Origin: a virus
Lineage: Duplodnaviria > Caudoviricetes
Virus record (IMG/VR): IMGVR_UViG_3300018481_000005
Location: 1 to 61,795 of that record
DNA length: 61,795 bases
Direction: 5' to 3' (one strand)
The position numbers were made by a program, and so were the translations under genes. Below the pieces are notes generated by a model. That model worked only from the letters and a program-made list of their open reading frames with translations, ran no database searches and was not told the DNA's origin. This document shows positions 1 to 61,795 of this stretch, one piece after another. Within the stretch, counting starts at the first letter, position 1, and every line of letters begins with the position of its first letter.

Positions 1-123
1 CAACCCTCCGCTCTTGCAGTCAGCGAACGCGCACGTCAAGGTGGCACGTCTTGCCGTCGCACTTGCGGCATGCACCTTCAGCACGGATCGCGCAGGGAGG
101 AAGCTGTTGGTCACACAAGCGCA
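1..123. repeat. Terminal direct repeat, left copy (circular assembly overlap)
   Basis: Bases 1-123 are identical to 61673-61795 and lie inside a reading frame that continues across the junction. Confidence 0.95.
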
Positions 124-478
124 CGTCAGCGGAGCGCTCAAGTTCCTCGACGGCATCTACAGTCGTGACACGTTCGGATACCGCCGACGGAGCGAACAGC
201 AACTAGAGACGACGCATCGTGCGATGCAGAACATGAATGACGCGAAGGGCTGGCTCGACAGCAACGAGGACCTCCTCATGTTCCTGTTGTCGGTTGAGTC
301 CGGAGCGTTCCGACGCGAGATGGTCGAGCAGATCCTGAACCGCAGTCGTGAGGAGAGCAATGGCATCACCAACACCTTGTTCTCCCTCGGTCTTGTCAGC
401 CCGAACGGACAGTCACTCAAGATGACTCCGACGCTGCACAAGCTGCTCCGTGAGATTCAGGAAGAGAGGATGGGATGA
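2..478 (+). CDS. C-terminal part of the primase-MCM helicase fusion (continues from 59376 across the junction)
   Basis: Frame is continuous with the ORF opening at 59376 (position 14 corresponds to 61686, same frame); reads ...YVDNPPLLQSANAHVKVARLA... Confidence 0.9.
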   Translation, partial: NPPLLQSANAHVKVARLAVALAACTFSTDRAGRKLLVTQAHVSGALKFLDGIYSRDTFGYRRRSEQQLETTHRAMQNMNDAKGWLDSNEDLLMFLLSVESGAFRREMVEQILNRSREESNGITNTLFSLGLVSPNGQSLKMTPTLHKLLREIQEERMG

Positions 479-723
479 GGGACCCAGACGCAACCGATGA
501 AGAGAAAGCGATGGACGAAGAGTTCGACGCCGCAGTAGCCAAAGCCTTCAAGGATGAAGGTCTGATGGTGACACAGTTCGCCATCGTGGTAGAGGTTGCT
601 GATGGTGATGGCGGTACTCACCTAGTCTTCCATGAGAGCGAGAGCATGTCACCGCACCTGCGTTCCGGCATGTTGCAATCCGCTCAGGTGGACTGGCCGA
701 ATGGAGATGAAGACGATGAATAA
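475..723 (+). CDS. Hypothetical acidic protein
   Basis: ATGA overlap with upstream stop, GAGAGGA RBS, 82 aa. Confidence 0.7.
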   Translation: MRDPDATDEEKAMDEEFDAAVAKAFKDEGLMVTQFAIVVEVADGDGGTHLVFHESESMSPHLRSGMLQSAQVDWPNGDEDDE

Positions 724-1552
724 GCCGTTGACAGCGGTGCTGGGATGCGGTCCGTCAGGTCTGCTCGCTGCACATGCTCTGGAGATGCGGAGCGTTCCGT
801 TCGTCATCCTGTCGAAGAAGCAGAAGTCTGTCCTCGGCGGTGCGCAGTACAGTCACATCCCGATCCCCGGCTATCACGACACGGATGACAGTGAAGTGAA
901 GCTGACGTACGAGGTGATCGGGTCGCCAGAGGTGTACAAGGAGAAGGTCTACGGAAACGCTCCTGTGCCGTTCGTAAGCATGACGCACAGGCGGGACGGG
1001 GAGATTGTGCCTGCCTGGTCCCTTACGTCGCTGTACGATCAGCTCTGGGACACGTACGTGGACCGTATCGTCGACGTGCCGCTGTCACCGGAGCGCGTGT
1101 GGCGCCTACTGGAAGGCTTCGACCTCGTGCTGTCCTCCGTGCCATTGACGAGGCTGTGCAAGGCGACCGTCGATCCCGACGTGCAGCACTGGTTCAAGTC
1201 ACAGCCCGTCCGCATCTACAACGAGGCGGTCGATCCGTCGCTTCCCGACAACACGATTCGATACGACGGGACGGAAGAGCACAGCTACTATCGGATGAGT
1301 CGCATCTTCGGTGTGGGCTCGACGGAGTGGGGCGGCACAGGTGCGGTCCCTCCGCTTCCTGACCTGATCAGTGTCAGCAAGCCGATCGGCACCAACTGCG
1401 ACTGCTTCGAGTCAAGCATCGAAGGTGATGACGTGCCGTATGGCCTCGTCAAGATCGGTCGCTTCGGTACATGGAAGAAGGGTCAACTCACGTTCCATGC
1501 GTACAACCGCGTCATCGATGTGTTGGCGCTGCGCTTCGGAGTCGGCGTATGA
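716..1552 (+). CDS. FAD/NAD-binding oxidoreductase, UDP-galactopyranose-mutase-like fold
   Basis: N-terminal AVLGCGPSGLLAA (GxGxxG) and C-terminal IGRFGTW flavin-binding motif; start MNKPL at 716 after GGAG. Confidence 0.8.
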   Translation: MNKPLTAVLGCGPSGLLAAHALEMRSVPFVILSKKQKSVLGGAQYSHIPIPGYHDTDDSEVKLTYEVIGSPEVYKEKVYGNAPVPFVSMTHRRDGEIVPAWSLTSLYDQLWDTYVDRIVDVPLSPERVWRLLEGFDLVLSSVPLTRLCKATVDPDVQHWFKSQPVRIYNEAVDPSLPDNTIRYDGTEEHSYYRMSRIFGVGSTEWGGTGAVPPLPDLISVSKPIGTNCDCFESSIEGDDVPYGLVKIGRFGTWKKGQLTFHAYNRVIDVLALRFGVGV

Positions 1553-2184
1553 TCTGCACAGAGTGCGGTCGTCATCTGAAGCCTGTCGTCGCCGTTGACA
1601 TCGACGGAACGCTCGGCAACTACCATGAGCACTTCACGGTCTTCGCGGAGATCTACCTGAACGAAGCACTGCCGCATGACTACGACGGTGGTCAGGAGTT
1701 CAGCGAGTATCTCGGTCTTGACAAGCGAGTCTATCGCGACATCAAGCTCGCGTATCGTCAGGGTGGCATGAAGCGATCGATGCCGATGTACGACGGAGCC
1801 GACAAGTTCATGCAGTGGATGCATGACGAAGGCATCGAGCTATGGATCGCGACGACGCGTCCTTGGCAACGGCTTGACAACGTTGATCCCGACACGAGAG
1901 AGTGGCTGCGTCGTTGCGGCATCCCATACGACTTCATGATCTACGGCGATGACAAGTACGATCAGCTCTACCTGCTCGTTGATCGCCATCGCATCCTGAC
2001 CGTCATCGACGACCAGCCGGAAGCGTGTCAACAGGCGGCGACACTTGGACTGAACGCTCGTCAGCCCATCCGTCCTCACAACGAGGGCGACAAGTACCTG
2101 CTTCGGTTCAAGTCGTTCAACGCGATGACGCAGGAGATCGGCTTCATGAAGCGAGACTGGGAGGAGAAGCATGGAGCGAGATGA
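1549..2184 (+). CDS. HAD-family phosphatase, 5'(3')-deoxyribonucleotidase-like
   Basis: Motif I VDIDGTL, motif II ATTR, motif IV IDD; ATGA overlap with previous gene. Confidence 0.85.
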   Translation: MICTECGRHLKPVVAVDIDGTLGNYHEHFTVFAEIYLNEALPHDYDGGQEFSEYLGLDKRVYRDIKLAYRQGGMKRSMPMYDGADKFMQWMHDEGIELWIATTRPWQRLDNVDPDTREWLRRCGIPYDFMIYGDDKYDQLYLLVDRHRILTVIDDQPEACQQAATLGLNARQPIRPHNEGDKYLLRFKSFNAMTQEIGFMKRDWEEKHGAR

Positions 2185-2653
2185 GTACTTGGATGAGCTA
2201 GGTGCGTTCAGTCGGTCGATCACTGACACGTGTCCCGACAGTCTGTTCGTCACCGTCATCGCACGTCACTGGCTGCAAGACGTAGCACCTGCACGCGCCA
2301 GGGACTACGGCATGGAGTTCTGGCAGCGGTTCGGCGCGGTCGGTGTCTTCTACCAGTTGCTCAACTGCTGGTATCGTTGGCGTCACACGATGACGAAGCG
2401 TGACACCATCGTTGACACGTTCGGATACGCGGTGCTGTTCGCCTTGTCGCTCGAGCAGCATGCGTCCGACATCAACTGGCGGTCCGTGTGGTTGCCTGCG
2501 ACACAGCCGGAGATCGTTGAGTGGCAGGAGTACATGATCATGGAGGTCCTCGACGTCGGCATGCAGTACGAACCGCAACCGTCGCACGCTTGGATCGCTC
2601 TGCGCATCGCATACGCGCAGTGGATGCACGCGAAGGAGTTGGCATGGACGTAG
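2171..2653 (+). CDS. Nmad1/DUF1599-like all-alpha (MazG-fold) nucleotide-modification-associated protein, divergent
   Basis: RDYG...FGAVG...RW...RDTIVDTFGYAVL resembles the DYG...G...RL...DTLxDLxxYA pattern of this family. Confidence 0.55.
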   Translation: MERDEYLDELGAFSRSITDTCPDSLFVTVIARHWLQDVAPARARDYGMEFWQRFGAVGVFYQLLNCWYRWRHTMTKRDTIVDTFGYAVLFALSLEQHASDINWRSVWLPATQPEIVEWQEYMIMEVLDVGMQYEPQPSHAWIALRIAYAQWMHAKELAWT

Positions 2654-3327
2654 TCAAGACATGGGTCATGGGCGGTTCACCGAACAGCATCGGAGCAGCG
2701 ATCGCGGAGGCGGTCGTCAGTGAAGGTGTTGATCACCTTGTCTTCGCGACGACGAAGGAAGAGCTCGACTGCCGCAACTGGTCGGACATGGCAGACTGGG
2801 TGAAGGAGTACGGTCCGTTCGATCGGGCTGTGTTCGCCGCAGGTGTTAGTCATCTGTCGTACATCGATCTTGAAGAGCAGGACATGGTCCGTGACGTGTT
2901 CAACGTCAACGTCAACGGCTTCATCGGCATGCTGCAAGCGTTGACCAGCGTTCAGGACTACGGCAACATCCTCGCCATAGTGTCCGACGCGTCACGTACA
3001 CCGATGCGCACGTCGTGGGCCTACTGCGCGAGCAAGGCGGCTCTCGAGATGGCTGTGCGGTGCGCAGCGCGTGAGCTAGCACCGTGGCGCATCAACGGTC
3101 TGTCACCAAGCACGGTTGAAGGCACCGACATGACACGCCACAACGACTTCGTCATCCCGCTGAAACGAGGATGGTCCCCGAGGGAAGCGAGGCAGTACGA
3201 GATGTCGATGGTCCCCATGAAGCGTCGTGTGACGCGGGAGGAGGTTGCACAAGCAGCGATCGACATCCTGAACGGACCGGAGTTCATGTCGGGCAACATC
3301 ACGTTCCTCACAGGAGGGAAGTCATGA
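2644..3327 (+). CDS. Short-chain dehydrogenase/reductase (SDR)
   Basis: MGGSPNSIG cofactor loop, AAG motif, catalytic Ser (IVSD) and YCASK (YxxxK). Confidence 0.9.
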   Translation: MDVVKTWVMGGSPNSIGAAIAEAVVSEGVDHLVFATTKEELDCRNWSDMADWVKEYGPFDRAVFAAGVSHLSYIDLEEQDMVRDVFNVNVNGFIGMLQALTSVQDYGNILAIVSDASRTPMRTSWAYCASKAALEMAVRCAARELAPWRINGLSPSTVEGTDMTRHNDFVIPLKRGWSPREARQYEMSMVPMKRRVTREEVAQAAIDILNGPEFMSGNITFLTGGKS

Positions 3328-3809
3328 TCGAGCAGTTGAAAGCGCATCAGGTGGCGATGTACGTGGAGAACGTGTTCTCCGCTGTTGACTCGATGGTCTC
3401 GCTCGGGTTCGACGAATGGATGTGGGACGAGGCGTTGCTCGTCGGCGAAGTGTACGGACGTCCGATGGAGACGAAGGCGACCATGGCGTTCAACTACCAG
3501 TTCGGTCCGAACGAGCTTGAGTTCCTGCGGTACTGGGGTCCGTCATGGCACACCGACGCAGGTCGCACCAGTGAAGCAGGTACACCGACGCATCCGTTCC
3601 TGTCACACCTGTCTATCAAGTGCGAGGACCTGGATGACGCAGCGCATGACATGAACCTTGAGCGCTTCGACGTCGTGCAGTGGTTCAAGACGCAGGATCA
3701 CAAGAACCCGCTGCTCCTCGAGCGGAAGCAGTCGTTCAACGAACGGGTCTACGGAACGCGGCACCTGTTCGGTTTCGACATCAAGCTGATCACGAGGGTA
3801 ATCGGATGA
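3324..3809 (+). CDS. VOC/glyoxalase-fold protein (methylmalonyl-CoA-epimerase-like)
   Basis: HQVAMYV...ELEFL...SHLSI pattern of paired VOC beta-alpha-beta units; GGAGGG RBS and ATGA overlap. Confidence 0.7.
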   Translation: MIEQLKAHQVAMYVENVFSAVDSMVSLGFDEWMWDEALLVGEVYGRPMETKATMAFNYQFGPNELEFLRYWGPSWHTDAGRTSEAGTPTHPFLSHLSIKCEDLDDAAHDMNLERFDVVQWFKTQDHKNPLLLERKQSFNERVYGTRHLFGFDIKLITRVIG

Positions 3810-4021
3810 CACTCAAGATCGGGAAGGCAGTCATCTGGTACTGCACCATCGACGAACGCGGATGCGGCTTCTTCGGTTTCTACAAGCCGGAGTCAACGAT
3901 CACGCGACGGAAGTGTCCAGCTTGCGGTTTGTTCAGTCCGTACCGCATGATTGAGGGCGAGCTTGCAGAGTTCAGCATCACGGAAGCTCCCACGGTGTCA
4001 CAGGAGGGAGGTCACGAGTGA
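3806..4021 (+). CDS. Small Cys-containing (zinc-ribbon-like) protein
   Basis: C-x6-C...CPAC; overlaps both neighbours by 4 nt. Confidence 0.55.
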   Translation: MTLKIGKAVIWYCTIDERGCGFFGFYKPESTITRRKCPACGLFSPYRMIEGELAEFSITEAPTVSQEGGHE

Positions 4022-7000
4022 AGTTCGTATCGCTGCACCACCATTCGACGTACAGCTTCTTGGATGGATACGGTCATCCGTCGGAACACGTGCAGCGAGC
4101 GGTCGATCTTGACATGCGCGCTCTCGCCCTGACGGAGCATGGGAACGTGAGCAGCCATCCGAAGCTTGAGCGAGCCGCGACGGAAGCGGGGATCAAGCCC
4201 ATCTTCGGATGCGAGTTGTACTGCGGTGCGCCAGGGATGCAGCGGAAGAACCACCTGTCGGTCTGGGCGCAAGATGAGGAGGGATATCGCAACCTGCTTC
4301 GGATGCTCACCATCGCATGGACGAAGGAGGAAGACGGTGGCGGGTTCTACTACCAACCGACGGTACATGGGAACGTTCTGTCAGATCATAGTGACGGACT
4401 CATTGTCGCTTCCGGCTGCACAGGCAGTCTTCTCGCTACTAGCCTCATCGGAGGGAAGAACATCGAGCCTGAGGATGCGTCGTACGATCGTGGTCTTCGT
4501 GTCGCCTCTCGGTTCAGGTCTCTGCTTGGTGACAGGTATTATCTCGAGACACAAGCCTTTCCAGAACTCACCGACGCAACGTGCAAGATCAATCCGCTTC
4601 TGGCACGCATCAGTCGGAAGCTGAAGATCCCTCTCGTCGCGACACAGGACGTCCACTACTGCATGCCTGATCACAACGAGATGCAGGTGATCCTCCATGC
4701 TGTGCGACCCGGACAGAACCTGTCGTACGAGGAGCAAGCACGTTCATGGGGATACGATGTGCTGCTCTGCCATCCGCAGTCTGACGCGGAGGTTGTCAAG
4801 AAGCTTGTCGGCACAGGTCTGACACCTGCACAGGCGCAGGAGGCTGTGGAGAACACAGGCGTCATAGCGGATCGCACAGCGCTCACACTGCCGAAAGCGG
4901 CACCGCTGCACTTCCCGCTCCCGCGAGGCGTAGCGACCACTAGGATCCTGTGGATGGACCTCCTGCGTGAGGGCTGGCGGTACAGGCGCATCAGCGACAA
5001 GGAACGTGTCGACGAGTACGCAGCACGGCTCAAGTACGAAGTGGAGATGATCGAGTCGAAAGACTTCATCGACTACTTCCTGATCGTGTCAGACATGGTG
5101 CGATGGGCGAAGGATCACGGCATCTTCGTCGGACCTGCACGGGGAAGCGCAGCCGGAAGCCTCGTGTGCTACCTGCTCCGCATCACGGAGGTCGACCCGA
5201 TGCTGTTCCGCGACCTGATCTTCGAACGCTTCATCGACACGACGCGCATGGACCTACCTGATATCGATCTTGACTACGACGACAGGCGACGACACGAGGT
5301 CTTCGAGTACCTGTCCGACAAGTACGGTCACGAGTATGTCTCCATGCTCGGAACGTTCGGGACGTACAAGCCGAAGCTCGCGCTTGACGATGTCGCACGT
5401 GTGTTCCGCGTGCCGCAATGGGAAGTCAACAGCGTCAAGGACCTGCTCCTGGAGCGGTCGTCCGGTGACCTGCGTGCATCCGCAGGCATCGAGGACACCG
5501 TCGCAACGTTCGACGAGGCGAAGAAGGTGTTCGACGAGCATCCCGATCTGTACAAGTCCATGAAGCTTGAAGGCATGGTGAAGGGGATGGGTCGTCACGC
5601 GGCAGGAGTGCTCGTGTCATCAACGCCGCTGACGGAGACGTGCGCGGTGTATGGCGAGACGGTTAGCATCGACAAGCATGACGCGGAGTATCTGAACCTC
5701 TTGAAGATCGACAATCTCGGTCTGAGCAACTGCGGGATGCTTGACGAAGCGGCACAGCTACTCGGAGCCGACATCAACCTGTTCTACGAGCTACCACTTG
5801 ACGACCCTGCGACGCTGCAAGGTTTCAAGGACGATGACCTGACAGGCATCTTTCAGTTCGACGGACGTGCGATGCGCATCGTGAATCGCAACCTGAAGCC
5901 CGACAACTTCTACGAGGTCTGCACCGTCAACGCTCTCGCACGTCCGGGACCGCTTCACAACAACTCCATGATCCACTACGTCGAAGTCAAGCATGGTGAG
6001 CGACAGCCCGAAGCGGTGCATCCGTTGTTCGATGACATCGTCAAGGACACGCAGTGGCAGGTCGTGTATCAGGAGCAGATCCTGCGCATCGTCCGTGAGA
6101 TCGGCAACTTCGACTGGACTGCGGCTGCATCCATCCGCAAGATCATGTCGAAGAAGCAGGGAGAGCAAGCGTTCAACCGCGAGTGGGAGCGCTTCTGGAA
6201 AGGTGCGAAGGAGAACGGGTTCACGGAGGACCAAGCGAAGAACATCTGGGGACTGTGCATCACGGCAGGAGCGTACGCCTTCAACGCTGCACACTCCGTC
6301 AGCTATGGCATGCTCGGATGGTGGACGATGTGGTTGAAGCAGCACCATCCCCTGGTCTTCTACGTGTCCGCCTTGCGACGCCTGCCTGACAACACGAGCA
6401 GCGGTAGCAAGGCGTCCAAGCATCACATGCTGATGCGTGACGCGGCTCGGCACGGCATCAAGGTGCAGCCGCCTGACATCGAACGAAGCGAGGTGACGTG
6501 GACGTCGGTCGGTGACGACACGTTGCTCGCAGGCTTCGAGCAGATCCCTGGCGTCGGTAGTGTGATGGCGCAGAAGATCGTTGACTACCGTGATGACGTC
6601 GGATTGCAAGAGTGGGAAGATCTCATCAACGTCAAGGGCATCGGGAACAAGACCATCGCGAAGTACCTGGAGTGGGTGTACGCCGAAGATCCGCTGCAGA
6701 TCTACACGCTTGACCGTCAGCTCGAGAAGATCAAGAAGGAGATCGAGAAAGGCAAGCTGCGCGGCAGGAACGGCACGCTTCCGACACCGACGCACACCGT
6801 CGAAACGTTCCCTGACGGCAAGGGCAAGGACATCAGCATCGTGTGGATGGGAAGCATCGTCAACCGAAACCTCCGCGATCTCTACGAGGTGAACTTCAGC
6901 CGCACAGGTGTAGAGCTTGATCCTGAGACGGTGAAGGACCCGAACTTGCGTGAGTGGGTGCTGCTACACGGCACCGACGGCGACGACATCCTGACGATCA

Positions 7001-7146
7001 CGATCGATCGTTGGAAGTACCCGCGATTCAAGGAGGTGGTGTGGAGACTGAATCTCGCCAAGGACATCGTGTTGATACGCGGTGTCAAGAAGGGACACAT
7101 GGCTCAGAAACAGCTTTACGTGTCGGAGATGTGGGTCCTCGAATGA
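4018..7146 (+). CDS. dnaE: DNA polymerase III alpha subunit (family C)
   Basis: PHP motif HHHSTYSFLDG and LTEHG, GPARGSAAGS, catalytic PDIDLD, GRHAAG, GIFQF, YQEQI, YAFNAAHS; 1042 aa, no intein seen. Confidence 0.97.
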   Translation: MKFVSLHHHSTYSFLDGYGHPSEHVQRAVDLDMRALALTEHGNVSSHPKLERAATEAGIKPIFGCELYCGAPGMQRKNHLSVWAQDEEGYRNLLRMLTIAWTKEEDGGGFYYQPTVHGNVLSDHSDGLIVASGCTGSLLATSLIGGKNIEPEDASYDRGLRVASRFRSLLGDRYYLETQAFPELTDATCKINPLLARISRKLKIPLVATQDVHYCMPDHNEMQVILHAVRPGQNLSYEEQARSWGYDVLLCHPQSDAEVVKKLVGTGLTPAQAQEAVENTGVIADRTALTLPKAAPLHFPLPRGVATTRILWMDLLREGWRYRRISDKERVDEYAARLKYEVEMIESKDFIDYFLIVSDMVRWAKDHGIFVGPARGSAAGSLVCYLLRITEVDPMLFRDLIFERFIDTTRMDLPDIDLDYDDRRRHEVFEYLSDKYGHEYVSMLGTFGTYKPKLALDDVARVFRVPQWEVNSVKDLLLERSSGDLRASAGIEDTVATFDEAKKVFDEHPDLYKSMKLEGMVKGMGRHAAGVLVSSTPLTETCAVYGETVSIDKHDAEYLNLLKIDNLGLSNCGMLDEAAQLLGADINLFYELPLDDPATLQGFKDDDLTGIFQFDGRAMRIVNRNLKPDNFYEVCTVNALARPGPLHNNSMIHYVEVKHGERQPEAVHPLFDDIVKDTQWQVVYQEQILRIVREIGNFDWTAAASIRKIMSKKQGEQAFNREWERFWKGAKENGFTEDQAKNIWGLCITAGAYAFNAAHSVSYGMLGWWTMWLKQHHPLVFYVSALRRLPDNTSSGSKASKHHMLMRDAARHGIKVQPPDIERSEVTWTSVGDDTLLAGFEQIPGVGSVMAQKIVDYRDDVGLQEWEDLINVKGIGNKTIAKYLEWVYAEDPLQIYTLDRQLEKIKKEIEKGKLRGRNGTLPTPTHTVETFPDGKGKDISIVWMGSIVNRNLRDLYEVNFSRTGVELDPETVKDPNLREWVLLHGTDGDDILTITIDRWKYPRFKEVVWRLNLAKDIVLIRGVKKGHMAQKQLYVSEMWVLE

Positions 7147-7159
7147 AGGAAGGTCTGAC

Positions 7160-7552
7160 ATGAAGAAGACGATCATGGCCGTCATCGCGACGGTGTTGGT
7201 GATGAGTGCGCTGTCCGCAGGTGCGGACCCAGCCGCATTGACGCAGGTGAGTACGGATCGCGTGCTCGGAAGGGGATTGCACCTGACGCACTGCATCCGT
7301 CAGCCCAACAACGCTAGGGAGTGGCGCAGGTTCAGCACGTGTACATCGCGCAACGATGACGCGGTGCAGCAGTGGGGTCATCGCATGGACGTGTGCTTGG
7401 CCATCTACCGCGTCAATGAGCGCAACGATGACGCGTACAGCACGGCAGATCCGTTGGTGCTTCAGACGGCTCCTGGTCTTGCACCAGCAGACCTCGGAGG
7501 ACCAGCCAAGTTCCTGATGCTGTGGAAGCAGACAGCGTTCTGCACCGCCTAG
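7160..7552 (+). CDS. Secreted protein
   Basis: MKKTIMAVIATVLVMSALSA signal peptide, four Cys, AAGGAAGG RBS. Confidence 0.7.
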   Translation: MKKTIMAVIATVLVMSALSAGADPAALTQVSTDRVLGRGLHLTHCIRQPNNAREWRRFSTCTSRNDDAVQQWGHRMDVCLAIYRVNERNDDAYSTADPLVLQTAPGLAPADLGGPAKFLMLWKQTAFCTA

Positions 7553-7567
7553 AGACGGGGAGGTCTC

Positions 7568-8005
7568 ATGAATCGACAGAAGAAGCAAGGCATCGCGTTC
7601 CTCGTGCTTGCCGGAGTGCTGTTCGTTGCGGGTCTGGTGGTGTTGCAGTCCGCGAACGCACAGGCGAAGAACCCTGACTGTCGCGGTCTTGCAGGTGCAG
7701 AGGGATCGCAGCGTCAGGTCAAGCGTACGATCTGGTGCGTCGCGAACAAGCTTCCGCACGTGTCAGCGCATCGTGCCGTGCGCATCGCTGACAGGGAGAC
7801 TGGTCTCGGTCAGGACGAGGTGAACGACGGGAGCGGCACGTGCGGCATCTTCCAGCATCAACCGCATCTGTGGTCCGGCCGCTATCGTGACTTCTACGGA
7901 AGCAAGCGTTGGGGTCCGGGACCGAACAGGTGTCTGCACGACAGGGTCAACATCATCGTGTCACTCACGATGGTCAACCGAGGAGGGTGGGGTCCATGGG
8001 AGTAG
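7568..8005 (+). CDS. Membrane-anchored lytic transglycosylase (SLT/Rpf-like)
   Basis: N-terminal TM helix, catalytic Glu in IADRETG, GIFQ motif, C-terminal GWGPW. Confidence 0.75.
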   Translation: MNRQKKQGIAFLVLAGVLFVAGLVVLQSANAQAKNPDCRGLAGAEGSQRQVKRTIWCVANKLPHVSAHRAVRIADRETGLGQDEVNDGSGTCGIFQHQPHLWSGRYRDFYGSKRWGPGPNRCLHDRVNIIVSLTMVNRGGWGPWE

Positions 8006-8163
8006 ACCTGAGACTGCTCAAACGCAGGAACGGCGATGGACCACCTGTCGATCGCCTGTCATACGGATGGCGAGTGTTCGGAGTGTTGTTCGTAGTGTTC
8101 GCAGGCGCGATGTTCTGGGTCGGCGTGTGGCACACCGTCGCGTGGCTGATCGGAGTGCTGTGA
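7996..8163 (+). CDS. Small membrane protein
   Basis: Hydrophobic C-terminal half; GGAGGG RBS. Confidence 0.55.
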   Translation: MGVDLRLLKRRNGDGPPVDRLSYGWRVFGVLFVVFAGAMFWVGVWHTVAWLIGVL

Positions 8164-8318
8164 TGATGAATACGATCAACTGCTTCAGATCGACGTGTCG
8201 TGCGGTGCTGCTCATCATCCCTGTCGGTGCGTCGCTCAAGTTCGAGGGGACGATGCAGTGCAAGTCGTGCCTCACGACCTACACGACGACCATGCTGACG
8301 GATGTGACGCTGACATGA
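8163..8318 (+). CDS. Small Cys-rich protein
   Basis: C-x4-C...CKSC; TGATG overlap. Confidence 0.5.
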   Translation: MMNTINCFRSTCRAVLLIIPVGASLKFEGTMQCKSCLTTYTTTMLTDVTLT

Positions 8319-8548
8319 GCGACAAGAGAATCACGAAGAGGGACGTAGTGCAGCCCACCGTCTATCTGACGTCACGACTCGTTCGGAAGGCGGAACAGAC
8401 ACGCATCGAGGAGCAGGCGGCGATCGCATGGGACTGGATCCTCGCGCTGCACAAGGAAGACATGAAGCTGGAGGAACTCGGAGCGCTCATGTTCATCTAC
8501 GGCTACATGATGCGCGACTGGATGCATGCGCAGGAGGTGACGTTCTGA
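8315..8548 (+). CDS. Hypothetical protein
   Basis: Tiles with neighbours through ATGA/TGATG overlaps. Confidence 0.6.
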   Translation: MSDKRITKRDVVQPTVYLTSRLVRKAEQTRIEEQAAIAWDWILALHKEDMKLEELGALMFIYGYMMRDWMHAQEVTF

Positions 8549-8730
8549 TGACGCTGTTCTCGTGGACGTGTCTGCCGTGCGGCTTCGTCATCACGTTCGC
8601 CGATCAGGCGACGTACAAGGGGATCACGCAGAAGACCGACAAGGATCTGCCGAACCGCTTGACACCGCTCACACGTTGTCCGTCGTGCGGAGAGCACAAG
8701 TGGTCAGACGGCACGGCGAGGAACGTGTGA
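8548..8730 (+). CDS. Small zinc-ribbon protein
   Basis: CLPC...CPSC; GGAGG RBS. Confidence 0.6.
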   Translation: MTLFSWTCLPCGFVITFADQATYKGITQKTDKDLPNRLTPLTRCPSCGEHKWSDGTARNV

Positions 8731-8915
8731 TGAAGTGGTTCGGCTATCTCCTGTACAGCCGAGGCCAACGACGCGGGCTGATCAGCGTTGACCAGTGTGA
8801 CAAGTGCATGTCGCTCGTCCCTGTCACGGACAGCATGAAGCACAGGGACTGGCACCTGCGGACGGAACGACGCATTCGGGAAGCAACACGTGCCAACGAA
8901 GGGAAGATCGCATGA
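8730..8915 (+). CDS. Hypothetical protein with CxxC...HxxxH
   Basis: CDKC...HRDWH; TGATG overlap. Confidence 0.55.
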   Translation: MKWFGYLLYSRGQRRGLISVDQCDKCMSLVPVTDSMKHRDWHLRTERRIREATRANEGKIA

Positions 8916-9142
8916 AGCTCCCCGTCATCCGTGCATCCAAGATGAGTCGTCAGCGATACAGGGAAGCCGTCAATCGCACTCGGTCCGACACAGCCCACAT
9001 CGGTGCGAACACGGCTGTCGAGGCGCATGATGAGGACACGCACGTTGAGACAGTACACGTCCCTGTCAAGGAGGAGTCAACATGGAGGAAGAGGCTACGG
9101 ACCGCTTGGCGAACGATCGGCGAATCCTTGCGGACACACTGA
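8912..9142 (+). CDS. Hypothetical protein
   Basis: ATGA overlap, but overlaps the next gene by about 60 nt. Confidence 0.45.
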   Translation: MKLPVIRASKMSRQRYREAVNRTRSDTAHIGANTAVEAHDEDTHVETVHVPVKEESTWRKRLRTAWRTIGESLRTH

Positions 9143-9663
9143 CGCAGTTCGCCGACATGCGCTTGACACGTGTGCGTGGACAGATCGGTGCGATGTTGTG
9201 GGCTCGTTCAGGCGACGTGGCCGACTGGACGCCGGAGCAGTGCAACCAAGCGCTCAACCAGTTGTGGGAGATGCTCAAGCACGCGCTGTGGTTCAACGAG
9301 TTGAAGGCTCCTGCGCTGCGCCAGTACCTGCTCGAGTGGGATGCACGATGGGCCGAGACGAAGTTGGAAGGTACGTTTCAACCGTATCGTGAGACCGTAC
9401 GCGACTGGGCTGCAGATCCGAAGAACCTGTTCCCTGCGATTCCTCGTTGGAAGGAGGATCTCGCTGAGAATCCGTGTCTGCTCGACTGGAGCATGCACTG
9501 GTCCGCGATCTGCGGTGCGACGGGCGACAGCTTCCGCTGGGACGACGATCGCAAGGTTGACAAGAGGAGACGACGCGTGATCAGTGGCGGCATTCTGATG
9601 GTCTGTCACTGGGATGAGAGCAGGTACGACAAGGCGAGGACGGGAGTGCAATCGAGGAAATGA
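9082..9663 (+). CDS. Hypothetical Trp-rich protein
   Basis: AAGGAGGAG RBS, 193 aa; lies immediately upstream of inverted-repeat element 1. Confidence 0.7.
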   Translation: MEEEATDRLANDRRILADTLTQFADMRLTRVRGQIGAMLWARSGDVADWTPEQCNQALNQLWEMLKHALWFNELKAPALRQYLLEWDARWAETKLEGTFQPYRETVRDWAADPKNLFPAIPRWKEDLAENPCLLDWSMHWSAICGATGDSFRWDDDRKVDKRRRRVISGGILMVCHWDESRYDKARTGVQSRK

Positions 9664-9726
9664 CGATCGTTAGTGTTGCTAACCACTTTCACATCTCCGC
9701 AGGTAGCGTGGAAGAGATCCCTTGCG

Positions 9727-9876
9727 CGTGTGTACGGGTTCAACGGGTCAGGCTGGTTATGAGGAACGACGGACAGGATCATCTCTCTCTGCTCTCTGCC
9801 ATGTGTTGTCGTCTATCACAGGACGCTAGAGCGATCAGGGGACTTGAGCCGTTGAACCCGTGTGCTCGCGTACGCG
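9727..9876. repeat. Inverted-repeat element, copy 1 (candidate replication origin or structured RNA)
   Basis: ACGGGTTCAACGG 9734-9746 pairs with CCGTTGAACCCGT 9849-9861; palindrome CGCGTACGCG at 9867-9876; homologous to 53267-53414. Confidence 0.85.
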
Positions 9877-9887
9877 GGAGAGGATGA

Positions 9888-10544
9888 GTGATGACGTATC
9901 AGTACAGCTTGTCGTCGGAGTTGCAGCGATGGCTAGTGCGGAACGATGCACAGCGGAAGCATGAGAACGATCTGAGGGGAAGGGGACTGATGGCGCCACT
10001 ACCGACAGCACTCGCGGTTGATCCGGGAGGCACGACAGGTCTTGCGTGGGGACCGCTGCTCTTGGGCGCGTCGTCGAGCGTCCTTGATGAGCGACTGATC
10101 GACATGCTCGCGTGGGGACAGATCACGGGGACGGAGGAGCATCAAGCACGGATGATCGTGAAAGGTGCGCTGAAGATCGACGCACGTGTGATCATCGTGG
10201 AGTCGAGTGATCACTTCCTTCTCAAGGCAGGGAGCAACCTGTCGAAGTCGTCGCTGATCCCTGTGCGAATCGGAGCGATGGTGCGAGGCAACCTGGAACT
10301 CTTGCGCCACGATGGGTCCGTCAGGTGGGGAAGTGTCATCTACGAAGAGCAGACTCCGGCGATGACGAAAGGTGTGTTCAGCAAGGCGCGTATGGCGGCG
10401 CTCGGTCTGTCGCTTGGCCACGCTGACCGACACAGCGAAGACGCGCTGAAACACCTGCTGATGTACTTCCGTCGTCTGAAGGAAGGCAAGGTTACGATGC
10501 CACCAGGTGTCGTTGACGAAGCGAAGGAAAGGAGCGACGTGTGA
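9888..10544 (+). CDS. RuvC-like Holliday junction resolvase
   Basis: AVDPGGTTGLA, IIVE and HSEDA catalytic acidic motifs. Confidence 0.85.
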   Translation: MMTYQYSLSSELQRWLVRNDAQRKHENDLRGRGLMAPLPTALAVDPGGTTGLAWGPLLLGASSSVLDERLIDMLAWGQITGTEEHQARMIVKGALKIDARVIIVESSDHFLLKAGSNLSKSSLIPVRIGAMVRGNLELLRHDGSVRWGSVIYEEQTPAMTKGVFSKARMAALGLSLGHADRHSEDALKHLLMYFRRLKEGKVTMPPGVVDEAKERSDV

Positions 10545-10626
10545 ACTTCCTTGCAGACTGTCTGATGCTCGTCATCGTTTGGTTCATCGTGTTCGCAGTG
10601 ATCGTGAAGATCGGGGAGGCATTGAC

Positions 10627-10917
10627 ATGATGGGTGAAGACCCAGGACAAGACGTGACTGACAACCTGCACGACGACTTGGTCAGTAGCATCGCGGCGAC
10701 AGGTGGTTGCACTAGTGCGCGGACCGGGCTGTATCTCGACTATCACGAGTTGGTTCACATCCGGGAGTTGGTCAAGGAAGATCCGGAGACGCCTGAAGAC
10801 TTCCGCATCCTTGACAAGCTGACACCTGTCATCGAGACGTCGGAGGTGTCGCACCGCATCTTCGTGGAGATCGGCACGTGCGTCAAGGACATGGGAGGCA
10901 AGCCTGATGGTCGCTGA
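10627..10917 (+). CDS. Hypothetical protein
   Basis: GGGGAGG RBS; tiles with neighbours. Confidence 0.6.
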   Translation: MMGEDPGQDVTDNLHDDLVSSIAATGGCTSARTGLYLDYHELVHIRELVKEDPETPEDFRILDKLTPVIETSEVSHRIFVEIGTCVKDMGGKPDGR

Positions 10918-11083
10918 GGAGCAGGTCGTGCAGGCGCGTGAGACAGCGACCAAGATGATTCACGACATCATGGCGTCGGACAAGCGCAAGGTCTTTCGTT
11001 CGCTCATGGAGTGCAGCGCGTGTCTGACCGTCGTCAAGCGTGAAGACACGTTCTGTCGGCACTGCGGCAGACGGTTCGAATGA
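10907..11083 (+). CDS. Small zinc-ribbon protein (absent from ORF track)
   Basis: Hand translation MVAEEQ...CSAC...FCRHCGRRFE; GGGAGG RBS. Confidence 0.65.
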   Translation: MVAEEQVVQARETATKMIHDIMASDKRKVFRSLMECSACLTVVKREDTFCRHCGRRFE

Positions 11084-11277
11084 CGGAAGACACGCGACGC
11101 AAGATGCACGGTTGGCTCGCCCTCTTCTTCGCTGCGCAGATCCCACTCGCTGTCGGTCTGTACTTCTACGACCTGCACCTGTTCAACGAGATCGGCATCC
11201 TCTATCTGGTCGTCGTCAGTCAGTGGGCACTTGTCGCGTCGCACTGGGCCGCGAAGGAGGCTGACACGGAGGACTGA
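11080..11277 (+). CDS. Small two-TM membrane protein
   Basis: Two hydrophobic segments; ATGA overlap. Confidence 0.65.
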   Translation: MTEDTRRKMHGWLALFFAAQIPLAVGLYFYDLHLFNEIGILYLVVVSQWALVASHWAAKEADTED

Positions 11278-11509
11278 GCGGATCGCACGCTGACGCAGGT
11301 TGCACGTCGGTCCGGTGTACCCTGCTCTGCGTTGCATGGCGCAGCGATCACAAGGGAGAGACGGCAGACCGAGATGCACGCTGAGGAGGACGGGGACTCG
11401 TGGTTCATCGTTGTCATCGTGTCGTTCACGATCGGGTTTCTGTTCGGCATGGCAGTGGCAGGCTTCTTCGCATGGTGGCTCGTGCAATGGGCGTTGGACG
11501 CGTGACGTC

Positions 11510-11707
11510 ATGGCGGTGAAGTGGTCGGGTCCCACATGGGTCGCCGTGATCCTTGCTGTCGGTGTGTCGGTCGGACTGGTGGAGGCGATCTACTACATCA
11601 CGCGAGACGTCAGCGAGCCGGGAGCCACCGCGCTTGGTGTCATCGTCGGTGCGATCGTTGGTGCGATCAGCACCTATCTGGGACTGCATCGAGAGGATGA
11701 CGAGTAG
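11510..11707 (+). CDS. Small two-TM membrane protein
   Basis: Two hydrophobic helices and acidic tail. Confidence 0.55.
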   Translation: MAVKWSGPTWVAVILAVGVSVGLVEAIYYITRDVSEPGATALGVIVGAIVGAISTYLGLHREDDE

Positions 11708-11716
11708 TTCCCGTCC

Positions 11717-11746
11717 TTGCACTCACTCGCATGACGGACGTAGGAT
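11717..11746 (+). promoter_or_regulatory. SigA-like promoter
   Basis: TTGCAC-N18-TAGGAT in intergenic DNA, followed by a 16-bp leader hairpin (11765-11806, with G-U pairs). Confidence 0.65.
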
Positions 11747-11823
11747 GCACGCGCTGCCATGCACGCGGTGTCGGTGCCTGTCAACTCCGTCAGGCATCGG
11801 CACCGCACAATCGGGAGGGATGA

Positions 11824-11985
11824 ATGGATGAGACAGAAGCGGCACACGTAGTCGCGACAGTGTTGGAACGAGTCATCGAACCGACGGGACCAATCGAGTC
11901 GGTCGAGGATCAAGGTGACGGATGGATCCTTGTCGTCTTCACCAACGGCACCATCTTAAAGGCACAGATGCAGGAGGTGACGTGA
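11824..11985 (+). CDS. Hypothetical protein (53 aa, absent from ORF track)
   Basis: GGGAGGGA RBS; MDETEAAHVV...QEVT; TGATG overlap with next gene. Confidence 0.6.
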   Translation: MDETEAAHVVATVLERVIEPTGPIESVEDQGDGWILVVFTNGTILKAQMQEVT

Positions 11986-12104
11986 TGGACAAGCGCGAGC
12001 AGTTGGTCGAGGCACTGAAGGCGAACGGCATCGACCCCGACTTCGACAAGTGGCGCGACTCGCAGCAACTTGGCGCAGCGGTGCGCGAGGCAGTGTCGTC
12101 ATGA
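11985..12104 (+). CDS. Hypothetical protein
   Basis: GGAGG RBS; MDKREQL... Confidence 0.55.
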   Translation: MDKREQLVEALKANGIDPDFDKWRDSQQLGAAVREAVSS

Positions 12105-12204
12105 TCGCCGACATCATCTCTGCACTGACGCGCGACAACTGGTGGCTCGTCGTACTTGCCATCATCGTCGTGCTGTTCGTCATCATGCTGGTAAGGAGTG
12201 ATCG

Positions 12205-12393
12205 ATGAAGATCGTGAAGAAGAACGAGAGTTGCCAGGTGCTGACCGAGTCCGGTCGGTTCGTCGTGTCGTACCCGACAGAGGTCGAGGCACGTGCGTTC
12301 GTCACCGGCTACAAGACCGCGACGCATGACATCAGCGACCGTGTCTCACTGCGCACGTCGGAGCTGATCAGGGAGATCGGTGGTCCGTCGTGA
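12205..12393 (+). CDS. Hypothetical protein
   Basis: AAGGAG RBS. Confidence 0.6.
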   Translation: MKIVKKNESCQVLTESGRFVVSYPTEVEARAFVTGYKTATHDISDRVSLRTSELIREIGGPS

Positions 12394-12716
12394 ACACCTG
12401 TCCGAACCCGCGTTGCACCATGGAACACAAGTACGAACGCACCGAGATAGAGACGTACGGATGCATGTCATGGTGGCATCAGTTCCTCGAGCTCCCCAAC
12501 ATCTGGCCGGAGAAGGTGCTGCGTCCTGTCAGCGCACAGCCCGACGGCATGGGTCAGCTCGCAGGTGAGATGGAGCCGATGGTCGGCGTTGACGTCGGCG
12601 GGATGAAGCACGTTGACTCGGTTCGCTCCGGTCCGCCTCCGACACGTGCAAGGCGTGCGGAGAAGACCACCGTCATGCCGCCGAACCCTGTGCAGGTGTG
12701 GCTTGACACGGACTGA
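12390..12716 (+). CDS. Hypothetical protein
   Basis: GTGA overlap; N-terminal Cys pair. Confidence 0.5.
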   Translation: MNTCPNPRCTMEHKYERTEIETYGCMSWWHQFLELPNIWPEKVLRPVSAQPDGMGQLAGEMEPMVGVDVGGMKHVDSVRSGPPPTRARRAEKTTVMPPNPVQVWLDTD

Positions 12717-12919
12717 TGAAGCGCAGCGTGAAGCCGAACGTGTCATCAGTCGTGACGCACTGCTCGCGACGGGATGGCAGCTTGAAACGTGTGGCACGTG
12801 CGGAAGCATGGTCATCCTCGGTCACAAGGTGTGGACGCTTGCCTGTGCAGGCGTGCCGCAGTGCAGTTGGACGTGTCTCGCGAAGGCGAGCATGGGATCT
12901 TCGTTATGAAAGGGGAGAC

Positions 12920-13180
12920 GTGCCAGGGAAGCCCGGACCGCACAGTGATCGGAAGCCGTTGTTCGTGGAGTTCGCTCCATGTCAGCGTCAACCCGATCTG
13001 TTCTATGCGAAGGACAAGGATCTCGTCCAGCGGGCGAAAGAGATCTGTCACACCTGTCCGGCGATGATTCGTTGTCGGACACACGCCATGCGTCAACGTG
13101 AACCATATGGCGTTTGGGGTGGGATGTCAGAACGTGATCGTCACCGTGTATGGCGCAGATTGCGTCGGCGCGTAGCGTAA
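12920..13180 (+). CDS. whiB: WhiB-family Fe-S transcription factor
   Basis: Four Cys (C...CHTC...C) and YGVWGGMSERDR motif; GTG start after AAAGGGGAG. Confidence 0.92.
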   Translation: MPGKPGPHSDRKPLFVEFAPCQRQPDLFYAKDKDLVQRAKEICHTCPAMIRCRTHAMRQREPYGVWGGMSERDRHRVWRRLRRRVA

Positions 13181-13227
13181 GATGCACGGCAGACAGGGAG
13201 CCCATTGAGGCCAAGGAGGAATCGGGT

Positions 13228-13470
13228 ATGGCTGCAACTGGTAAGAAGAGCACAGCGAAGCGTTCGGCAGCGAAGAAGACGCCGACGCTGAATCCGCAGC
13301 TTCAGGAGGCGGCGAGCGCAGCACTTGGAGCGTTCGTGCAGGTCGCTTTGGATGGTGATGCGCAACGTCTCCTGATCGCGAAGTCAACAGGTGTCAGGGC
13401 TGGCATCCGTGCAAGCGGAACGCTCGCTGACGGCACCAAGTTCGGTGTGAACATCTCGCAGAGGAAGTGA
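13228..13470 (+). CDS. Hypothetical protein with Lys/Ala-rich N-terminus
   Basis: AAGGAGG RBS; possible -10 TAAGAT at 13178-13183. Confidence 0.7.
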   Translation: MAATGKKSTAKRSAAKKTPTLNPQLQEAASAALGAFVQVALDGDAQRLLIAKSTGVRAGIRASGTLADGTKFGVNISQRK

Positions 13471-13482
13471 AAGGAGTGCAGC

Positions 13483-13806
13483 ATGGCTGAGTGGGTGTAC
13501 GACCCAGAACGATGGGCGGAAACACGACAGGTCCTCATCGCACAGGACCCTGACGGGAAGTGGCGTTGGTGGCGGAACCGCACAGGTCCCGACGCTCGCG
13601 TGGTGTCCTCATGCGTCAGTGGCGGTTTCGATGACGCCAAGTGGTGCTATCGGAACGCCGTCAAGGAGAACGTCGGTCTGAACGTTCCTGTCCCCGATGG
13701 TGTGGAGCCCATGACCGTCGTGGACTCCGACACGGACGGCGATCACGAGGACGAAGTGGAGACGCCGGACGTTCCGGTGACTCCGGAAGTTCCCGAGGAA
13801 GGCTGA
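13483..13806 (+). CDS. Hypothetical protein with acidic tail
   Basis: AAAGGAG RBS. Confidence 0.7.
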   Translation: MAEWVYDPERWAETRQVLIAQDPDGKWRWWRNRTGPDARVVSSCVSGGFDDAKWCYRNAVKENVGLNVPVPDGVEPMTVVDSDTDGDHEDEVETPDVPVTPEVPEEG

Positions 13807-13810
13807 CATC

Positions 13811-14020
13811 ATGGCGAAGCTGAAGGCGTCGGAATTCGAAGGCGATGGTGTCAAGCGTTCCGGCGTCTTCGGTCTCGCCAACGCATGGGAGAAGTTGCGA
13901 TTCACGATGAGGACGGAGCAGGATCCCAACTCTCCTGCCGCTGATCCCGATGCCACACCCGACAAGTTCGAGCATGGTGGAGTCGAGGCGGATACCGATT
14001 GGCGGAACATCCGCGGATAG
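13811..14020 (+). CDS. Hypothetical protein
   Basis: Tiles in operon; GGAAGG RBS. Confidence 0.65.
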   Translation: MAKLKASEFEGDGVKRSGVFGLANAWEKLRFTMRTEQDPNSPAADPDATPDKFEHGGVEADTDWRNIRG

Positions 14021-14029
14021 GAGAGAGGC

Positions 14030-14386
14030 ATGGCACTACTGACGGAGCAGCAAGCGGTCCTTGGAGGTGCGGTCCCGACGTACACCGCTGTCGCAGCGTC
14101 CGACACATGGGCACCTGCAAGCAAGGGAAGCGGTGCTCGCTACCTGATCCACATCAAGAACGCAGGCGCGTCGCCTGACAACGTCAAGATCGACGACCCG
14201 AACTCCGTGCAGCCAGCCGGAGCGACAACGTTCGACCCCGACCTGACGGTGACGGTGACCAACGCGACCGAGAAGATGATCATGATCGACAACATCGACA
14301 GGTTCATCAACGCTGCGACGGGACTCGTGACCATCACTCACTCGTTCCAGACGTCGGTCACGATCGGCATCTTCCGCATCAACTGA
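14030..14386 (+). CDS. Probable small virion structural (decoration-like) protein
   Basis: Thr/Ala/Val-rich beta-type composition; GGAGAGAGG RBS. Confidence 0.6.
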   Translation: MALLTEQQAVLGGAVPTYTAVAASDTWAPASKGSGARYLIHIKNAGASPDNVKIDDPNSVQPAGATTFDPDLTVTVTNATEKMIMIDNIDRFINAATGLVTITHSFQTSVTIGIFRIN

Positions 14387-14389
14387 GCG

Positions 14390-14518
14390 ATGCCGTTTCA
14401 GAGCGAGAAACAGCGACGGTTCCTTTGGGCCAATCACCCGAGGATCGCACGTCGTTGGGCGAACGAAGCGAAGGCACGTCGCAGGAAGCGCACGGCGAGA
14501 CGAAGGAGGAAGCGTTGA
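14390..14518 (+). CDS. Small Arg-rich basic peptide (absent from ORF track)
   Basis: MPFQSEKQRRFLWANHPRIARRWANEAKARRRKRTARRRRKR; fills the gap exactly. Confidence 0.75.
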   Translation: MPFQSEKQRRFLWANHPRIARRWANEAKARRRKRTARRRRKR

Positions 14519-16122
14519 CACCACTGAAGGTTCGCGCGATCGCAGAAGCAGCCGCAGCCATCGTCGGAGGTTGGGAACCAGGTGGTCCGCCAGGAGGAGG
14601 CGGTGTCAACGCTCTCGTCATCGCCAAGAACAACGACATCTTCCAGGCGTATGACGTCGGCGGCATGCAGCACATCCCCGCTGATCATCCGGAGTTGGCG
14701 CACAAGTGCAACGCGGGACTGGCGAACCGTCACGTCACGTCGTTGACACGGTTGGCCTCCGGCGAGATCATGGTCGGCATGGGAACGATCGGTAGTGCGG
14801 CAGGTGCGCAGATCTTCGATCCGGTCACGCACAAGTGGGGTCCGCTGATCAACGGGTCGCGCTTCATCCAGATGATGTCGCAGAACAGCAATCCGACCGA
14901 CGGTGGCTGGCCTCGTTGGGCGGTCGGTCATCGGTACGTGCGCAGCACTGGCGAGCTCTTGTCACTTGACGAAGCGACCAACGAGTTGACCGGAGGAGAG
15001 TTCGGCTTCAGCACTCCGGAAGGTGCAGGCATCACGGTCGTCAAGGAGGACGGGTCGCCACGCAAGATCACTGGGACCGAACGTTGGGCGGTGCGCAACT
15101 TGATCCAGGTGCAAGGTGCATCGAGTCAGGTGCTCGCAGCCGTGTGGTTCGGTGGCATGGTCAACAGTCCCGGCGGTCTGTGGCACGTTGACACGGCGAA
15201 CGACAACATCACGAAGATGTTCGATGGTGATGTTGAAGGCGTCGCGCAGCGCGGTCAGAATATCGTCATCGTGACGAAGACACGCGGCATCCATCGCTCG
15301 TCTGACTTCGGCAAGACGTGGACGGACATCACGGGGAACGCACCGAAGTCCACGTGGTGGCGCTGCGTCAACCTGTTGAAGAACGGCACGATCCTCATCG
15401 GTGGTTGCTTCCCCGTCAACTCGAACTGGACGTGGGCTCGGCTCGCTCCCAACGCCAAGGACTGGGAGAACCTGTCGGCGAACGTTGACAACCGCGATCT
15501 CACGTCGAACCAGTCATTCGTCCCTCCGAACGGTGCGAACCGCATGGGTGGACCTGGCTGCACGATCATCGACACGCAGCACGTGATGTTCAACGGAGAG
15601 CAAGTGCCGACGTGCAGCGGTGCAGGCGGAGTCGCATGGCTCTACCTGGACGGCATGTGTCGTCCGATGGCGTATGGCGGAGGCATCGTCGTGAACAAGG
15701 ATGTCATCGCCACTCCCGACGGTCAGCACGTGTTGCTCGCGATGATGGACCACAAGGTGCAGGTCAGTCACGATGGTGGTCTGACGTGGGACAAGCAGGC
15801 GACGGGTCTCGGTGGTCCGAACGACTTCGGTGCTGTCGGACTGACCGGAAGCACGTTCCTCTCCCGTGGCGATGACGGGTCCAACTGGGAAGCTCCCATC
15901 AGCATGGACCTGCGGTGGAAGTCGTCAAGCAAGGACGCACGTCAGTTCAACCCGTCGTCGCCGCGTGTCGGCGGTTCCGGTGCTGTCGTCACGCTTGACG
16001 GCAAGGACGTGGCGAACGGTGCTCTCGAACGCTTCGGCGTCGCGGACATCAAGAAGCGACATCTGACCGGAGGATACCTCTGGGTCATCGGTCATGGTGC
16101 CATCCGTCTGAAGGTTGACTGA
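14515..16122 (+). CDS. Asp-box (BNR) beta-propeller protein, GH74/sialidase-like
   Basis: SSDFGKTW and SHDGGLTW Asp-boxes; GGGG...DVGG N-terminal motif; TTG start after AAGGAGG. Confidence 0.7.
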   Translation: MTPLKVRAIAEAAAAIVGGWEPGGPPGGGGVNALVIAKNNDIFQAYDVGGMQHIPADHPELAHKCNAGLANRHVTSLTRLASGEIMVGMGTIGSAAGAQIFDPVTHKWGPLINGSRFIQMMSQNSNPTDGGWPRWAVGHRYVRSTGELLSLDEATNELTGGEFGFSTPEGAGITVVKEDGSPRKITGTERWAVRNLIQVQGASSQVLAAVWFGGMVNSPGGLWHVDTANDNITKMFDGDVEGVAQRGQNIVIVTKTRGIHRSSDFGKTWTDITGNAPKSTWWRCVNLLKNGTILIGGCFPVNSNWTWARLAPNAKDWENLSANVDNRDLTSNQSFVPPNGANRMGGPGCTIIDTQHVMFNGEQVPTCSGAGGVAWLYLDGMCRPMAYGGGIVVNKDVIATPDGQHVLLAMMDHKVQVSHDGGLTWDKQATGLGGPNDFGAVGLTGSTFLSRGDDGSNWEAPISMDLRWKSSSKDARQFNPSSPRVGGSGAVVTLDGKDVANGALERFGVADIKKRHLTGGYLWVIGHGAIRLKVD

Positions 16123-16132
16123 AGGAGGTCAC

Positions 16133-16255
16133 ATGGCATTCACGAAGAGGAAGCCGCATCCCGCGATCCTGAAGAAGGTCAAGAAGGCGGGATACAGCGG
16201 TGATCGTGCGATCCGCAAGGCGATCAAGATCGACAAGGTGCGCCGTGGTGGCTGA
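16133..16255 (+). CDS. Small Lys/Arg-rich peptide (absent from ORF track)
   Basis: GAAGGAGG RBS; MAFTKRKPHPAILKKVKKAGYSGDRAIRKAIKIDKVRRGG. Confidence 0.7.
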   Translation: MAFTKRKPHPAILKKVKKAGYSGDRAIRKAIKIDKVRRGG

Positions 16256-16430
16256 GATCGTTGAACGACTCGTTCCTGACAGAGGACAGTCGACGGAAGA
16301 CGCCGACGGCAATCGCATTCCTGCGTCACGACCGACGTATGAGTGTTCGGAATGCGGTAAGGTCGCAGGCGGCGACGACAACTACTGTCGTTGGTGCGGC
16401 AAGAAGTTCAAGGAGAGGAAGGCAACGTGA
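16248..16430 (+). CDS. Zinc-ribbon protein
   Basis: CSECG...YCRWCG. Confidence 0.65.
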   Translation: MAEIVERLVPDRGQSTEDADGNRIPASRPTYECSECGKVAGGDDNYCRWCGKKFKERKAT

Positions 16431-17245
16431 GCGACATCAAGAAACTAACCATCATCGACGATGACGCGTTCAAGGTCGCGATGAAGGATGACAAACAGGA
16501 CAGGGCGATCGGCGACAGGAACTACCTGTATCAGTGCTGCATTCGGGGACGCGGCTTCAATGGTCCGGGACAGGAGTTCCCTGCACAGGCGATCAAGCTT
16601 GGTCGTGAGAAGGCGCGTCAACTTGATCTCGAAGGTCCATTCCACTTCGCTGGTGAACCGAAGCACCAGTACAAGCGTTCGGAAGCGTTCGAGGAAGCCA
16701 CGAAGCGACTCCGACGCATCGGACCGAATCACGACCCGATCGTGTTGCTGTCACACGAGTACGACCGACCAGGACTGGCATGGCGTGCGATCAAGCAGCC
16801 CGACAAGGCTGACGTCGCCGAATGGGTGCGCAACATGGAGATCATCGAAGTGCCGTGTTGTTCGTACGGCTTCGGGAGCATCCCTGGTCTGCCGTGTCCG
16901 ACCAAGGGTGATTGCAGCGGCACCGTGAAGTGGGCTGTGGAACGTGCGACAGGCATCATCCTTCCGCACAGCGCAGCGGAGATGTACAACGACAACCGCA
17001 TCGATCCGATCACCGATCCGGACAACGTCAAGTCAGGTGACTTCATCTTCTACTGGTTCGGCAGTGAACGCCGTCCCGCTGATGACGTCGCTCTGGTCTA
17101 CGGTGATGCACGTTCCGGGATGCAGATCGGAGCACGTCCGTCGGTCAAGCCGGGATACAGTCATGACGGTGTGCAGATCTGGAGCATGGAGGCTCCGGGT
17201 GAAGAGTCACACCGTCTGCGGTTCGGACGATTGAAAGGCGCGTAG
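16427..17245 (+). CDS. NlpC/P60-like cell-wall peptidase, probable endolysin
   Basis: YGFG...GDCSGTV...LPHSA...GDFIFY; the expected catalytic His position reads DDVALVYG. Confidence 0.7.
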   Translation: MSDIKKLTIIDDDAFKVAMKDDKQDRAIGDRNYLYQCCIRGRGFNGPGQEFPAQAIKLGREKARQLDLEGPFHFAGEPKHQYKRSEAFEEATKRLRRIGPNHDPIVLLSHEYDRPGLAWRAIKQPDKADVAEWVRNMEIIEVPCCSYGFGSIPGLPCPTKGDCSGTVKWAVERATGIILPHSAAEMYNDNRIDPITDPDNVKSGDFIFYWFGSERRPADDVALVYGDARSGMQIGARPSVKPGYSHDGVQIWSMEAPGEESHRLRFGRLKGA

Positions 17246-17252
17246 AACTACG

Positions 17253-17960
17253 ATGGCTGAGGTGGTCCGCAAGAAGGTGATCAAGGGGAATCGTCCCCAA
17301 GTGACCAAGAAGGACGGGACGACCTTCCCTGCCAAGGGGAAGAAGGTGAAGGTCAAGGTCCCCAAGGGTCAGCCTCAACGCGGGTCTAGCGTCAGAGCGA
17401 AGCAGAAGGAACGACGCGAAGCCCGCGAAGGCCATCGTGACACATCCAACGACACGCATGACGTCAACCTGTTTGAGTGGGGTGACGGAAGCGGAGAGAT
17501 CCGTGTCGGTCGCACCGTCGTCAAGATGCTCAAGGGTGAAGAAGACGTTGCATCGTGGACGACCGACGAGTTGATCAGAGGCGCACCGATGCACGTTCAG
17601 AAGGTGCCGACGGTCATCCCTGCGATCGTGTACGTCGAACTCGTGAAGCGCATGCAGGCGGAAGCGCAGCACCGATTCGCGGCAGAGCTTGACGTCGCGA
17701 TCGACATGCACATGGCCATCGTCAAGGGCATCGTGACGAAGAAGAACAAGCGAGGCGAGACGATCGCTGTCAACGTGACACCTGTGCAGATGAAGGCGAT
17801 CGAGATGATCTACGACCGAGTCATCGGTAAGCCTGCGGAGACGGTCGTGCTGCATGATGGTGACGCTCCTTGGATGCAGATGATGGCTGAGGGCATCGTT
17901 GGCACGCTTCCCGACACGAACGTTGTCGATGTGGAGGTGGTGGAGGATGCAGATCGATGA
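17253..17960 (+). CDS. Probable terminase small subunit
   Basis: Basic N-terminus, WTTDELIRG and helical ...IYDRVIGKP motif of actinophage TerS-like proteins. Confidence 0.55.
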   Translation: MAEVVRKKVIKGNRPQVTKKDGTTFPAKGKKVKVKVPKGQPQRGSSVRAKQKERREAREGHRDTSNDTHDVNLFEWGDGSGEIRVGRTVVKMLKGEEDVASWTTDELIRGAPMHVQKVPTVIPAIVYVELVKRMQAEAQHRFAAELDVAIDMHMAIVKGIVTKKNKRGETIAVNVTPVQMKAIEMIYDRVIGKPAETVVLHDGDAPWMQMMAEGIVGTLPDTNVVDVEVVEDADR

Positions 17961-18174
17961 AGAGGTCGATCACGCGAACCGCTGCGTCCACCGTCGCATC
18001 GAACTGCTACTCGCGAACATCTGTCAAGGATGCTGCGACCATGCGGTGTACGAAGATGAAGACCAGTTCACCGTTGACATCAGTGCTTTGGCGCCTCCGT
18101 GTCGCACACGAGTCATCAAGCTGACAGGTGTGCTGATGTCCGTCCCTTTGGAGGTGGTCCTTGAAGCCAGGTAG
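17947..18174 (+). CDS. Hypothetical protein
   Basis: GGAGG RBS; Cys-rich. Confidence 0.5.
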   Translation: MQIDEEVDHANRCVHRRIELLLANICQGCCDHAVYEDEDQFTVDISALAPPCRTRVIKLTGVLMSVPLEVVLEAR

Positions 18175-18490
18175 GTACGACATCAAGGTGTATCGCGGTG
18201 CAGCCTTCTCGCTGGGTCCTATCACCTGGCGCGTAGGCGGCACAGGCGGATCGCTAAGGGATCTTGCTGGTGCAACCGCTCAGGCAGTGCTACATCCGAA
18301 CGGCGACGACACTACGGATCTGCTCATGACCGTAGCGATCAGTGGTGTTTCTGACAGCATCATGGTTAGCATGACAGGAGTCGCAACGGCTGCGCTCTTG
18401 TGGGAAGATGGAACGTGGGACCTGACCGTCACTGACAGTGGTGGCGTTCCGTATCGCCTTGTCGAAGGTGGTGTGCAGGTCCGTGGCTGA
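18161..18490 (+). CDS. Minor virion protein (BppU N-terminal-like)
   Basis: YDIKVYRGAAF...WDL...RLVEGGVQV pattern. Confidence 0.6.
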   Translation: MKPGRYDIKVYRGAAFSLGPITWRVGGTGGSLRDLAGATAQAVLHPNGDDTTDLLMTVAISGVSDSIMVSMTGVATAALLWEDGTWDLTVTDSGGVPYRLVEGGVQVRG

Positions 18491-18821
18491 TTCCGACGTC
18501 ATCGTCATCGAACAGGTGCAGGTCGACGTCGTCAGCACAGGACCCGACAGCGTCGAGGTTCAAGAGACGGTGGTACAGGATGTCATCGAAGTTGGTGTGA
18601 TGGGATTGAGTGGTCCGCCCGGAGGCGGGTTCAACTACGTCCACGATCAGGCGTCGCCGAGTGCAACGTGGGTCGTCTTCCACAACCTGCACGGATACCC
18701 AAACGTGACGGTCGAGGACTCGGCAGGGAACGAGCACATGCCTGACATCACGTATGACAGTGGTGATCAGATCACACTTCGCTTCGTCGGTTCCTTCGGT
18801 GGCAAGGCGTACCTCTCTTGA
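18483..18821 (+). CDS. Minor virion/fibre-associated protein
   Basis: Short GxxGPPG segment then HDQ...WVVFHNL...P-V...GKAYL domain. Confidence 0.65.
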   Translation: MADSDVIVIEQVQVDVVSTGPDSVEVQETVVQDVIEVGVMGLSGPPGGGFNYVHDQASPSATWVVFHNLHGYPNVTVEDSAGNEHMPDITYDSGDQITLRFVGSFGGKAYLS

Positions 18822-18835
18822 AAGGAGAGTGAGAC

Positions 18836-20194
18836 ATGGGTCGCACGTTCCATACATTCATCGACCTGAGCAAACAGGAGATCCGCAATCCGCGGATGCA
18901 GCAACTCGCATCGGCACCTGGTTCTCCTGTCACTGGTCAGTTCTACTACGACACGGTCGCCAACCTCGGCTACTTCTGGAACGGATCCGCATGGTTGGCG
19001 ATGGGCTCGACAGGCGGTGCAGGAATCCCGGCGACGATCGTTGATGTGAAGGGTGACCTCATCGTCGCGACCGCAGCCGACACCGTCGCTCGTGTCGCGG
19101 CAGGTGCGGATGACACCATCCTGATGGCCGACTCCGCAGCTGGTGCAGGAGTCAAGTGGGTCGGACCGAACGCATCACCAGCCGCGATCGGCACGCAAGC
19201 GGGCGGATCAGCGGACACGTTCACTCGCGGTGATCACGTCCACGCGACAGGTGCTGGCACGCCGAGCACGCAAGCGTTCGGTGACTCGGCTGCGACAGGG
19301 TCTGGTCCTGCCGCTGCGATGACCGATCACAAGCACGCGATGCCAGCGCACGGATTGGCGACGCACCAAGAGATGTTGGCGACCACCGACCTGACAGACT
19401 GGCCGCGAACCGCATCGCTGTCGATGTCATCGCAGTTGCTCACCAACCTTCTCGACCCGAGTGGTCCGCAGGATGCAGCGACGAAGAACTACGTCGATGG
19501 TCTTGCGTTGGGCGTGTCGTGGAAGGACAGCGTGCGAGCGGCGACCACCGCGAACAGCACACTGGCGTCGACCTTCGAGAACGGCGACGTGATCGACGGT
19601 GTCACACTTGCCACTGGCAACCGCATCCTCATCAAGGACCAGAGCACAGGCGGAGAGAACGGCATCTACATCGTCAACGCTTCTGGTGCTCCGACACGTG
19701 CAACGGACGCTGACTCGGCGGCAGAGATCCTTCAGGCGTCGGTGTGGGTGGAAGAAGGTACGGTCAACGGTGACACTGGCTGGATCAACACGACCAACGC
19801 TCCCATCACTCTCGGGACGACCGCGACGGTGTGGGCGCAGTTCACCGGACTTGGCGACATCAGTGCAGGAACGGGACTGACCAAGACCGGAGCAACGCTG
19901 AACGCCGTCGCTGGTACAGGTATGGTCGCGAACGCTGACGACCTTGCCGTGCTGCGCACCGACGCGAATGGTCGTGTGCCGTTGCGGTATGCAGCGGACT
20001 TCGGTGATGGTTCAACGACCGCCTACAACATCGATCACAACCTCAACTCGCTTGACGTGATCGTGCAGGTGTTCCAGAAGTCTGACGGAGCACAGATCGA
20101 GCCGGACGTCGTTCACAGCACCGTCAACCGCGTCATCCTGACGTTCGCGACCGCACCGACGACCAACCAGCACCGCGTTGTCGTGATCGGCTAG
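18836..20194 (+). CDS. Virion fibre/structural protein
   Basis: Ala/Thr/Gly-rich; DAATKNYVD, WKDSVRAAT, RILIKDQ...ENGIY motifs common in phage fibres. Confidence 0.75.
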   Translation: MGRTFHTFIDLSKQEIRNPRMQQLASAPGSPVTGQFYYDTVANLGYFWNGSAWLAMGSTGGAGIPATIVDVKGDLIVATAADTVARVAAGADDTILMADSAAGAGVKWVGPNASPAAIGTQAGGSADTFTRGDHVHATGAGTPSTQAFGDSAATGSGPAAAMTDHKHAMPAHGLATHQEMLATTDLTDWPRTASLSMSSQLLTNLLDPSGPQDAATKNYVDGLALGVSWKDSVRAATTANSTLASTFENGDVIDGVTLATGNRILIKDQSTGGENGIYIVNASGAPTRATDADSAAEILQASVWVEEGTVNGDTGWINTTNAPITLGTTATVWAQFTGLGDISAGTGLTKTGATLNAVAGTGMVANADDLAVLRTDANGRVPLRYAADFGDGSTTAYNIDHNLNSLDVIVQVFQKSDGAQIEPDVVHSTVNRVILTFATAPTTNQHRVVVIG

Positions 20195-20198
20195 TCCT

Positions 20199-20615
20199 AT
20201 GGCGAGGGACTTCAAGACCAATCCGTCGGTCAACGGAAAGCCCATCGCGATCGATGAAGACATCAACATCGTCGTGCCGTTCGCGTACAGCGGTGCAGCG
20301 ACCGTCCAAGCAGGTGCGCTCCGTTGGTACAACGACACAGGCGTCACGCTGACCGTCATGTCGTGTCGTGCCTCAGCGGGAACAGCGCCAACAGGTGCAA
20401 CGTTGATCATGGACTTCAATAAGAACGGGACGACACTGTTCACGACGCAGGGGAACCGACCGGCGATCGCCATCAGCGGTAACACGGACAAGAAGACGAA
20501 CATGGATGTGACGACCGTTGCCGATGGAGATTACTTGACGGCTGACATCGACCAGATCGGTTCAACAGTGGCAGGGTCAAACGTTGTCGGTCAGATCACG
20601 TTGAGGAAGTCGTGA
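20199..20615 (+). CDS. Minor virion protein
   Basis: Beta-rich; GDYLTADIDQIGSTVAG motif; structural context. Confidence 0.65.
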   Translation: MARDFKTNPSVNGKPIAIDEDINIVVPFAYSGAATVQAGALRWYNDTGVTLTVMSCRASAGTAPTGATLIMDFNKNGTTLFTTQGNRPAIAISGNTDKKTNMDVTTVADGDYLTADIDQIGSTVAGSNVVGQITLRKS

Positions 20616-21364
20616 CGATCGCGCTGCGTTCCGCCCATGGTACCGCGCAGAACAAGACTGCTGGCACCAGCCGGATACACACTGTCAGCACCGCGAACGT
20701 CCTGGCAGGAGACACCGCGTTGTTTGGCTGCGCGTCAGACAACCTCGCCACCGCCGACGGCGTGTCGAACGATCATACTTCGGTCACCGACACTCAGGGC
20801 AACGTGTGGGAGAAGGTTGGTGAGTACACGAACACGGTGGGCGGTGCCGCTGGTGATGGCGTGACCGTCAGTCTGTGGAAGTGTGAAGTCACGACGGACC
20901 TGGTCATCACCACCGACACAGTAACCATCAACTTCAGCGGGTCCATCACCGCGAAGGTCGTCGGGCTCATCAGCTATTCTCACGCGGCTGGCATGGAGTT
21001 GTTCAACGATGGCTACATCGCTGTGACGCGTGACGCTGCGACTGGCAGTCCTTCCAAGACGCTCTCGGGTCTGGCGAACGTGCAACACCTGTTCTTCGCC
21101 TGCGATGCGTTCGAGACGACGCAGACTTCGTTCGGTCTGACCCAGGACACCGACTACACCAACCAGTGGAACAACGGCACGACGGGCTCGACCGCGCAGA
21201 CGAACTGCAAACTGATGGGAGCGCACCGCTTGGCGACGCTCACTGGCGATACCCACCAGTCCACGCAATCGCTGACGTGCGACAGCGTGGGCATCCTGGC
21301 GTCGTTCATCGAACAGGCTCCGCCCGTCACGACCAAGCAATCTGTCGGGATGATGGTCGCATGA
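20612..21364 (+). CDS. Minor virion protein (possible receptor-binding)
   Basis: Thr-rich beta composition; GTGA overlap. Confidence 0.65.
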   Translation: MTIALRSAHGTAQNKTAGTSRIHTVSTANVLAGDTALFGCASDNLATADGVSNDHTSVTDTQGNVWEKVGEYTNTVGGAAGDGVTVSLWKCEVTTDLVITTDTVTINFSGSITAKVVGLISYSHAAGMELFNDGYIAVTRDAATGSPSKTLSGLANVQHLFFACDAFETTQTSFGLTQDTDYTNQWNNGTTGSTAQTNCKLMGAHRLATLTGDTHQSTQSLTCDSVGILASFIEQAPPVTTKQSVGMMVA

Positions 21365-21424
21365 CGGTCCGCGATTCCGACCCGATCAACCGTAGACTAC
21401 CGTCGTGATGAGAGGAGGTGTGCA

Positions 21425-21562
21425 ATGGCCAAGCGCAAGACCCCACCGAGGACGTCGAGCGGCAAGTTTCGCAAGTCTCGTTCGGGCGGTTCCGCCCGTC
21501 GGTCCGGAGGTGCGCGAAGGGTCGCCGCTGGTCGGGGCGCAGGTCGTCGCGTCAAGCGTTGA
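21425..21562 (+). CDS. Protamine-like basic peptide (absent from ORF track)
   Basis: GAGAGGAGGTG RBS; MAKRKTPPRTSSGKFRKSRSGGSARRSGGARRVAAGRGAGRRVKR, no acidic residue; possible -10 TAGACT at 21393-21398. Confidence 0.75.
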   Translation: MAKRKTPPRTSSGKFRKSRSGGSARRSGGARRVAAGRGAGRRVKR

Positions 21563-21569
21563 CAATCGT

Positions 21570-21616
21570 GGGACGGACAGGTGTGTGAGTCTCATCCCTC
21601 CCCGCCTGTTCGTCCC
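21570..21616 (+). terminator. Stem-loop (terminator-like or RNA-stabilising)
   Basis: GGGACGGACAGG 21570-21581 pairs with CCTGTTCGTCCC 21605-21616; no U tract. Confidence 0.5.
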
Positions 21617-21642
21617 GCTCCCTCAACACTGAAGGAGGAAGA

Positions 21643-22083
21643 ATGGCAGACGCACTCGTAGCAAAGATCGAGAGCCCTTGGGCACGCGCGATGCGAACGT
21701 TCCTGTCCGCACTTGCAACGTCGCCCGTCTTGATCGCTCTCGTCGCGTCGTTCGCGACCGTCGACGACGTGAAGAAGGGACTCGTACCAGCAGCGGTTGT
21801 CGTGTGCGCAGCGGTGCTCACCGCAGCGTCCAGTTTGGCGCTCGGTTACAGCGAACGCTGGAGAGCGGCAACGTCGACACCTTTGATGAAGGGTCTCGGA
21901 CAAGCAGCCCAGTACTTCGCGGCAGGAATCGTGACGATCAGCGTCGCGTCGGTCGACCCCGATGTGTTGCTCAGCGTCGGTGACTCGATCATCGCACTGA
22001 TCTCCGCGTCGGTCCTGTCGGGTCTACTCACATTCGGGCTGAACGCTGCGCAGAAGCCGCCGACCGAAGCAGTGGCGGCGTAG
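21643..22083 (+). CDS. Probable holin
   Basis: Four hydrophobic helices, RAMRTF motif, GAAGGAGG RBS. Confidence 0.65.
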   Translation: MADALVAKIESPWARAMRTFLSALATSPVLIALVASFATVDDVKKGLVPAAVVVCAAVLTAASSLALGYSERWRAATSTPLMKGLGQAAQYFAAGIVTISVASVDPDVLLSVGDSIIALISASVLSGLLTFGLNAAQKPPTEAVAA

Positions 22084-22086
22084 CAC

Positions 22087-23469
22087 ATGCCTGTCGTCGT
22101 CAAGGATCGCATCTGGCCGTTCATCAACTACCATCCACACGACGGTCAGAATGAGATCCACAACAGCACAGCGCGACATCGTCTTGCTAGCTGTGGACGA
22201 CGATTCGGCAAGTCAACGGTCGGAGGGAACGAACTCGTTCCTGAAGCCGCCTACACGTACAGCATCATCCCTGCTCTCGAGCAACTCGGGAAGCAGAGAC
22301 GCTTCTGGATCGTCGGACCAGATTACAGCGACGTGGAGAAGGAGTGGCGTGTGATCTGGGACGCGATCAAGCGTCTCGGGATGCCTCTCGACAAGCCTGG
22401 GTCGTACAACAATCCGCACATGGGCGACATGCACATGTCACTGTGGAACGGTAGGTTCCAGATCCACGGCAAGTCTGCGATGCATCCCGAGTCTCTTGAC
22501 GGTGAAGGACTGTTCGGTGTCTTGCTCGTTGAAGCCGCGAAGCTGAAGCGGATCATCTGGGGCAAGTTCCTTCGTCCTGCACTTTCCGACGAGGGTGGTT
22601 GGTCACTCAAGACATCAACGCCTGAAGGGAAGAACTGGTTCTACGAGGAGTACCTGCGCGGTCAGGATCCGTCGCAGCCGCAGTATCAGTCATGGCGCAA
22701 GCCGTCATGGGAGAATCCGATCCTGTTCCCTGAGGGACGGCAGGACCCTGAGATCCTTGACATGGAAGCCGACATGTCAGCGGAGTTGTTCAATCAGGAG
22801 ATCGCTGCTGACTTCACGGAGTTCGTCGGACGTGTCTTCAAAGGTTTCGACGCTGACATGCACGTCAAGGACATCGCGTACGATCCGTCACTGCCGCTGT
22901 ACGGAGCATGTGACTACGGTTGGACAAACCCGTTCGTATGGCTAGCGATTCAGGTGGATGTCTTCGACAACGTGTACGTCCTTGGTGAGTATCGTGAGTC
23001 GCATCGTGACATCAACGACATCGGTCGTGACCTGCTTGATTGGCCACTGGCTGCGAATGCGATCAAGCTGTACCCTGATCCCGCCGAGCCAGGTGACACG
23101 CGAGTTCTCGAGAAGGTGCTCAAGCTCAAGGCTGACACGAACACAGGCGGCGAACTGAAGTGGCGACTCGAGTTGATCCGAGAGAAGCTGAAGCTCGACC
23201 CCGAGTCGGAAGGACATGACGAGAGCTTGCGTCAACCGAAGTTGTTCATCGACAGGAAATGCACAGGACTGATCAACGAGATGGAGGAGTACAGGTATCC
23301 CGACAGTCGCACCGAATCGGTACGTGCCGAGCCGGAGAAGCCGCTTGACAAGGATGATCACGGGCCAGAAGCACTTGGTCGCTTCATGCGTGGTTACTAC
23401 GGTGGTCCCGGAGACGAGATGCAGGGAAGCAACGCCAAAGTCAGGAAGGCGGTGATCAGTAGTGGCTAA
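22087..23469 (+). CDS. terL: Terminase large subunit
   Basis: Walker A CGRRFGKS, Walker B variant LLVEA, STPEG coupling motif, nuclease motifs CDYG and DDHGPEA. Confidence 0.95.
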   Translation: MPVVVKDRIWPFINYHPHDGQNEIHNSTARHRLASCGRRFGKSTVGGNELVPEAAYTYSIIPALEQLGKQRRFWIVGPDYSDVEKEWRVIWDAIKRLGMPLDKPGSYNNPHMGDMHMSLWNGRFQIHGKSAMHPESLDGEGLFGVLLVEAAKLKRIIWGKFLRPALSDEGGWSLKTSTPEGKNWFYEEYLRGQDPSQPQYQSWRKPSWENPILFPEGRQDPEILDMEADMSAELFNQEIAADFTEFVGRVFKGFDADMHVKDIAYDPSLPLYGACDYGWTNPFVWLAIQVDVFDNVYVLGEYRESHRDINDIGRDLLDWPLAANAIKLYPDPAEPGDTRVLEKVLKLKADTNTGGELKWRLELIREKLKLDPESEGHDESLRQPKLFIDRKCTGLINEMEEYRYPDSRTESVRAEPEKPLDKDDHGPEALGRFMRGYYGGPGDEMQGSNAKVRKAVISSG

Positions 23470-24994
23470 CGTGAGTCACTGGGCGACCATCGAACCGTTC
23501 CTGCGGCCGGAGAACACGCCTCAGTGGGTTGACGGTGAAGACCGTACACGTGTCGCGTCATACGATGCGTATGAATCGATCTACTGGACGGCACCGAAGG
23601 CGTACCAGATTCAACTTCGCGGTGAGAACAACCAGCCGATCTACATTCCCAGCGGGCGAAAGATCGTCAACACTGCGCACAGGTATCTGGCGCCAGGGTT
23701 CAACGTCACAACGGACCCGAACTTCGGATCGCCCGCAGAACAGGCAGATGCTCAGCTCTGGTTGACGGAGTTCATGCGACGTGAACGGTTCCTCAGCAAG
23801 TTCAGCGCGAACAAGCTGGAAGGCTTGACGAAGGGTGATTGGCTCTTCCACATCTTCGCTGACGAGGAACGTGCGGAAGGCAGTCGCGTCAGCATCTTCC
23901 CGCTTGATCCTGCGACGTACTTCCCTGAGTACGAAGGTGGCGACCAAGTTGACAGCGTCATCGCGGTGCATCTCGTGCAGTCGTTTCAGGATGGGAACGA
24001 GCCTGCGGTCCTGAAGCTCAAGTACACCAAGGTCACCGAGACAGGTGGTCCGTCACAGATCCAGGTTGACCAAACGGTGCATCCGATCGATGAGTGGGGA
24101 CAGCCGCAGACGGACATGGCACTGACGACGGTTCGTTCGCTTGACTCGTTCGTCCTGCCTGACGTCGTCGACGCGATCCCTGTCTACCACATCCCGAACA
24201 CCTACGACCCGTCGTTCGGTTGGGGGTCGTCGGAGATGCGCGGTGTCGAGATCTTGATGCGTGCCATCAGTCAAGGCGCGACGGACGAGGACCTGACGCT
24301 CGTTCTTGAGGGACTCGGGCTGTACGTCACGACGGCTGGCGCACCGATCAATGAAGACACCGACGAAGTGATGCCGTGGAACCTTGGTCCTGCACGTGTC
24401 GTTGAGATCCCTGACGGCAAGGACTTCAAGCGTGTCAACGGTGCAGGGTCCATCACGCCGTATCAGGATCACCTGAGCTTCCTCATCGGAGAGCTCGAGG
24501 ACGCGACGAACACCGACGCGGTGTCACGTGGTCGTGTCGATGTGACGGTCGCTGAGAGCGGCATCGCACTTGCGCTCCGACTCGCACCGCTGTTCGCGTC
24601 GATGCAAGAGAAGGAACGTGTCATCACCGACGTGGTGACGCAGATGATGTACGATCTGCGCAAGTGGTTCATGGGCTTCGAGGCACCGCTTGGTGGTCTT
24701 GAGGAGATCCGATGGGTCCCGACGTATGGCGACCGGATGCCTGTGAACAAGAAGCAGGTCTTCGATCAAGTGATGACGATGATCACCGCGACACCTGTTC
24801 CCGTCATCAGCACCGCAGAGGGACGCCGACTGCTCAAGAACATCGGGTGGGAGTTCTCTCCTGACGAGACGTTGAACAACGAGATCCTCGCTGAGCAAAG
24901 TGCGGTGGCAGGTGCGACCGCTGACGCAGTGGCTGCAAGGGTCGGTGGCGATGTCGCCACGCTGACCGATGACGGCGGTGTGGATGAAGGCTAG
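23462..24994 (+). CDS. Portal protein
   Basis: 510 aa directly after TerL; AESGIAL motif typical of SPP1-like/actinophage portals. Confidence 0.88.
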   Translation: MANVSHWATIEPFLRPENTPQWVDGEDRTRVASYDAYESIYWTAPKAYQIQLRGENNQPIYIPSGRKIVNTAHRYLAPGFNVTTDPNFGSPAEQADAQLWLTEFMRRERFLSKFSANKLEGLTKGDWLFHIFADEERAEGSRVSIFPLDPATYFPEYEGGDQVDSVIAVHLVQSFQDGNEPAVLKLKYTKVTETGGPSQIQVDQTVHPIDEWGQPQTDMALTTVRSLDSFVLPDVVDAIPVYHIPNTYDPSFGWGSSEMRGVEILMRAISQGATDEDLTLVLEGLGLYVTTAGAPINEDTDEVMPWNLGPARVVEIPDGKDFKRVNGAGSITPYQDHLSFLIGELEDATNTDAVSRGRVDVTVAESGIALALRLAPLFASMQEKERVITDVVTQMMYDLRKWFMGFEAPLGGLEEIRWVPTYGDRMPVNKKQVFDQVMTMITATPVPVISTAEGRRLLKNIGWEFSPDETLNNEILAEQSAVAGATADAVAARVGGDVATLTDDGGVDEG

Positions 24995-25865
24995 TGCTTG
25001 GCAACGTGCCGCAGCGCGGAACGACCAGCGTCGGCTTCTCAAGCTCATTCAGGAGACCGACGCGACGATGGTTGACATCGTGAGCGACACCGCCAAGAAG
25101 TCGGAACGCCTAATCGCCCGTAGCGTCGGCGGCAAGGGAATCGGCGCACAGGTACGGCTCGCTCAGTACCGTCAGGTACGGTCCAGCATGTTCCAGCTAG
25201 CGACCGACATGTGGGGCGACCAGGTTCCTGCCGCAGTGTTGAACGGCATCGACACGTCAAGTCAGATGGCTGTCAACGCTCAGAAGGAGATGCTCGCGTT
25301 CCTCAGCAAGATCGCTCCTGACGCTGCAAGCATGCTCGTCGAGTCGATGCGACACAGCGCAGCCCAAACGTTCGAGAGCCTGCGGTCGCGACTGCTCAAT
25401 GGCGTCAACCTGTCGCCAAACGTGTACCGGAACCGCGCATACATGATGGGGAAGATCGACAGCATCGTGAACGAGGGCATCCTGCTCCAGCAGTCGGCGA
25501 AGGAGATCGCTGACAACGTGTATCAGCACATCAATCCGAAGGTCGTCGGTGGTCAGAAGTACGCAGCCATGCGTCTCGGTCGCACCGAACTGAACAACGC
25601 CTATCACTCGACGAGCATCCGGTCGTATCAGCAGTCGCCGTACGTCGAAGGCGTGCAGTGGTCGCTCAGCGGCAGTCACGCGAAGCCTGATGACTGTGAC
25701 GCGTACGCCGGAGACGACTCGTACAACATGGGAACAGGTGTCTTCCCGACGAACAACGTTCCTGACAAGCCGCATCCCCAGTGCTTCTGCTTCATCACGG
25801 CGATCACGCCGGACCCTGACGAGTTCCTTCGCAGGTTGCAGCGAGGGGAGTACAACTGCGGATGA
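24984..25865 (+). CDS. MuF-like minor capsid protein
   Basis: After portal; RLGRTE, WSLS..H..DDC and HPQCFC motifs. Confidence 0.85.
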   Translation: MKASAWQRAAARNDQRRLLKLIQETDATMVDIVSDTAKKSERLIARSVGGKGIGAQVRLAQYRQVRSSMFQLATDMWGDQVPAAVLNGIDTSSQMAVNAQKEMLAFLSKIAPDAASMLVESMRHSAAQTFESLRSRLLNGVNLSPNVYRNRAYMMGKIDSIVNEGILLQQSAKEIADNVYQHINPKVVGGQKYAAMRLGRTELNNAYHSTSIRSYQQSPYVEGVQWSLSGSHAKPDDCDAYAGDDSYNMGTGVFPTNNVPDKPHPQCFCFITAITPDPDEFLRRLQRGEYNCG

Positions 25866-26533
25866 GTGTCTGCGCGACGGAACCGATGACCGATGCAGCG
25901 TGGGATCAAGCACGTGTCGCGAACGCTCAAGGCACCATGGAGATGGAGGACGCTCAGACGTGGGGGACGATCGAGTCGGATGACTGGTGGTTCGAACTTG
26001 ACGACGAGACGCAGAAGGCGTTCAGTCTGTACAAGAGCGGGAACTACGGCGTCATCAACGACGCGCTGCGTGGCGGTACGAAGATGACTGACGAGGCTGC
26101 ATCCTCCATCGCACGTATGGACGCGGCTCTTGACACTGCTTCGCTGTCAGAAGACGTGGTCGCCGTGCGACACATCGACAAGTACGCATTCAACGATATG
26201 TTCGGAACGACCAAAGCTGACTACGAGTTTGGCGGCTTCTGGAAGGAAGACCCGCGTCGCTTCGTCGGTGCAACGTTCGGTGACGATGCGTACACGTCAA
26301 CGAGCATGTCGTCAGACTTCACATGGGGTGACATCCCGATGGAGGTGCGAGTGCCTCGCGGGTATCAGGCTGCGTACCTTGACCCTGCGATGTTCAACGG
26401 TTCCTCACTGCTCGGGTCGCATGAGTGTGAACTACTGTTGAAGCGCGGCACACGTTTCCGCATCGTCGGGATGGACACGGAACTTGACCAAGGAGCACAC
26501 GAGATCACGAAGCTCATTCTGGAGGTTATCTGA
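25862..26533 (+). CDS. ADP-ribosyltransferase (VIP2/C2-like, R-STS-ExE class)
   Basis: Y...INDALR, AVR, YTSTS, ECELLLKRG; ATGA overlap with MuF. Confidence 0.88.
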   Translation: MSVCATEPMTDAAWDQARVANAQGTMEMEDAQTWGTIESDDWWFELDDETQKAFSLYKSGNYGVINDALRGGTKMTDEAASSIARMDAALDTASLSEDVVAVRHIDKYAFNDMFGTTKADYEFGGFWKEDPRRFVGATFGDDAYTSTSMSSDFTWGDIPMEVRVPRGYQAAYLDPAMFNGSSLLGSHECELLLKRGTRFRIVGMDTELDQGAHEITKLILEVI

Positions 26534-26673
26534 TGGTCACGAAGAAGCAGCGCAAGAAGTTCACAGCGCAGAAGGGAGAGATGAAGTTGATCTCCGTGAA
26601 GGACGCGCAGGACAACGATGTACCTGCGACCAAGAAGAACATAGAAGGTTCCAAGAAGCGACTGTCACGCTGA
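26533..26673 (+). CDS. Small basic protein coupled to the ART (absent from ORF track)
   Basis: GGAGG RBS and TGATG overlap; MVTKKQRKKFTAQKGEMKLISVK... Confidence 0.65.
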   Translation: MVTKKQRKKFTAQKGEMKLISVKDAQDNDVPATKKNIEGSKKRLSR

Positions 26674-26719
26674 CAGTCGGCCAGCGGCCATGAGGCCATT
26701 GAGTCCGAAGGAGAACGAC

Positions 26720-27445
26720 ATGGAGTTCAAGTACCTGAACGGCATCCCTGGTTGGGTACGTCCAAACGGGGAGTTCATGCCCATCATCTCTGGCGCACAG
26801 GATGACGAAGGCGATGACGGCAACGACACGGACAACGACACGGATGATGACGATGACGATGATGACGACGACACCGATGATGGTGCTGACGACATCAAGG
26901 ATCCGAAGGCCAAGATCCACTCGTTGACCGAAGCGAATGCACGGCTCGCACGCAAGCTCGAGAAGAAGGACGGCACGATCTCCGACATGGAGAAGCGTCT
27001 GAAGCAGATCGAGGACAAGGACAAGGACGAAGTCACCAAGAAGGGTGAGGAGCTCGAGAGCACGCAGAAGGAGCTGATGGATCTCCAAGCGCAGTACAGG
27101 GAACTGGAGATAGAGAACGTGCTGCTCAGCGACGACAACATCGTTCACCTGTCGGCACGACGACGCAAGATGATCATCCGCGAAGTGTTGCCGGACCTGG
27201 AAGTTGAGGACGACGGCGACAGCAACCTGCAAGAGCTCTTGGAGAAGCTGGAGAAGGATGATCCCGGGCTGTTCGACAATGGTGACAAGGATGACGATGA
27301 CAGCAAGGATGACGCTGACACGTCAGCCACGCGTCGTCCGAAGACGAAGACCGCACCCACTGGAAACCGCAAGAAGAAGGACAAAGGCAATCAAGCGGCG
27401 GAAGACGCGAGGATCAAGAACAAGTTCTCCGCTATCCGTCGATGA
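26720..27445 (+). CDS. Capsid scaffolding protein
   Basis: Asp-rich tract, coiled-coil, basic C-terminus, upstream of capsid genes; AAGGAG RBS. Confidence 0.8.
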   Translation: MEFKYLNGIPGWVRPNGEFMPIISGAQDDEGDDGNDTDNDTDDDDDDDDDDTDDGADDIKDPKAKIHSLTEANARLARKLEKKDGTISDMEKRLKQIEDKDKDEVTKKGEELESTQKELMDLQAQYRELEIENVLLSDDNIVHLSARRRKMIIREVLPDLEVEDDGDSNLQELLEKLEKDDPGLFDNGDKDDDDSKDDADTSATRRPKTKTAPTGNRKKKDKGNQAAEDARIKNKFSAIRR

Positions 27446-27591
27446 TACGTGTCACAGATTGCGACAGGAGCTCATGTACGATGTGCGTCATCGGGGTCAT
27501 CGCCTGCGGCAGACCCGCCAGCGGCAAGCTCGTCCGGTTGCACCGACGAGAGTCCATGTTGGCAGAGGTGAGCAGAAGGAGGCGATCGTAA

Positions 27592-27960
27592 GTGCCAAGG
27601 TTCGACAAAGTCGAACCACTCGGCGGATCGTTCCGGGCGAAGCTGAATGCGGACTGGGCAGGTGCCGACGGAGCGGCCATCGCTGTTGGAGTCAACTCCA
27701 GCGGTAAGGTCGTAGTCGGTCAAGGCAACTGTGGCATCCTTGGTGTCGTGGTGTTGGTCGTCAACCACAAGAAGGCTGGCGACGTAATCGACGTCATGAC
27801 AGATGGTGAGATCCTCGAGATGACGGGTCTCACCGCTGGTACGGCGATCACTGCCGATACCACCACTGGGGTGCTCGGTGTCACTGCCGCAGACGCGACG
27901 CACATCCGGGTCGGTCACACGATTGAAGCCGACAGGCTCGTCGTCAGGGCGCGGAGGTGA
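27592..27960 (+). CDS. Capsid decoration/cement protein
   Basis: 122 aa Gly/Ala/Val-rich protein directly before the major capsid gene. Confidence 0.7.
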   Translation: MPRFDKVEPLGGSFRAKLNADWAGADGAAIAVGVNSSGKVVVGQGNCGILGVVVLVVNHKKAGDVIDVMTDGEILEMTGLTAGTAITADTTTGVLGVTAADATHIRVGHTIEADRLVVRARR

Positions 27961-29216
27961 TGATGGACTCAACGTTGCACGTCGCACGCAACCAGAAGCT
28001 CATCGTCCCCGCCAAGGCGCTCTTGCGTGCAGACGCAGACGAGTTGTCGCACCTGAAGACTCTGGGATTCATCCCGGGGATGGAAGGTTCGGCGGAAGGC
28101 TTCAGTCAGGGTGGAGACGTCATCACGGCCACGCTCGATGGGCGAGACCTGAACGACGTCTGGGCAGAGTACATCCGTGCTCTGCAGTTGTACAACGCAC
28201 AGCGAGACCGCTTGACGGCGCAGTTGATCTTCCCCGTGAGCAAGATCATCGAGGACGTCATGCAAGGTGGAGACACCGTCAACTTCGAGGAAGCTTCGGA
28301 GTTCGGTGTTCCTCGCGGTGTGCGAACCGCACTCCCGACGTACTTCTCACTTGGATACAGCTTCAAGTGGTGGGACATCGGACTGCGGTTCACCTGGGAA
28401 TACCTCGCCGAGAGCGAGTCAACACAGGTGGACGCGCTGAACAACGAGATCCTGGAAGCTGACAACCGCAACGTCTTCACGGAAGTGCTGAAGGCGATCT
28501 TCAACAACACCACGCGGGTCGCGACCATCAAGGGTCAGAACTTCAACGTGTTCCCGCTGTACAACGCGGACAGCACCGTTCCTCCGCGCTACAAGAACAC
28601 GATCCATACTGCACCCCACACGCACTACCTGACGTCGGGTGCAGCGACGGTCGACCCTGGTGACCTGACGGGAACCGGATCGGTCGAGGAACACCTGAAG
28701 CACCACGGTTATGGTTGGCAGCAAGGGACGGCGATGTTGCTGCTCGTGAACTCTGCGCAGATGGCAACGATCCGCACGTTCCGAGCAGGTGTGTCAGGAG
28801 CGGAGTTCGACTTCATCTCCGCTCAGGGCATCCCGGATTGGGCGTTGACGACAGCGGACATCGCTGCTCAGCTCGATCGCCCAGCGGCTGCGCCGCCCAA
28901 CTCGTTCCGTGGGATGCAAGTGCAAGGTCGGTACGGTCCTTGGCTCGTGATCGAGGAAGACCTGATCCCTGCTGGCTACTTGCTCGGACTCGCCTCTGGC
29001 GGAGAAGAGAACGCAGCCAACGTCGTCGGTCTCCGCGAACACACCAACGCCGGACTGCGCGGTCTGCGACTCGTGAAGGGTCCGCAGCCGGACTACCCGC
29101 TCGTCGAGAGCTACTACCAGCGTGGCTTCGGCACAGGTGTCCGTCAGCGTGGTGCAGCGGCAGTGATGAAGATCACGGCAGGCGCGTACTCAATCCCGAC
29201 TGGGCTGACGTACTAG
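27957..29216 (+). CDS. Major capsid protein
   Basis: 419 aa in the canonical position; FEEASEFG and RGFGTGVRQRGAA motifs seen in actinophage capsids. Confidence 0.88.
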   Translation: MMMDSTLHVARNQKLIVPAKALLRADADELSHLKTLGFIPGMEGSAEGFSQGGDVITATLDGRDLNDVWAEYIRALQLYNAQRDRLTAQLIFPVSKIIEDVMQGGDTVNFEEASEFGVPRGVRTALPTYFSLGYSFKWWDIGLRFTWEYLAESESTQVDALNNEILEADNRNVFTEVLKAIFNNTTRVATIKGQNFNVFPLYNADSTVPPRYKNTIHTAPHTHYLTSGAATVDPGDLTGTGSVEEHLKHHGYGWQQGTAMLLLVNSAQMATIRTFRAGVSGAEFDFISAQGIPDWALTTADIAAQLDRPAAAPPNSFRGMQVQGRYGPWLVIEEDLIPAGYLLGLASGGEENAANVVGLREHTNAGLRGLRLVKGPQPDYPLVESYYQRGFGTGVRQRGAAAVMKITAGAYSIPTGLTY

Positions 29217-29228
29217 GAGGTGGAGTGA

Positions 29229-29612
29229 ATGTCGATCAACATCGCAGAGAAGATCGCGAACGATGAGACCTTGTCGGAAGACGAGATCAAGTACGCGGTC
29301 GATCGGGGCATGGCACTCCCCGAGGAGTACGACGAACAGGTGGGAACCGTGCAAGCGGCAATGGACCCGACGGGTCGTCCGCTCGCGCCGGTCGCTCAGA
29401 CCGGACCCGCGTATGAGCAACCTGCTCAGGACATGGGGCCAGGAGTCTTCCTCAGCGACGAAGACCTGGCGGCTCTGGACAAGGGAACGCTCGAGAAGAT
29501 CGGTGGCCTCGTCGGCGCTGAGCTGAGCGGAACCAAGGCAGAGATGATCGAGCAGTTGACCGGCTCGGAAGAGTCGGACGACAGCGACGAAGACGAAGGG
29601 GACGGTCAGTAG
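29229..29612 (+). CDS. Acidic protein with C-terminal HeH/Rho-N-like motif
   Basis: LDKGTLEKIG...GTKAEMIEQL. Confidence 0.65.
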   Translation: MSINIAEKIANDETLSEDEIKYAVDRGMALPEEYDEQVGTVQAAMDPTGRPLAPVAQTGPAYEQPAQDMGPGVFLSDEDLAALDKGTLEKIGGLVGAELSGTKAEMIEQLTGSEESDDSDEDEGDGQ

Positions 29613-29613
29613 A

Positions 29614-29940
29614 ATGGCCGACGTCACTGAGGTCGCGGAGGTTCGCAAGAACACCGACGAGCCAGATGAGGACCCATACGGTGATCTGTACATCGATGGT
29701 CTCATTGACGCTCTTGGTGTTGCTGGAGCCTCCGCGACCTTGTGGCGAAAGAAGGCTGCGAGCTATGCGAAGATGGTGAACGTGCAAGAAGCAGGGAGCT
29801 CGCATGCTTTCAGCGACCTACTGAAGAACGCACTTCAGATGGTCGACGTTTGGCAGTCTTCGTCCGACGCGGAAGCCGAGATCGCAGGTGCGAGTGGTCG
29901 CGCCGTCGTGAAGGTGATCATCCGTGACGATGACATCTGA
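29614..29940 (+). CDS. Head-to-tail adaptor
   Basis: Position; LWRKKAASYA..VNVQEAGSS pattern. Confidence 0.7.
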   Translation: MADVTEVAEVRKNTDEPDEDPYGDLYIDGLIDALGVAGASATLWRKKAASYAKMVNVQEAGSSHAFSDLLKNALQMVDVWQSSSDAEAEIAGASGRAVVKVIIRDDDI

Positions 29941-30286
29941 CCTGCACGACTTCCAGACCGAGAACTTCATCTCGGTTGATCCTGTGCAGATGGTCTTCCA
30001 CCGACAGGTGCTTGAATCCGATGGTGCAGGTGGAAAGCGTGTGGCGAGTCACTCCGACCTTCTCCAGCAGCGCGTAAGGGTGATTGGCCAGACGCAGGTG
30101 CGCACGCTCGTCACGCCTGACGGTCGTCAGGTGACACTTGACAAGGTAGTCATCGGGACACGTGGCATGGACGTGCAAGCAGGCGACGAGTGGGAGTGGA
30201 AGGGCGACACGTACGAAGTCGTTCATGTGCAGCGCGATCCGAACTGGCGCGTGCTTGCCGAGTCAACGAAGCGCGGAGCGGTGTGA
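29924..30286 (+). CDS. Head-to-tail stopper
   Basis: Position; beta-rich with DVQAGD..YEV. Confidence 0.65.
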   Translation: MTMTSDLHDFQTENFISVDPVQMVFHRQVLESDGAGGKRVASHSDLLQQRVRVIGQTQVRTLVTPDGRQVTLDKVVIGTRGMDVQAGDEWEWKGDTYEVVHVQRDPNWRVLAESTKRGAV

Positions 30287-30648
30287 TGGCTGGAGCGACC
30301 CGCCTCGTCATCACGTCTGACACGTTGACCACCGGACTGAAGGAGTTCCCCGAGAAGCTTGACCGTGCGGTCTCGTCGACGATGGACTACTTCGCACCAC
30401 GCATCGAGGCGACCGCACGTTCCAACGCTCCGTGGCAGGACCAGACAGGGAACGCGAGGAACCTACTCGCTGCACGGACGGAGCATGTGCCTGGGACGCG
30501 TCACGCGATCATCTTGTCGCATGGTGTTCCTTACGGCATCTGGCTGGAAGTCCGATTCGAGGGACGGTACGCGATCGTCACTCCGACCATTCAAGAGCAG
30601 GGACCGATCGTGATGGCTCTCCTGAGTCGTCTGTTCGCGAGGATGTGA
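30286..30648 (+). CDS. Neck/tail-completion protein (HK97 gp10-like)
   Basis: NAPWQDQTGNAR and YGIWLE motifs. Confidence 0.8.
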   Translation: MAGATRLVITSDTLTTGLKEFPEKLDRAVSSTMDYFAPRIEATARSNAPWQDQTGNARNLLAARTEHVPGTRHAIILSHGVPYGIWLEVRFEGRYAIVTPTIQEQGPIVMALLSRLFARM

Positions 30649-30649
30649 C

Positions 30650-31051
30650 ATGGTTGACTGGCGCACATGGGTCTATGACAAGCTGTCGTCAGAGGTGGCT
30701 GTCACGACGCTTGTACCTGCGACGCGCATCTTCAGCACGCTCAGCGTTGACGACACGCCTGACGTCAAGCCATTCATCGTCATCCGCATGGGGACAGACC
30801 GTGATGAGCTTGCGCAAGAGGATGAAGGACACAGCGCTGGTTCGCACGAATGCGCCATCTGGGTTCACGATGACCCCATCGGTTACACGGGGATCGACGC
30901 AGTGATCGAGGCGATCAAGGATTCCATGCGTGATGTTGACGGTCAAGACGTCATCGCTGCGCGGTGGAACGGAGACAGCGGCGACCTTGCCGATGATCTT
31001 CGCGGCACGGTTGTCCGCACGACGAACTTCCGATTGGTTGGAAGGAGGTAG
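30650..31051 (+). CDS. Tail terminator
   Basis: Position before major tail; RIF...PFIVI pattern. Confidence 0.7.
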   Translation: MVDWRTWVYDKLSSEVAVTTLVPATRIFSTLSVDDTPDVKPFIVIRMGTDRDELAQEDEGHSAGSHECAIWVHDDPIGYTGIDAVIEAIKDSMRDVDGQDVIAARWNGDSGDLADDLRGTVVRTTNFRLVGRR

Positions 31052-31054
31052 CAG

Positions 31055-31363
31055 ATGTTCGTTCAGTACGTAGGTCCGTCAGACGTCCGCACGATCACGG
31101 CGGATGACTGGAAGACAGTCGACGAAGGACGAGGTGGTCCCGTCGAGAACGACACGGTGACATGGGACGGTGACAACCTGTTCATCGCGGAAGTGACCGA
31201 TGCAGCCGGAGAATGGTTGGTCCGTTACGACCCGGAGTTCAAGGTTGCACCGCCAGCCGCAGTCGAGGATCAACTCGAGGAGGAAGCGGAAGAGATCCTC
31301 GAGGAAGAAGAAGCAGCGGCGGAGGATGCACCTGCGCCGAAGAAGACGTCGAAGAAGGCATGA
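31055..31363 (+). CDS. Hypothetical virion-module protein
   Basis: GAAGGAGG RBS; acidic then basic tail. Confidence 0.7.
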   Translation: MFVQYVGPSDVRTITADDWKTVDEGRGGPVENDTVTWDGDNLFIAEVTDAAGEWLVRYDPEFKVAPPAAVEDQLEEEAEEILEEEEAAAEDAPAPKKTSKKA

Positions 31364-31590
31364 TGGAACTACGTTGCGAGCACACCATGCACGGCATCGT
31401 CGAGGAGAACGTTCTCGAGGTCAAGTGCAAGAACAATCTGTGTGGCGCTCGCAGCGGAGTGATCGTGCTGCATCGCTTCGACATCACGACAGGAACGCTT
31501 CTGTCAACCAACAAGTACAAGGACCCCATGAAGAAGGAGGTGAAAGCTAGTGGCTCTCGCAACCAACTCGCTGCCGTTCGGACTGCGTGA
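31360..31590 (+). CDS. Small Cys/His zinc-binding protein
   Basis: ELRC...HG...EVKC...CG...LHRF. Confidence 0.65.
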   Translation: MMELRCEHTMHGIVEENVLEVKCKNNLCGARSGVIVLHRFDITTGTLLSTNKYKDPMKKEVKASGSRNQLAAVRTA

Positions 31591-32086
31591 CGTCAAGCTG
31601 CGTGCTCTCGACGCGCTCGGAGAAAGTCCTGGTGCATCGGTAGACCTGCCAGCAGGTCGCACGTTGACGTTCGCTGAAGCCGAGGACTTCGAGGAACTGC
31701 GCGGTGATGACATCGTCGTCGCTTCGCACGGAGCAGGTCCTTCGGTCGAGTGGAACTTGGAGTCGGGCGGCATCTCGCTCGATGCATACAAGTTGCTCGC
31801 AGGCGGAACGGTGACGACGTCAGGTGTCACGCCGAACCTGAAGAAGACCTATGCCAAGAAAGGCACGGACGCTCGTCCGTACGTGCAGATCGAGGGACAG
31901 GTCATCTCAGACAGCGGTGGTGACATGCACGCCGTCATCTACAAGGCGAAGGTGGACGGTTCGATCGGCGGAGAGTTCGCAGACGGTCAGTTCTGGTTGA
32001 CCGGAGCGGACGGACACGGATTCCCGAACGCTGCCGACAAGCTGTACGACTTCGTCCAGAACGAAACCGCAGTCGCCATCACGTAA
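31550..32086 (+). CDS. Major tail protein
   Basis: LPFGLRDVKL start; upstream of chaperones and tape measure; AAGGAGGTG RBS. Confidence 0.85.
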   Translation: MALATNSLPFGLRDVKLRALDALGESPGASVDLPAGRTLTFAEAEDFEELRGDDIVVASHGAGPSVEWNLESGGISLDAYKLLAGGTVTTSGVTPNLKKTYAKKGTDARPYVQIEGQVISDSGGDMHAVIYKAKVDGSIGGEFADGQFWLTGADGHGFPNAADKLYDFVQNETAVAIT

Positions 32087-32102
32087 GACAGAGGAGAACA
32101 CG

Positions 32103-32651
32103 ATGGAGCCCACTGAGGCCACAACCGCAAGCGAATGGAAGCGGGGACAAGGAAGACCCTGTCGCGTTCGCAGCGGCAACATCGCACTAGTCCGGCCCTT
32201 CGACCCAGCGGTGTTCCTGTCGTCGGGTCGCGTCCCCAACCTTCTACTCCCGATGCTCGAGGACATGCTCAAGCATCACGAAGGCGGAAAGCGAATCGAG
32301 GTTGACAGCATGGCTCGTGTCGAAGCGGCGATGGACCTGATCGACGCGGTCGTTGTGGAGTACACGGCAGAGCCACAGGTGTATCCCGTTCCGACGGGCT
32401 GTCAGCAGTGTCAACGAACGCTCGTTGAGCATGACGAACAGGATCATGATTTCGTACCGACACCGCGTGATCCCGACAAGCTGTACGTCGACCAGATCGA
32501 CATGGACGACAAGATCGACGTCTACGAGTTCGCGCTGTCGGAGGCTGCGCCGCTCATTCCGTTTCCTGAAGAACCTGAGGGAAGTGTGGACGCTGTACAA
32601 CGTGGCGAAGGAACTGTCGACACGACCGAGCGACCTGTTCGGAGTGCGTGA
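32103..32651 (+). CDS. Tail assembly chaperone (G)
   Basis: Between major tail and tape measure. Confidence 0.8.
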   Translation: MEPTEATTASEWKRGQGRPCRVRSGNIALVRPFDPAVFLSSGRVPNLLLPMLEDMLKHHEGGKRIEVDSMARVEAAMDLIDAVVVEYTAEPQVYPVPTGCQQCQRTLVEHDEQDHDFVPTPRDPDKLYVDQIDMDDKIDVYEFALSEAAPLIPFPEEPEGSVDAVQRGEGTVDTTERPVRSA

Positions 32652-32841
32652 TCCGTATGCTCGTTTCGTCTTCGATGAGTGCGTTGTCTTCGTCGGAGGA
32701 TACGTGTCGACCGAGTTGCAGAACGTCAAGGGCAAGAAGGAAGAACAACGTGCCGCTGCAAGGAAGAGACTGTTGATCCGACTACTTGACGGACCCGAGG
32801 CACCTGGTCAGTTCGCTGATCCGGCGCAGAAGAGGACCTGA
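32563..32841 (+). CDS. Tail assembly chaperone extension (T), probably reached by +1 frameshift
   Basis: Overlapping +1 frame FLKNLREVW...FADPAQKRT ending at the tape measure start; TTT-C at 32562-32565. Confidence 0.7.
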   Translation, partial: FLKNLREVWTLYNVAKELSTRPSDLFGVRDPYARFVFDECVVFVGGYVSTELQNVKGKKEEQRAAARKRLLIRLLDGPEAPGQFADPAQKRT

Positions 32842-35465
32842 TGGCTGACTACGATCTTGGTCGTGCAGAAGGACGCGTAGAGATCGACACGTCCGGCGTT
32901 CGCAAGGCGACCGCTGACATGAGCACGTTCAGCGGCACCATGTCGAAGTCGTTGCAGACGGTCGGAAGCAAGATGACGAGCGCTGGTCGCACGATGACCA
33001 CTCACGTCACGCTTCCGCTTCTCGGTATCGCAGCCGCAGGAATCAAGACAGCGAGCGACTTCGAGAAGTCCATGAACACCATGGCCGCTGTCGCACAGGT
33101 TCCCGCTGCAGAACTCGCGAAGTTGCGCAAGCTCGCGATCGATCTCGGTGCGAAGACTGTCTTCAGCGCGAACGAGGCGGCTCAGGCACAGCTTGAACTA
33201 GCGAAGGCAGGCATCAGCGTCTCCGACATCATGGGTGGCGCACTTGCCAACACGCTTGACCTTGCGACCGCTGGTGACCTAGACCTCGCGACGGCTGCGA
33301 CTGTCGCAGCGAATGCGATGAACGTGTTCGGTCTGTCAGGCAAGGAAAGCAAGGAAGCCGTTGACGCGCTGGCAGGTGCAGCGAACGCTTCGTCGGCTGA
33401 CGTTGACGACCTTGCACAAGCGCTCAGTCAGGGTGGTCTTGCAGCGGCGAACGCAGGCTTCAGCATCCAGGAGACGACAGCCATCCTCGGAGCGTTCGCG
33501 CAGAACGGACTGAGAGGGTCTGACGCAGGTACGTCATTGAAGACGATGCTGATCTCGTTGGTGCCAAGCACCGACAGAGCACGCGAGGCCATGAAGAAGT
33601 ATGGTCTCGACTTCATCGACGCACAGGGAGCGATCAAGGATGCTCCCGCTGTGTTCGACGAACTGCACGATAAGCTCGGCGACGTGTCACAGGCGGAACA
33701 GCAACTCGCACTGAAGACCATCTTCGGTACTGACGCGTTCCGTGCCGCTATCATCGCGACCAAGCTTGGTTCTGACGGGCTCGAGGTGTACACCGACGCG
33801 ACGAACAAGTCAGGCACCGCGTCAGAGGTTGCAGCGGGGAAGATGGAGGGACTGCCTGGTGTCCTTGAGCGACTGAAGGGAACCTTCGAAACGTTCCTGC
33901 TCACTGTCGGAGATCGCATCGCACCTGTTGTCGAACAACTCGCTGAGGAGATCGGCAAGCTGCTGACAGCGTTCACCGACCTACCGAAGCCGATGCAGGA
34001 GATGATCCTGAAGGCTCTCGCTGTCGCGGCAGTGATGGGTCCGTTGCTGCGCATCTTTGGTCCGATGGTGTCACTCGTTGGGAAGCTTGGCGGACTGTAC
34101 GGAGGACTCGCGACGAACCTTGGCAAGACAGCGTCTCAGGGTGCCGCTGCACAAGGCGCTCTTGGTTCGATGGCAGGAACGTTGAAGTCACTCGGCACAG
34201 GTGCATTGATCGCGGGAGGAACGATCCTCGCTGGTCAGTTCATCCGCAACGCCATTCAGGCTGCGAACTGGAGTCCGGAGGACGTCGCGAACAAGCTCGT
34301 GACACCGCAACAGGTCGAGCAGATCTCTGAGCAGTTGAACAGCAAGTTCGGACACCTGTCGCTGACCGAGATCAACCCGTTCAAGACACGCTTCGACATC
34401 ACTGGCGACGCCGTGAAGGTGTACGGCGAGACGCTGAAGGAAGCGGTCAAGGCAGGCATCCCGATGGAGGAAGCGCAGCGACGTCTGAACCTCGCATTCG
34501 ACGATCTCGTGCCGACGCTTGGTGGCGTCAACGGCAACATGGATACGTGGCGAGAGAACTTGCGTCAGTCGATCGGTCTGACCGTAGATGCTGATGGCGT
34601 GACACGCATCTACTCGCAGTCGCTGTTGGACACGTCACAGGCACAGGCAACGTTTGGTCAGATCGTCGGGTTCAGCGCCGAACAGAACACGAAGGCAGGG
34701 AACAAGCTCGCCGCTCTAGTCAACGGCTACACGAACATGGTCGGACCGATCGACTCAACGACAACGGCGATGCTCAACAACTTGGTTCAGATGGGTGACT
34801 ACCAAGCAGCGATCAAACTGCTCAACGATGAGCTGAACAAGAACACGCGTGGCATGCTTCACAACTTGGAAGTCACCAATCGTCATGCAGGTGCAGAGCG
34901 AGAAGCTGACGCGGCACAGCGACAGCGCGGTGCAAGCATGGCGGCGACGACCGAGCAGACGCAACGTGCAGGCGAAGAGACGAACGCTTACAAGCGTTAT
35001 CTCGACTCGCTCCCGAAGTCCGTCAGGACGCAGGTCATCGCGGAGACGGAAGCCGCACGGCGAGCGATCGAGCAGGTCGCGACATCACTCAATGGACTGC
35101 CGTCAACCAAGGTCATCAACATCCAGCTGAACCGTGAAGGATGGCCCGGTCGCGCATCGGGCGGTCCTGTGGAACGTGACGCTCCCTACATCATCGGTGA
35201 GCAGGGTCCAGAGTTGTTCATCCCGTGGACGTCAGGACGCGTGATCCCCAATCACGTCGTGCGTTCCGTGTCGCGTCAGACCGACCGAATGGAGCACATC
35301 GCTACGTCGCACAGCGGACAGGCTGTCGGGTCGTCCAAGGGGATGCGTATCTCAGGAACGTTGCAGACACCGTTCGGTCCGTCACACATCGACGGCATGA
35401 TCGAGGATGCGATCGGAGAGCATGAAGGGTTCAACCGACGACTGGCGAGGATGAAGCACTCATGA
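32841..35465 (+). CDS. Tape measure protein (TP901-like core)
   Basis: 874 aa helical Ala-rich; FSANEAAQA, GSDAGTSLK, IFGTDA, RASGG..IGEQGPELF. Confidence 0.95.
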   Translation: MADYDLGRAEGRVEIDTSGVRKATADMSTFSGTMSKSLQTVGSKMTSAGRTMTTHVTLPLLGIAAAGIKTASDFEKSMNTMAAVAQVPAAELAKLRKLAIDLGAKTVFSANEAAQAQLELAKAGISVSDIMGGALANTLDLATAGDLDLATAATVAANAMNVFGLSGKESKEAVDALAGAANASSADVDDLAQALSQGGLAAANAGFSIQETTAILGAFAQNGLRGSDAGTSLKTMLISLVPSTDRAREAMKKYGLDFIDAQGAIKDAPAVFDELHDKLGDVSQAEQQLALKTIFGTDAFRAAIIATKLGSDGLEVYTDATNKSGTASEVAAGKMEGLPGVLERLKGTFETFLLTVGDRIAPVVEQLAEEIGKLLTAFTDLPKPMQEMILKALAVAAVMGPLLRIFGPMVSLVGKLGGLYGGLATNLGKTASQGAAAQGALGSMAGTLKSLGTGALIAGGTILAGQFIRNAIQAANWSPEDVANKLVTPQQVEQISEQLNSKFGHLSLTEINPFKTRFDITGDAVKVYGETLKEAVKAGIPMEEAQRRLNLAFDDLVPTLGGVNGNMDTWRENLRQSIGLTVDADGVTRIYSQSLLDTSQAQATFGQIVGFSAEQNTKAGNKLAALVNGYTNMVGPIDSTTTAMLNNLVQMGDYQAAIKLLNDELNKNTRGMLHNLEVTNRHAGAEREADAAQRQRGASMAATTEQTQRAGEETNAYKRYLDSLPKSVRTQVIAETEAARRAIEQVATSLNGLPSTKVINIQLNREGWPGRASGGPVERDAPYIIGEQGPELFIPWTSGRVIPNHVVRSVSRQTDRMEHIATSHSGQAVGSSKGMRISGTLQTPFGPSHIDGMIEDAIGEHEGFNRRLARMKHS

Positions 35466-37831
35466 GTAACGTTTCCGCTGTCAAGGTACGTCTCGACACA
35501 TGGGCTGACGAAGCTGCACCGAATGTGAACAACGGTGAAGCGGCTCGCCTGCGGATCACTAACCTCGGAAGCAACCGTCGGTGGATATACCTGTTCGGTC
35601 CTCGCCCATTTCCCGTAGGCGCCACCGTAGTCAGCGCAACGCTCCGCCTGTTCGCAGGCAACGACTGGTCCGGTGGTCCGCACACGTTGACAGCCGACAG
35701 GATCAACCAAGCGTGGAAGGAAAGCGGACCCGGACACCTTGACTGGGCCGACCGACCGACGGTCGCAGGTGCATCGGCGACACGGGTCCTGTCTTCGAAC
35801 CCTGCCAACAAGGAAGCCGTCGACATCGACGTGACAACGATCCTGCAAGCCGCTGCGAACGGAAGCGCGTATCACGGCATCCGGCTTCAGATCGACACGA
35901 CGGGACAACGTTCGTTCTACAGCGCGGAGAACAAGGACTCGGATCTGACGCCACAGTTGATCGTGACGTGGGTCCTTGGTCCTGCACCGCCTTCCGACCT
36001 GTCACCAGCCGGTGACCTCTACGTCGGCACGTCGAAGCCTGCGATGACATGGGAGTTCGAGGACCAGGCGTCGTTCCAGTTTCAGCTTGATGACACAGCC
36101 GACCTGTCTTCACCTGTCTACGACAGCGGCGTCATCATGTCGTCGGAGTGGCAGATCGACCTGTCACGGCAGTTGATCCCGCTGCGCAACCAGACGGACG
36201 TGGAAGCAGCGCTCGGAGCGAACGAGATCGTTGCCATCCAGACCGCAGTGGTCGCACGGACAACGACAGCCGGAGAGTTCAACGAGGGAATCGCAGGTGT
36301 CAAGGCGACCGGACACGCGACCAACACGTTCTCCGGCTTGAACGTCGGTGCGTCAACTGGCTCAACCAACCTTCCGGCTGTCAGTCCGACCAAGCAGTAC
36401 GTCGCGTCGATGGACTTGAAGGGCATCAGCGGCACACCGACCGTCATGATCCGCTTGCGATGGACGGATGGTGCAGGAGCCGCGTTGTCGAACAGCGACT
36501 CGGCGTCGTTCGCTGTGACAGCGTCGTTCGCTCGGTACAACTTCAGCGCCATCGCACCTGCGTCAGCGGCGTTCGTCCGCGTGCAAGTGCTGTTCCCCGC
36601 TGCTGGCGCTGGTCAGATCTTCGTCGCTGACAGGTTCCTGTTCGAGGAAGGCGTCAATCCTGGCGCATGGTATCCGTCGTTCCAGCAGGTCGCGATCAGC
36701 GATGCTCAGCAGCGGTACTGGCGTGTCCGTGCGACGAACAACGATGGTGCGACGAGTGAGTGGTCCGACATCGCGTCGTTCTGGAAGATCAGCAAAGGTT
36801 CGCTCAGCATCACGAGTCCGACTGCACCGTTCGATGACACGTCGCCCGTCATCGTTCACTCGCTTGGTGGCGGCAGGACGCAAGCCGCTGTCCAGTACAT
36901 CGTCATCGACCCAACGAAGACCGCGTCAACCAACGACTTGTACAACGTGGTCTACAACAGCGGGAAGATCACGACGACGGCCACATCGTTCACACTGCCT
37001 GAGGGACTGTTCACCAAGACAGGTGTGACGTACAAGATCATCGTCCGCGTGTGGGACACGTACAACCGCGTCGCGACGTCAGGCGTCACGACCTACCTTG
37101 AGGTGACCCTGAGCAGCGCGTACGTCAAGAACGGCACGCCGACGGTCGTCAACACGTTGTCGCAGATCGCGACGAACGACCCTGGTGTGCTTCTTCAGTG
37201 GTCTCGGGCTGTACGACCTGACTACTTCGCTGTCACCGTTGACGGAGTCTACGTCGAGCAACGTCTCGATCCTGCGGTGCTTGAGACGTCTCCTGGCGGT
37301 AGCACCTACCGCTTCAAGCTGTGGACCATCCGTCCTGACGGAGCGAGTCACACGGTTGGTGTCGAAGCGGTGACGCTGTCGTCGGGCGAGTACATCAACA
37401 GCACAGGTGTCACCGTCAGCGTCACGAGCAGCACGAAGAACAAGTGGCTGGTCTGCGAGGGACTCGATCTCGCGACGGTCATCATCGGACCGACTGACCC
37501 TGACTTCGTGATCGGTGAAGACGGTGAAACGTTCTTCATCAAGGGTCGTCGCGCACCTGTACGCATCACCGACAGCATGCGTGGATACGAAGGCACCGTC
37601 GTTGGAGCGTTCGCCGACTACAAGAGCGTCACGGCTGAAGCATGGCGCAACATCTTCGAGTTGATCAAGGCTGACGAGAACCAGCATCCGCTGCGACTCA
37701 TCTGGCGCGACCAGAACATCGAGATCATCATGGGCGACGTTGACGGTCCGTCACCGCAGAAGGCAGGATGGATCGACGTCGGCTTCGCGTTCTGGCAGAC
37801 AGACGACTACACCTTCAAGGTCAAGAACTGA
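35462..37831 (+). CDS. Minor tail protein (distal-tail-like with inserted carbohydrate-binding/FN3-like domains)
   Basis: Follows tape measure; YWRVRA...SEWS FN3-like motif. Confidence 0.8.
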   Translation: MSNVSAVKVRLDTWADEAAPNVNNGEAARLRITNLGSNRRWIYLFGPRPFPVGATVVSATLRLFAGNDWSGGPHTLTADRINQAWKESGPGHLDWADRPTVAGASATRVLSSNPANKEAVDIDVTTILQAAANGSAYHGIRLQIDTTGQRSFYSAENKDSDLTPQLIVTWVLGPAPPSDLSPAGDLYVGTSKPAMTWEFEDQASFQFQLDDTADLSSPVYDSGVIMSSEWQIDLSRQLIPLRNQTDVEAALGANEIVAIQTAVVARTTTAGEFNEGIAGVKATGHATNTFSGLNVGASTGSTNLPAVSPTKQYVASMDLKGISGTPTVMIRLRWTDGAGAALSNSDSASFAVTASFARYNFSAIAPASAAFVRVQVLFPAAGAGQIFVADRFLFEEGVNPGAWYPSFQQVAISDAQQRYWRVRATNNDGATSEWSDIASFWKISKGSLSITSPTAPFDDTSPVIVHSLGGGRTQAAVQYIVIDPTKTASTNDLYNVVYNSGKITTTATSFTLPEGLFTKTGVTYKIIVRVWDTYNRVATSGVTTYLEVTLSSAYVKNGTPTVVNTLSQIATNDPGVLLQWSRAVRPDYFAVTVDGVYVEQRLDPAVLETSPGGSTYRFKLWTIRPDGASHTVGVEAVTLSSGEYINSTGVTVSVTSSTKNKWLVCEGLDLATVIIGPTDPDFVIGEDGETFFIKGRRAPVRITDSMRGYEGTVVGAFADYKSVTAEAWRNIFELIKADENQHPLRLIWRDQNIEIIMGDVDGPSPQKAGWIDVGFAFWQTDDYTFKVKN

Positions 37832-39009
37832 TGCAGAAGCTAGGGATGAACAAGCGCGACTTCGACCTGTACCTTGCAGGACTCGCGCAGTCGCATATGG
37901 TCAGGACACGTGTCACGGTGTTGAACAAGAACGAGGATGAGATCGCAGAGCTCACGACCGACACGAGAACGTTCGTCCTCGGTGGTGAAGTGCAGGTCGA
38001 CCAGACAGCCGACGTGTCGCGGTCGTTGTCGCTTGAACTCCTTGACCCGCATGGGCTGGCAGAGTTCGATCCGAACACTCCGTCAAGCACGTCTCTCTTC
38101 ATGGACCGCTTCTTGAAGGTGCATCGCGAGGACTACATCTACGCGCTTGACAACTGGGTCGCTGCACCTATCTTCCACGGTCCGATCACGAAGCTTGAGC
38201 AGGACGGTGTCAACATCAGTGTCGAAGCGATGGGCAAGGAACATCTCCTGCAAGAGCCGCACCTGTACTGGCGGACGCGCACGTTCCGCAAGGGGACACG
38301 TCTGACCAAGGTGATCCGCACGTTGCTTGAAGACAAGGGTGAAGAGAAGATCGACCTTCCGAACCGCGACGAGACACTGAAGAAGCCGATCACTGTCATC
38401 GGGACCGACGTGCCGTGGAAGGTCATCGTCCGGATGGCAGGGATGCTCAACTGTTTCGCGTTCTACGACGGCGACGGCTTCTTCCGCTTGCGACCGAAGG
38501 CGAAGAACCCGTCGTACACCTTCACGGACGGAGAGGAAGGTGTGATCCTGACACCACCGAAGGAGCCGTTCGACTTCACAGGTGTACGGAACCTCATCCA
38601 AGTGCGCGGTCCGAAGCCTGACCAGAAGGACGCCAAACGTTTGGTCGTCACGAAGAAGCTGAACCCGGAAGCAGGTCTGTCAGCGCAGTCGCTCAGTCGC
38701 AACGGCAAGCCGCGATACATGGTGACGGTCGTTGAGGTTGATCCGCTGAAGGAACGCAAGAAGGGCGAACGCATGGCGACCGACCTACTCACTGGGCTGT
38801 CACGGCTCGGGACGGAGATGGAGTTTGAGTCGTTGGTCATCCCCGTGCTTGACGAGGGAGACATCTGCCGTGTTGACAGCGAGAACACGACCACCAACTT
38901 CGGCTTGAAGAAGATGACCGTTCCCGTAGGTGCAGCCGACAGCATGAGCATCGGCTTCAATAAGAAGACCCGCGTACGACGTATCCGACGGAGGCGACCG
39001 AACCGATGA
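37831..39009 (+). CDS. Minor tail protein (baseplate hub/Tal-like)
   Basis: Position; FYDGDGFFRLRP; TGATG overlap. Confidence 0.8.
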   Translation: MQKLGMNKRDFDLYLAGLAQSHMVRTRVTVLNKNEDEIAELTTDTRTFVLGGEVQVDQTADVSRSLSLELLDPHGLAEFDPNTPSSTSLFMDRFLKVHREDYIYALDNWVAAPIFHGPITKLEQDGVNISVEAMGKEHLLQEPHLYWRTRTFRKGTRLTKVIRTLLEDKGEEKIDLPNRDETLKKPITVIGTDVPWKVIVRMAGMLNCFAFYDGDGFFRLRPKAKNPSYTFTDGEEGVILTPPKEPFDFTGVRNLIQVRGPKPDQKDAKRLVVTKKLNPEAGLSAQSLSRNGKPRYMVTVVEVDPLKERKKGERMATDLLTGLSRLGTEMEFESLVIPVLDEGDICRVDSENTTTNFGLKKMTVPVGAADSMSIGFNKKTRVRRIRRRRPNR

Positions 39010-41798
39010 CGACACAGGTCCTAGGTCAGGTCCGTTCGGTCTCTGACCAGACGGCAGGCAGTGAGCTGAGCGCTGACGCAGCGATCGGTCAGACGTTGAC
39101 CGTGGAAGACCTCGAGTGGGTGAGCGAAAGCGGTGGTTCACTACTAGTAGGCACCGACGCACGCACCTACGACGCGGTCAGCTTCGTGGCCAACACCGTT
39201 CACCTGACGGTCGCCACGTCTCAGATCTGGCCGACAGGTACAAGGGTCGAGCCGAACCCGACGTCGATCAACCGCTACATGGAAGTGTGGACCGAGTCGG
39301 AAGACTACGAGGATGACCCTGAAGCGTTGACGGCACGTGTGCCAAACGTGTTCCGTGACCGCATGCCGATCGGGACACGTGAAGCCGACGCAGGTGAGTA
39401 CGTCATCGTTCAGCGCGAAGGCGATGTGGAAGGCGAGTGGGTCTTCATCGACTTCCCTGGCGAGTCGCTGGCGGTTGACCTGTCGGGTGCGATCGACCCT
39501 GACAGCCCACCGATCAGTGACGGCGTGCCTCCTACCACTTCACCGGCTGCAAGCGTTGTCGGTGCTATCGGCGCCATCGTCGTCACGTGGCCCGCTGTCG
39601 CGAACCATGACAGCATCGAGTACGAGGTTCACATCAGTACGTCTCCGGCGTTCGTGCCGACGCCTGGTGACGCGGCAACACTTGCAGCGACACAAGCAGG
39701 TGCAGGACCAGCGTGGATCCGCAAGCTTCCGAACGGCAATCCGCTTGAGTATGGGACCTTGTACTACGTGCGTCTCATCTCACGTGACCAGGACGGCACC
39801 GCGTCGGCAGGAGCCGTGGCCTCGGCGACACCTGTACAGGCAACGACAGGCGACATCGCCGTTGACGCGATCACGGCTGACCAGATCCTCGCACGCAGCA
39901 TCACCGCGCAGAAGCTACTCTCCGAGTTCGTCTTGGCCAACACCTTCTACGGAGGCGACCCGCTCAATCAGCACGTCGAGATGGACGCGAACGGCATCCG
40001 CCTGCTCGCTGCCGACGGCACTCCGATGGTCGACCTACCTACTGACCCTGCCAAGGACGCGGTGTTCAGCGGTGAAGTGATCGCACGTGCCATCACGGTG
40101 ATCGAAGCCGCAACGATCCGAGGGACGCTGACCCTTGACCGAGGCGCTTCCATGCGGTTCTCGAGCAGCATCGTCGACCCTGTCAGTCAGCCGACCGTGT
40201 CGGTGACGCGCGACAGCATGGACTACTTGAAGCACTCGACTTCTTACAACCTGATCAAGCGGCAAGGCTTCTGGTACGACGCGAGCGGTTCCGGTTCGCA
40301 GCCGACCGTCTTCTATACCGACCAGTACTTCTTTGGTGGACTCTATCTGAACTACATCGTGGAAGCGAAGCAGTCTGACGGCACGGTCGTTCGCAGCAAG
40401 CTCATGGGGTCAGGGACGAACGCTACCTTCCTCGGTACGGTGAACGGTGTCGTACGTGTTGGTTCGATCGTCTACGTGCTGTCGCGGGACACCGTCGGCA
40501 CCTACATCAGTCGTTGGAACCAGAGTGACCTGTCTGCCGCAGGTGGCAACGTCACGGTCAGCTCACACCTAGGAGACGAAGAGTTCCCGTCCCTGGCCTA
40601 CGACGGCACGAACCTGCTCGTCATCGACAGCGACAACGGTGGCTTCGACACACTTGTCTTGAAGTACACGGCTGCGAACCCTCCCGCCTACGTCAGCACG
40701 ACCACCATCAGTGGCATGGACTGGGGCAACGGTGGCATGGCGGTCGCCGAGAGCAAGTGGTGGTTCGGAGGTAACGTCTACGGCAGTAGTCAGACGGCTG
40801 GCGAGGACATGATCAAGCGCACGTCGACGGCAGGTGTTCGCGGTACATCGGATGATGACTTCGAAGCCGTCGCCGGAACAGGTGATTGCATCGGCCATGA
40901 CGGCAGTGTCTTCATCGTAGGCAGTCGCACGTCGACGAAGGTGTACAAGCACACCAACTGGACGTGGACGCCGTCGCAGTCAAGCAAGCTCTGGGTCGCC
41001 TATTCATGGTACGACCAGAACGCGACAGGAGGAACGCACGAGACCGCAGTCGGACCGCGTGCAAGTCTGACGATGGCGAAGCGAGCGAAGCTTGCTATCT
41101 CGACGCCAAGCATCCCTGGAGCCGGAGGAACGGATGACCCGAACCGCGTCCGCATCTATGCCAACTGGGGTACGTCGGAACCGACAGGCGGCAGTCCGAC
41201 ACGGTTCGCTGGCTTCCTTCAAGTTGAAGACGCGCTGACGACGCGGACCGTGTCCACCATCGACCTGACAGGATCACCTCCTGAGAACATCGGGGCGAAC
41301 TCCTTCTCCGCTGGAGGGAACGAGTCCTCCTTGCAGTCCGACACAGGTGTCCCGCTCCTGCGATCAAACGGCATCCCTCGTGTCAAGGTGAAGAATGGTG
41401 GTGGTGTCTCTGTTACGGACAACAACGCCACCGTCATCCCTCCCGCGTCTGAGGACGCTGACACGGACGGCTTCTGGGACGGGTCCGCCAACTACATCAT
41501 CATCCCGTACGCCGGACAGTACGAGGTTCTCTGTCAGCTCTCGTTCGCGGTCAGCAACTCCAATCGTCGGACTTGCACCTTGCAGTCTGCTCCGTCGCCA
41601 TACACGACATGGTCGGATCTCGGTGCTGACTTCTTCGCAGCCGCAGCCGCTGTCGGCACGGACAGGACGACGTGTCTTGTCGCCGCGATGCTTGACCAAG
41701 TCGCTGGTCAAGGCATCCGTGTCCGCGCTTACCAGAACAGCGGTGGCACTCTCAACACGACGATGCGTCTGACGCTGCTCTTCGCCGGACCGACCTAG
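39006..41798 (+). CDS. Tail tip/fibre (receptor-binding) protein
   Basis: 930 aa; FN3-like region, AITADQI/SITAQKL repeats, C-terminal C1q-like beta domain. Confidence 0.8.
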   Translation: MTTQVLGQVRSVSDQTAGSELSADAAIGQTLTVEDLEWVSESGGSLLVGTDARTYDAVSFVANTVHLTVATSQIWPTGTRVEPNPTSINRYMEVWTESEDYEDDPEALTARVPNVFRDRMPIGTREADAGEYVIVQREGDVEGEWVFIDFPGESLAVDLSGAIDPDSPPISDGVPPTTSPAASVVGAIGAIVVTWPAVANHDSIEYEVHISTSPAFVPTPGDAATLAATQAGAGPAWIRKLPNGNPLEYGTLYYVRLISRDQDGTASAGAVASATPVQATTGDIAVDAITADQILARSITAQKLLSEFVLANTFYGGDPLNQHVEMDANGIRLLAADGTPMVDLPTDPAKDAVFSGEVIARAITVIEAATIRGTLTLDRGASMRFSSSIVDPVSQPTVSVTRDSMDYLKHSTSYNLIKRQGFWYDASGSGSQPTVFYTDQYFFGGLYLNYIVEAKQSDGTVVRSKLMGSGTNATFLGTVNGVVRVGSIVYVLSRDTVGTYISRWNQSDLSAAGGNVTVSSHLGDEEFPSLAYDGTNLLVIDSDNGGFDTLVLKYTAANPPAYVSTTTISGMDWGNGGMAVAESKWWFGGNVYGSSQTAGEDMIKRTSTAGVRGTSDDDFEAVAGTGDCIGHDGSVFIVGSRTSTKVYKHTNWTWTPSQSSKLWVAYSWYDQNATGGTHETAVGPRASLTMAKRAKLAISTPSIPGAGGTDDPNRVRIYANWGTSEPTGGSPTRFAGFLQVEDALTTRTVSTIDLTGSPPENIGANSFSAGGNESSLQSDTGVPLLRSNGIPRVKVKNGGGVSVTDNNATVIPPASEDADTDGFWDGSANYIIIPYAGQYEVLCQLSFAVSNSNRRTCTLQSAPSPYTTWSDLGADFFAAAAAVGTDRTTCLVAAMLDQVAGQGIRVRAYQNSGGTLNTTMRLTLLFAGPT

Positions 41799-41885
41799 CC
41801 GGTGACGCCAGACTTGGGCTGCAAGTTCCCAAACCCACCTTCGGCCATGCCCAGCGGTAGGGACTCGCTACCTGCGCCAATCGCT

Positions 41886-41909
41886 TAGGGACCACGACAA
41901 AGGTCCCTA
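41886..41909 (+). terminator. Stem-loop at the end of the structural operon
   Basis: TAGGGACC / GGTCCCTA perfect 8-bp stem among several adjacent hairpins (41814-41953). Confidence 0.5.
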
Positions 41910-41946
41910 GCACCCACAGGGGATCGATCTTTCTTCCCTAAAGGCG

Positions 41947-41975
41947 TTGTGGGTTGGGGCCGACACCTGTACTGT
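41947..41975 (+). promoter_or_regulatory. SigA-like promoter (probable early promoter)
   Basis: TTGTGG-N17-TACTGT followed directly by a hairpin at 41982-42005. Confidence 0.55.
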
Positions 41976-41980
41976 TCTTC

Positions 41981-42480
41981 GTGTACCGCTTGCTAGTGCG
42001 GTACAGGCAAGGTCTCGGCGCAGCCGCTCGGCAGGCGCGGGAGGTGCAAGGGCTCAGTCCCTGGCAGCCCGCCCGTCAGCCCGAACTCGGTGAGCCCGGT
42101 AGGCGGCACACGGCGAAGCCATAGCAAGCATCGTCGGAGCGCGGGTCCACAGGACGCGCTTGGTGCCGCGAGCAGGTTGTCGTCGATCGATCATCCGATG
42201 ACTCCCCGCCTTGTAGCGACATCGACACCAACATCAGACGCGTCAGCGACGGTCTTGCGGGTCGGGTCAAGCGTGACACCAAGTGTTCATCCGATTGCTC
42301 ACCGGACAGGGAGCAACAGGCACCGCTGGCGGCATGCAGGTAGCACCTCCGACGACCGGACACATGATCGGTCAAGGTGCATCTAGACGGTTCATCAGGA
42401 AGTCACCCTGGGAAGAGACATCAATCTTCCCGGCGGTGATGGCGGCATGTACAAGCGTGCCGCCTTCATCGCTGTCGACA
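41981..42480 (+). ncRNA. Candidate large structured non-coding RNA or leader of about 500 nt; family not recognised
   Basis: Longest gene-free stretch; upstream promoter; at least six stems, several with G-U pairs. Confidence 0.45.
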
Positions 42481-42499
42481 CCAACGAGAGGAGGTCAAC

Positions 42500-42640
42500 A
42501 TGGTTGGCATGTTCGTAGATCACTACCTGTACGAAGACCGCATGGCGTGCGAGGATCTGCTCGCACTCTACGATCGTCAGCCCGAACTGCGCGACGAAGA
42601 CGCTGCGTTGTTCGAGTCTGGCGCAGCGGGGATCGGCTAG
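42500..42640 (+). CDS. Small acidic protein (absent from ORF track)
   Basis: GAGAGGAGGT RBS; MVGMFVDHYLYED... Confidence 0.65.
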   Translation: MVGMFVDHYLYEDRMACEDLLALYDRQPELRDEDAALFESGAAGIG

Positions 42641-42686
42641 TGCAAGACAGTCCGTCGTACCAACACTGCTACAAGGAGGAAGTCAC

Positions 42687-42821
42687 ATGCTCTACATCGT
42701 CACCTTCGTTCGTGATGGCAAGCACGAGCGTCATGAGCTTTCGTTCGCCCAAGCACGTACCCTCTCTGGCTACCTGCTTCACACCTTCGGCATCGTCGCT
42801 GACGTGGAGCGTGCTGCGTGA
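42687..42821 (+). CDS. Small protein (absent from ORF track)
   Basis: AAGGAGG RBS plus AGTCAC motif; MLYIVTFVRDGK... Confidence 0.7.
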   Translation: MLYIVTFVRDGKHERHELSFAQARTLSGYLLHTFGIVADVERAA

Positions 42822-42911
42822 CGCACCTAGTTCACCGACACGCCCACTGGTTCACCGTCCTCCTAGTAGAGGTCGGCCGCATTCTTGGCGCAGGGTACTG
42901 AAGGAGACAGC

Positions 42912-43148
42912 ATGAACATCACGAAGGTTGACACCGATCGCTACGCCGTCATCGCTGACAACGGTGAAGTCGTAGGCGAGATCCGCAAGACAACCGCTAG
43001 CGTCGGGCAGTCCACGACAAGCGGTCGCGTCCAAGTCAATCAGCGCACCGTCACTCGGTGGCGCGTCGTTGGCGATCCGTACCACTACCCGTTCACGACC
43101 CGCATGGCAGCGGCTCGCGACATCATGAAGAAGGTGCATGCCGCATGA
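42912..43148 (+). CDS. Hypothetical early protein
   Basis: GAAGGAG RBS. Confidence 0.7.
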   Translation: MNITKVDTDRYAVIADNGEVVGEIRKTTASVGQSTTSGRVQVNQRTVTRWRVVGDPYHYPFTTRMAAARDIMKKVHAA

Positions 43149-43321
43149 ACAACAACATCGAAGCACTTCGGGCAGTCATCAAGCGGTTCGGACTCAAGGT
43201 GCAAGACAAGACGGTGCAGCGCATCGTCGGTCAGTACGCGCTTGGCATCCTGACACAGCACGACGCGGAGACAGCGCTCGTGCAGTTGTCGACAGGCAAG
43301 TTCAGCCGCGTCATCCGCTGA
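43145..43321 (+). CDS. Hypothetical early protein
   Basis: ATGA overlap. Confidence 0.6.
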   Translation: MNNNIEALRAVIKRFGLKVQDKTVQRIVGQYALGILTQHDAETALVQLSTGKFSRVIR

Positions 43322-43350
43322 CGGTCGTTGGAGAGAGCGACCGCAGTCAC

Positions 43351-43381
43351 ACGTTCCACAACCCGAAAGGACAGTCACATG
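43351..43381 (+). promoter_or_regulatory. Start-associated motif ACGTWCCA...AAGG...GTCAC...ATG (representative copy)
   Basis: Copies at 42655 (variant), 43351, 43615, 43956, 44291, 47992 and 49656. Confidence 0.75.
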
Positions 43382-43600
43382 AGCACCAACATCTACTCGC
43401 TCGACATCTACGACGACTTCAGCACGGAGCCGCAGTGGCGCCTCGACTTCACCACGGTCGAGAAGGCTGAAGCTGCACAGCACATGCTCGAGACCGATGA
43501 GGGTCTGCAAGGCATCTCATGGACGCGCATCAGCATGCGTCCGCTTGACGACAAGGCGGTTGACGAGTTCTACGCCGCCATGGCTGCACTGAACGCCTGA
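43379..43600 (+). CDS. Hypothetical early protein
   Basis: GAAAGGA RBS plus motif. Confidence 0.7.
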   Translation: MSTNIYSLDIYDDFSTEPQWRLDFTTVEKAEAAQHMLETDEGLQGISWTRISMRPLDDKAVDEFYAAMAALNA

Positions 43601-43644
43601 CACACACCTGTTCAACGTTCCACAACCTAGAAGGAGTCACAGAC

Positions 43645-43944
43645 ATGAAGACGTTCGCCGCATTCGCAGAGGTCAACTTCGCCGACGGCACCACCTTCGC
43701 CTTCAGCCGTACAGGGGTCAACGCCGAAGACGCAGCCGCTCGGCTCGGCATGGCTGTCGCACATCACGACAACATCTTCAACCACAACGGCATGAAGGTG
43801 TGGCCGGAGATCCTCGTCAACGAGCTTGACGCAGGTGCCGACCCCACCGACTTCCACTTCATCCAGGAGCGGGAGGAGCGCACCGCCGACGTCGAGGAGA
43901 TGTTCCAAGCGGAACAGCAAGCCGCACGGTTCCGCAACGTCTGA
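43645..43944 (+). CDS. Hypothetical early protein
   Basis: GAAGGAG RBS plus motif. Confidence 0.75.
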   Translation: MKTFAAFAEVNFADGTTFAFSRTGVNAEDAAARLGMAVAHHDNIFNHNGMKVWPEILVNELDAGADPTDFHFIQEREERTADVEEMFQAEQQAARFRNV

Positions 43945-43985
43945 TCGTTCGTCACACGTACCACCGACCGAAAGGGAGTCACATC

Positions 43986-44270
43986 ATGCAGGACTACATC
44001 ATCACCTTGGACGGCGCAGGCACGGCCAACTGGCCGCCACGCATCGTTCGTGCAGAGAGCGAAGTCGACGCCATCCGTGCGATGAAGCTTGACACGCCTG
44101 ACATCTGCGGCAAGCTTCGCAAGCTTCCCAACCAGAGCAAGTTCCGCGACGCCGACTACCGCACGTTCTCGGTCGGCATCTACAAGGACTACCCGAAGAG
44201 TCGGTACAACCGTGTCCGTGCGATCCGGCTGCACCGCGACGGCTACTTCGTGAGCAACCTGTACGTCTGA
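43986..44270 (+). CDS. Hypothetical early protein
   Basis: GAAAGGGAG RBS plus motif. Confidence 0.75.
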   Translation: MQDYIITLDGAGTANWPPRIVRAESEVDAIRAMKLDTPDICGKLRKLPNQSKFRDADYRTFSVGIYKDYPKSRYNRVRAIRLHRDGYFVSNLYV

Positions 44271-44321
44271 TCGTTCATCGTCCACGCAGTACGTACCACC
44301 TACCGAAAGGAAGTCACAGTC

Positions 44322-45008
44322 ATGCCGAACATCAACTGCACCGAGGTCAACCACCTGGGCGACCCTTGCCGCATGAAGTTCAACCGCTACGTCGGCAAGC
44401 ACTCCACGCCTATGTGCAAGCGTCACGCTGACAAGTTCGACGCCGACACGCAGCGGTACATGAAGCTGCTCGTCGTGTCGCACGAAGAAGGCAATCACGT
44501 CAACGACGACAAGTCCGAAGGCATCGTCGACGAGGACGGTCGCCTTCTGTTCTGCAGCGCGTGCCGTCTCGAAGCTGAGAAGCGCGAGTGGCTGGAGCGC
44601 GTTGGTGACGTTGCGCTTGACGACCTGTGGAACGCCAAGGACATCTGGGAGCGTTGCACGAAGATCGTCAAGAAGGATGCCGCTGCACGTACCAAGTTCG
44701 CAGCGGACGTCGTCAACAATCCGTTCTACGCGATCGAGTGGTCGGAAGGGTTCGTCGAGCAGGTGCAGATCGCTGTGTATGCACAGCGCGTCCTGGACCG
44801 TGTCGGCAAGGAGCTTCCGACCCGCTACGGACAAGAGCCTGTCATCGGCACGTGGAACATCATCACGGCCATGCAGGCAGTGCGCGAAGAGGCGACCAAC
44901 GAGATCATGGGGACGCTGAGTCTGAGCAGCGGGCTGTTCCACCGTGACGTCGCCATCGCCAAGCAGTCGGGTGCGAAGAAGTTCGTCACGAGCACCTACT
45001 GGAGCTGA
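44322..45008 (+). CDS. Hypothetical early protein
   Basis: GAAAGGA RBS plus motif; N-terminal Cys/His cluster. Confidence 0.75.
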   Translation: MPNINCTEVNHLGDPCRMKFNRYVGKHSTPMCKRHADKFDADTQRYMKLLVVSHEEGNHVNDDKSEGIVDEDGRLLFCSACRLEAEKREWLERVGDVALDDLWNAKDIWERCTKIVKKDAAARTKFAADVVNNPFYAIEWSEGFVEQVQIAVYAQRVLDRVGKELPTRYGQEPVIGTWNIITAMQAVREEATNEIMGTLSLSSGLFHRDVAIAKQSGAKKFVTSTYWS

Positions 45009-45009
45009 C

Positions 45010-45174
45010 ATGCTCTGCGCATGCGGCAGAGCAGCGACACGGAAGCTGTTCGTTGGCGACCATGTACAAGGCGATCCGAAGTGCAACCGATGCACGGACC
45101 GAGCAGCGTTCGCGACGTTGATGCGTGAGCGTCGCGTCGTTGCCGTTCCGATGAAAGGAAAGTCACATGCCTGA
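45010..45174 (+). CDS. Small zinc-finger-like protein
   Basis: CACG...CNRC. Confidence 0.55.
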   Translation: MLCACGRAATRKLFVGDHVQGDPKCNRCTDRAAFATLMRERRVVAVPMKGKSHA

Positions 45175-46087
45175 CAAGGACACGATCCTAGAGCGCGTTC
45201 GCAAGCTGCTGGACAAGGCAGACAGCACGACGTTCGAGGAAGAAGCAGCCACGTACCGCGAGAAGGCTGACGCTCTGATGCTTCAGTACGCCATCGAGTC
45301 GTTCGAAGTTGACGCGGCTCGCAAGGAAGGAAGCAAGGAGCGCGAGTCGATCGTGCTTCACAAGTTCGTCATCTGCAAGAGCGACAACCCTGTCAAGGAT
45401 CAACTCGTCAACCTTGCAGGCATCGTCGCCAGCCACGTGCGGTGTCGGTCGGTGTTCTACGGCATGTCGACATCGCCCAAGTGGAAGATGGACGTGAGCA
45501 TCGGTGTCGTCGGCTACGAGAGCGACGTCAAGTACGCGGAGATGCTCTTCACGTCACTCTGGCTGCAACTGTCGGCGAACCTGGAGCCCAAGCCCGATCC
45601 CGAGCTTGATGACGTTGACAACTTCGTACACATGCTCGAGAACGGTGTGTCGCGCAAGCGGATCGCCGAGCTGATGGGCATGCCTGCGAAGGAGTCGTCG
45701 TATCAGCGCATCAGCAAGGCGTACATCGCGTGGTGCAAGGAGAACGACAAGGTGTATCACGGTCGCAACACTCGGCCGCTCCCTGTCACCTATGCTCGGA
45801 ACTACGCATCGGCGTTCACGTCGCGCATCGGTACGCGTCTCTACGAGATCCGCAAGCGTCAGCAGGAGCAGGTGGAGTCAACGGGTAAGGGCATCGTCCT
45901 GTTCGACCGGAACAAGCTCGTGTCGGATGCATACAACGAGATGTTCCCGCCGAAGTCGCTGTCAACGCACCGCGAACGTTCCACCGCCAAGTTCAACGCA
46001 GCGGCACAGGAGCGCGGTCGGGAAGCAGGCAACCGCGCAGACCTCGGTCAGAAGCGCATGGCGAACGACAAGAAGGAGTTGGGCTGA
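45167..46087 (+). CDS. DUF2786-domain protein
   Basis: ILERVRKLLDKA.ST..EEA...KA..LM..Y.I N-terminal signature. Confidence 0.8.
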   Translation: MPDKDTILERVRKLLDKADSTTFEEEAATYREKADALMLQYAIESFEVDAARKEGSKERESIVLHKFVICKSDNPVKDQLVNLAGIVASHVRCRSVFYGMSTSPKWKMDVSIGVVGYESDVKYAEMLFTSLWLQLSANLEPKPDPELDDVDNFVHMLENGVSRKRIAELMGMPAKESSYQRISKAYIAWCKENDKVYHGRNTRPLPVTYARNYASAFTSRIGTRLYEIRKRQQEQVESTGKGIVLFDRNKLVSDAYNEMFPPKSLSTHRERSTAKFNAAAQERGREAGNRADLGQKRMANDKKELG

Positions 46088-46088
46088 C

Positions 46089-46382
46089 ATGGCGTCACGC
46101 GCTGTCAACACGATGGTCGAGGCATACCGCAGGATGCGACAGCACGAGCTTCAGAACAAGATCGTCGAGGACGACTTGATGAACCTGATCCTCACGCTGT
46201 CGCCGCAGGAACTCAACGACTACGTCGCGATGACCGATGACATCGACGAAGCCGCTGCGATCGTCGGTCAGATGATCGAGCGCTCGGAGTTCGCTCGGAG
46301 TACGCTGCGACAGACGATCAGTCGTGACCTGAACTACGCGGGTCGCGACACCGACACAGTAGGGAGGGATGCTGCACGATGA
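46089..46382 (+). CDS. Hypothetical protein
   Basis: AAGGAG RBS; tiles with neighbours. Confidence 0.65.
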   Translation: MASRAVNTMVEAYRRMRQHELQNKIVEDDLMNLILTLSPQELNDYVAMTDDIDEAAAIVGQMIERSEFARSTLRQTISRDLNYAGRDTDTVGRDAAR

Positions 46383-46972
46383 AGACCGCTGCACGCCGTG
46401 TCAAGAACGTTGACACCTGGGCAGAACTCATCGCGGACTTCCGCGAGCACCTCGGGCCGGAGGCGGCACGAGAGCATGGCTACATGCAATGGATGCGTGA
46501 CAGCGCGTCACTGACAGTCGCGATCGATCGGGCTGCACGTGCGACGTATCCGAACGGCAAGCGTCACAACCACCAGTCACGGGTTCGTGTCTTGGAGGAG
46601 TGGCGCCTCCGTCTCCGCGCACGTCAACGTTGGTTCGACAGGTGTGACACCTTCGACCAACTGCACGATCTGTGTCACATGCTCCGTATCCCCGGGATTG
46701 GTCCGGTCACGGTGTATGACACGGCACAGCGCATCGGGGAGTATCTCGGTGTCCAGCCCACACGCGTCTACTTGCATGCTGGCGTCAAGCTAGGTGCAGA
46801 CGCACTCGGACTGGAGACGAAGGGACGGGAGCACCTGGAGATGCAGGAACTACCTCGGCCGTTGCAATCGCTCACCGCGAACGAAGTCGAGGACTTCCTC
46901 TGCGTCTACCATGAAGTGCTTCCACGGTTCAGAAAGGAGAGACACGTACCGACACGTCCGTCAGAGCGGTGA
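46379..46972 (+). CDS. Helix-hairpin-helix (DNA glycosylase-fold-like) protein
   Basis: IPGIGPVTVYD HhH motif, VYLHAG, EVEDFLCVY. Confidence 0.65.
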   Translation: MKTAARRVKNVDTWAELIADFREHLGPEAAREHGYMQWMRDSASLTVAIDRAARATYPNGKRHNHQSRVRVLEEWRLRLRARQRWFDRCDTFDQLHDLCHMLRIPGIGPVTVYDTAQRIGEYLGVQPTRVYLHAGVKLGADALGLETKGREHLEMQELPRPLQSLTANEVEDFLCVYHEVLPRFRKERHVPTRPSER

Positions 46973-46998
46973 GCACCTACACAAGGAGAGTCGCAGAT

Positions 46999-47916
46999 AT
47001 GGATGCACGTCGAGCCGCAGCAAGCAGCAAGAGCAAGACCGTCAAGACGAAGGGAGCACCAGTGGCAACCAAGACCGCACGCAAGGCGGGACGCAAGACC
47101 GCAGCGAAGAAGCCTGTCGCTGCCAAGCGCACCGCGAAGAAGACCACCGCCAAGAAGACGGCTGCACGCAAGCCGGTCAACCAGAAGGCGGCTCAGGAGT
47201 CGGCACGTGTCACGCTGAACGAACGGTTCGAGTCCGACGGTGCAGCCGTCGTCGCGTCGTTCAAGAAGCACGACGGCGACTGGGCGAAGATCGCCAAGGA
47301 CACAGGCATGAGCGCTGGCAAGGCACAGCGGATGTACGTGCGTGCCACCCTGGCGCCGAAGGACCGCCTGTTCACCAAGGGACTGACTGACAAGGAGATG
47401 GGCGAGGCGATCGTCAAGCTCAAGGATCAGGACGGTCTCAAGTTCATGCCTGACATCTGGGCGCGGACGGGTCTCGGACCTGCACGCATCCAGGAGCTCT
47501 ACGTGAAGCACGGTGGCGGCAAGAACGTCGCTGACGCGCCGAAGCGTGAGTCGGCAGGCGGAGCACGCAAGGCGAAGAGCACCGCGAAGAGTGGTGGTCG
47601 CCGTAAGGCGTCTGGTCATACGGAGACCGAAGCGCAACGCCTCACTCGCGGTCAGCGTGACAAGGTGCTTGGCGAAGTACAGAACGTCAAGACGTCACAC
47701 GATCGCCTCATGGAACTGCTTCCCGGTCGTCGGGTCGAAGTCACGGCAGAGGTTGACGTCAAGGACGGCACCGCTGTCGCGCTCGCTCCGTACGAACTGA
47801 CCGTCAAGAAGATGGTCCGTGTTGCCGACGCCGACAAGGGTCGCAGCATTCAGTTCAACGACATGGACGGCAAGTTCCACGCGGTGTACGTAGCGGACGT
47901 GACACGCGTCCGTTAG
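46999..47916 (+). CDS. Histone-H1-like basic DNA-binding protein with HTH
   Basis: KTAAKKPVAAKRTAKK repeats; WAKIAKDTGMSAGKAQRMY HTH-like segment; AAGGAG RBS. Confidence 0.7.
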   Translation: MDARRAAASSKSKTVKTKGAPVATKTARKAGRKTAAKKPVAAKRTAKKTTAKKTAARKPVNQKAAQESARVTLNERFESDGAAVVASFKKHDGDWAKIAKDTGMSAGKAQRMYVRATLAPKDRLFTKGLTDKEMGEAIVKLKDQDGLKFMPDIWARTGLGPARIQELYVKHGGGKNVADAPKRESAGGARKAKSTAKSGGRRKASGHTETEAQRLTRGQRDKVLGEVQNVKTSHDRLMELLPGRRVEVTAEVDVKDGTAVALAPYELTVKKMVRVADADKGRSIQFNDMDGKFHAVYVADVTRVR

Positions 47917-47940
47917 CCTGTGCATCGCCGGACTGAGGTT

Positions 47941-47982
47941 GAGGGTCGGCTCCCGTCGCATCTCTCCCGGGAGTCGGCCCTC
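47941..47982 (+). terminator. Strong stem-loop, terminator-like
   Basis: GAGGGTCGGCTCCCG / CGGGAGTCGGCCCTC 15-bp stem with G-U pairs, followed by TTCCATT. Confidence 0.6.
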
Positions 47983-48020
47983 TTCCATTCCACGTACCAT
48001 CACAAGGAAGGATCGGTCAC

Positions 48021-48725
48021 ATGCCAAGCATCAAGTGCATCAACGGTCACGTGCATGACAGCGTCGCGGCAGTCAAGGCGTGCAGCACCACTCAGCGCAG
48101 CGCGGCACCGCAGAGCGCACGCAAGCAAGGTGGGCCCACACCGAAGCAGGAGAACTACATCCGCAAGCTGTTGGAGGAGGTCGGGAAGCAGGAGTCCGAC
48201 CTGACCAAGCCGCTCGCGGAGTACAACATGGCGGAGGCTTCGTCACTGATCGATGGGCTGCTCGCAGAACGTGCGACCAAGCCGCGTGAGAAGAACCCGA
48301 CCAAGGGCATGAAGCCGAACGTCGCTGGCAAGGGCTGTCTGAACGGCACCTACACCGTGGTCTTCGACGAAGCGACCGATGACCGCATCACGCTCCGCTT
48401 CCGCATCCCAACGTTCGGCACGTGGAAAGGCGTGCAGTTGGTTGAGTACCTGTACGGTCCCGACAACGAGAACGACTTCGTACGATGCGCCAACGCTGTC
48501 GCTGGTGGCTACTACGTGTGGCACACCGCGACGGGTAACAGCCGCGTGATGAATGCGATCACGTTCCTCGCGTCGGAAGCTGACGTCGAGCAGCAACGAG
48601 CCGCTGGTGAGATGTATGCGCTGGCGTCATCGCGCTGTTGGCGATGCAACCGCAAGCTGACCGTTCCGGCAAGCGTCCACCGTGGACTCGGACCCGACTG
48701 CGCGATGATCGTGGGGTACGCATGA
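48021..48725 (+). CDS. DUF6011-like zinc-binding protein
   Basis: CWRCNRKLTVPASVHRGLGPDC C-terminal signature. Confidence 0.78.
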   Translation: MPSIKCINGHVHDSVAAVKACSTTQRSAAPQSARKQGGPTPKQENYIRKLLEEVGKQESDLTKPLAEYNMAEASSLIDGLLAERATKPREKNPTKGMKPNVAGKGCLNGTYTVVFDEATDDRITLRFRIPTFGTWKGVQLVEYLYGPDNENDFVRCANAVAGGYYVWHTATGNSRVMNAITFLASEADVEQQRAAGEMYALASSRCWRCNRKLTVPASVHRGLGPDCAMIVGYA

Positions 48726-48934
48726 GACGCCGTAAGAAGAAGCAGTTCAAGGAGTTGGCGATCACCGCATACAACGACATCGTCGACGCGTGCATACAGC
48801 TGGAGAACGAGTACCCGCCGGAGATGGTCCTCGAAGACCTCGGCTTCGCCGCGACAGGACTGTCCGAGTGGTTGGAGTCACTCGGCGTCACCGTGCCGAA
48901 GGACGAGGAGGACCGAGTCGGAAAGGTCATCTGA
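48722..48934 (+). CDS. Hypothetical protein
   Basis: ATGA overlap. Confidence 0.6.
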   Translation: MRRRKKKQFKELAITAYNDIVDACIQLENEYPPEMVLEDLGFAATGLSEWLESLGVTVPKDEEDRVGKVI

Positions 48935-49197
48935 TGTGCGTCCGCAAGTTCCGTCCGTCACACGAACGACACCTCCGGCTACGGCCGATGGATGAGGAGG
49001 CTCAGATGCAGTATCCGCACGAGATGCAGTTGATGCAGGAGCAGGACGCCGCACTTGACGGTCCGACCGATGACCGTCCGTGGGGCGAGCAACAGTCTCA
49101 GGTCGATTGGCTTGAGACACGGTTCGAAGGCGGGATGTTCGACGGCGACCCCGACGGCGACGACCTCGAGTACTTCGAAGGATGGGAGGACGAATGA
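48934..49197 (+). CDS. Hypothetical acidic protein
   Basis: TGATG overlap; start uncertain. Confidence 0.55.
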   Translation: MCVRKFRPSHERHLRLRPMDEEAQMQYPHEMQLMQEQDAALDGPTDDRPWGEQQSQVDWLETRFEGGMFDGDPDGDDLEYFEGWEDE

Positions 49198-49472
49198 ACT
49201 ACCCGCTGATCGGCTTCATCGCTGTCGCAGTCGCGATCGTCGCGCTGTTGTTCGTCATCATCAAGTGGGGTCATCTCCCCGACGAGAACGTTCTCGGACA
49301 GGTGACACGTGGCGAGGACCTGCACTGGCGCATCGGACCTGACGATCCGACGACGGTGCGCGTCATCCCGACCATCGACGTGCCACTGCCGTATGTGCCT
49401 GACGTTGGCGAGCTACCCGGAGACGAGGACGTTGCACGTTTCTGGGGTACGCACCCCAGCGGCAAGGCGTAG
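49194..49472 (+). CDS. Membrane-anchored protein
   Basis: N-terminal TM helix; GGGAGG RBS. Confidence 0.65.
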   Translation: MNYPLIGFIAVAVAIVALLFVIIKWGHLPDENVLGQVTRGEDLHWRIGPDDPTTVRVIPTIDVPLPYVPDVGELPGDEDVARFWGTHPSGKA

Positions 49473-49498
49473 CACGGCATTCCCGAAACGCTGGACCC

Positions 49499-49577
49499 TG
49501 CTGGTCGCTGCCTGAAGCTCAGGCGCTAGCAGGCACAAGTTACTGGCCGTCCTATACGCGTCAGGCAGCGACCAGCA
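49499..49577. repeat. Perfect 17-bp inverted repeat
   Basis: TGCTGGTCGCTGCCTGA 49499-49515 / TCAGGCAGCGACCAGCA 49561-49577. Confidence 0.85.
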
Positions 49578-49697
49578 CAGGGACCGCAACAGGGTATGGG
49601 CGCAGCCGCCTATGCCGTGCCTGCACCACACCCGAACGTAGGTGCAGGGAGCAGCACGTTCCACACCGCATCAGATCAAGGACCAAGGAGGAACACC

Positions 49698-51587
49698 ATG
49701 GAGAAGGCAGTCTTCGCCGAGCTGAGTGCTGACGGTCGTTCGATCGAGATCTACTTCGACCCGTCACCGCGATGGCTCGCAATCATGCACGAGATGCGCG
49801 CTCGTTTCATGCCCAAGGACAAGGCACCGGAAGGTGTCGCTCACTGGCGTCTGCACCTTGACTGGCCGGATGCGCAAGAACTCGCAGCCCGCGTCGGCAA
49901 GGAGAACCTGACGCTTGGTGATCAACTGAACGAGTGGGCGTGGACGCAGAAGCAGATCGCAGAGACGGTTCACGAGTTGGTCGGCGCGTCATCCGGCGAA
50001 CTGTCCCGTCTCCCCGAAGTTCTGCCGGACCTGTACGACGCTGTCTTCCTTGGTCCGATCGGCAAGAACATGAACGACAAGGAGCGGAAGGTCGGGTTGG
50101 CTGCGGACGAAGGTTCGTATCAGACCGCTGACGTCGCGTTCATGTCGTTCACGGAGCACGTCCTCAACGCCAACCAGCCGGGGACGGGGAAGACCATCGA
50201 GACGATCGCAAGCATCTTCGAAGCAGGCACCGATGACGGTCCGAACCTTGTCATCGCACCGCTGACGGCGCTTGAGACCGTGTGGCTGGAGCACTTGCAG
50301 AAGTGGCAGCCGCATCCCGTCATCATGGGAGCAGGCGAGCGGATGCCGCGTGCCAAGCGAGAGCGTGCCATGTACGAGATGCAGGTCATGCTCGACAGCG
50401 GTCACCCGTTCTTCTACGTGTGCAACCCGGACATGGTTCGCATGCGCAAGGAGAAGAGTGGCGAGGAAGACGGCAACGTCGTTCACCTGTACTCGGAGTG
50501 GCCGTTGCTGCACGACATCGAGTGGAACAACATCATCATCGATGAAGTGCATCGCGGTGCGCTGCGCAACCCGAAGTCGTACACCGCTCAGGGGATGTAC
50601 AAGCTCAAGAGCGCTGAGGGTGGCAAGCGTTTCGCGTTGTCGGGTACGCCGCTCGGAGGACGTCCCATCAACCTGTGGGGCATCCTTCACTGGCTGCATC
50701 CCGACAAGTTCTCGTCGAAGTGGCGTTGGGCGCAGCAATGGCTCGACCTGTCGGACAACGGGTACGGCACCGACATCGGTGGCATCAAGGAAGCACGGGT
50801 CGATGACTTCTACAAGGAGCTCGAGCCGTACATGGTGCGTCGTACCAAGGCTGAAGTGCTGACGTGGCTTCCGCCGAAGGATCACATCGACGTGTGGTGC
50901 GACATGACTCCGAAGCAAGAGAAGCAGTACAAGGAGTTCGCACTTGCCGCCGAAGTGAAGATCGGTGACATGCAGTTGACCGCGACATCCATCCTCGCCG
51001 AGTACACGCGTCTGAAGCAGTTCGCTGGCGCGGTGCAGGACTTGGAGGTCAAGGACGATGGGTCGAAGAAGCTGCACGCGCAGCCCGACAGCGGCAAGCT
51101 GAACCAGGTACTCGAGCACTTGGAGGAGCTCGGTATCCTGGAGGACGGCAAGGCGGTCGAGGAGACCAAGGCTCAGACAGTCATCTTCAGTCAGTTCGTT
51201 GAGATCGTGCAGATGTTCGCGAAGGACCTGTCCGATCGCGGCGTGCGCGTCATGACACTGACTGGCGAGACGAAGGACCGGATGCATGTGCAGAAGTCGT
51301 TCCAAGCAGGTGAAGTGACGGTCGCGATCTGTCAGACGATCACCGGCGGTCAGAGCATCGACTTGGACATGGCTGACACGTGCTTCATCCTTGACGAGAC
51401 CTGGAACCCCGACGACCAGGAGCAAGCCGAAGACCGTATCCACCGTGGTAGCCGTATCCACCAGGTGACGTGCTACTACCTGCGAACGAAAGGAACCGTA
51501 GACGAGTACATCAAGAAGACGACAGACCGCAAGGGTGGTATCAACAAGATGGTGCTCGATGACTGGCGCAACCTGCGCCTCGTCTGA
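49698..51587 (+). CDS. SNF2-family (SF2) helicase
   Basis: NQPGTGKT, IIIDEVH, LSGTP, VIFSQF, WNP...QAEDRIHR; start after AAGGAGG. Confidence 0.93.
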   Translation: MEKAVFAELSADGRSIEIYFDPSPRWLAIMHEMRARFMPKDKAPEGVAHWRLHLDWPDAQELAARVGKENLTLGDQLNEWAWTQKQIAETVHELVGASSGELSRLPEVLPDLYDAVFLGPIGKNMNDKERKVGLAADEGSYQTADVAFMSFTEHVLNANQPGTGKTIETIASIFEAGTDDGPNLVIAPLTALETVWLEHLQKWQPHPVIMGAGERMPRAKRERAMYEMQVMLDSGHPFFYVCNPDMVRMRKEKSGEEDGNVVHLYSEWPLLHDIEWNNIIIDEVHRGALRNPKSYTAQGMYKLKSAEGGKRFALSGTPLGGRPINLWGILHWLHPDKFSSKWRWAQQWLDLSDNGYGTDIGGIKEARVDDFYKELEPYMVRRTKAEVLTWLPPKDHIDVWCDMTPKQEKQYKEFALAAEVKIGDMQLTATSILAEYTRLKQFAGAVQDLEVKDDGSKKLHAQPDSGKLNQVLEHLEELGILEDGKAVEETKAQTVIFSQFVEIVQMFAKDLSDRGVRVMTLTGETKDRMHVQKSFQAGEVTVAICQTITGGQSIDLDMADTCFILDETWNPDDQEQAEDRIHRGSRIHQVTCYYLRTKGTVDEYIKKTTDRKGGINKMVLDDWRNLRLV

Positions 51588-51616
51588 TCAATATGGTTAC
51601 AAAGGAGAGTCACGAC

Positions 51617-52039
51617 ATGAAGAAGCTACTCATCACCGCAGCGATCATCACCGCAACGCTCGCCGTCGGATGCTCAACGCCGACGGACACGACGAACGCT
51701 GCACCGGAGACAGGGAACGTCGGCGGCAACGTCCCGAACACCGAGAGCGTTGACTCCGAGCAGGAGGAGCTCGCTACTTGGTGGTTGACGAACGAAGACA
51801 AGTGGTACGAGATGACTGACCGCTTCGCAGCCGTTGATCTGGAAGGTGCTGTCGATGTGATGAACAGCATGGACCCGATCCCGAATGCTTCGCTGAACAA
51901 TCTGTTCATCCGGTATCAAGCGGAGATCAACGAAGCGCTCATCCGACTCAACGCGGGCGACATCGCTGGTGCCACTGCCAACATCAAGGCTGGCACGGCT
52001 ATCATGCGAGACATCACCGCTGAGATCGGCTCGCTGTAA
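51617..52039 (+). CDS. Lipoprotein
   Basis: MKKLLITAAIITATLAVG-C lipobox. Confidence 0.75.
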   Translation: MKKLLITAAIITATLAVGCSTPTDTTNAAPETGNVGGNVPNTESVDSEQEELATWWLTNEDKWYEMTDRFAAVDLEGAVDVMNSMDPIPNASLNNLFIRYQAEINEALIRLNAGDIAGATANIKAGTAIMRDITAEIGSL

Positions 52040-52065
52040 CGGCTGAACAGGAAGGGAGTCACATC

Positions 52066-52317
52066 ATGACGGCTGAATTCGTTCGCGTCGTTCCGATGAC
52101 AGGGAGCAAGGTGCATCTGACCGAGGAGGCACCGAAGCAGCACAGCCGCACGGCACGCAACGTTCCGTCGCTGTGCGGCATGGTGCTGAAGACGGTGTAC
52201 ATGCCGACGCTCCGTGAAGTGCGCGACATGGAGGTGACGGACTGTCAGAAGTGCTTGAAGGTCCGCGCCAACCGTGACGAGCACTCCCTCTCCTACTACC
52301 GAAAGGAGGATGAGTGA
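52066..52317 (+). CDS. Hypothetical Cys/His protein
   Basis: KVH...LCG...CQKC; RBS plus AGTCAC. Confidence 0.7.
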   Translation: MTAEFVRVVPMTGSKVHLTEEAPKQHSRTARNVPSLCGMVLKTVYMPTLREVRDMEVTDCQKCLKVRANRDEHSLSYYRKEDE

Positions 52318-52472
52318 TGCCTGACGTGCAACTGTGCGAGTGGTTCGCTATGTGCGCGAACCCTGCGGACGGCATGATGCCGCATCCGATCCTCGGTGGT
52401 GTGCCGTGCTGTGAAAGGTGCGCAGCCGTTGTCGGTGCAGAGTCGGAGCTAGTGAAAGGAACGTTCGAGTGA
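52317..52472 (+). CDS. Small Cys-rich protein (absent from ORF track)
   Basis: CEWFAMCANPA...HPILG.VPCCERC; AAAGGAGG RBS. Confidence 0.65.
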   Translation: MPDVQLCEWFAMCANPADGMMPHPILGGVPCCERCAAVVGAESELVKGTFE

Positions 52473-52717
52473 CGAAGCGTCACATTGAAGTCCTCATGCT
52501 CAAAGCGTTGGGCTTGTCCAGCCGTCAGGTCGGGCAGATCCTATGGCTGTCTGAGAAGACGGTCAAGGCGCATCTGCAGTACCTGTCGGCACGACTCGAC
52601 GCACGCAACACCACGCACGCTGTCACCATCGCACTGACACGTAACCACTTCACCCTTGCGGACCTTCAGGTCCTTGAGGAAGAGATCAGCGAGCGACTCC
52701 GAGAGGAGGCATCATGA
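52469..52717 (+). CDS. LuxR/GerE-type HTH regulator
   Basis: TKRHIEVL...GLSSRQVG..LWLSEKTVKAHL......L.ARNTTHAV. Confidence 0.85.
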   Translation: MTKRHIEVLMLKALGLSSRQVGQILWLSEKTVKAHLQYLSARLDARNTTHAVTIALTRNHFTLADLQVLEEEISERLREEAS

Positions 52718-52875
52718 ACAAGATCGTCATCTACATCAACGAGGACGATGCGGTCGTGTCGGTCGCACTGAACGGAGTGTTCGTCAGTCCGGCAGACTGG
52801 GACGCGGTGTACGAAGGAGGCAAGGAGTACTCGGATGCGCAGGCATCACCCTTCTGGCCGGGACCCGCATCATGA
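52714..52875 (+). CDS. Hypothetical protein (absent from ORF track)
   Basis: GAGAGGAGG RBS; ATGA overlaps at both ends. Confidence 0.6.
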   Translation: MNKIVIYINEDDAVVSVALNGVFVSPADWDAVYEGGKEYSDAQASPFWPGPAS

Positions 52876-53243
52876 GCACACTGAAGAAGGGCGACGTCGT
52901 AGTGCTGCGCGATGGCCGTCGTGCAGAGGTTGACGCCATGGCCGAACGGAGTACGGAGTACGTTTGGCTGTGGGTTGGGAACGCACGAGTGTTCACCAGC
53001 CTCCGCGTCAGCGAACTGAAGGACGTGGTCTTCCGCAAGGGGATCACGCCGGAGATCGCTCACAATCACGCGGTCAACGAGGAACGCTTCCACGCGCATC
53101 CCGGCGGTGCAGCACCGCACTGGCATCGGTCAGTCCGTGATGCAGCGAACGTCAGCGGATACCGCGTCCGAGACATCGAAGAAGGTGATGCTCACTGGGG
53201 AGACGAGGACGTGACGACACGACGTCCGGTGCATGGCGTGTGA
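52872..53243 (+). CDS. Hypothetical protein
   Basis: LKKGDVVVL KOW-like start; His-rich middle. Confidence 0.6.
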   Translation: MSTLKKGDVVVLRDGRRAEVDAMAERSTEYVWLWVGNARVFTSLRVSELKDVVFRKGITPEIAHNHAVNEERFHAHPGGAAPHWHRSVRDAANVSGYRVRDIEEGDAHWGDEDVTTRRPVHGV

Positions 53244-53266
53244 CGTGTCTATGCGAAGCCCGCGCA

Positions 53267-53414
53267 CGTGTGTACGGGTTCAACGGCTAGGGTGGACTAG
53301 GGACTAAGACGGACAGCGTCAGTCCCTTCCTACCCTTCCGTTCTGTGCGTCGTCCTGTGAGGACTACAATCAGCAGCGGATCGTAGCCGTTGAACCCGTA
53401 CAGCCGCGTACGCG
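53267..53414. repeat. Inverted-repeat element, copy 2 (candidate replication origin or structured RNA)
   Basis: Perfect 19-bp IR TGTACGGGTTCAACGGCTA 53271-53289 / TAGCCGTTGAACCCGTACA 53384-53402; CGCGTACGCG at 53405-53414. Confidence 0.85.
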
Positions 53415-53434
53415 AGGGAAACGAAGGAGGCAGT

Positions 53435-53776
53435 ATGGGCAAGAAGAAGGAAGTCAAGGCGCTGATCAAGCAGATCGTCGCGTCGTTCGAACTACTGATG
53501 GACCTCGATCCGGAAGCAGCACTTGACGCGATGGACGCTGCACACACCCGAGTCGGTGAAGACCCGCGCATGGTGCCAGTCATCATCAAGCGCGTGAAGG
53601 AGGAAGCCGACAAGCAGGTGCAGGAGATGCACGAGCGGATGCAGAACGCTGGTGTCACGGTGCTTGAGATGTCAGCGGAGGAGGCTGCCAAGTTCATCGA
53701 GGAGCACGCGATCAAGGAAGAGTCGATGCTTGACGCCGACATCAAGGGTCTGCTGCGCGAGAACAAGGAGAACTGA
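53435..53776 (+). CDS. Hypothetical helical protein
   Basis: GAAGGAGG RBS. Confidence 0.7.
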   Translation: MGKKKEVKALIKQIVASFELLMDLDPEAALDAMDAAHTRVGEDPRMVPVIIKRVKEEADKQVQEMHERMQNAGVTVLEMSAEEAAKFIEEHAIKEESMLDADIKGLLRENKEN

Positions 53777-53777
53777 C

Positions 53778-54464
53778 ATGAAGAGAAGCTACTGGGTCAT
53801 CATCGCGGCAGTCGTAGTCGCGATCGTGACGATCGGCTTCCTGATCGGTGCCAACATGCCGACCGATGGAGGAAGCGGGAGCAAGGACGTCCCTGTCGAA
53901 ACGAACAGCGGAGTGGTCATCGACGGAGACAGTCAGACCGTCGGACTCGCGTCGAGCTTCGTGCCGGATGAGCGCGTGCGATGCAACGATGGTTGCAAGA
54001 AGCGACGCAGCAAGGTTGACCCGCCTGTGCATGCTCGATCACATCCTGCACCGCTCGCTCGGACAGCACGTGTCAGCGAACTCCTTCGCGGAGGCAAGCG
54101 ATGCAAGGCGAAGGAAGTCGAAGTCTGGGCGAACAACGCGGCAGGCGGATGGATGTGGACGTTCAACTACAAGCGCACCGTCTGTTGGCGTCCTGGCACC
54201 GACAACTTCGTCTACAATCATGTCGACACGTGGACGGAGATCGGCAATGACATCTGGAACATCTGGAAGGATGGCGGTAGCAACGGTGACGCGTCGTCTC
54301 AAGGACAGCATCCGTCAGGTGTCAAGTGGTGGGCGATCACCAAGACACGAACGTTCGACATGTGCTTGACGTTCTGCTACGCCGACTGGCACGTCAGCGG
54401 TACACAGAACTTCGACACGTCCGGCGGATACGAGTGGTCCAAGACCGGACAGCCCGGAAGCTGA
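53778..54464 (+). CDS. Membrane-anchored exported protein
   Basis: N-terminal TM helix; Trp/Cys-rich beta domain. Confidence 0.7.
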   Translation: MKRSYWVIIAAVVVAIVTIGFLIGANMPTDGGSGSKDVPVETNSGVVIDGDSQTVGLASSFVPDERVRCNDGCKKRRSKVDPPVHARSHPAPLARTARVSELLRGGKRCKAKEVEVWANNAAGGWMWTFNYKRTVCWRPGTDNFVYNHVDTWTEIGNDIWNIWKDGGSNGDASSQGQHPSGVKWWAITKTRTFDMCLTFCYADWHVSGTQNFDTSGGYEWSKTGQPGS

Positions 54465-54493
54465 CACACTGCACCTGACGCAGCGGGAGGGAG

Positions 54494-54703
54494 GTGAACC
54501 ACTTGGACACACCGGAGTATGGCATCAGCACCTACACGGAAGAGGAAGCTGATCAACCGACCGACGTCTTCAAGATCATGCAGCAAGAAGAGAAAGGACA
54601 GCCGTTCGTCACCGTGGAATACGTCGCGTCGTTCGTTGACGAGGCAACCGCGATCAACTTCTGTGACGTGTGGCGCGGCAAGGCACTGGAAGGAGAAGCT
54701 TGA
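54494..54703 (+). CDS. Hypothetical protein
   Basis: GGGAGGGAG RBS. Confidence 0.6.
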   Translation: MNHLDTPEYGISTYTEEEADQPTDVFKIMQQEEKGQPFVTVEYVASFVDEATAINFCDVWRGKALEGEA

Positions 54704-54918
54704 AGATCATCATCCCCTCGACAGAGCTAGACGCCGTCGACATCGTTGACGGTAGTTTGGTCATCGACTTCAACCGAGCAGCGGAAGCGGCGATGTCACT
54801 CCGTCGCACCGCACGTCGGCTGGAAGCCGGTGAAGACATGACAAGGACCATCGCAGCCGCAACGCCTGAACAGCTTGCGGAAGCGATCGATCACTGCGTC
54901 ACTGACGGAGACAGCTAG
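54700..54918 (+). CDS. Hypothetical protein
   Basis: TTGA overlap; GAAGGAG RBS. Confidence 0.55.
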   Translation: MKIIIPSTELDAVDIVDGSLVIDFNRAAEAAMSLRRTARRLEAGEDMTRTIAAATPEQLAEAIDHCVTDGDS

Positions 54919-55039
54919 CTCCGTCTGACGCGGTAAGATAGGACCGCACGGACGGGTCAGTTGACGACCTGGTCGATGACCGAGCGCTGGGCTCTGTGAC
55001 TGCCTGATCTCGGGCTGATCCGTCCGTGCGTCCTTCCCA

Positions 55040-55069
55040 TTGACGTGACACGCAGTAGGGATGCACACT
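55040..55069 (+). promoter_or_regulatory. Possible SigA-like promoter for the replication operon
   Basis: TTGACG-N18-CACACT upstream of the thyX-like gene. Confidence 0.4.
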
Positions 55070-55181
55070 GACAGACAGAGGAGTACGGTGTGCAGTCCGC
55101 AGTCAGGCAACGTCACACCAACATCAAGAAGGTTCCGTCCGGTAGCTCCGACTCGGCATCGGAGCAGAGGGGAGATGCAAC

Positions 55182-56027
55182 ATGACAGAGACCAGCGGTC
55201 CTGTTCCGATCCGTCTGTTGGACGACAAGCCGTTCAACAAACACAGCATGAACGTCAACAATCAGACGTCACCGTTCGACAACGGCAATGTCGACGTCGG
55301 CGTCGACAACATCACTGTCAAGCTCGTGCAGGGCATCGATGAGGATGCGCTGCGTATCACTCTCGGCCGTAGCGTTCTCGCTACGATCGGCGTGGACCCC
55401 AACGTTCCGCCGGAGAAGCTCCCTTGGGAAGAGATGTTCAAGGGAGGGCTTCAGACGGCACTTGAGTCACAGGTCTTGGTCTTCGAAGTCGCGGGAGTCT
55501 CGCGCACCTGTACTCATCAGTTGGTCCGGTCCCGTCGTGCCGCATTCCATCAGCAGTCGCAACGTGCAAGCTTCATGGGGAACCGACCTGACACGCGCCT
55601 ACCCATGTCCGTCTTTCGCAACACCAGAGCGCATGCAGCCGCGATGGAAGCGATCGCCGCTGCACATCACGCCTACGAGATCGCATGCGAAGAGGACATC
55701 GCCTTCCAGGATGCGCGGTTCATCCTGCCGGAGGGGACGGAGACGTACATCCTCTGTGAGTACCCGATCCGTGAGTTCCTCAACGTCTACGCCTATCGCG
55801 CGTGCAGCATGTTTCAGTGGGAGATCATGACGGTGATGCGTCTGATGAAGCAGGAGCTCGTCGCCGCGCATCCGTGGATCGAGAAGTACGTCAAGATCAC
55901 GTGCGAGAAGACGAAGGTCTGCGAGTTCCAGGGATGGGAACGTGTCGAGGGACACTGCGAACTGCCTTGGGCCAAGGAGGACAACCGACGGTATCAACCT
56001 GATCCGTCGCTGCGGATCGGCGGGTGA
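55182..56027 (+). CDS. thyX: Flavin-dependent thymidylate synthase (ThyX) family, divergent
   Basis: GVSRTCTHQLVRSRRAAFHQQSQR, QDARFILP, QWEI; several canonical residues replaced. Confidence 0.85.
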   Translation: MTETSGPVPIRLLDDKPFNKHSMNVNNQTSPFDNGNVDVGVDNITVKLVQGIDEDALRITLGRSVLATIGVDPNVPPEKLPWEEMFKGGLQTALESQVLVFEVAGVSRTCTHQLVRSRRAAFHQQSQRASFMGNRPDTRLPMSVFRNTRAHAAAMEAIAAAHHAYEIACEEDIAFQDARFILPEGTETYILCEYPIREFLNVYAYRACSMFQWEIMTVMRLMKQELVAAHPWIEKYVKITCEKTKVCEFQGWERVEGHCELPWAKEDNRRYQPDPSLRIGG

Positions 56028-56287
56028 CCGCCATGCAATCCGACGTTCCGATCTCGTTCGAGTCCGACGAGACCCTGCGCAAGCCGCAGACATGCGCAGC
56101 CGCGTGGTGTCAGAAGCGCATACAGGCGGGTCGCCGTGTGGTCGCCTTGACAACGCTGACGCGGGCTGACGGCAGTACACCGCAGAAGGGCGACGACCTC
56201 CTAGAGCTCAAGAACGTTCTGACGTTCTGGCACACCGACTGTCGAGAGCGTCAGCTCCGAAAGGAGAAGCGTCATGCCAAAGCGTGA
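56024..56287 (+). CDS. Small zinc-binding protein
   Basis: CAAAWC...WHTDC; GTGA overlap. Confidence 0.6.
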   Translation: MTAMQSDVPISFESDETLRKPQTCAAAWCQKRIQAGRRVVALTTLTRADGSTPQKGDDLLELKNVLTFWHTDCRERQLRKEKRHAKA

Positions 56288-57308
56288 AGAGCTCGTGCTG
56301 CTTCGCACGTCGGAGCGCGGCGTGTGGGGTCAGTGTCATCAGCAATGGGCATGGCGGTTCATCGACAACCTGCAACCGCGCACGTCGTCACCACCTCTGG
56401 AGTTCGGCACGCTGTGGCACAAGGCGATGGCCGACTACTACATCCCAGGGAAGAAGCGCGGTCCGCATCCCGCCAAGTCGTTCAAGCTGTACTTCGACAG
56501 CGATGTCGCGAGCAAGTTCCGTCTCCGCAACAGTGACGCGGAGTGGGACGACGCGCTTGAGCTAGGCGTCGCGATGGCTGAGAACTACGTCGACGAGTTC
56601 GGTCGTGACAGCAAGATCGAGATCATCGCACCGGAGATGCCGTTCGCGTACCGCATGACGGACGTCGGAGGACAACCGTTCTGGGTCGTCGGTCGCTTCG
56701 ACGCGCTGTTCCGCTGGCTCACGACGCATGAGTACGGCATCCTGGAACACAAGACCGCAGCGTCGATCAGCACCGCGCACCTACAGATGGACGAACAGGC
56801 AGGCACGTACTTCATGTTCGGACGTCTCTGGGTGAAGGAACTGCAACGACGACTGATCATCCCGAAGGGCAATCGTCTTGAGCTTGACATGGTGCTGTAC
56901 AACTTCGCTCGGAAGGCGAAGCCTGACCCGCGTCCTCGTGACGACGCAGGCATCTATCTGAACAAGGACGGGACGCAGAGCAAGACGCAGCCGCCTCCCT
57001 ACTTCGCTCGTGTGCCTGTGTACCGTGACGAGGAGGACAGCAAGCGTTTGGTCAAGCGCATCCGACAGCAAGCATGGATGATGCGTCAGCAGCGCGAAGG
57101 CAAGCTTCCGATCATCAAGACACCGTCGTCCGGATACCCTGACCGTCACTGTGAGGCATGTCCGTTCAAGGCGATGTGTGAGTTGCACGAGACTGGTGGT
57201 GACTGGCGGTCGTACGCCAAGATGAACTACGACGTCGCCGACAACTATCAGGAGTACAAGGAAGACCTCGAAGAGGACATCATCACCATCGGAGGGAGGT
57301 GGAACTAA
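56274..57308 (+). CDS. Cas4/RecB-like PD-(D/E)xK exonuclease
   Basis: C..QW, FGTLWH, GRFD, EHKTA, C..CPF...C. Confidence 0.88.
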   Translation: MPKREELVLLRTSERGVWGQCHQQWAWRFIDNLQPRTSSPPLEFGTLWHKAMADYYIPGKKRGPHPAKSFKLYFDSDVASKFRLRNSDAEWDDALELGVAMAENYVDEFGRDSKIEIIAPEMPFAYRMTDVGGQPFWVVGRFDALFRWLTTHEYGILEHKTAASISTAHLQMDEQAGTYFMFGRLWVKELQRRLIIPKGNRLELDMVLYNFARKAKPDPRPRDDAGIYLNKDGTQSKTQPPPYFARVPVYRDEEDSKRLVKRIRQQAWMMRQQREGKLPIIKTPSSGYPDRHCEACPFKAMCELHETGGDWRSYAKMNYDVADNYQEYKEDLEEDIITIGGRWN

Positions 57309-58129
57309 TGGCAGCACCACCGATCCACAAGCTTGGTGAGCGACCGACGCATTCACGCATCTGCGTCTACAGCGCACCTGGGCTCGGGAAGACTGCGCTT
57401 GCATGTAGCAGTCCGAACGTTCTCATCCTCAACGCCGACGGTCCTGACGGACCAGAGGCTGCAAGAGCGCTGGGATACAATCCGAGCATCTGGGACATCG
57501 ACGGAGAGAACCCGTTCGAAGAGCTTGACAACGCCTACAAGTACATCCGTCGGTATCCCGACAAGTACGAGTGGGTCTGGCTTGACAGCGCGACACTCTT
57601 CCAAGACAAGTCGATGGACGAGATCATGGAGGACGTACACAAGGCGAAGCCGCACAGGTCGATCTACTTGCCGGACAAGCCTGAGTATCAACTCAACCAG
57701 AACCAGTTGTCCAAGTGGATCCGTCACATGACAGCGCTCCCGATCAACTTCGGGTTCACTGCGCATGAGGCGCGATTCGAGGACGACGACGGCGAGACCG
57801 TGTACCTTCCGATGATCCAGGGAGGACAGGGAGCACTATCGTCGAAGCTGTGCGCATGGATGGGCATCGTCGGTCGGCTCACGGTTGAGACGACACGTGT
57901 CCGAGAGGAGGGAAGCAAGCGACGAGAGACAACGTCGGAGCGACGTCTACAGGTGCAGTGGACAGGCAAGCACTACGCGAAGGACCGGCTCAGTGGTGGC
58001 AGGTTGGGCGAGTACGTGTCCGACCCCACCATCCCTAAGATCATGGAGGGCATCAACGCTCCAGCAGCCCGGAAGCCTAAGCGGCGTCCCGTACGGAAGA
58101 GCACAGCGACCAGCAGGAGGACACGTTGA
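57308..58129 (+). CDS. AAA_24/Sak4-like RecA-fold ATPase
   Basis: YSAPGLGKT, WLDSAT, TAHE, AKDR. Confidence 0.85.
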   Translation: MAAPPIHKLGERPTHSRICVYSAPGLGKTALACSSPNVLILNADGPDGPEAARALGYNPSIWDIDGENPFEELDNAYKYIRRYPDKYEWVWLDSATLFQDKSMDEIMEDVHKAKPHRSIYLPDKPEYQLNQNQLSKWIRHMTALPINFGFTAHEARFEDDDGETVYLPMIQGGQGALSSKLCAWMGIVGRLTVETTRVREEGSKRRETTSERRLQVQWTGKHYAKDRLSGGRLGEYVSDPTIPKIMEGINAPAARKPKRRPVRKSTATSRRTR

Positions 58130-59133
58130 CCAAGATCAAAGCAGACGTAAGCGGTTCCGACCCGGACAAGGCACTATCGGTCGGCAACCGGAAGTCTCCT
58201 CGTCCAGGCATGTACGTGGCGGAGATCGACACCGTCAAGTATCGCGAGGAGAAGGCAGACCTGGAAGTCACGTACAAGATCACGCAAGCCGACAAGGAGA
58301 AGAACGAGCAGTTCGTCGGCAGTCGGCTCTGGTCGTACGTCATGCTCGAGGACCATCCCTCATGGGAGCAGACGCAGTGGAAGCTCGACCAGTTGCTGCA
58401 AGCGGTCGGACTCGCCACGAAGAAGAAGCGGAAGGTCAACTTCGACACCGACGAACTCGAAGGCGAAGAGGTCGTGATCATCGTCGTGTCGGACACGAAC
58501 AAGGAAGGCGACTATCGCGGTGCTGTCGGTGGCGTCATGATGTACGACGAGGAAACGTTCGGCCAGGACGTCGAGGACGATGACGACGAAGAGGACGAGC
58601 CGGAGCCGGACGCGTACAGCGATGACGATGACGACGACGAGGACGAAGCTTCCGACGACGAGGAAGCACTGCCGTACGACGAGTGGTCTCTCGCCGAACT
58701 GAAGGCAGAGCTCGAAGCACGCGACATGGACGCGATCAAAGGCAAGGCGAAGATCATCGCAGCGCTCGAAGAGGATGACGAGTCCGAAGAGGGCGATGAC
58801 GATGACGAGGAAGAAGCCGAGCCGGAAGCAGGTGAGTACGACGACCTGTCCGTCGCCGATCTCCGCAAGGAGTGCGTGGAACGAGGGCTGAAGAAGAACG
58901 GCACCAAGGACGCACTGATCGCACGTCTCGAGGAGTTCGACGCGAACCCGCCGGAGGATGAGCCGGAAGCAGACGACGATGACGATGACGAGGAAGAAGA
59001 GGAAGCTCCGAAGCCGCGTCGACGCAAGCCTGCAACGGCGACCAAGAGCAAGAAGACCGTCGCCAAGCGTTCGTCGTCGAAGTCAACTCGCAGGAAGGGA
59101 AGCAAGGATGACGGCTTCCCGTTCGACGAGTAA
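58126..59133 (+). CDS. SSB-like (DUF669-type OB fold) protein with two SAP-like motifs and acidic linkers
   Basis: PRPGMYVAEI N-terminus; YDEWSLAELKAELEAR and YDDLSVADLRKECVERGLKKNGTKDALIARL; C-terminal FPFDE. Confidence 0.75.
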   Translation: MTKIKADVSGSDPDKALSVGNRKSPRPGMYVAEIDTVKYREEKADLEVTYKITQADKEKNEQFVGSRLWSYVMLEDHPSWEQTQWKLDQLLQAVGLATKKKRKVNFDTDELEGEEVVIIVVSDTNKEGDYRGAVGGVMMYDEETFGQDVEDDDDEEDEPEPDAYSDDDDDDEDEASDDEEALPYDEWSLAELKAELEARDMDAIKGKAKIIAALEEDDESEEGDDDDEEEAEPEAGEYDDLSVADLRKECVERGLKKNGTKDALIARLEEFDANPPEDEPEADDDDDDEEEEEAPKPRRRKPATATKSKKTVAKRSSSKSTRRKGSKDDGFPFDE

Positions 59134-59371
59134 CGCTGACGCCGACGACTTGGTGACAGGTAACTTCGGTGTCGCATGCTATCTGTGGTTCTCGGGCTTC
59201 GTCGTGAACATGGAATGGGAGCATGACGTGTGCTTCTTCCGCTTCACGCGCAGTCCGGAACTACAGACAGCGTCGTCCGCGTATCACAAGGGACGAGCGA
59301 CAGTAGACCCTCGGAAGTTCTGGCCGAAGGTCGCGGAGTTCAAGTCCATGGTCTACGCGAGCAAGCCATAG
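59108..59371 (+). CDS. Hypothetical protein (DUF5659-like)
   Basis: T.NFGVACYL...FFRF...VDPRKF; fills the gap before the primase. Confidence 0.6.
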   Translation: MTASRSTSNADADDLVTGNFGVACYLWFSGFVVNMEWEHDVCFFRFTRSPELQTASSAYHKGRATVDPRKFWPKVAEFKSMVYASKP

Positions 59372-59375
59372 CCAG

Positions 59376-61795
59376 ATGCAGAAGTCACAGACATTCGAGA
59401 CGTTGAAGCCGTTCCTCATCGAGGAGGTCGGCAACGACGAGTGGGACATGCGCTGTCCGCTGCACGGTGACAGGAAGCGGTCAGCACGTGTCAACTTCGA
59501 GAAGGGTCTGTGGAACTGTTTCGCTGGCTGTGGTGGTGGACGCCTGACTGGTCTCTTGCGCAGGATGAAGACCGAAGGCCAAACGGTCACATCGAAGACG
59601 CGTAAGTCCACGAAGAGCGGCAAGGCACGCTCTGGGAGATCAGTCACGCCTGATGATGTATCGCGGTGGCACCGGACGCTACTGGGAGACGCGGTGCAGC
59701 GGGAGAACCTCCTGCTCAAGCGCGGCATCAACGAAGACACCATCCGAGAGTACGAACTTGGGTGGGATCAGATCAGTCAGGCGTTCACCATCCCCGTCTA
59801 TGAGCAGGACGGCACACTGTTCAACGTTCGGAAGTACCGACCGAACGCACCGTCAGACAAGAAGATCTTCTGGGCGGTTCCGAAGGACCCCGACAAGAAG
59901 GTTCCGCTGTATCCCGAGTCGTCTATGGACTCTGACGCGGTAGTGCTTGCTGAAGGTGAGACGGACGCGTTGATGTCGTGTCAAGTCGGAGTTCCCGCAG
60001 TGACAGGGACGGCAGGAGCGAACACGTGGCGCATGGAGTGGTCGGAACGGTTCAAGGGGAAGCAGGTGTTCATCGCATACGACCGCGACTCTGCGGGCGA
60101 GAAAGGAGCGCGACAAGCGGCTGAGCACCTTGAACCGTTCGCTCGCGACATCTTCCTCGTCAAGATCCCGTTGAGGAAGCCCGGAGCAGACATCAGCGAC
60201 TATCTCTTGACACGCGAGAAGTCGGAGTGGCTGACGGTCCTGAAGCGGGCGAAGCCGTATCAAGTACGCAAGTCAGACCCGATGGACATGCAGCCCGTCG
60301 ATGTCAGTGTGATGGGGTCGTTCGACGCGCAGAACGTCGGACGTGCGCAGAGCATGGAGGTGTTGATTCAGGCACGGTCGAAGGACCCGTTCTCACTGCC
60401 CAAGGTTGTCCACAGCACGTGCAGCATGGATGCTGGTAAGCAGTGCGCGATGTGTCCGATGATGCAGCGGAACGGCGAGCATGACTGGGCACTGCGTCCG
60501 TCGTCTCGCAACCTGCTCGCCATGGTCGGCACACCTGAAGCGACGCAGGCGGAAGCGATGCGCAAGGAAGTTGGCGCAGCGAAGTGTCAAGTGTTGCGAC
60601 ACGAGGTGACGTCCTATCAGTCGGTCGAGCAGTTGTACGTCCGTCCGTCATGGGAGGAAGAGTCGGGAGACTTCACACCGCGTCGCGTCCTTGGCATCGG
60701 CAAGCACGACACGCTTCCGTCGCAGACAGTGCGTCTCGTAGGAACGACGTGGCCGGAACCGAAGGAACAGCGCAACGAGTTCATGGCATGGACGGTTGAG
60801 GAATCAGAGAACGCCATCGACGAGTTCCGCATGACACCGGACCTGGCGCGTGACCTGCGTCAGTTCCAACCGGAGAAAGGACAGACACCGCTGCGCAAGC
60901 TGTGGGACATGGCGGCAGACCTTGAGTCGCACGTCACACGCATCTACGGACGACGCGACCTGCACATCGCCATCGACTTGGTGTATCACTCCGTCCTCGC
61001 GTTTCCGTTCCGAGGAGGGCTGGAACGCCGTGGATGGCTTGACGCACTGATCGTCGGTGACACACGGACAGGGAAGTCGGAAGCAGCGAAGCGCATGGGT
61101 GAGCACTACCGCGTCGGGAAGATGGTCAACTGTGAAGCAGCAACGTTCTCTGGTATCGTCGGTGGGCTTGAGAAGATGGGTGACAAGGAGTGGGCCGTCA
61201 ACTGGGGTGCTGTGCCGATGAACGATCGTCGGCTTGTCATCCTCGACGAAGTCAGTGGGCTGTCGTACGAGCAGATCCAGCAGATGTCAGACATCAGAAG
61301 CGCAGGGACGATCACCTTGCAGAAGATCCGACAGGAGCAAGCATGGGCGAGGACGCGTCTGCTCTGGCTCGGGAACCCGCGTGATGCAGGCATGGATCAG
61401 TACACCTACGGCGTCATGGCGGTGCAGCCGTTGATCGGCAACCGTGAGGACATCGCACGTTTCGACTTCGCGATGGCGTTGACGTCATCCGACATCAAGC
61501 TCAAGGACATCCATCAACGTCCGATGACGGGTGAACCGCAGTACACGTCCGACGAGTGCCACTCCCTCGTTCTCTGGGCATGGTCACGACAGCCCGATGA
61601 CGTTGAGTGGATCGGCACCGCTGAGGAAGACGTGATGAAAGCAGCGGCATGGCTCGGTGACAGGTACGTCGACAACCCTCCGCTCTTGCAGTCAGCGAAC
61701 GCGCACGTCAAGGTGGCACGTCTTGCCGTCGCACTTGCGGCATGCACCTTCAGCACGGATCGCGCAGGGAGGAAGCTGTTGGTCACACAAGCGCA
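59376..61795 (+). CDS. CHC2 zinc finger + TOPRIM primase + MCM-family AAA+ helicase fusion (absent from ORF track; wraps to 478; about 924 aa)
   Basis: Hand translation: CPLHGD...WNCFAGC; AEGETD and YDRD (TOPRIM); IVGDTRTGKS, VILDE, LGNP, IARFD (MCM-type Walker A/B, sensor 1, Arg finger). Confidence 0.9.
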   Translation, partial: MQKSQTFETLKPFLIEEVGNDEWDMRCPLHGDRKRSARVNFEKGLWNCFAGCGGGRLTGLLRRMKTEGQTVTSKTRKSTKSGKARSGRSVTPDDVSRWHRTLLGDAVQRENLLLKRGINEDTIREYELGWDQISQAFTIPVYEQDGTLFNVRKYRPNAPSDKKIFWAVPKDPDKKVPLYPESSMDSDAVVLAEGETDALMSCQVGVPAVTGTAGANTWRMEWSERFKGKQVFIAYDRDSAGEKGARQAAEHLEPFARDIFLVKIPLRKPGADISDYLLTREKSEWLTVLKRAKPYQVRKSDPMDMQPVDVSVMGSFDAQNVGRAQSMEVLIQARSKDPFSLPKVVHSTCSMDAGKQCAMCPMMQRNGEHDWALRPSSRNLLAMVGTPEATQAEAMRKEVGAAKCQVLRHEVTSYQSVEQLYVRPSWEEESGDFTPRRVLGIGKHDTLPSQTVRLVGTTWPEPKEQRNEFMAWTVEESENAIDEFRMTPDLARDLRQFQPEKGQTPLRKLWDMAADLESHVTRIYGRRDLHIAIDLVYHSVLAFPFRGGLERRGWLDALIVGDTRTGKSEAAKRMGEHYRVGKMVNCEAATFSGIVGGLEKMGDKEWAVNWGAVPMNDRRLVILDEVSGLSYEQIQQMSDIRSAGTITLQKIRQEQAWARTRLLWLGNPRDAGMDQYTYGVMAVQPLIGNREDIARFDFAMALTSSDIKLKDIHQRPMTGEPQYTSDECHSLVLWAWSRQPDDVEWIGTAEEDVMKAAAWLGDRYVDNPPLLQSANAHVKVARLAVALAACTFSTDRAGRKLLVTQA
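61673..61795. repeat. Terminal direct repeat, right copy
   Basis: Identical to 1-123. Confidence 0.95.

Follow-up and report, generated by a model that had tools for sequence, protein, structure and literature searches.

A gene cassette beside DnaE in actinophages that probably reshapes pyrimidine DNA building blocks

Several Bacillus phages are known to replace thymine before their DNA is replicated. In the hmU-DNA and U-DNA phages (SPO1/phi-e and PBS1/2), this pre-replicative route involves a dUMP hydroxymethylase, a dTTPase/dUTPase, a dTMP nucleotidase and a dCMP deaminase. The locus described here resembles that route in having a thymidylate-synthase-type enzyme, a phosphatase like a deoxyribonucleotidase and a protein like an NTP pyrophosphatase next to the phage's own polymerase, with dCTP or dCMP deaminases added in some relatives. 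It differs in that the one-carbon enzyme is of the ThyX and not the ThyA type, and in the constant presence of a flavoprotein resembling UDP-galactopyranose mutase (UGM).

Two further groups of pathways offer partial parallels. The thymidine hypermodification clusters of phages M6, ViI, PaMx11 and SP10 act after replication; the accessible text of PMC8989533 speaks of their "combinatorial permutations" and defines them by a ThyA-family dUMP hydroxymethylase, a 5-hmdU DNA kinase and aGPT-Pplase transferases. Like those clusters, in which gp47 of PaMx11 is a GR2-type flavoenzyme, the present cassette surrounds a constant core with tailoring enzymes that vary; unlike them, the window (the whole 61,795-nt stretch analysed here, 74 ORFs of which were scanned) yielded no match to the hydroxymethylase, the kinase or the aGPT-Pplase enzymes described in that text. 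The glycosylated 5-hydroxycytosine pathways of RB69, DLP3 and RL38J1, in the portion of PMC13326640 available, also put a flavin-using thymidylate-synthase homologue, a HAD phosphatase and (in RL38J1) UGM to work in DNA modification. As described there, the enzymes involved are ThyA homologues, true full-length UGM, sugar-activating enzymes and DNA glycosyltransferases, and the window showed none of them.

The window is a complete actinophage genome whose sequence comes from metagenome contigs only. Seven genes at 475-4021, all on the + strand and five of them encoding enzymes, are packed between a primase-helicase and a DnaE-type polymerase (Table 1). From gpA through DnaE, consecutive genes overlap by 8, 4, 14, 10, 4, 4 and 4 nt, and a GGAG-like site precedes most of the starts. 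The gene models and the overlaps of 4-14 nt thus uphold an earlier sequence-only reading, which had described five overlapping, translationally coupled enzyme genes. That reading had also placed the cassette between the helicase and DnaE; since the primase-helicase, modelled at 59376-61793, runs over the contig's 123-nt terminal repeat and continues at 2-478, where it matches phrog_18685, the cassette does lie between the two. Its further point, that ThyX heads the same co-directional block, means little in a genome with almost all long ORFs on the + strand. The window DnaE is 43-45% identical to DnaE of cultured actinophages.

Table 1. Features of the cassette and of the replication and thymidylate genes discussed with it
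Feature	Coordinates	Strand	Basis
gpA, 82-aa acidic protein; 8-nt overlap with gpB	475..723	+	ORF list and sequence
gpB, 278-aa flavoprotein-like enzyme	716..1552	+	phrog_8720 at 1.3e-51
gpC, 211-aa HAD phosphatase of the 5'-deoxyribonucleotidase (NT5C) / PNK-phosphatase kind, DIDGT motif	1549..2184	+	Pfam, PHROG
gpD, 160-aa all-alpha protein, no named family	2171..2653	+	AF2 model
gpE, 227-aa classical short-chain dehydrogenase/reductase (SDR), YCASK and Gly-rich N-terminus	2644..3327	+	adh_short 6.8e-22
gpF, 161-aa VOC (glyoxalase/dioxygenase) fold, phage-specific family, TQxHxNP motif	3324..3809	+	profile
gpG, 71 aa, CxxC pairs; 4-nt overlaps with gpF and DnaE	3806..4021	+	sequence
DnaE-type DNA polymerase III alpha, 1042 aa	4018..7146	+	PHP, DNA_pol3_alpha, finger and HHH domains (Pfam)
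ThyX-like flavin-dependent thymidylate synthase homologue, 281 aa	55182..56027	+	Pfam Thy1 93.8 bits
Primase-helicase, Toprim and MCM-like P-loop, 924 aa in all	59376..61795 + 2-478	+	Pfam, junction check

The two small genes that flank the enzymes, gpA and gpG, had been missing from the earlier reading. No family was found for gpA in Pfam, PHROG or NCBIfam, and none for gpG in Pfam or NCBIfam, though the CxxC pairs of the latter can be read as Zn-ribbon-like. Among 86 loci compared (see below), each is present in the window alone, as judged for gpA by phmmer.

The flavoprotein gpB has no Pfam family but carries a GxGPxG motif, and its AF2 model (pLDDT 94.7) is predicted to adopt a two-domain fold of the UGM/PPO/amine-oxidase type. 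The closest structure found with VIA is UGM (4dsg_A, Z 15.4, rmsd 4.1, 265 of 278 residues aligned), with PPO, PHBH-type monooxygenases and amino-acid oxidases as runners-up at Z ~13; Foldseek likewise puts UGM at the top (2.7e-8, TMq 0.50). Sequence and profile searches gave no UGM match outside the N-terminal GxGxxG dinucleotide region, and gpB falls some 85-110 residues short of the listed UGM (Glf) chains from bacteria (363-388 aa). Its 169 homologues form a virus-dominated family, the top Atlas clusters being 96-100% viral.

The HAD protein gpC scores 30.8 bits (3.3e-7) with Pfam NT5C, whose cut-off is 24.8, and also matches phrog_415 at 3.9e-17. For gpD, 44 homologues were recovered in a full HMMER search, with W34, Y46, G47, G55, R69, D82 and G85 invariant. 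Its AF2 model (pLDDT 96.2) weakly recalls dimeric dUTPases and MazG-type NTP pyrophosphatases: the best VIA matches, under the tool's reliability level for helical proteins, are 5myd_A (Z 7.0 over 115 aligned residues) and 1w2y_A (Z 6.1); 2oie (4.7) and 3c90 (4.6) stand lower. The family has no conserved glutamates; Pfam DUF1599 matched none of 41 family members and had no hit in the genome at E<=10. An Atlas "Nmad1" feature match scores 0.88. An assignment of gpD as Nmad1/MazG-like is a weak lead only.

The SDR gpE matches phrog_3142 and, far under their cut-offs, many generic SDR models of NCBIfam, among them pteridine reductase at 6.7e-17. The VOC protein gpF falls below the cut-off of Pfam Glyoxalase_4 (18.5-18.8 against 27), while a profile built from 10 sequences (A3) matches the glyoxalase-like structure 3gm5 at 8.2e-7; tblastn found it in 13 records, in phages of Xanthomonas, Microbacterium, Aeromonas, Luteibacter and Xylella. 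Of five fold calls made from the letters alone, four hold: a UGM-like flavoenzyme, a HAD nucleotidase, an SDR and a VOC fold.

The ThyX homologue matches phrog_35637 at 3.2e-99 and reaches 79.3 bits against TIGR02170, under the cut-off of 87.9. Alignment to M. tuberculosis ThyX and motif counts reveal RSRx7SQR where RHRx7SxR is usual, with the Arg..Arg...Ser.Arg core retained. It had been called divergent; RSR does replace RHR, but by the motif counts this is not peculiar to the actinophage lineage of the cassette. The protein may, from its sequence, be an ordinary thymidylate synthase, and draining of dTMP or dTTP by the HAD phosphatase and gpD would then be futile.

Relatives of the locus were compared in 86 loci (80 from IMG/VR, 5 cultured phages and the window), 72 of which have complete flavoprotein-to-DnaE intervals; synteny across so many loci is not chance. 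A recurring core upstream of DnaE consists of the flavoprotein, then the HAD, then in many cases the all-alpha gpD: the HAD is found in 70 of the 72 complete intervals and gpD in 54, and the HAD lies immediately 3' of gpB in 64 of 81 HAD-bearing loci. The SDR occurs in 25 of the 72 and the VOC protein in 10, each time with the SDR. The five genes do not, then, form one obligate unit, and since most relatives lack the SDR and VOC genes the core function cannot depend on these. Of 50 records with the flavoprotein, 49 also have ThyX, among them all 34 that are at least 90% complete; in 3 loci ThyX lies inside the flavoprotein-DnaE interval. The interval varies from 2 to 9 genes with highly variable content, 52 of the unclassified ORFs being singletons. 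Additional genes within this interval in relatives encode UDG-superfamily proteins (13 loci), SAM methyltransferases (9), dCTP deaminase/dUTPase (7), DUF6378 proteins (7), PP-loop Asn-synthase-like proteins (4) and MazG (3). The UDG, deaminase/dUTPase, DUF6378 and MazG genes agree with the nucleotide-metabolism context that had been proposed.

Direct homologues of gpB also lie upstream of DnaE in cultured actinophages, annotated by name only: tblastn finds the gene in 126 records, where it is called merely "oxidoreductase". The cassette can be termed undescribed as to function, a literature search having found no paper on it, but not as to this gene. No unusual DNA was found reported for the phages of these 126 records, which is absence of evidence only.

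A new observation is that flavoprotein, ThyX, HAD, SDR and VOC genes followed by DnaE are also found in E. coli phages of the genus Wifcevirus and in Xanthomonas and Aeromonas phages. In Mansfield, a Wifcevirus, the order is "UDP-galactopyranose mutase", hypothetical protein, ThyX, HAD phosphatase, SDR, hypothetical protein, glyoxalase-family protein, Pol III epsilon and Pol III alpha; Xanthomonas phage XcP1 and Aeromonas phage Gekk3-15 likewise have a contiguous set. Against actinophage profiles, the Mansfield and XcP1 proteins score 2.4e-48 and 7.5e-51 (SDR), 4.8e-32 and 2.1e-30 (VOC) and 7.6e-43 and 1.9e-48 (ThyX). The HADs of both lineages match phrog_415, and gpB aligns with the "UGM" proteins of Mansfield and XcP1 at an hhalign probability of 94.7% over 116 non-Rossmann columns. 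The cassette, with ThyX, is thus recurrent in phages of two host phyla. In the part of the published account available, Wifcevirus isolates are insensitive to every defence system tested, RM systems and others, and the restriction resistance is left unexplained.

Pfam searches of 74 window ORFs turned up nothing of the PurZ, deazaguanine, ThyA-type hydroxymethylase, kinase or glycosyltransferase families, as the earlier reading had noted, and no DNA transferase or aGPT-Pplase family; no nucleotidyltransferase family was found in the window either. Palindromes, T-containing ones included, are strongly avoided in the window and its relatives: there are 0 copies of GTGCAC where 36 would be expected and 6 of CTGCAG where 37 would be, and palindromes make up 8 of the 20 most under-represented 6-mers (0.3 expected). 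This avoidance reveals prolonged exposure to type II restriction. Mansfield shares the pattern (14 of 20), so the palindrome test does not discriminate.

The cassette probably reshapes pyrimidine DNA building blocks. The specific reading preferred here, at a probability of about 0.4, is a pre-replicative deoxyuridine/thymidine-nucleotide pathway, tied to ThyX and DnaE, that would yield a non-canonical thymidine analogue. Its substrates, its product and the presence of that product in DNA we infer by analogy, the proposed working being modelled on the U-DNA and hmU-DNA phages. The ThyX homologue would transfer a one-carbon unit onto dUMP, and the nucleotidase-like HAD phosphatase and gpD, with its putative NTP-pyrophosphatase-like fold, would drain a competing canonical pyrimidine nucleotide. 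The UGM-like flavoprotein would act on a uridine-type nucleotide; the SDR and VOC pair where present, or a SAM methyltransferase in other relatives, would tailor the product, which DnaE would then incorporate. The earlier reading had offered a more specific and speculative chemistry, in which a chain would be attached at C5 of dUMP, then reduced and epimerised. A small change of the 5-hydroxymethyl-dU class would be sequenced as T and give only partial protection from restriction, and could therefore have escaped notice in cultured relatives. Counted in favour of the pathway are the location of the genes within the replication module, coupled by overlaps up to DnaE; the recurring core; the co-occurrence with ThyX; the contiguous, orthologous set in phages of E. 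coli, Xanthomonas and Aeromonas; the nucleotide enzymes in relatives' intervals; the published account of Wifcevirus; and the resemblance of a stable core with changing tailoring enzymes to the thymidine hypermodification clusters. Counted against it are that no kinase, transferase, ThyA-type hydroxymethylase or glycosyltransferase family was found among the 74 window ORFs scanned, that most relatives lack SDR and VOC, that ThyX may be an ordinary synthase, and the nature of gpD, with no conserved glutamates and fold matches under the reliability level.

The main rival, which we consider rather unlikely, is that the genes lend plain dTTP and folate support to ThyX, giving DnaE a balanced, fast supply of dTTP with no modified base. 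The SDR would be a folate reductase like FolM or pteridine reductase, the pairing of td with frd in T4 being the counterpart; the flavoprotein and gpD would provide redox or nucleotide-binding support; and the HAD would be a house-cleaning phosphatase or a deoxyribonucleotidase like Dmp of T5. This would fit the dUMP-binding Arg/Ser/Arg core kept by ThyX, the dCTP deaminase/dUTPase, MazG and UDG-superfamily genes in relatives' intervals, the lack of a transferase or kinase in the window, and palindrome avoidance, which suits unprotected DNA. The pteridine reductase model is among the best NCBIfam matches of the SDR, but those matches are generic and it scores far under its cut-off. A 5'-nucleotidase would oppose dTTP supply and yet is the most constant partner, and a UGM-like flavoprotein and a VOC protein are needless in known thymidylate synthesis, yet are linked to ThyX in two phyla. 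The restriction resistance of Wifcevirus, in the portion of the account available, would also be left unexplained.

Improbable, though consistent with UGM as the best structural match of gpB, is a nucleotide-sugar pathway in which a UGM-like mutase, SDR ketoreductase, VOC isomerase/epimerase and HAD sugar-phosphate phosphatase would make an unusual (d)NDP-sugar that glycosylates DNA, virion proteins or the host envelope. The depositors of Mansfield annotated the homologue as UGM via HHpred, Microbacterium phage Ajin has an annotated glycosyltransferase directly after DnaE, and Rhizobium phage RL38J1 employs a true UGM to glycosylate its DNA, according to the available portion of PMC13326640. 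Against this, no glycosyltransferase or nucleotidyltransferase family was found in the window and none is annotated in 58 of the 68 kb of Mansfield; gpB is short and matches UGM in sequence only at its N-terminal motif; the SDR belongs with the short, classical enzymes; and most carriers lack SDR and VOC. It is very improbable that the enzymes act in counter-defence or host takeover, making or destroying a nucleotide-derived signal or inhibitor and leaving phage DNA unaltered. Nucleotide-directed enzymes encoded among replication genes would suit such a role, as would the resistance of Wifcevirus isolates, in the accessible account, to all tested defence systems and not to RM alone; no cassette member matched a known family in such a role, however, and constant adjacency to DnaE and ThyX would not be expected. 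Least probable, and highly improbable, is that the interval is a hot spot for unrelated accessory genes with no pathway at all. Its range of sizes, wide variation in content and many singleton ORFs would fit, but the flavoprotein and HAD genes are nearly always neighbours, and in both actinobacterial and gammaproteobacterial phages the flavoprotein and ThyX remain contiguous with these particular families of SDR and VOC proteins.

The group of enzyme genes lying between the primase-helicase and DnaE genes of the window is real, and it is far more widespread than can be seen from the window sequence alone. The record is a full 61,795-base virus genome with direct terminal repeats. An exact 123-nt repeat is found at both termini (1-123 = 61673-61795), and the contig is a circularised assembly whose ends cut the primase-helicase gene in two. 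The genome has a G+C content of 59%, carries almost every long ORF on the + strand, and also codes for WhiB, a DnaE polymerase and ThyX. Relatives of its proteins are found in phages of Mycobacterium, Gordonia, Microbacterium, Streptomyces, Arthrobacter and Nocardia, and a megablast search with positions 1-7200 against the phage collection returned no near-identical DNA. Seven genes, gpA through gpG, fill the interval from primase-helicase to DnaE, with successive overlaps of 8, 4, 14, 10, 4, 4 and 4 nt. The sequence-only reading had described a five-enzyme cassette; that gene set is correct, but ORFs and overlaps add the small genes gpA and gpG, which had been omitted. The observation that ThyX runs in the same direction as the cassette is likewise true but says little, the genome being nearly all of one strand.

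Features of the window and of comparison phage loci (L numbers)
Feature	Position	Strand	Basis
Primase-helicase, Toprim + MCM-like P-loop, 924 aa	59376-end, then on to 478	+	Pfam, junction check
gpA	475-723	+	without family
gpB, flavoprotein	716-1552	+	fold
gpC, predicted HAD phosphatase	1549-2184	+	Pfam NT5C above cut-off, phrog_415
gpD	2171-2653	+	without family
gpE, predicted classical SDR	2644-3327	+	adh_short, YCASK
gpF, VOC-fold protein	3324-3809	+	weak Pfam; profile match to 3gm5
gpG, small Cys-rich protein	3806-4021	+	sequence
DnaE	4018-7146	+	
WhiB-family regulator	12716-13180	+	
ADP-ribosyltransferase exoenzyme ORF	25862-26533	+	PF03496, 1.4e-22
SNF2-family helicase	49596-51587	+	
LuxR/GerE-type HTH protein	52418-52717	+	
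ThyX	55182-56027	+	
PP-loop Asn-synthase-like ATPase	L058:8238-9242		
HAD with phrog_4889 region (Gekk3-15), 477 aa	L096:6166-7599		
HAD with phrog_4889 region, 355 aa	L094:7729-8796		
HAD with phrog_4889 region, 290 aa	L093:7630-8502		

The constancy of the cassette was assessed in 86 loci, made up of the best 80 of 185 confirmed IMG/VR loci, five cultured phages and the window, with ORFs classed by profiles made from the window proteins. Co-occurrence was counted with carriers of the gpB-family flavoprotein as the starting set. In this sample (best 80 of 185 throughout), the interval from flavoprotein to DnaE is complete in 72 of the 86 loci; these 72 contain the HAD 70 times, gpD 54 times, the SDR 25 times and the VOC protein 10 times, the last never without the SDR. 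In 64 of 81 loci the gene right after the flavoprotein is the HAD. All five enzymes are found together in 8 loci, and in seven of those the flavoprotein is only 32-37% identical to that of the window. Among cultured carriers, the Mycobacterium phages Chill and PBI1 encode flavoprotein, HAD, methyltransferase, gpD and SDR, and the Microbacterium phage Ajin encodes flavoprotein, HAD, SDR and VOC protein; the Mycobacterium phage Onyinye and the BASEL Wifcevirus isolates Bas98-101 are further carriers. Recurrent extras in the interval include UDG-superfamily proteins (13 loci), SAM methyltransferases (9), dCTP deaminase/dUTPase (7), DUF6378 (7), PP-loop Asn-synthase-like proteins (4) and MazG (3). 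Because of these gene counts, the interval is best described as a nucleotide-metabolism slot with a fixed flavoprotein-HAD core. The specific pathway proposed in the sequence-only reading is unproven, and it is partly contradicted since SDR and VOC protein are accessory (25/72 and 10/72, best 80 of 185). The PP-loop ATPase, placed between flavoprotein and HAD in four IMG/VR phages, could provide an amidating tailoring step.

The expectation that the genes co-occur across phages holds for ThyX and the flavoprotein, though not for SDR and VOC protein: 49 of the 50 flavoprotein-carrying records contain ThyX (PF02511), as do 34 of 34 with a completeness of at least 90%, and the single record lacking it is rated 81% complete. 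The window ThyX scores 93.8 bits against Pfam Thy1 (cut-off 24.8) but falls short of the NCBIfam equivalog TIGR02170 (79.3 vs 87.9 bits). The ThyX signature is RHRx7S, from which the window protein departs, reading RSRRAAFHQQSQR. Among the 47 ThyX ORFs found in flavoprotein loci, the motif region is readable in 43, with RQR in 17, RSR in 15, RTR in 10, RNR in one and RHR in none. Replacement of RHR by RSR, RTR or RQR was considered as a mark of new chemistry, an idea weakened by the lack of the His in ThyX of proteobacterial and Rhizobium phages as well. By eye, the motif is RTR in the Xanthomonas phage XcP1 and the E. coli Wifcevirus Mansfield, RNR in the Rhizobium phage, and RHR in the archaeal virus STSV1 and the Aeromonas phage Gekk3-15. 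Since XcP1, Mansfield and the Rhizobium phage lack the His, the change marks a broad phage ThyX group and not the cassette.

For the flavoprotein gpB, 169 homologues were detected at E<=1e-5, and its best Atlas clusters have a viral share of 96-100%. Its GxGxxG FAD-binding Rossmann motif reads GCGPSG (residues 10-15), and G10, G12 and P13 are invariant across the 59 family sequences whose alignment yielded a model with a pLDDT of 94.7. The top structural match is the UDP-galactopyranose mutase (UGM) 4dsg_A (Z 15.4, rmsd 4.1, 265 residues aligned), with bacterial UGMs at Z 12.7 (3hdq_A) and 12.6 (4mo2_A); protoporphyrinogen oxidases, PHBH-type monooxygenases and amino-acid oxidases are nearly as good at Z about 13, and Foldseek also favours UGM with a TMq of only about 0.5. 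A Pfam scan assigned gpB to no family, and neither phmmer nor the profile of the gpB-family alignment gave a significant UGM match among PDB chains, both reaching only residues 1-50 of assorted flavoproteins, i.e. the N-terminal dinucleotide motif. Because the sequence match stops at that motif, "UGM-like" describes the predicted fold of gpB and not family membership. UGMs possess a UDP-binding helical domain with Arg/Tyr residues, and gpB, at 278 aa, is shorter than the bacterial UGM chains listed (363-388 aa); a complex prediction with gpD as a possible missing helical lid scored 0.00, which speaks neither for nor against. Three Cys are invariant in the family alignment, C148 and C228-x-C230 within a TNCDC motif. 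At the position following strand 2 that is usually acidic in FAD enzymes, the family shows an unusual Ser-Lys-Lys, and it may use an atypical cofactor or atypical redox chemistry. Even if the DNA is unaltered, this is a widespread flavoenzyme family coupled to ThyX and DnaE replication.

The next gene product, gpC, scores 30.8 bits against NT5C (PF06941; gathering cut-off 24.8) over residues 38-205 of the long ORF, and its homologue in phage Onyinye scores 35.2 bits. HAD motif I (DxDxT) appears as VDIDGTLG, and phrog_415, a PNK-phosphatase-type family, is the better match (3.9e-17); phmmer against the PDB found nothing at E<=0.1. These features identify gpC as a predicted HAD phosphatase of the candidate 5'(3')-deoxyribonucleotidase kind. 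For gpD, a full HMMER scan found 44 homologues, and the model is a seven-helix fold with a pLDDT of 96.2. In the structure search, dimeric dUTPases take the first two places (5myd_A, Z 7.0; 1w2y_A, Z 6.1; 113-115 residues), with dCTP pyrophosphatase and HisE further down the ranking (2oie_A, Z 4.7; 3c90_X, Z 4.6), all values that fall below the reliability level of the search tool for helical proteins; Foldseek against the PDB gave nothing at E<=0.001. All-alpha NTP pyrophosphohydrolases (MazG, HisE, dimeric dUTPase) have conserved acidic metal-binding residues; among 41 gpD-family sequences D82 is the sole invariant acidic residue, and there is no invariant Glu. Compared by hhalign with the neighbouring DUF6378, MazG and UDG families and with three unnamed ones, the gpD family stayed below 1% probability each time. 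The description of gpD as Nmad1/MazG-fold-like survives only as a weak lead: the Pfam model PF07659 (DUF1599), which we take to be Nmad1, matches 0 of 41 family members at E<=1 and nothing in the whole window genome at E<=10, leaving as the sole Nmad1 lead an Atlas language-model feature match (0.88, 181 shared features), beside the weak dUTPase-like fold matches.

The two accessory enzymes differ in how readily they are recognised. With an adh_short match of 6.8e-22, a catalytic Tyr-x3-Lys reading YCASK and a Gly-rich cofactor motif GGSPNSIG, gpE is by its motifs a classical short-chain dehydrogenase/reductase. The VOC-fold protein gpF stays under the Glyoxalase_4 cut-off (18.5-18.8 vs 27 bits), with weak matches in four of ten family members (best E 0.002), and by itself gave only chance-level phmmer matches in the PDB; the ten-sequence family profile matches 3gm5_A, "lactoylglutathione lyase and related lyases", at 8.2e-7 over 115 positions. 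A tblastn search with gpF returned 13 records, from phages of Xanthomonas, Xylella, Luteibacter, Aeromonas and Microbacterium.

Proteobacterial cassettes were reached by a search with the window ThyX and inspection of the neighbourhoods of distant matches. The Mansfield gene row reads "UDP-galactopyranose mutase" (the depositors' annotation from HHpred), hypothetical protein, ThyX, HAD phosphatase, SDR, a small gene, glyoxalase-family protein, Pol III epsilon and Pol III alpha, and the same order is found in XcP1 and Gekk3-15. Actinophage profiles match Mansfield and XcP1, respectively, at 2.4e-48 and 7.5e-51 for the SDR, 4.8e-32 and 2.1e-30 for the VOC protein, and 7.6e-43 and 1.9e-48 for ThyX, and hhalign gives the flavoproteins of the two lineages a 94.7% probability of being related, across 116 columns that exclude the Rossmann motif. 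The actinophage HAD profile found nothing in Mansfield and XcP1, and that of gpD no counterpart. HADs of both lineages match phrog_415, which is all that suggests their kinship across the two phyla; the Pfam label of the proteobacterial ones is HAD_PNKP. The latter carry an extra C-terminal region matching phrog_4889, "polynucleotide kinase/phosphorylase", in which Pfam finds no kinase domain.

Two known kinds of pyrimidine modification invite comparison. Thymidine hypermodification clusters are defined by a ThyA-type hydroxymethylase, a 5-hmdU DNA kinase and aGPT-Pplases (PMC8989533), and the glycosylated 5-hydroxycytosine pathways employ ThyA homologues, a true UGM and glycosyltransferases (PMC13326640). 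No ThyA-type dUMP hydroxymethylase, 5-hmdU DNA kinase or aGPT-Pplase was found among the 74 window ORFs by Pfam at E<=0.001-0.01, a search that short or very divergent ones could escape. Because these parts are not found or differ, the cassette lies outside both systems and at most works like them. A full-text literature search brought up only genome announcements naming the genes (e.g. PMC10893344), none of which assigns the cassette a function in the portions available; its function is undescribed, while the genes themselves have long been known in cultured phages.

Part of the window is present in eight sequencing runs, all metagenomic, two of them with at least half of its words (contigs only); no RNA run is listed among the eight. 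Contigs are incapable of showing base modification. Restriction resistance of Wifcevirus, with EcoP1_I as the exception, is reported and left unexplained in the BASEL study of E. coli reference phages. This resistance fits a hidden, cassette-encoded DNA modification, as a correlation only. Palindromes are strongly avoided in the window (observed vs expected: GTGCAC 0 vs 36, CTGCAG 6 vs 37, TCCGGA 12 vs 34, GCCGGC 0 vs 10, CCGCGG 2 vs 23; also CCGG and GGCC) and make up 8 of its 20 most under-represented 6-mers, against 0.3 expected; in five cultured actinophage loci, 4 to 10 of the 10 lowest 6-mers are palindromic. Which sites are avoided probably reflects the restriction systems that the host of this phage carries. 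Avoidance was dropped as counter-evidence to modification, Mansfield avoiding palindromes as strongly (14/20); since it combines avoidance with the reported resistance of its genus, avoidance decides nothing on modification.

Our preferred, still tentative reading (probability roughly 0.4) is that the cassette encodes a pre-replicative pyrimidine-nucleotide pathway, for which we infer substrates and product alike. The ThyX homologue would carry out a one-carbon step at C5, and the competing canonical nucleotide would be removed by the HAD, joined by gpD in actinophages. This draining step is modelled on hmU- and U-DNA phages, in which the competing canonical nucleotide is removed. The flavoprotein would act on a uridine-type nucleotide, SDR plus VOC protein or a methyltransferase might supply optional tailoring, and DnaE would build the product into DNA. 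A small modification would fit the fact that 126 records of cultured carriers were sequenced in the ordinary way, a protection that is only partial, and continuing palindrome avoidance. That a ThyX-type enzyme, a UGM-like covalent-flavin enzyme and a phosphatase together make a novel 5-substituted deoxyuridine, replacing thymidine fully or partly in DnaE phages of Actinobacteria and Gammaproteobacteria, is a more doubtful proposition; if true, no ThyX-based route to DNA modification would precede it, and it would explain Wifcevirus restriction resistance.

The main rival, itself somewhat unlikely, holds that the genes supply thymidylate, with a FolM-like SDR and without any modified base; it accounts well for ThyX and SDR but leaves the constant nucleotidase, the UGM-like enzyme and the VOC protein unaccounted for. 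A nucleotide-sugar route would draw on the UGM fold of gpB and on the precedent of RL38J1 (PMC13326640), yet no glycosyltransferase was found among the 74 window ORFs by Pfam or in the Mansfield annotation (58 of 68 kb), and this route seems improbable. Production of a counter-defence metabolite is more improbable still. The contiguity of flavoprotein, ThyX, HAD, SDR and VOC protein beside DnaE in phages of two phyla is hard to explain unless they cooperate, and a mere gene hot spot is the least credible account.

Should the pyrimidine-nucleotide pathway alter the DNA, a flavin/ThyX-based route would join the pyrimidine modification pathways already known, which are ThyA-based; considerably more than a hundred cultured teaching-lab phages would have the new route, as would BASEL reference phages, and the resistance unexplained by the BASEL study would have a concrete candidate. 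The question is directly testable because cultured carriers grow on Mycobacterium smegmatis mc2 155, Microbacterium foliorum and E. coli K-12 derivatives.

Several further features were observed. DnaE is annotated as two genes parted by inserts in Ajin, Wollypog and Onyinye (L002, L005 and L087), the Wollypog insert being an HNH endonuclease, and in Ajin an annotated glycosyltransferase lies immediately after DnaE. The window also encodes a WhiB-family regulator, a LuxR/GerE-type HTH protein, an SNF2-family helicase and an ADP-ribosyltransferase exoenzyme ORF, the last located directly upstream of a scaffold-like gene, among apparent head genes.

Follow-up and report, generated by a model that had tools for sequence, protein, structure and literature searches.

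Genomic context of the gap

The window, meaning the whole stretch of DNA analysed in this study, is a complete virus record (G000) of 61,795 nt. Its 123-nt identical ends fall within the primase/helicase gene, which indicates an assembly overlap of a circular map. Our own gene calling, based on open reading frames and codon scores, placed 97 of 99 genes on the + strand; the remaining two are short and low-scoring. The capsid protein shares at most about 46% identity with the capsids of Microbacterium, Gordonia and Mycobacterium phages, and every one of the 162 records matched in the capsid search fell below 60% identity. The phage thus appears to be an uncultured actinobacteriophage-like siphovirus. 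The gene order around the region of interest, with functions from PHROG matches, is as follows.

22087 to 41798: terminase (22087), portal, capsid, tail, tape measure and tail proteins
39006-41798: last tail gene, adjoining the gap on its 5' side
41799-42499: non-coding gap of 701 nt that separates the last tail gene from the first small gene
42488-42496, + strand: Shine-Dalgarno sequence GAGAGGAGG, a strong ribosome-binding site, with the start codon at 42500
42500-42640, + strand: first small gene (gene call, 46 aa), with the Shine-Dalgarno sequence just upstream
From 42500, + strand: small-gene block (PHROG matches and gene order)
After the small-gene block: helicase, thymidylate synthase, exonuclease, Sak4-like protein, primase/helicase and large DNA polymerase
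After the large DNA polymerase: further small genes, then the terminase (22087)

The replication genes lie 7-20 kb downstream of the gap. Judging from the gene order, the genes downstream of the gap are presumably early.

Coding potential of the gap

The initial annotation described the region as the longest gene-free stretch, and the gap 41799-42499 (701 nt) is indeed the longest between our gene calls. No frame within it has a positive codon score. Open reading frames of 98-99 aa are present on both strands, and a Pfam search with two of them (~98 aa) gave no match. For comparison, metagenome contigs were scanned with the C-terminal 265 aa of the tail protein, which yielded a single relative, L054 (1,922 nt). 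The end of the L054 tail protein is 48% identical to that of the window, and the contig aligns from about 20 nt before the tail stop codon through the whole gap into the next two genes. Within the gap, nine indel events separate the two sequences, each 1-2 nt long, and the open reading frames of the window and L054 differ in frame and product. This indicates that the stretch is not protein-coding; neither a conserved frame nor the codon usage of the genome, as a protein-coding gene would have, was found in the gap.

The repeat TCGACACCAAC was said to occur twice, at 42222 and 42475, and both copies are present. A third copy lies on the - strand at 37355, and the repeat is mildly enriched. It was given no weight, since neither gap copy is intact in L054.

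Upstream sequence and promoter-like motif

Three features precede the structured part of the gap.

41858-41909, + strand: cluster of three TAGGGAC motifs, three of the four copies in the window
41886-41909, + strand: perfect hairpin formed from two TAGGGAC motifs, with 8-nt arms and an 8-nt loop
41947-41975, + strand: promoter-like motif TTGTGG-17 nt-TACTGT, which implies an RNA 5' end near 41981-41984

The TAGGGAC cluster may mark where the tail operon ends, or may bind a protein. A SigA-like promoter had been claimed immediately ahead of the structured stretch, and this claim holds in part. The motif exists and fits a relaxed actinobacterial-type pattern (TTGNNN-N16-18-TANNNT), which has five + strand matches in 61.8 kb. 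Two of these five are intergenic vs 0.3 expected from the share of length, and the motif is one of the two; both of its hexamers are identical in L054. However, the motif fails a strict sigma-70 scan for the E. coli-type consensus, which found no site in 41000-43500. The onset of structure matches the start that the motif predicts: 41799-41985 folds no better than shuffled sequence (z -0.62), and the first hairpin begins at 41982. An RNA would therefore be expected to start near 41981, from the putative promoter at 41947-41975. The scan of 41000-43500 found no terminator-like sites.

Folding energy

The six stems listed in the initial annotation, which had pointed to their density, are all found in the sequence at the positions given, and all six belong to the two-sequence consensus fold described below. 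Compared with dinucleotide shuffles, the 500-nt stretch reaches z -3.46 on the + strand, where one of 100 shuffles folds as well, and z -2.76 on the - strand. The 3' half (42231-42480) accounts for the strongest signal, with z -4.26 on the + strand and -2.55 on the - strand. As a control, 52 windows of 250 nt from 1-13000 had a mean z of -0.04 (sd 1.04, minimum -3.35), and the + strand value of 42231-42480 lies beyond all of them. For the 5' half (41981-42230), the folding energy is no better than that of shuffles (z -1.1), so that support for structure there comes from covariation and not from thermodynamics.

Compensatory changes between the window and L054

Identity between the window and L054 varies sharply along the region.

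41782-41980: 98.0% identical
42006-42135: 71.0% identical
42136-42169: 97.1% identical
42170-42338: 60.5% identical
42339-42499: 92.5% identical
42500-42735: 234 of 236 positions identical

The alignment comprises two full sequences (n=2, the window and L054), too few for a statistic of the R-scape type, and the consensus fold (RNAalifold) was fitted to the same two sequences in which changes were then counted. This fold has 155 pairs in 20 helices. Both bases differ in 19 of the 155 pairs, located in 11 helices, and these still pair; 11 more are changed on one side and still pair, and none is broken. When the 3' partners were slid by 1-3 columns, 0-2 double-changed pairs were counted, with 38-45% of cells paired. 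Shuffling the 3' letters gave 9.6±2.1 double-changed pairs (0/500 reached 19), and shuffling columns within conservation classes, followed by refolding, gave 6.8±2.6 (maximum 14; 0/100 reached 19). The consensus energy is -203.4 kcal/mol vs -134.3±7.2 kcal/mol in the column shuffles, a contrast that is inflated because the column shuffle loses dinucleotides.

A less circular test used the minimum free energy (MFE) fold of the window alone, on whose pairs the substitutions of L054 were scored. L054 changes touch 49 pairs of this fold, and 26 of them still pair; among the 19 pairs changed on both sides, 13 stay paired. Permutations that swapped L054 letters among columns with the same window base, globally or in blocks of 30, 50 or 80 columns, left 3.0-4.3±1.6-1.9 double-changed pairs paired, and none of 5000 reached 13. 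The number of broken pairs was 23, vs 39-45 expected. The reciprocal test, with the fold of L054 alone, kept 15 of 19 double-changed pairs. Since 23 of the 49 touched pairs of the window-only fold break in L054, the details of any single fold, above all its long-range pairs, are unreliable. At the local level the agreement is good: when 42170-42215, 42216-42270 and 42268-42340 were folded separately, the same hairpin shapes were obtained from the window and L054 out of largely different letters.

These results bear on the reading of the region as a decayed or unrecognised coding sequence, or as a chance run of functionless GC-rich hairpins. The open reading frames of 98-99 aa on both strands would suit the former; hairpins are common in DNA of 60% G+C, and the weak folding of the 5' half (z -1.1) would suit the latter. 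However, the short indels, the lack of conservation of the frames in L054 and the negative codon scores argue against coding, and the double-changed pairs stay paired well beyond every control, which argues against chance. Both versions of this reading are very improbable.

Helix architecture

The consensus fold is essentially a row of local hairpins, all on the + strand.

41982-41989/41998-42005, + strand: H1, perfect hairpin of 8 bp, which would sit at the 5' end of the RNA
42014-42099, + strand: Domain A, long irregular hairpin (consensus helices 3-5)
42103-42169, + strand: Domain B, three-way junction with closing stem 42103-42109/42163-42169
42111-42136 and 42137-42161, + strand: the two arms of Domain B
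42138-42143/42155-42160, + strand: stem AGCGCG/CGCGCT in the Domain B arm 42137-42161
42172-42209, + strand: H4, hairpin with three double-changed pairs
42222-42265, + strand: H5, hairpin whose apical stem has 4 bp and whose loop has 3 nt; two double-changed pairs
42271-42337, + strand: H6, long hairpin with apical stem 42295-42303/42309-42316; four double-changed pairs
42338-42384, + strand: H7, hairpin with inner stem 42354-42359/42368-42373
42343-42348/42375-42380, + strand: outer stem of H7, GCACCT/AGGTGC
42386-42404, + strand: H8
42408-42416/42425-42433, + strand: stem of eight Watson-Crick pairs and one U.G
42410-42431, + strand: H9
42432-42473, + strand: H10, about 18 bp, ending 26 nt before the start codon
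42441-42448/42457-42464, + strand: stem of seven Watson-Crick pairs and one U.G

H1 carries one single-sided change in L054 (U-A to U.G). Six double-changed pairs are kept in Domain A, the apical stem of which is replaced by another sequence in L054, and three occur in Domain B. The arm 42137-42161 of Domain B is held within a 34-nt island (42136-42169) that is identical to L054 at 33 of 34 positions and is surrounded by sequence of 60-71% identity. In H4 the sequence is almost wholly different in L054, and the hairpin is retained in place. The apical stem of H6 includes TTGCTC/GAGCAA (42295-42300/42311-42316), where one C-G pair becomes U-A, and the inner stem of H7 shows a change from G-C to C-G and another from G.U to G-C. 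Hairpins H8-H10 (42386-42473) form the thermodynamically strongest part; there, L054 and the contigs of two public runs show solely single-sided changes from G-C to G.U.

The sole long-range helix of the consensus joins 41975-41980 to the Shine-Dalgarno sequence. It is not relied on, since these bases lie upstream of the proposed start and other folds differ. Sequestration of the Shine-Dalgarno sequence was considered and rejected: every fold predicts it to be paired, yet the partner varies among three stretches (41975-41980, 42200-42214 and 42503-42514), and a partner that differs between folds makes no case for translational control.

Search for known families and further homologs

A search with Infernal, which the initial annotation had proposed, identified no family: with 4227 Rfam models at E up to 10 over 41000-43500, the sole match was a chance miRNA on the - strand (16.8 bits vs a gathering score of 96; E 3.6). 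At the gathering score, Rfam 15, whose families include ROOL, GOLLD, OLE, riboswitches and pRNA, gave no match in the whole window or in L054. Signatures of tmRNA, RNase P or an intron had not been recognised from the sequence; Rfam likewise returned none, and ARAGORN found no tRNA or tmRNA gene in the whole window. A blastn search of the gap and of 38500-46000 against 50,697 phage records gave no match.

Relatives found by the capsid protein in IMG/VR include four complete records, G001-G004. The nearest complete relative is G001 (capsid 66% and polymerase 63% identical, broad synteny). It has a gap of 926 nt at the same place, between small genes that follow the tail gene and a homolog of the window's 44-aa gene. 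This gap opens with four or five copies of CGTTGCGNNGCAAGG and contains strongly folding parts (z down to -4.2); no similarity to the window's gap was detectable by sequence or covariance model. The records G002-G004 and Microbacterium phage Ajin show no comparable gap after their tail genes. When viral contigs were searched with the tail-fibre protein, the 228-aa early protein and an alignment of the 44-aa early protein, no relative besides G001 was found.

Searches for the element itself gave a similar picture. The hairpin pattern of the gap occurs at 17 loci in viral contigs, none of which matches 39000-45999 of the window by blastn or tblastx, and two patterns built on the conserved islands hit no locus there. 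A 23-mer match in genome contigs (L056) was discarded: it has no blastn match to the window at E 1e-5, and in our own reading it appears to match by chance within a bacterial MAG's gene for a membrane protein. Covariance models of two parts, R1 (42009-42173) and R2 (42333-42480), were run over 25 sources including G001-G004. They returned self matches and otherwise just weak - strand matches of R2 (window E 0.00088, L054 E 0.044), which overlap the palindromic 3' hairpins and extend into the first gene. In the sequences covered, the element thus appears in one narrow lineage. The template of a diversity-generating retroelement was also considered and rejected, since no reverse-transcriptase family appeared in the PHROG scan; no direct repeats linking the gap to the end of the tail gene were found in the largest 20 of at least 60 repeat families.

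Strand preference

The consensus energy is -203.4 kcal/mol on the + strand vs -169.7 kcal/mol on the - strand. In 80 column shuffles this difference was 1.6±7.3 kcal/mol (minimum -15.5; 0/80 as low as the observed -33.7 kcal/mol). Single-sided changes that keep the pair, mostly through G.U, make up 13 of 30 on the + strand and 8 of 34 on the - strand. The - strand keeps 12 of 15 double-changed pairs, as Watson-Crick compensation is strand-symmetric; energy and G.U pairs are therefore what decides the strand. On these measures, an RNA with the same reading direction as the genes is favoured over DNA palindromes.

The same data serve to weigh a control region acting at the level of DNA, with operators, a replication origin or a packaging or recombination site, in which the palindromes would bind protein and the RNA fold would be incidental. 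Such a region would suit the position of the gap at an operon boundary, the clustered TAGGGAC motifs upstream and the CGTTGCGNNGCAAGG copies at the syntenic place in G001, and the strand symmetry of compensation is also consistent with it. Against this, no shuffle was as asymmetric as the consensus fold, many of the kept pairs are G.U, and the helices are long, bulged and imperfect, compared with the short symmetric form of operators. In addition, no iterons and no AT-rich stretch were found from 41981 onward. We regard a DNA-level role as quite unlikely.

The initial annotation had offered a new structured non-coding RNA as its reading. The stretch is non-coding and belongs to no Rfam family, its helices are kept by compensatory changes beyond those of all controls (n=2 sequences), and the + strand is preferred. 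The gap of this phage therefore has a conserved secondary structure with a preference for the + strand, and it matches no described RNA family.

Natural variants in public runs

Fifteen of the 16 public runs listed (13 studies) contain part of the stretch, and none is on record as RNA. Contigs of four runs were compared, three from soil and one from sediment, and all four have contigs on the gap; no molecule ends are seen in them. In run X1, one contig (41898-42164) shows the same changes as L054, so that the L054 allele is confirmed by other data, from a sample that may not be independent. A second contig of this run (42139-42471) is window-like; both alleles, or recombinants of them, co-occur in X1. 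An apparent 170-nt skip in an X1 contig (42168>42339) was considered as a deletion, but is best read as an L054-like allele too diverged to align.

Several further changes fall on the proposed helices. The variant 42182 G>A occurs in contigs of all four runs; it turns a G.U pair into A-U in the window's own 7-bp stem of H4, and, in the 4-bp register of the consensus, would disrupt the pair that closes the loop of the same hairpin. The variants 42187 T>G and 42188 C>T lie in the loop of H4, and 42240 G>A lies on a bulge. Among the variants listed, these four are absent from L054, and three are shared with it: the C>T changes at 42464 and 42472, each of which makes a G.U pair out of G-C in H10, and the loss of 1 nt at 42482, within a loop.

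This patchwork of alleles is relevant to another reading, namely a stand-alone RNA with its end at H10 that would work in trans, on the host or a host defence, with its sub-domains as exchangeable alleles. The long stem of H10 and its position shortly before the start codon would suit such an end, and exchange of sub-domains would suit both a middle part that is 60-71% identical between phages with 98-99% identical flanks and the L054-like and window-like contigs of run X1. A precedent is found in mycobacteriophage L5: according to the portion of PMC5712189 available, about 90% of the transcripts from the early promoter Pleft end after ~500 nt, and this RNA is abundant, stable and toxic to the host. 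However, no U-tract follows H10 and the scan revealed no terminator-like site, and recombination between diverged phages could by itself account for the patchy identity. A stand-alone RNA is therefore considered unlikely.

Discussion

In this study, the gap between the tail genes and the small-gene block of an actinobacteriophage-like genome was found to hold a conserved structured element. The interpretation that we favour, and consider fairly probable, is a structured leader on the + strand of the rightward gene block, possibly also processed into a stable RNA. The RNA would be about 500 nt long, from about 41981 to about 42480 on the + strand, with ten to eleven hairpin domains in a row. 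Starting from the promoter-like motif (41947-41975), transcription would proceed rightward, the direction shared by the phage genes, so that the RNA would form the long 5' leader of the small-gene block from 42500. The analogy with mycobacteriophage L5 suggests that a portion of it probably builds up in stable, processed form as well. Protection of the transcript may come from the hairpin at its very 5' end and from the compact 3' hairpins, which may also set how much transcription and translation reach the first genes. Transcription itself, the early timing of the genes downstream and the effects on stability, termination or translation are predictions of this model.

The size and multi-hairpin build would also suit a structured pre-primer or origin transcript. 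ColE1 RNA II is a folded pre-primer RNA and serves as the model here; by analogy, the phage transcript would prime or activate replication. The phage encodes its own primase/helicase and polymerase, which is in keeping with such a role. However, neither origin features nor a predicted antisense partner could be found, and the distance of 7-20 kb to the replication genes downstream also speaks against it. Among the readings considered, this is the least probable.

The pattern of variation may have a further meaning. One speculative and rather improbable proposal is that the RNA is a modular specificity determinant, in which 42006-42135 and 42170-42338 are alleles that reassort at invariant islands, between phages sharing 98-99% identity elsewhere, while every hairpin is preserved. 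If this were true, the pattern would fit diversifying selection on an RNA that keeps its fold and changes its sequence, for example one that counters a sequence-specific host defence as a decoy or antidote, or one that gives antisense immunity between competing phages. Independent of this proposal, the natural variation points to selection on the fold rather than on the sequence, and it provides a helix-by-helix model for probing and mutation. R1 and R2 could seed a new RNA family given more homologs. The class as a whole would become easier to study if structured leaders recur across unrelated actinophages, and if the allele-like swapping of sub-domains reflects selection and not plain mosaicism.

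Comparison with known systems

Large structured RNAs are known from phages. ROOL and GOLLD, which are often found in phages or prophages, and the pRNA of phi29 resemble the element described here as phage-borne structured RNAs of several hundred nucleotides. Unlike them, the element has no Rfam match and consists of a row of local hairpins, with a long-range core unsupported. The antitermination RNAs of lambdoid phages (nut, and put of HK022) act in cis and lie in the leader just downstream of early promoters. They are short, with one or two hairpins, whereas the element here is about 500 nt long and no downstream terminators were found. RNAs of this type modify RNA polymerase so that it passes terminators further on. 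An antitermination-type leader was the alternative that the initial annotation had named, and the scan of 41000-43500, with no terminator-like site, speaks neither for nor against it.

Actinobacteriophages are known for very abundant non-coding RNAs at the heads of early operons, the role of which is unknown. In Rhodococcus phage WC1, three highly transcribed intergenic non-coding regions, nc_1 to nc_3, are described in the available part of PMC10986025. The window's element is like these in its actinophage setting, its intergenic location and its position at a gene-block boundary; nc_2 lies in the middle of the WC1 genome, and WC1 is temperate. This likeness is one of description, drawn from that part of the source, which reports neither structure nor covariation for the three regions.

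The closest counterpart is the RNA downstream of Pleft. As far as the accessible text of PMC5712189 describes it, phages L5, D29 and StarStuff carry a ~500-nt non-coding RNA directly downstream of this early promoter, which is abundant from 15-30 minutes and is processed into species of 100-400 nt; its function is unknown. Folding of the L5 stretch from that paper gave z -4.23, comparable with -3.46 for the window's element. Going by this description, the two share an actinophage setting, a length of about 500 nt and the lack of a conserved open reading frame, with abundant 1-2-nt indels between close relatives. The window's element would also resemble the L5 RNA in its place, directly after a putative early promoter and ahead of small genes that are presumably early. 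In contrast, blastn found no match between them, and the models R1 and R2 scored E 6.2 and E 1.6 on L5 50300-52297; homology to the Pleft RNA of cluster A mycobacteriophages was thus found neither in sequence nor in structure. In the same description, the L5 RNA lies at the genome's far right end and is read leftward, whereas the element here has the tail genes on one side and a co-directional gene block on the other. The source reports expression, stability and toxicity for the L5 RNA; the window's element is known from its DNA sequence. It is therefore at most analogous in kind to the Pleft RNA and not a member of its family. In sum, the element fits best among the early-leader RNAs of actinophages, as a new structured and lineage-restricted case from an uncultured soil phage, and would represent an independent, unrelated example beside the Pleft RNA of the mycobacteriophages.

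Putative structured elements in intergenic regions

Folding into RNA structure was also predicted in two intergenic gaps other than the one at 41799-42499 that holds the proposed structured RNA. These gaps carry the two copies of a paralogous element:

Window 9715-9885, about 170 nt: paralogous element, copy 1
Window 53255-53425, about 170 nt: paralogous element, copy 2

The arms GTGTACGGGTTCAACGG ... CCGTTGAACCCGT are conserved between the 9.7-kb and 53.3-kb copies and form a long basal stem that encloses a variable interior. When folded as RNA, the 53.3-kb copy showed a z of -7.81 and the 9.7-kb copy a z of -2.07. An Rfam search found no match for either element. With these paralogues, the phage may have another type of structured element, or of regulatory site, in addition to the proposed RNA.

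The nearest complete relative, the IMG/VR record G001, has a gap in the syntenic position:

G001 42326-43251 (L026 2326-3251, - strand), 926 nt: gap syntenic to the window's gap

The two gaps are not alignable. On the basis of a single ORF call with a weak score, the gene-poor stretch of G001 may extend to about 1,370 nt. Parts within the G001 gap fold strongly, with z down to -4.2, and four to five copies of CGTTGCGNNGCAAGG lie at its beginning; these copies resemble an array of protein-binding sites. In the window, the short motif TAGGGAC occurs four times genome-wide. Three copies fall within 52 nt (41858-41909) directly downstream of the tail-gene stop, and two of these three pair as a perfect hairpin whose arms are each 8 nt long around a loop of 8 nt. 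The remaining copy lies inside the 53.3-kb repeat element.

The end of the tail gene also marks a homology break with L054, a 1,922-nt metagenome contig from a close relative. Over its C-terminal portion (window 41001-41798 vs L054 92-922), the last tail protein shares only 48% identity, whereas the DNA downstream of the gene is 98-99% identical, and the break lies about 20 nt upstream of the stop codon. From this sequence comparison, a tail-fibre (host-range) module looks to have been swapped at a conserved boundary.

Other genome features

Besides the match at 41947-41975, the relaxed promoter pattern TTGNNN-N16-18-TANNNT has a sole intergenic + strand match, at 11717-11746. Situated 77 nt upstream of the gene that starts at 11824, this match is a candidate for a second host-type promoter. 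The 82-aa product of 52469-52717 weakly matched (E 4.4e-6) a PHROG family that carries a sigma factor annotation; should the match be real, the phage may use a factor of its own to shift transcription towards its late genes.

The record's ends, 1-123 and 61673-61795, are identical over 123 nt. Because both lie within the primase/helicase gene, the recorded "direct terminal repeat" does not correspond to a physical repeat at the genome ends; it is an overlap from the assembly of a circular or permuted map.

Directly after the head-morphogenesis (MuF-like) gene, the gene at 25862-26533 matched, with E 1.2e-17, a PHROG family whose annotation is ADP-ribosyltransferase exoenzyme toxin. In phages, ADP-ribosyltransferase toxin domains are common neighbours of MuF, or are fused with it.

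Follow-up and report, generated by a model that had tools for sequence, protein, structure and literature searches.

An actinophage ThyX-fold protein with a replaced folate-side active site and a conserved link to a second flavoprotein gene

The phage genome analyzed here encodes a predicted ThyX-fold protein in which the residues that bind dUMP are kept and those facing the folate and NADPH are replaced, and its gene belongs to a replication module that also includes the gene for a second flavoprotein. In our tentative view, held with a confidence just short of even, the alignments and the gene linkage point to a rewired, two-flavoprotein enzyme directed at C5 of dUMP, the product of which may not be dTMP. 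The window, by which we mean the whole stretch of DNA that was analyzed, covers a complete viral record (61,795 bp; GC content ~0.59) that has direct terminal repeats. An actinobacterial host is indicated because a WhiB gene is present in the window and the nearest relatives are Mycobacterium and Streptomyces phages. A megablast comparison of a 16.8-kb portion of the window with phage records gave no match, and parts of the region were found only in assembled contigs from soil and sediment metagenomes, with no RNA holder among those listed.

The ThyX-like protein and its active site

The gene and its relevant motifs are listed here with their Thermotoga maritima equivalents.

55182..56027, plus strand: ThyX-like gene, ATG start, 281 aa
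55443..55469, plus strand: GGLQTALES, residues 88-96, with L90 at the T. maritima H53 position and S96 at H59
55527..55568, plus strand: RSRRAAFHQQSQRA, of the form RSR-x7-S-x-R-A, residues 116-129, with S117 at H79, H123 at N85, Q124 at E86 and A129 at Y91
55713..55736, plus strand: ARFILPEG, residues 178-185, with R179 equivalent to R147, and Q176, just upstream, at E144
55794..55826, plus strand: YRACSMFQWEI, residues 205-215, with R206 equivalent to R174 and M210 at H178

The protein matches the Pfam family Thy1 (PF02511) with 93.8 bits against a gathering score of 24.8, in a match that spans residues 85-232 and profile positions 45-191 only and leaves the first ~85 residues outside. It also matches phrog_35637 ('thymidylate synthases') in PHROG at 3e-99. 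The AF2 model, built on 146 sequences, has a mean pLDDT of 96.5, and its best Foldseek matches in the PDB are the T. maritima and Mycobacterium tuberculosis ThyX enzymes (E ~1e-11, TMt 0.75; 7ndz_C at E 1.4e-11, TMt 0.75), with ThyX making up all of the top matches listed. As judged from this model, the product of the gene is a ThyX-fold protein. Its score against the NCBIfam thyX equivalog TIGR02170 is 79.3 bits, below the cut-off of 87.9; the protein gp68 of phage Gumball likewise falls below it (78.3), and the canonical ThyX of mycobacteriophage Phlorence, which carries GHES, RHR and SQRY, scores 175.6.

Residue equivalences were taken from HMMER alignments to solved ThyX chains, with T. 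maritima numbering fixed by 4gtf_A, the T. maritima H53A protein with a tag offset of 12. G52-H53 of T. maritima aligns with G89-L90 of the window protein. The changed positions (T. maritima/window) are H53/L90, H59/S96, H79/S117, N85/H123, E86/Q124, Y91/A129, E144/Q176 and H178/M210, and the kept ones are E58/E95, Q75/Q113, R78/R116, R80/R118, S88/S126, R90/R128, R147/R179, R165/R197, N169/N201, R174/R206, Q180/Q212 and E182/E214. These alignments bear out a preliminary description made from the sequence alone, which had proposed the replacements of GH by GL, RHR by RSR and SxRY by SQRA, and had noted that the Arg and Ser residues of the motif, ARFILP and R...QWEI remain (residues 116-129, 178-185 and 205-215). 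The replacements of H59, N85, E86, E144 and H178 go beyond those it listed.

The family signature RHR-x7-S takes the form RSR-x7-S in the window protein, with both Arg residues and the Ser present and the His missing, and R116, R118, S126 and R128 are kept within residues 116-129. In place of the H53/Y91 pair stand L90 and A129, each at least 95% conserved in the clade. The set that binds and activates dUMP (R78, R80, S88, R90, R147 and R174) is present in full in the alignment, with R179 and R206 showing no variation across the 146 sequences aligned. As far as these alignments indicate, the clade keeps all that is known to bind and polarize dUMP.

Mutagenesis marks H53 and the His of RHR as important in ThyX, and roles have also been assigned to R165, N169, E144 and H79. 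The name 'extended ThyX motif', which takes in H53 and Y91, reportedly comes from Ulmer 2008. In T. maritima ThyX the conserved H53 pi-stacks on the folate pteridine in the oxidized ternary complex, as the preliminary description had stated, and once the enzyme is reduced it stacks on the isoalloxazine; hydrogen bonds from Y91 and N85 hold H53 in place, and mutation of Y91 lowers the rate of flavin oxidation ~1000-fold (PMC11940539). In the same enzyme family dUMP is activated by R174, and S88 and Y91, termed 'strictly conserved', are the proposed acids for loss of the carbinolamine hydroxyl (PMC8316439). Because H53 is bonded to both Y91 and N85 in that description, the clade has lost an interacting pair together, and the third member of the triad, N85, has become an invariant His.

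An ordinary, deeply divergent ThyX that makes dTMP from dUMP and either CH2-THF or free formaldehyde is a strong rival, which we rate as a substantial prospect while remaining clearly below even in our confidence. Other residues, for example H123 and F122, would then do the work of H53 and Y91, and the part played by the FAD protein, if any, would be limited to providing reducing equivalents. This rival accords with the retention of all dUMP-binding Arg and Ser residues, with the invariant His at the position of N85, which touches H53 in T. maritima (PMC11940539), and with the ability of ThyX to use free formaldehyde (PMC8316439). Moreover, not all solved or canonical-looking ThyX proteins have Y91: the solved Corynebacterium glutamicum enzyme (3ge9/3fnn) has SQRF, with Phe at this position, and nine RHR-type sequences have Ser, His or Arg there. 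The preliminary description had held that its reading would fall if the same substitutions were common in verified ThyX enzymes, which is partly true of Y91, given the C. glutamicum Phe, and does not apply to H53 or RHR. Against an ordinary ThyX stands the identity of the replacement itself, since Ala in place of this Tyr makes T. maritima ThyX more than 100-fold slower (Y91A; PMC8316439) and almost abolishes the activity of the ThyX paralogue PolB (Y99A; PMC5003785). PolB Y99F keeps 80% of its activity on dUMP (PMC5003785), and both this nearly full activity and the variability of Y91 count against the rewired-enzyme reading. T. maritima H53A still crystallizes with folate, as the title of 4gtf states, and this counts against that reading as well. 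The equivalog score below cut-off, on the other hand, speaks against an ordinary thymidylate synthase.

The content of the genomes bears on the same choice. The gene at 55182-56027 is the only ThyX-family gene in the window record, ThyA is absent from the whole 61,795 bp searched, and each of five cultured related phages has exactly one ThyX-family gene and no ThyA. This is what would be expected if the gene were simply the phage thymidylate synthase, and it counts against a rewired enzyme. The location in a replication module, as with canonical phage ThyX genes, also fits the ordinary enzyme.

Relatives of the ThyX-like protein

Two large protein searches yielded 270 relatives, 139 of which are full length and have G89, S/T117 and A129. 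Across these 139 clade members, conservation is 95% or higher for each of GGLQ, LE, THQ.VR.R.A.FHQQS.RA, YQDAR and YR.C, and for ~50 positions altogether, every substrate-binding Arg among them. When the 216 sequences with a recognizable R.R-x7/8-S.R. motif were sorted by the residues at the H79 and Y91 positions, 105 had Ser and Ala, 35 had Thr and Ala, and 40 had His and Tyr; Ser or Thr at the H79 position, with Ala at that of Y91, is thus the state of 140 of the 216. By this comparison the replacements are fixed across a large clade and are not drift. Since the new residues show conservation of at least 95% across the 139 members and the nucleotide-side Arg and Ser residues are kept, the active site appears to be remodeled, not decayed.

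In a provisional FastTree phylogeny of 136 rows, the query belongs to a well-supported group comprising 25 representatives, almost all of them with S/T and A, which is nested in a group of 40 that all lack H53 and sometimes have Tyr or RHR. Since part of the wider GGLQ group retains Tyr or RHR, the three changes are separable, an observation that counts against the rewired-enzyme reading. A second type of ThyX-like protein, found in the phages Gumball, Ajin and Suzy, is very distant and has RQR or RTR, S.RF and Leu at the H53 position. Window-type and Gumball-type proteins lie on opposite sides of the canonical ThyX group in the tree; we do not rely on the independence of the two lineages because the Gumball branch, at 1.49, is very long. 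Loss of H53 in two distant lineages argues against an ordinary thymidylate synthase.

A noncatalytic or regulatory ThyX relic, such as a protein that binds dUMP or flavin and tunes the nucleotide metabolism of the host, might be expected to lack three residues that mutagenesis marks as important, as this protein does. We consider such a relic very improbable in view of the ~50 highly conserved positions, which include every substrate-binding Arg, the very confident predicted fold, and the inteins inserted in relatives, which argue for a functional enzyme. Long relatives of the protein carry inteins with HNH or unmatched N-terminal extensions and nothing else, and domain fusions were therefore rejected as a hint to function. 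A C-terminal Cys triad (C241/C247/C259) was considered as a clade-specific metal or Fe-S site and rejected as a distinguishing feature, because a similar pattern (C-x4-6-C-x6-45-C-like) is present both in RHR-type representatives (22 of 32) and in non-RHR ones (34 of 53).

The flavoprotein partner and its module

The genes of the module and its surroundings in the window are given here in order of position.

716..1552, plus strand: FAD/NAD(P)-Rossmann oxidoreductase ('orf632'), 278 aa from an inner start
1549..2184, plus strand: HAD phosphatase of the NT5C (5'-deoxynucleotidase) type, DIDGT motif, Pfam NT5C 30.8 bits
2171..2653, plus strand: 160-aa open reading frame overlapping the genes on both sides
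2644..3327, plus strand: short-chain dehydrogenase (SDR), FabG-like, GGSPNSIG and YCASK motifs
3324..3809, plus strand: VOC/glyoxalase-like open reading frame, weak (Glyoxalase_4 18.8 bits, below the cut-off of 27)
4018..7146, plus strand: DnaE-type DNA polymerase III alpha, the module anchor
49596-51587: SNF2 helicase, on the upstream side of the ThyX-like gene
56274-57308: Cas4-type nuclease, downstream of the ThyX-like gene
57299-58129: AAA_24 ATPase, downstream of the ThyX-like gene
58126-59133: SAP-domain protein, downstream of the ThyX-like gene
59376 to the record end: primase/MCM helicase, downstream of the ThyX-like gene

Across the terminal repeat from the ThyX-like side lies the run of overlapping genes at 716-3809, followed by DnaE, and a related contig (L015) has the same gene order uninterrupted. 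The first gene of the run encodes a member of phrog_8720, a PHROG of unknown function, and has no Pfam or NCBIfam family match. When a profile of 70 homologues was compared with the PDB, only the flavoprotein GxGxxG beta-alpha-beta motif was recovered. The AF2 model (pLDDT 95.1) has its best structural match in UDP-galactopyranose mutase (UGM), with Z 15.2 over 268 of 278 residues at 14% identity, followed at Z 12-13 by PhzS, protoporphyrinogen oxidase, monooxygenases of the TetX and PHBH types, and D-amino-acid oxidases; the UGM match is only ~2 Z above many unrelated flavoenzymes. Profile and whole-model matches together reveal an N-terminal GxGxxG dinucleotide-binding fold with a substrate domain. 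The model points to a compact FAD enzyme built of two domains and belonging to the broad GR2 / PHBH-UGM-PPO type. A complex prediction for this protein and the ThyX-like protein, run without controls, scored 0.00 and weighs neither for nor against an interaction.

The phosphatase gene starts in an overlap with the stop of the preceding gene. Its product is also similar to the phosphatase portion of polynucleotide kinase (phrog_415) and for this reason need not act on the nucleotide pool, a likeness that counts against the rewired-enzyme reading. The 160-aa open reading frame has no family match in Pfam or NCBIfam and, by hhalign, only a weak match (46% probability) to a hypothetical family that is conserved at this position in Gumball, Onyinye, Lizz and Suzy. 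Its identification as a MazG-like pyrophosphatase, suggested by a motif in its possible relatives, was dropped, as Pfam finds nothing and the window version is without the acidic motif. The VOC-like frame shares an ATGA overlap with the SDR stop and is 27% identical to Ajin gp58.

We searched 34 loci, comprising 32 related viral contigs and two cultured phages, with the window proteins. Homologues near the ThyX-like gene were found for DnaE in 32 of the 34, for the 716-1552 flavoprotein in 25, for the phosphatase in 23, for the SDR in 10 and for the VOC protein in five. The nine loci without a flavoprotein homologue (L003, L005, L014, L017, L020, L024, L026, L028 and L034) all end before its expected place. 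Since it is present at 25 of the 34 loci and the misses are all cut contigs, the flavoprotein is the constant partner, and SDR and VOC are optional. The preliminary description had made the ThyX-like enzyme the first step of a pathway with an SDR/VOC cassette and had suggested checking whether the two track each other; with the SDR at only 10 and the VOC at only five of the 34 loci, that assignment needs to be amended.

The same pairing is seen among cultured phages. Homologues of the 716-1552 protein occur in 126 of 50,697 phage records, those of phages of Gordonia (46), Microbacterium (36), Mycobacterium (32), Streptomyces (9), Arthrobacter (2) and Nocardia (1), and they are annotated 'oxidoreductase' everywhere. 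Window-type ThyX-like proteins are found in phage records of Streptomyces (9) and Mycobacterium (4), and Gumball-type proteins (gp68) in 113 records (Gordonia 46, Microbacterium 36, Mycobacterium 28, Arthrobacter 2, Nocardia 1). Holders of the two types together number 126, equal to the oxidoreductase holders genus by genus, in a comparison of counts and not of accession lists. The oxidoreductase, DnaE and a ThyX-like protein lie in one module in all five cultured phages inspected (Onyinye, Lizz, Gumball, Ajin and Suzy), the ThyX-like and oxidoreductase genes are adjacent in some Microbacterium phages, and the published Xenia2 table adds one more phage with the module (PMC11385102). No oxidoreductase homologue was found in Phlorence, the phage with a canonical ThyX; Onyinye and Gumball each have one. 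In Onyinye a window-type ThyX-like gene lies beside a phosphatase that is 78% identical to that of Gumball, and because of this phosphatase and the shared module, the two ThyX-like types look interchangeable. Other genes of the module are variable tailoring genes, namely a methyltransferase, the SDR, the VOC protein and, in Ajin, a glycosyltransferase. If the enzyme were a plain thymidylate synthase, there would be no cause for its strict linkage to a nucleotidase and another flavoprotein, both of which canonical-ThyX Phlorence lacks.

Another prospect is a different substrate, such as dCMP, UMP, a nucleotide sugar or uracil within a polynucleotide, instead of free dUMP. PolB shows that the ThyX fold can shift to UMP (PMC5003785), the best structural match of the partner, UGM, is a nucleotide-sugar enzyme, the Ajin module includes a glycosyltransferase, and E86 is replaced by Gln. 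We regard such a substrate as improbable, as the uracil-polarizing R174 and also R90, S88 and R147 are invariant, a cytosine-specific enzyme would be expected to change the R174 contact, and the UGM match hardly stands out from those of unrelated flavoenzymes.

Proposed function and relation to known enzymes

In the rewired-enzyme reading that we prefer, the ThyX-like protein would be a catalytically active flavoenzyme of the ThyX fold, the substrate of which would still be a uracil nucleotide (most likely dUMP) activated at C5. The replacements of H53 by Leu, Y91 by Ala, H79 by Ser, N85 by His, and both E86 and E144 by Gln appear to have rebuilt the flavin face on which folate and NADPH stack in canonical ThyX. 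The enzyme probably does not run the usual reaction, which relies on H53 to stack methylene-THF and on Y91 as the acid. The protein would instead form one half of a conserved pair with the 716-1552 flavoprotein, in the setting of a putative replication-linked nucleotide module of actinophages made up of the oxidoreductase, the NT5C-type phosphatase, an optional SDR, VOC protein or methyltransferase, DnaE and the ThyX-like protein. A C5-substituted dUMP that is differently made or differently substituted would be a likelier product than plain folate-derived dTMP. The candidate chemistries are oxygenation by the reduced flavin and transfer of a carbon unit that the partner flavoprotein would supply or make possible, and the phosphatase would trim a competing nucleotide pool. 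In a more specific version, which we consider less likely than not, a folate-independent two-flavoprotein system would put a nonmethyl group, such as an O2-derived hydroxyl or a bigger carbon unit, on C5 of dUMP.

The module pattern, as read from gene content and alignments, looks more like nucleotide modification than housekeeping supply of dTMP, because the dUMP side of the active site is kept and the folate and NADPH side replaced, the flavoprotein pairing is strict, the phosphatase pairing is frequent and the tailoring genes vary. Precedent also favors modification, as phage ThyA homologues have been diverted similarly; the flavin-binding ThyA homologues of RB69 and DLP3 make 5-hydroxy-dCMP (PMC13326640). 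The neofunctionalized ThyA homologues, which include dCMP and dUMP hydroxymethylases and 5-hydroxy-dCMP synthases, are likewise phage-encoded relatives of thymidylate synthase that make a noncanonical C5-pyrimidine nucleotide before replication, but their fold is unrelated to the ThyX fold of the window protein. No ThyX-family counterpart of these enzymes was reported in the literature that we searched. Pool-trimming phosphatases often accompany such ThyA homologues in SPO1-type phages. Searches of the literature likewise found no report of unusual bases in the well-studied SEA-PHAGES clusters concerned, which fits an ordinary thymidylate synthase and is weak evidence against modification because nobody may have looked. 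The ordinary enzyme remains a strong rival for the combined reasons that no other thymidylate synthase gene is present, Y91 is not universal and no odd base has been reported.

Compared with characterized ThyX/FDTS (EC 2.1.1.148; T. maritima TM0449 and M. tuberculosis ThyX; PF02511, TIGR02170), the phage clade shares the fold, the Pfam domain and Q75, R78, R80, S88, R90, R147 and R174, and differs in having Leu at H53, Ser at H59, Ser or Thr at H79, Ala at Y91, and His, Gln and Gln at N85, E86 and E144. The phage protein further differs in its equivalog score below cut-off and in the obligate linkage of its gene to that of a second flavoprotein. PolB (SVIThyX2), the C5-methylase of UMP and dUMP in polyoxin synthesis, is likewise a ThyX fold recruited beyond housekeeping dTMP supply, but it keeps the chemistry of CH2-THF and NADPH and needs Y99, the equivalent of Y91, where the phage clade has Ala (PMC5003785).

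The consequences depend on the product. ThyX is a drug target whose mechanism has been argued over for twenty years, and a clade with the dUMP-activating residues and without H53, Y91 and the RHR His is a natural test of what those residues do. If the product is not dTMP, the neofunctionalization of phage thymidylate synthases would extend from the ThyA fold to the ThyX fold, and modified DNA would be predicted in well over a hundred phages already in culture collections, which can be grown on laboratory strains. Should the nonmethyl reading be true, the ThyX family would gain its first nonmethylating member, phage DNA modification would have a further, new route, and at least 126 cultured actinophages (of clusters including D, DV and EF, with Onyinye and the Lizz-like Streptomyces phages), as well as many soil phages, would replace or hypermodify thymidine. 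If the product is dTMP, the strict flavoprotein pairing would define a two-component ThyX.

The module itself is already known, its genes being named in more than 100 deposited genomes. SEA-PHAGES actinophages (clusters D, DV, EF and others; Gumball gp61-gp68; Xenia2, PMC11385102) have the same module and gene order, and the window phage is an uncultured member of this group. Their annotations are names only ('ThyX-like thymidylate synthase', 'oxidoreductase' and 'phosphatase/nucleotidase'), and the missing catalytic residues, the equivalog score below threshold and the one-to-one pairing with the oxidoreductase were not noted in the literature searched. The label 'ThyX-like thymidylate synthase' is also given to the canonical ThyX of Phlorence, and whichever product is made, this database label hides two different things.

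Conserved cysteines of the ThyX-like protein and its partner flavoprotein

The C-terminal part of the ThyX-like protein contains three cysteines, a candidate metal site, which are at least 95% conserved within the clade of relatives that share its changed residues.

55902-55958 (aa 241-259): C-x5-C-x11-C triad (C241, C247, C259), also present at the related loci L002, L036 and L038

In gp46 of the cultured actinophage Lizz, two CxxCxGxG repeats sit within this triad as an insertion. We considered the triad as a mark of the non-canonical clade and rejected this idea because a comparable triad occurs in 22 of 32 canonical-looking (RHR-type) ThyX representatives. Thus, the triad is a feature of the ThyX family.

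The partner flavoprotein (window 716-1552; numbering of its 278-aa form) has its own set of fixed positions. Across 70 homologues C148, C228 and C230 are invariant, the latter two within a TNCDC motif, as are H158, R193, E204 and K222; these residues may form a metal or redox site. Our search of phage records for homologues of this oxidoreductase found none outside actinophages.

Inteins and another non-canonical ThyX group

Two ThyX-like relatives (P0158 and P0164; 578-610 aa) carry an intein bearing an HNH endonuclease, inserted after about residue 210-255, close to the conserved R..C..Q.E segment.

A separate non-canonical ThyX group has the pattern RTR ... SQRT and lacks GH..EH (e.g., NC_048147.1, PQ850605.1 and MN988524.1). 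It is found in phage records of Escherichia (26), Xanthomonas (6) and Rhizobium (10), among others.

Genome layout, host and habitat

The window encodes a WhiB-family protein, which is typical of actinobacteriophages and is evidence that this phage, so far uncultured, infects actinobacteria. At the two ends of the record (window 1-478 and 59376-61795), gene order runs on across the terminal repeat into the oxidoreductase operon; the related contig L015 has the identical order, uninterrupted.

12716-13180: gene for a transcription factor of the WhiB family (65.1 bits in Pfam)
59376-61795: primase/MCM-helicase ORF, extending to the record end

Between 25 and 44% of sampled words from window 50000-59999 are present in assembled soil, sediment and freshwater-sediment metagenome contigs from five different studies, and so close relatives seem to be widespread in these habitats.

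In the cultured actinophages Gumball, Onyinye, Lizz and Suzy, a further conserved hypothetical family occupies the place that separates DnaE from the phosphatase or methyltransferase; its invariant residues are F, K, DY, G, K..KL, W and E...EI..DL..H. Its positions are:

L036:14000-14491, hypothetical-family member
L001:7369-7992, hypothetical-family member
L002:5839-6882, hypothetical-family member
L038:12463-13068, hypothetical-family member

The window ORF in the same position (2171-2653) matches this family weakly (hhalign probability 46%).
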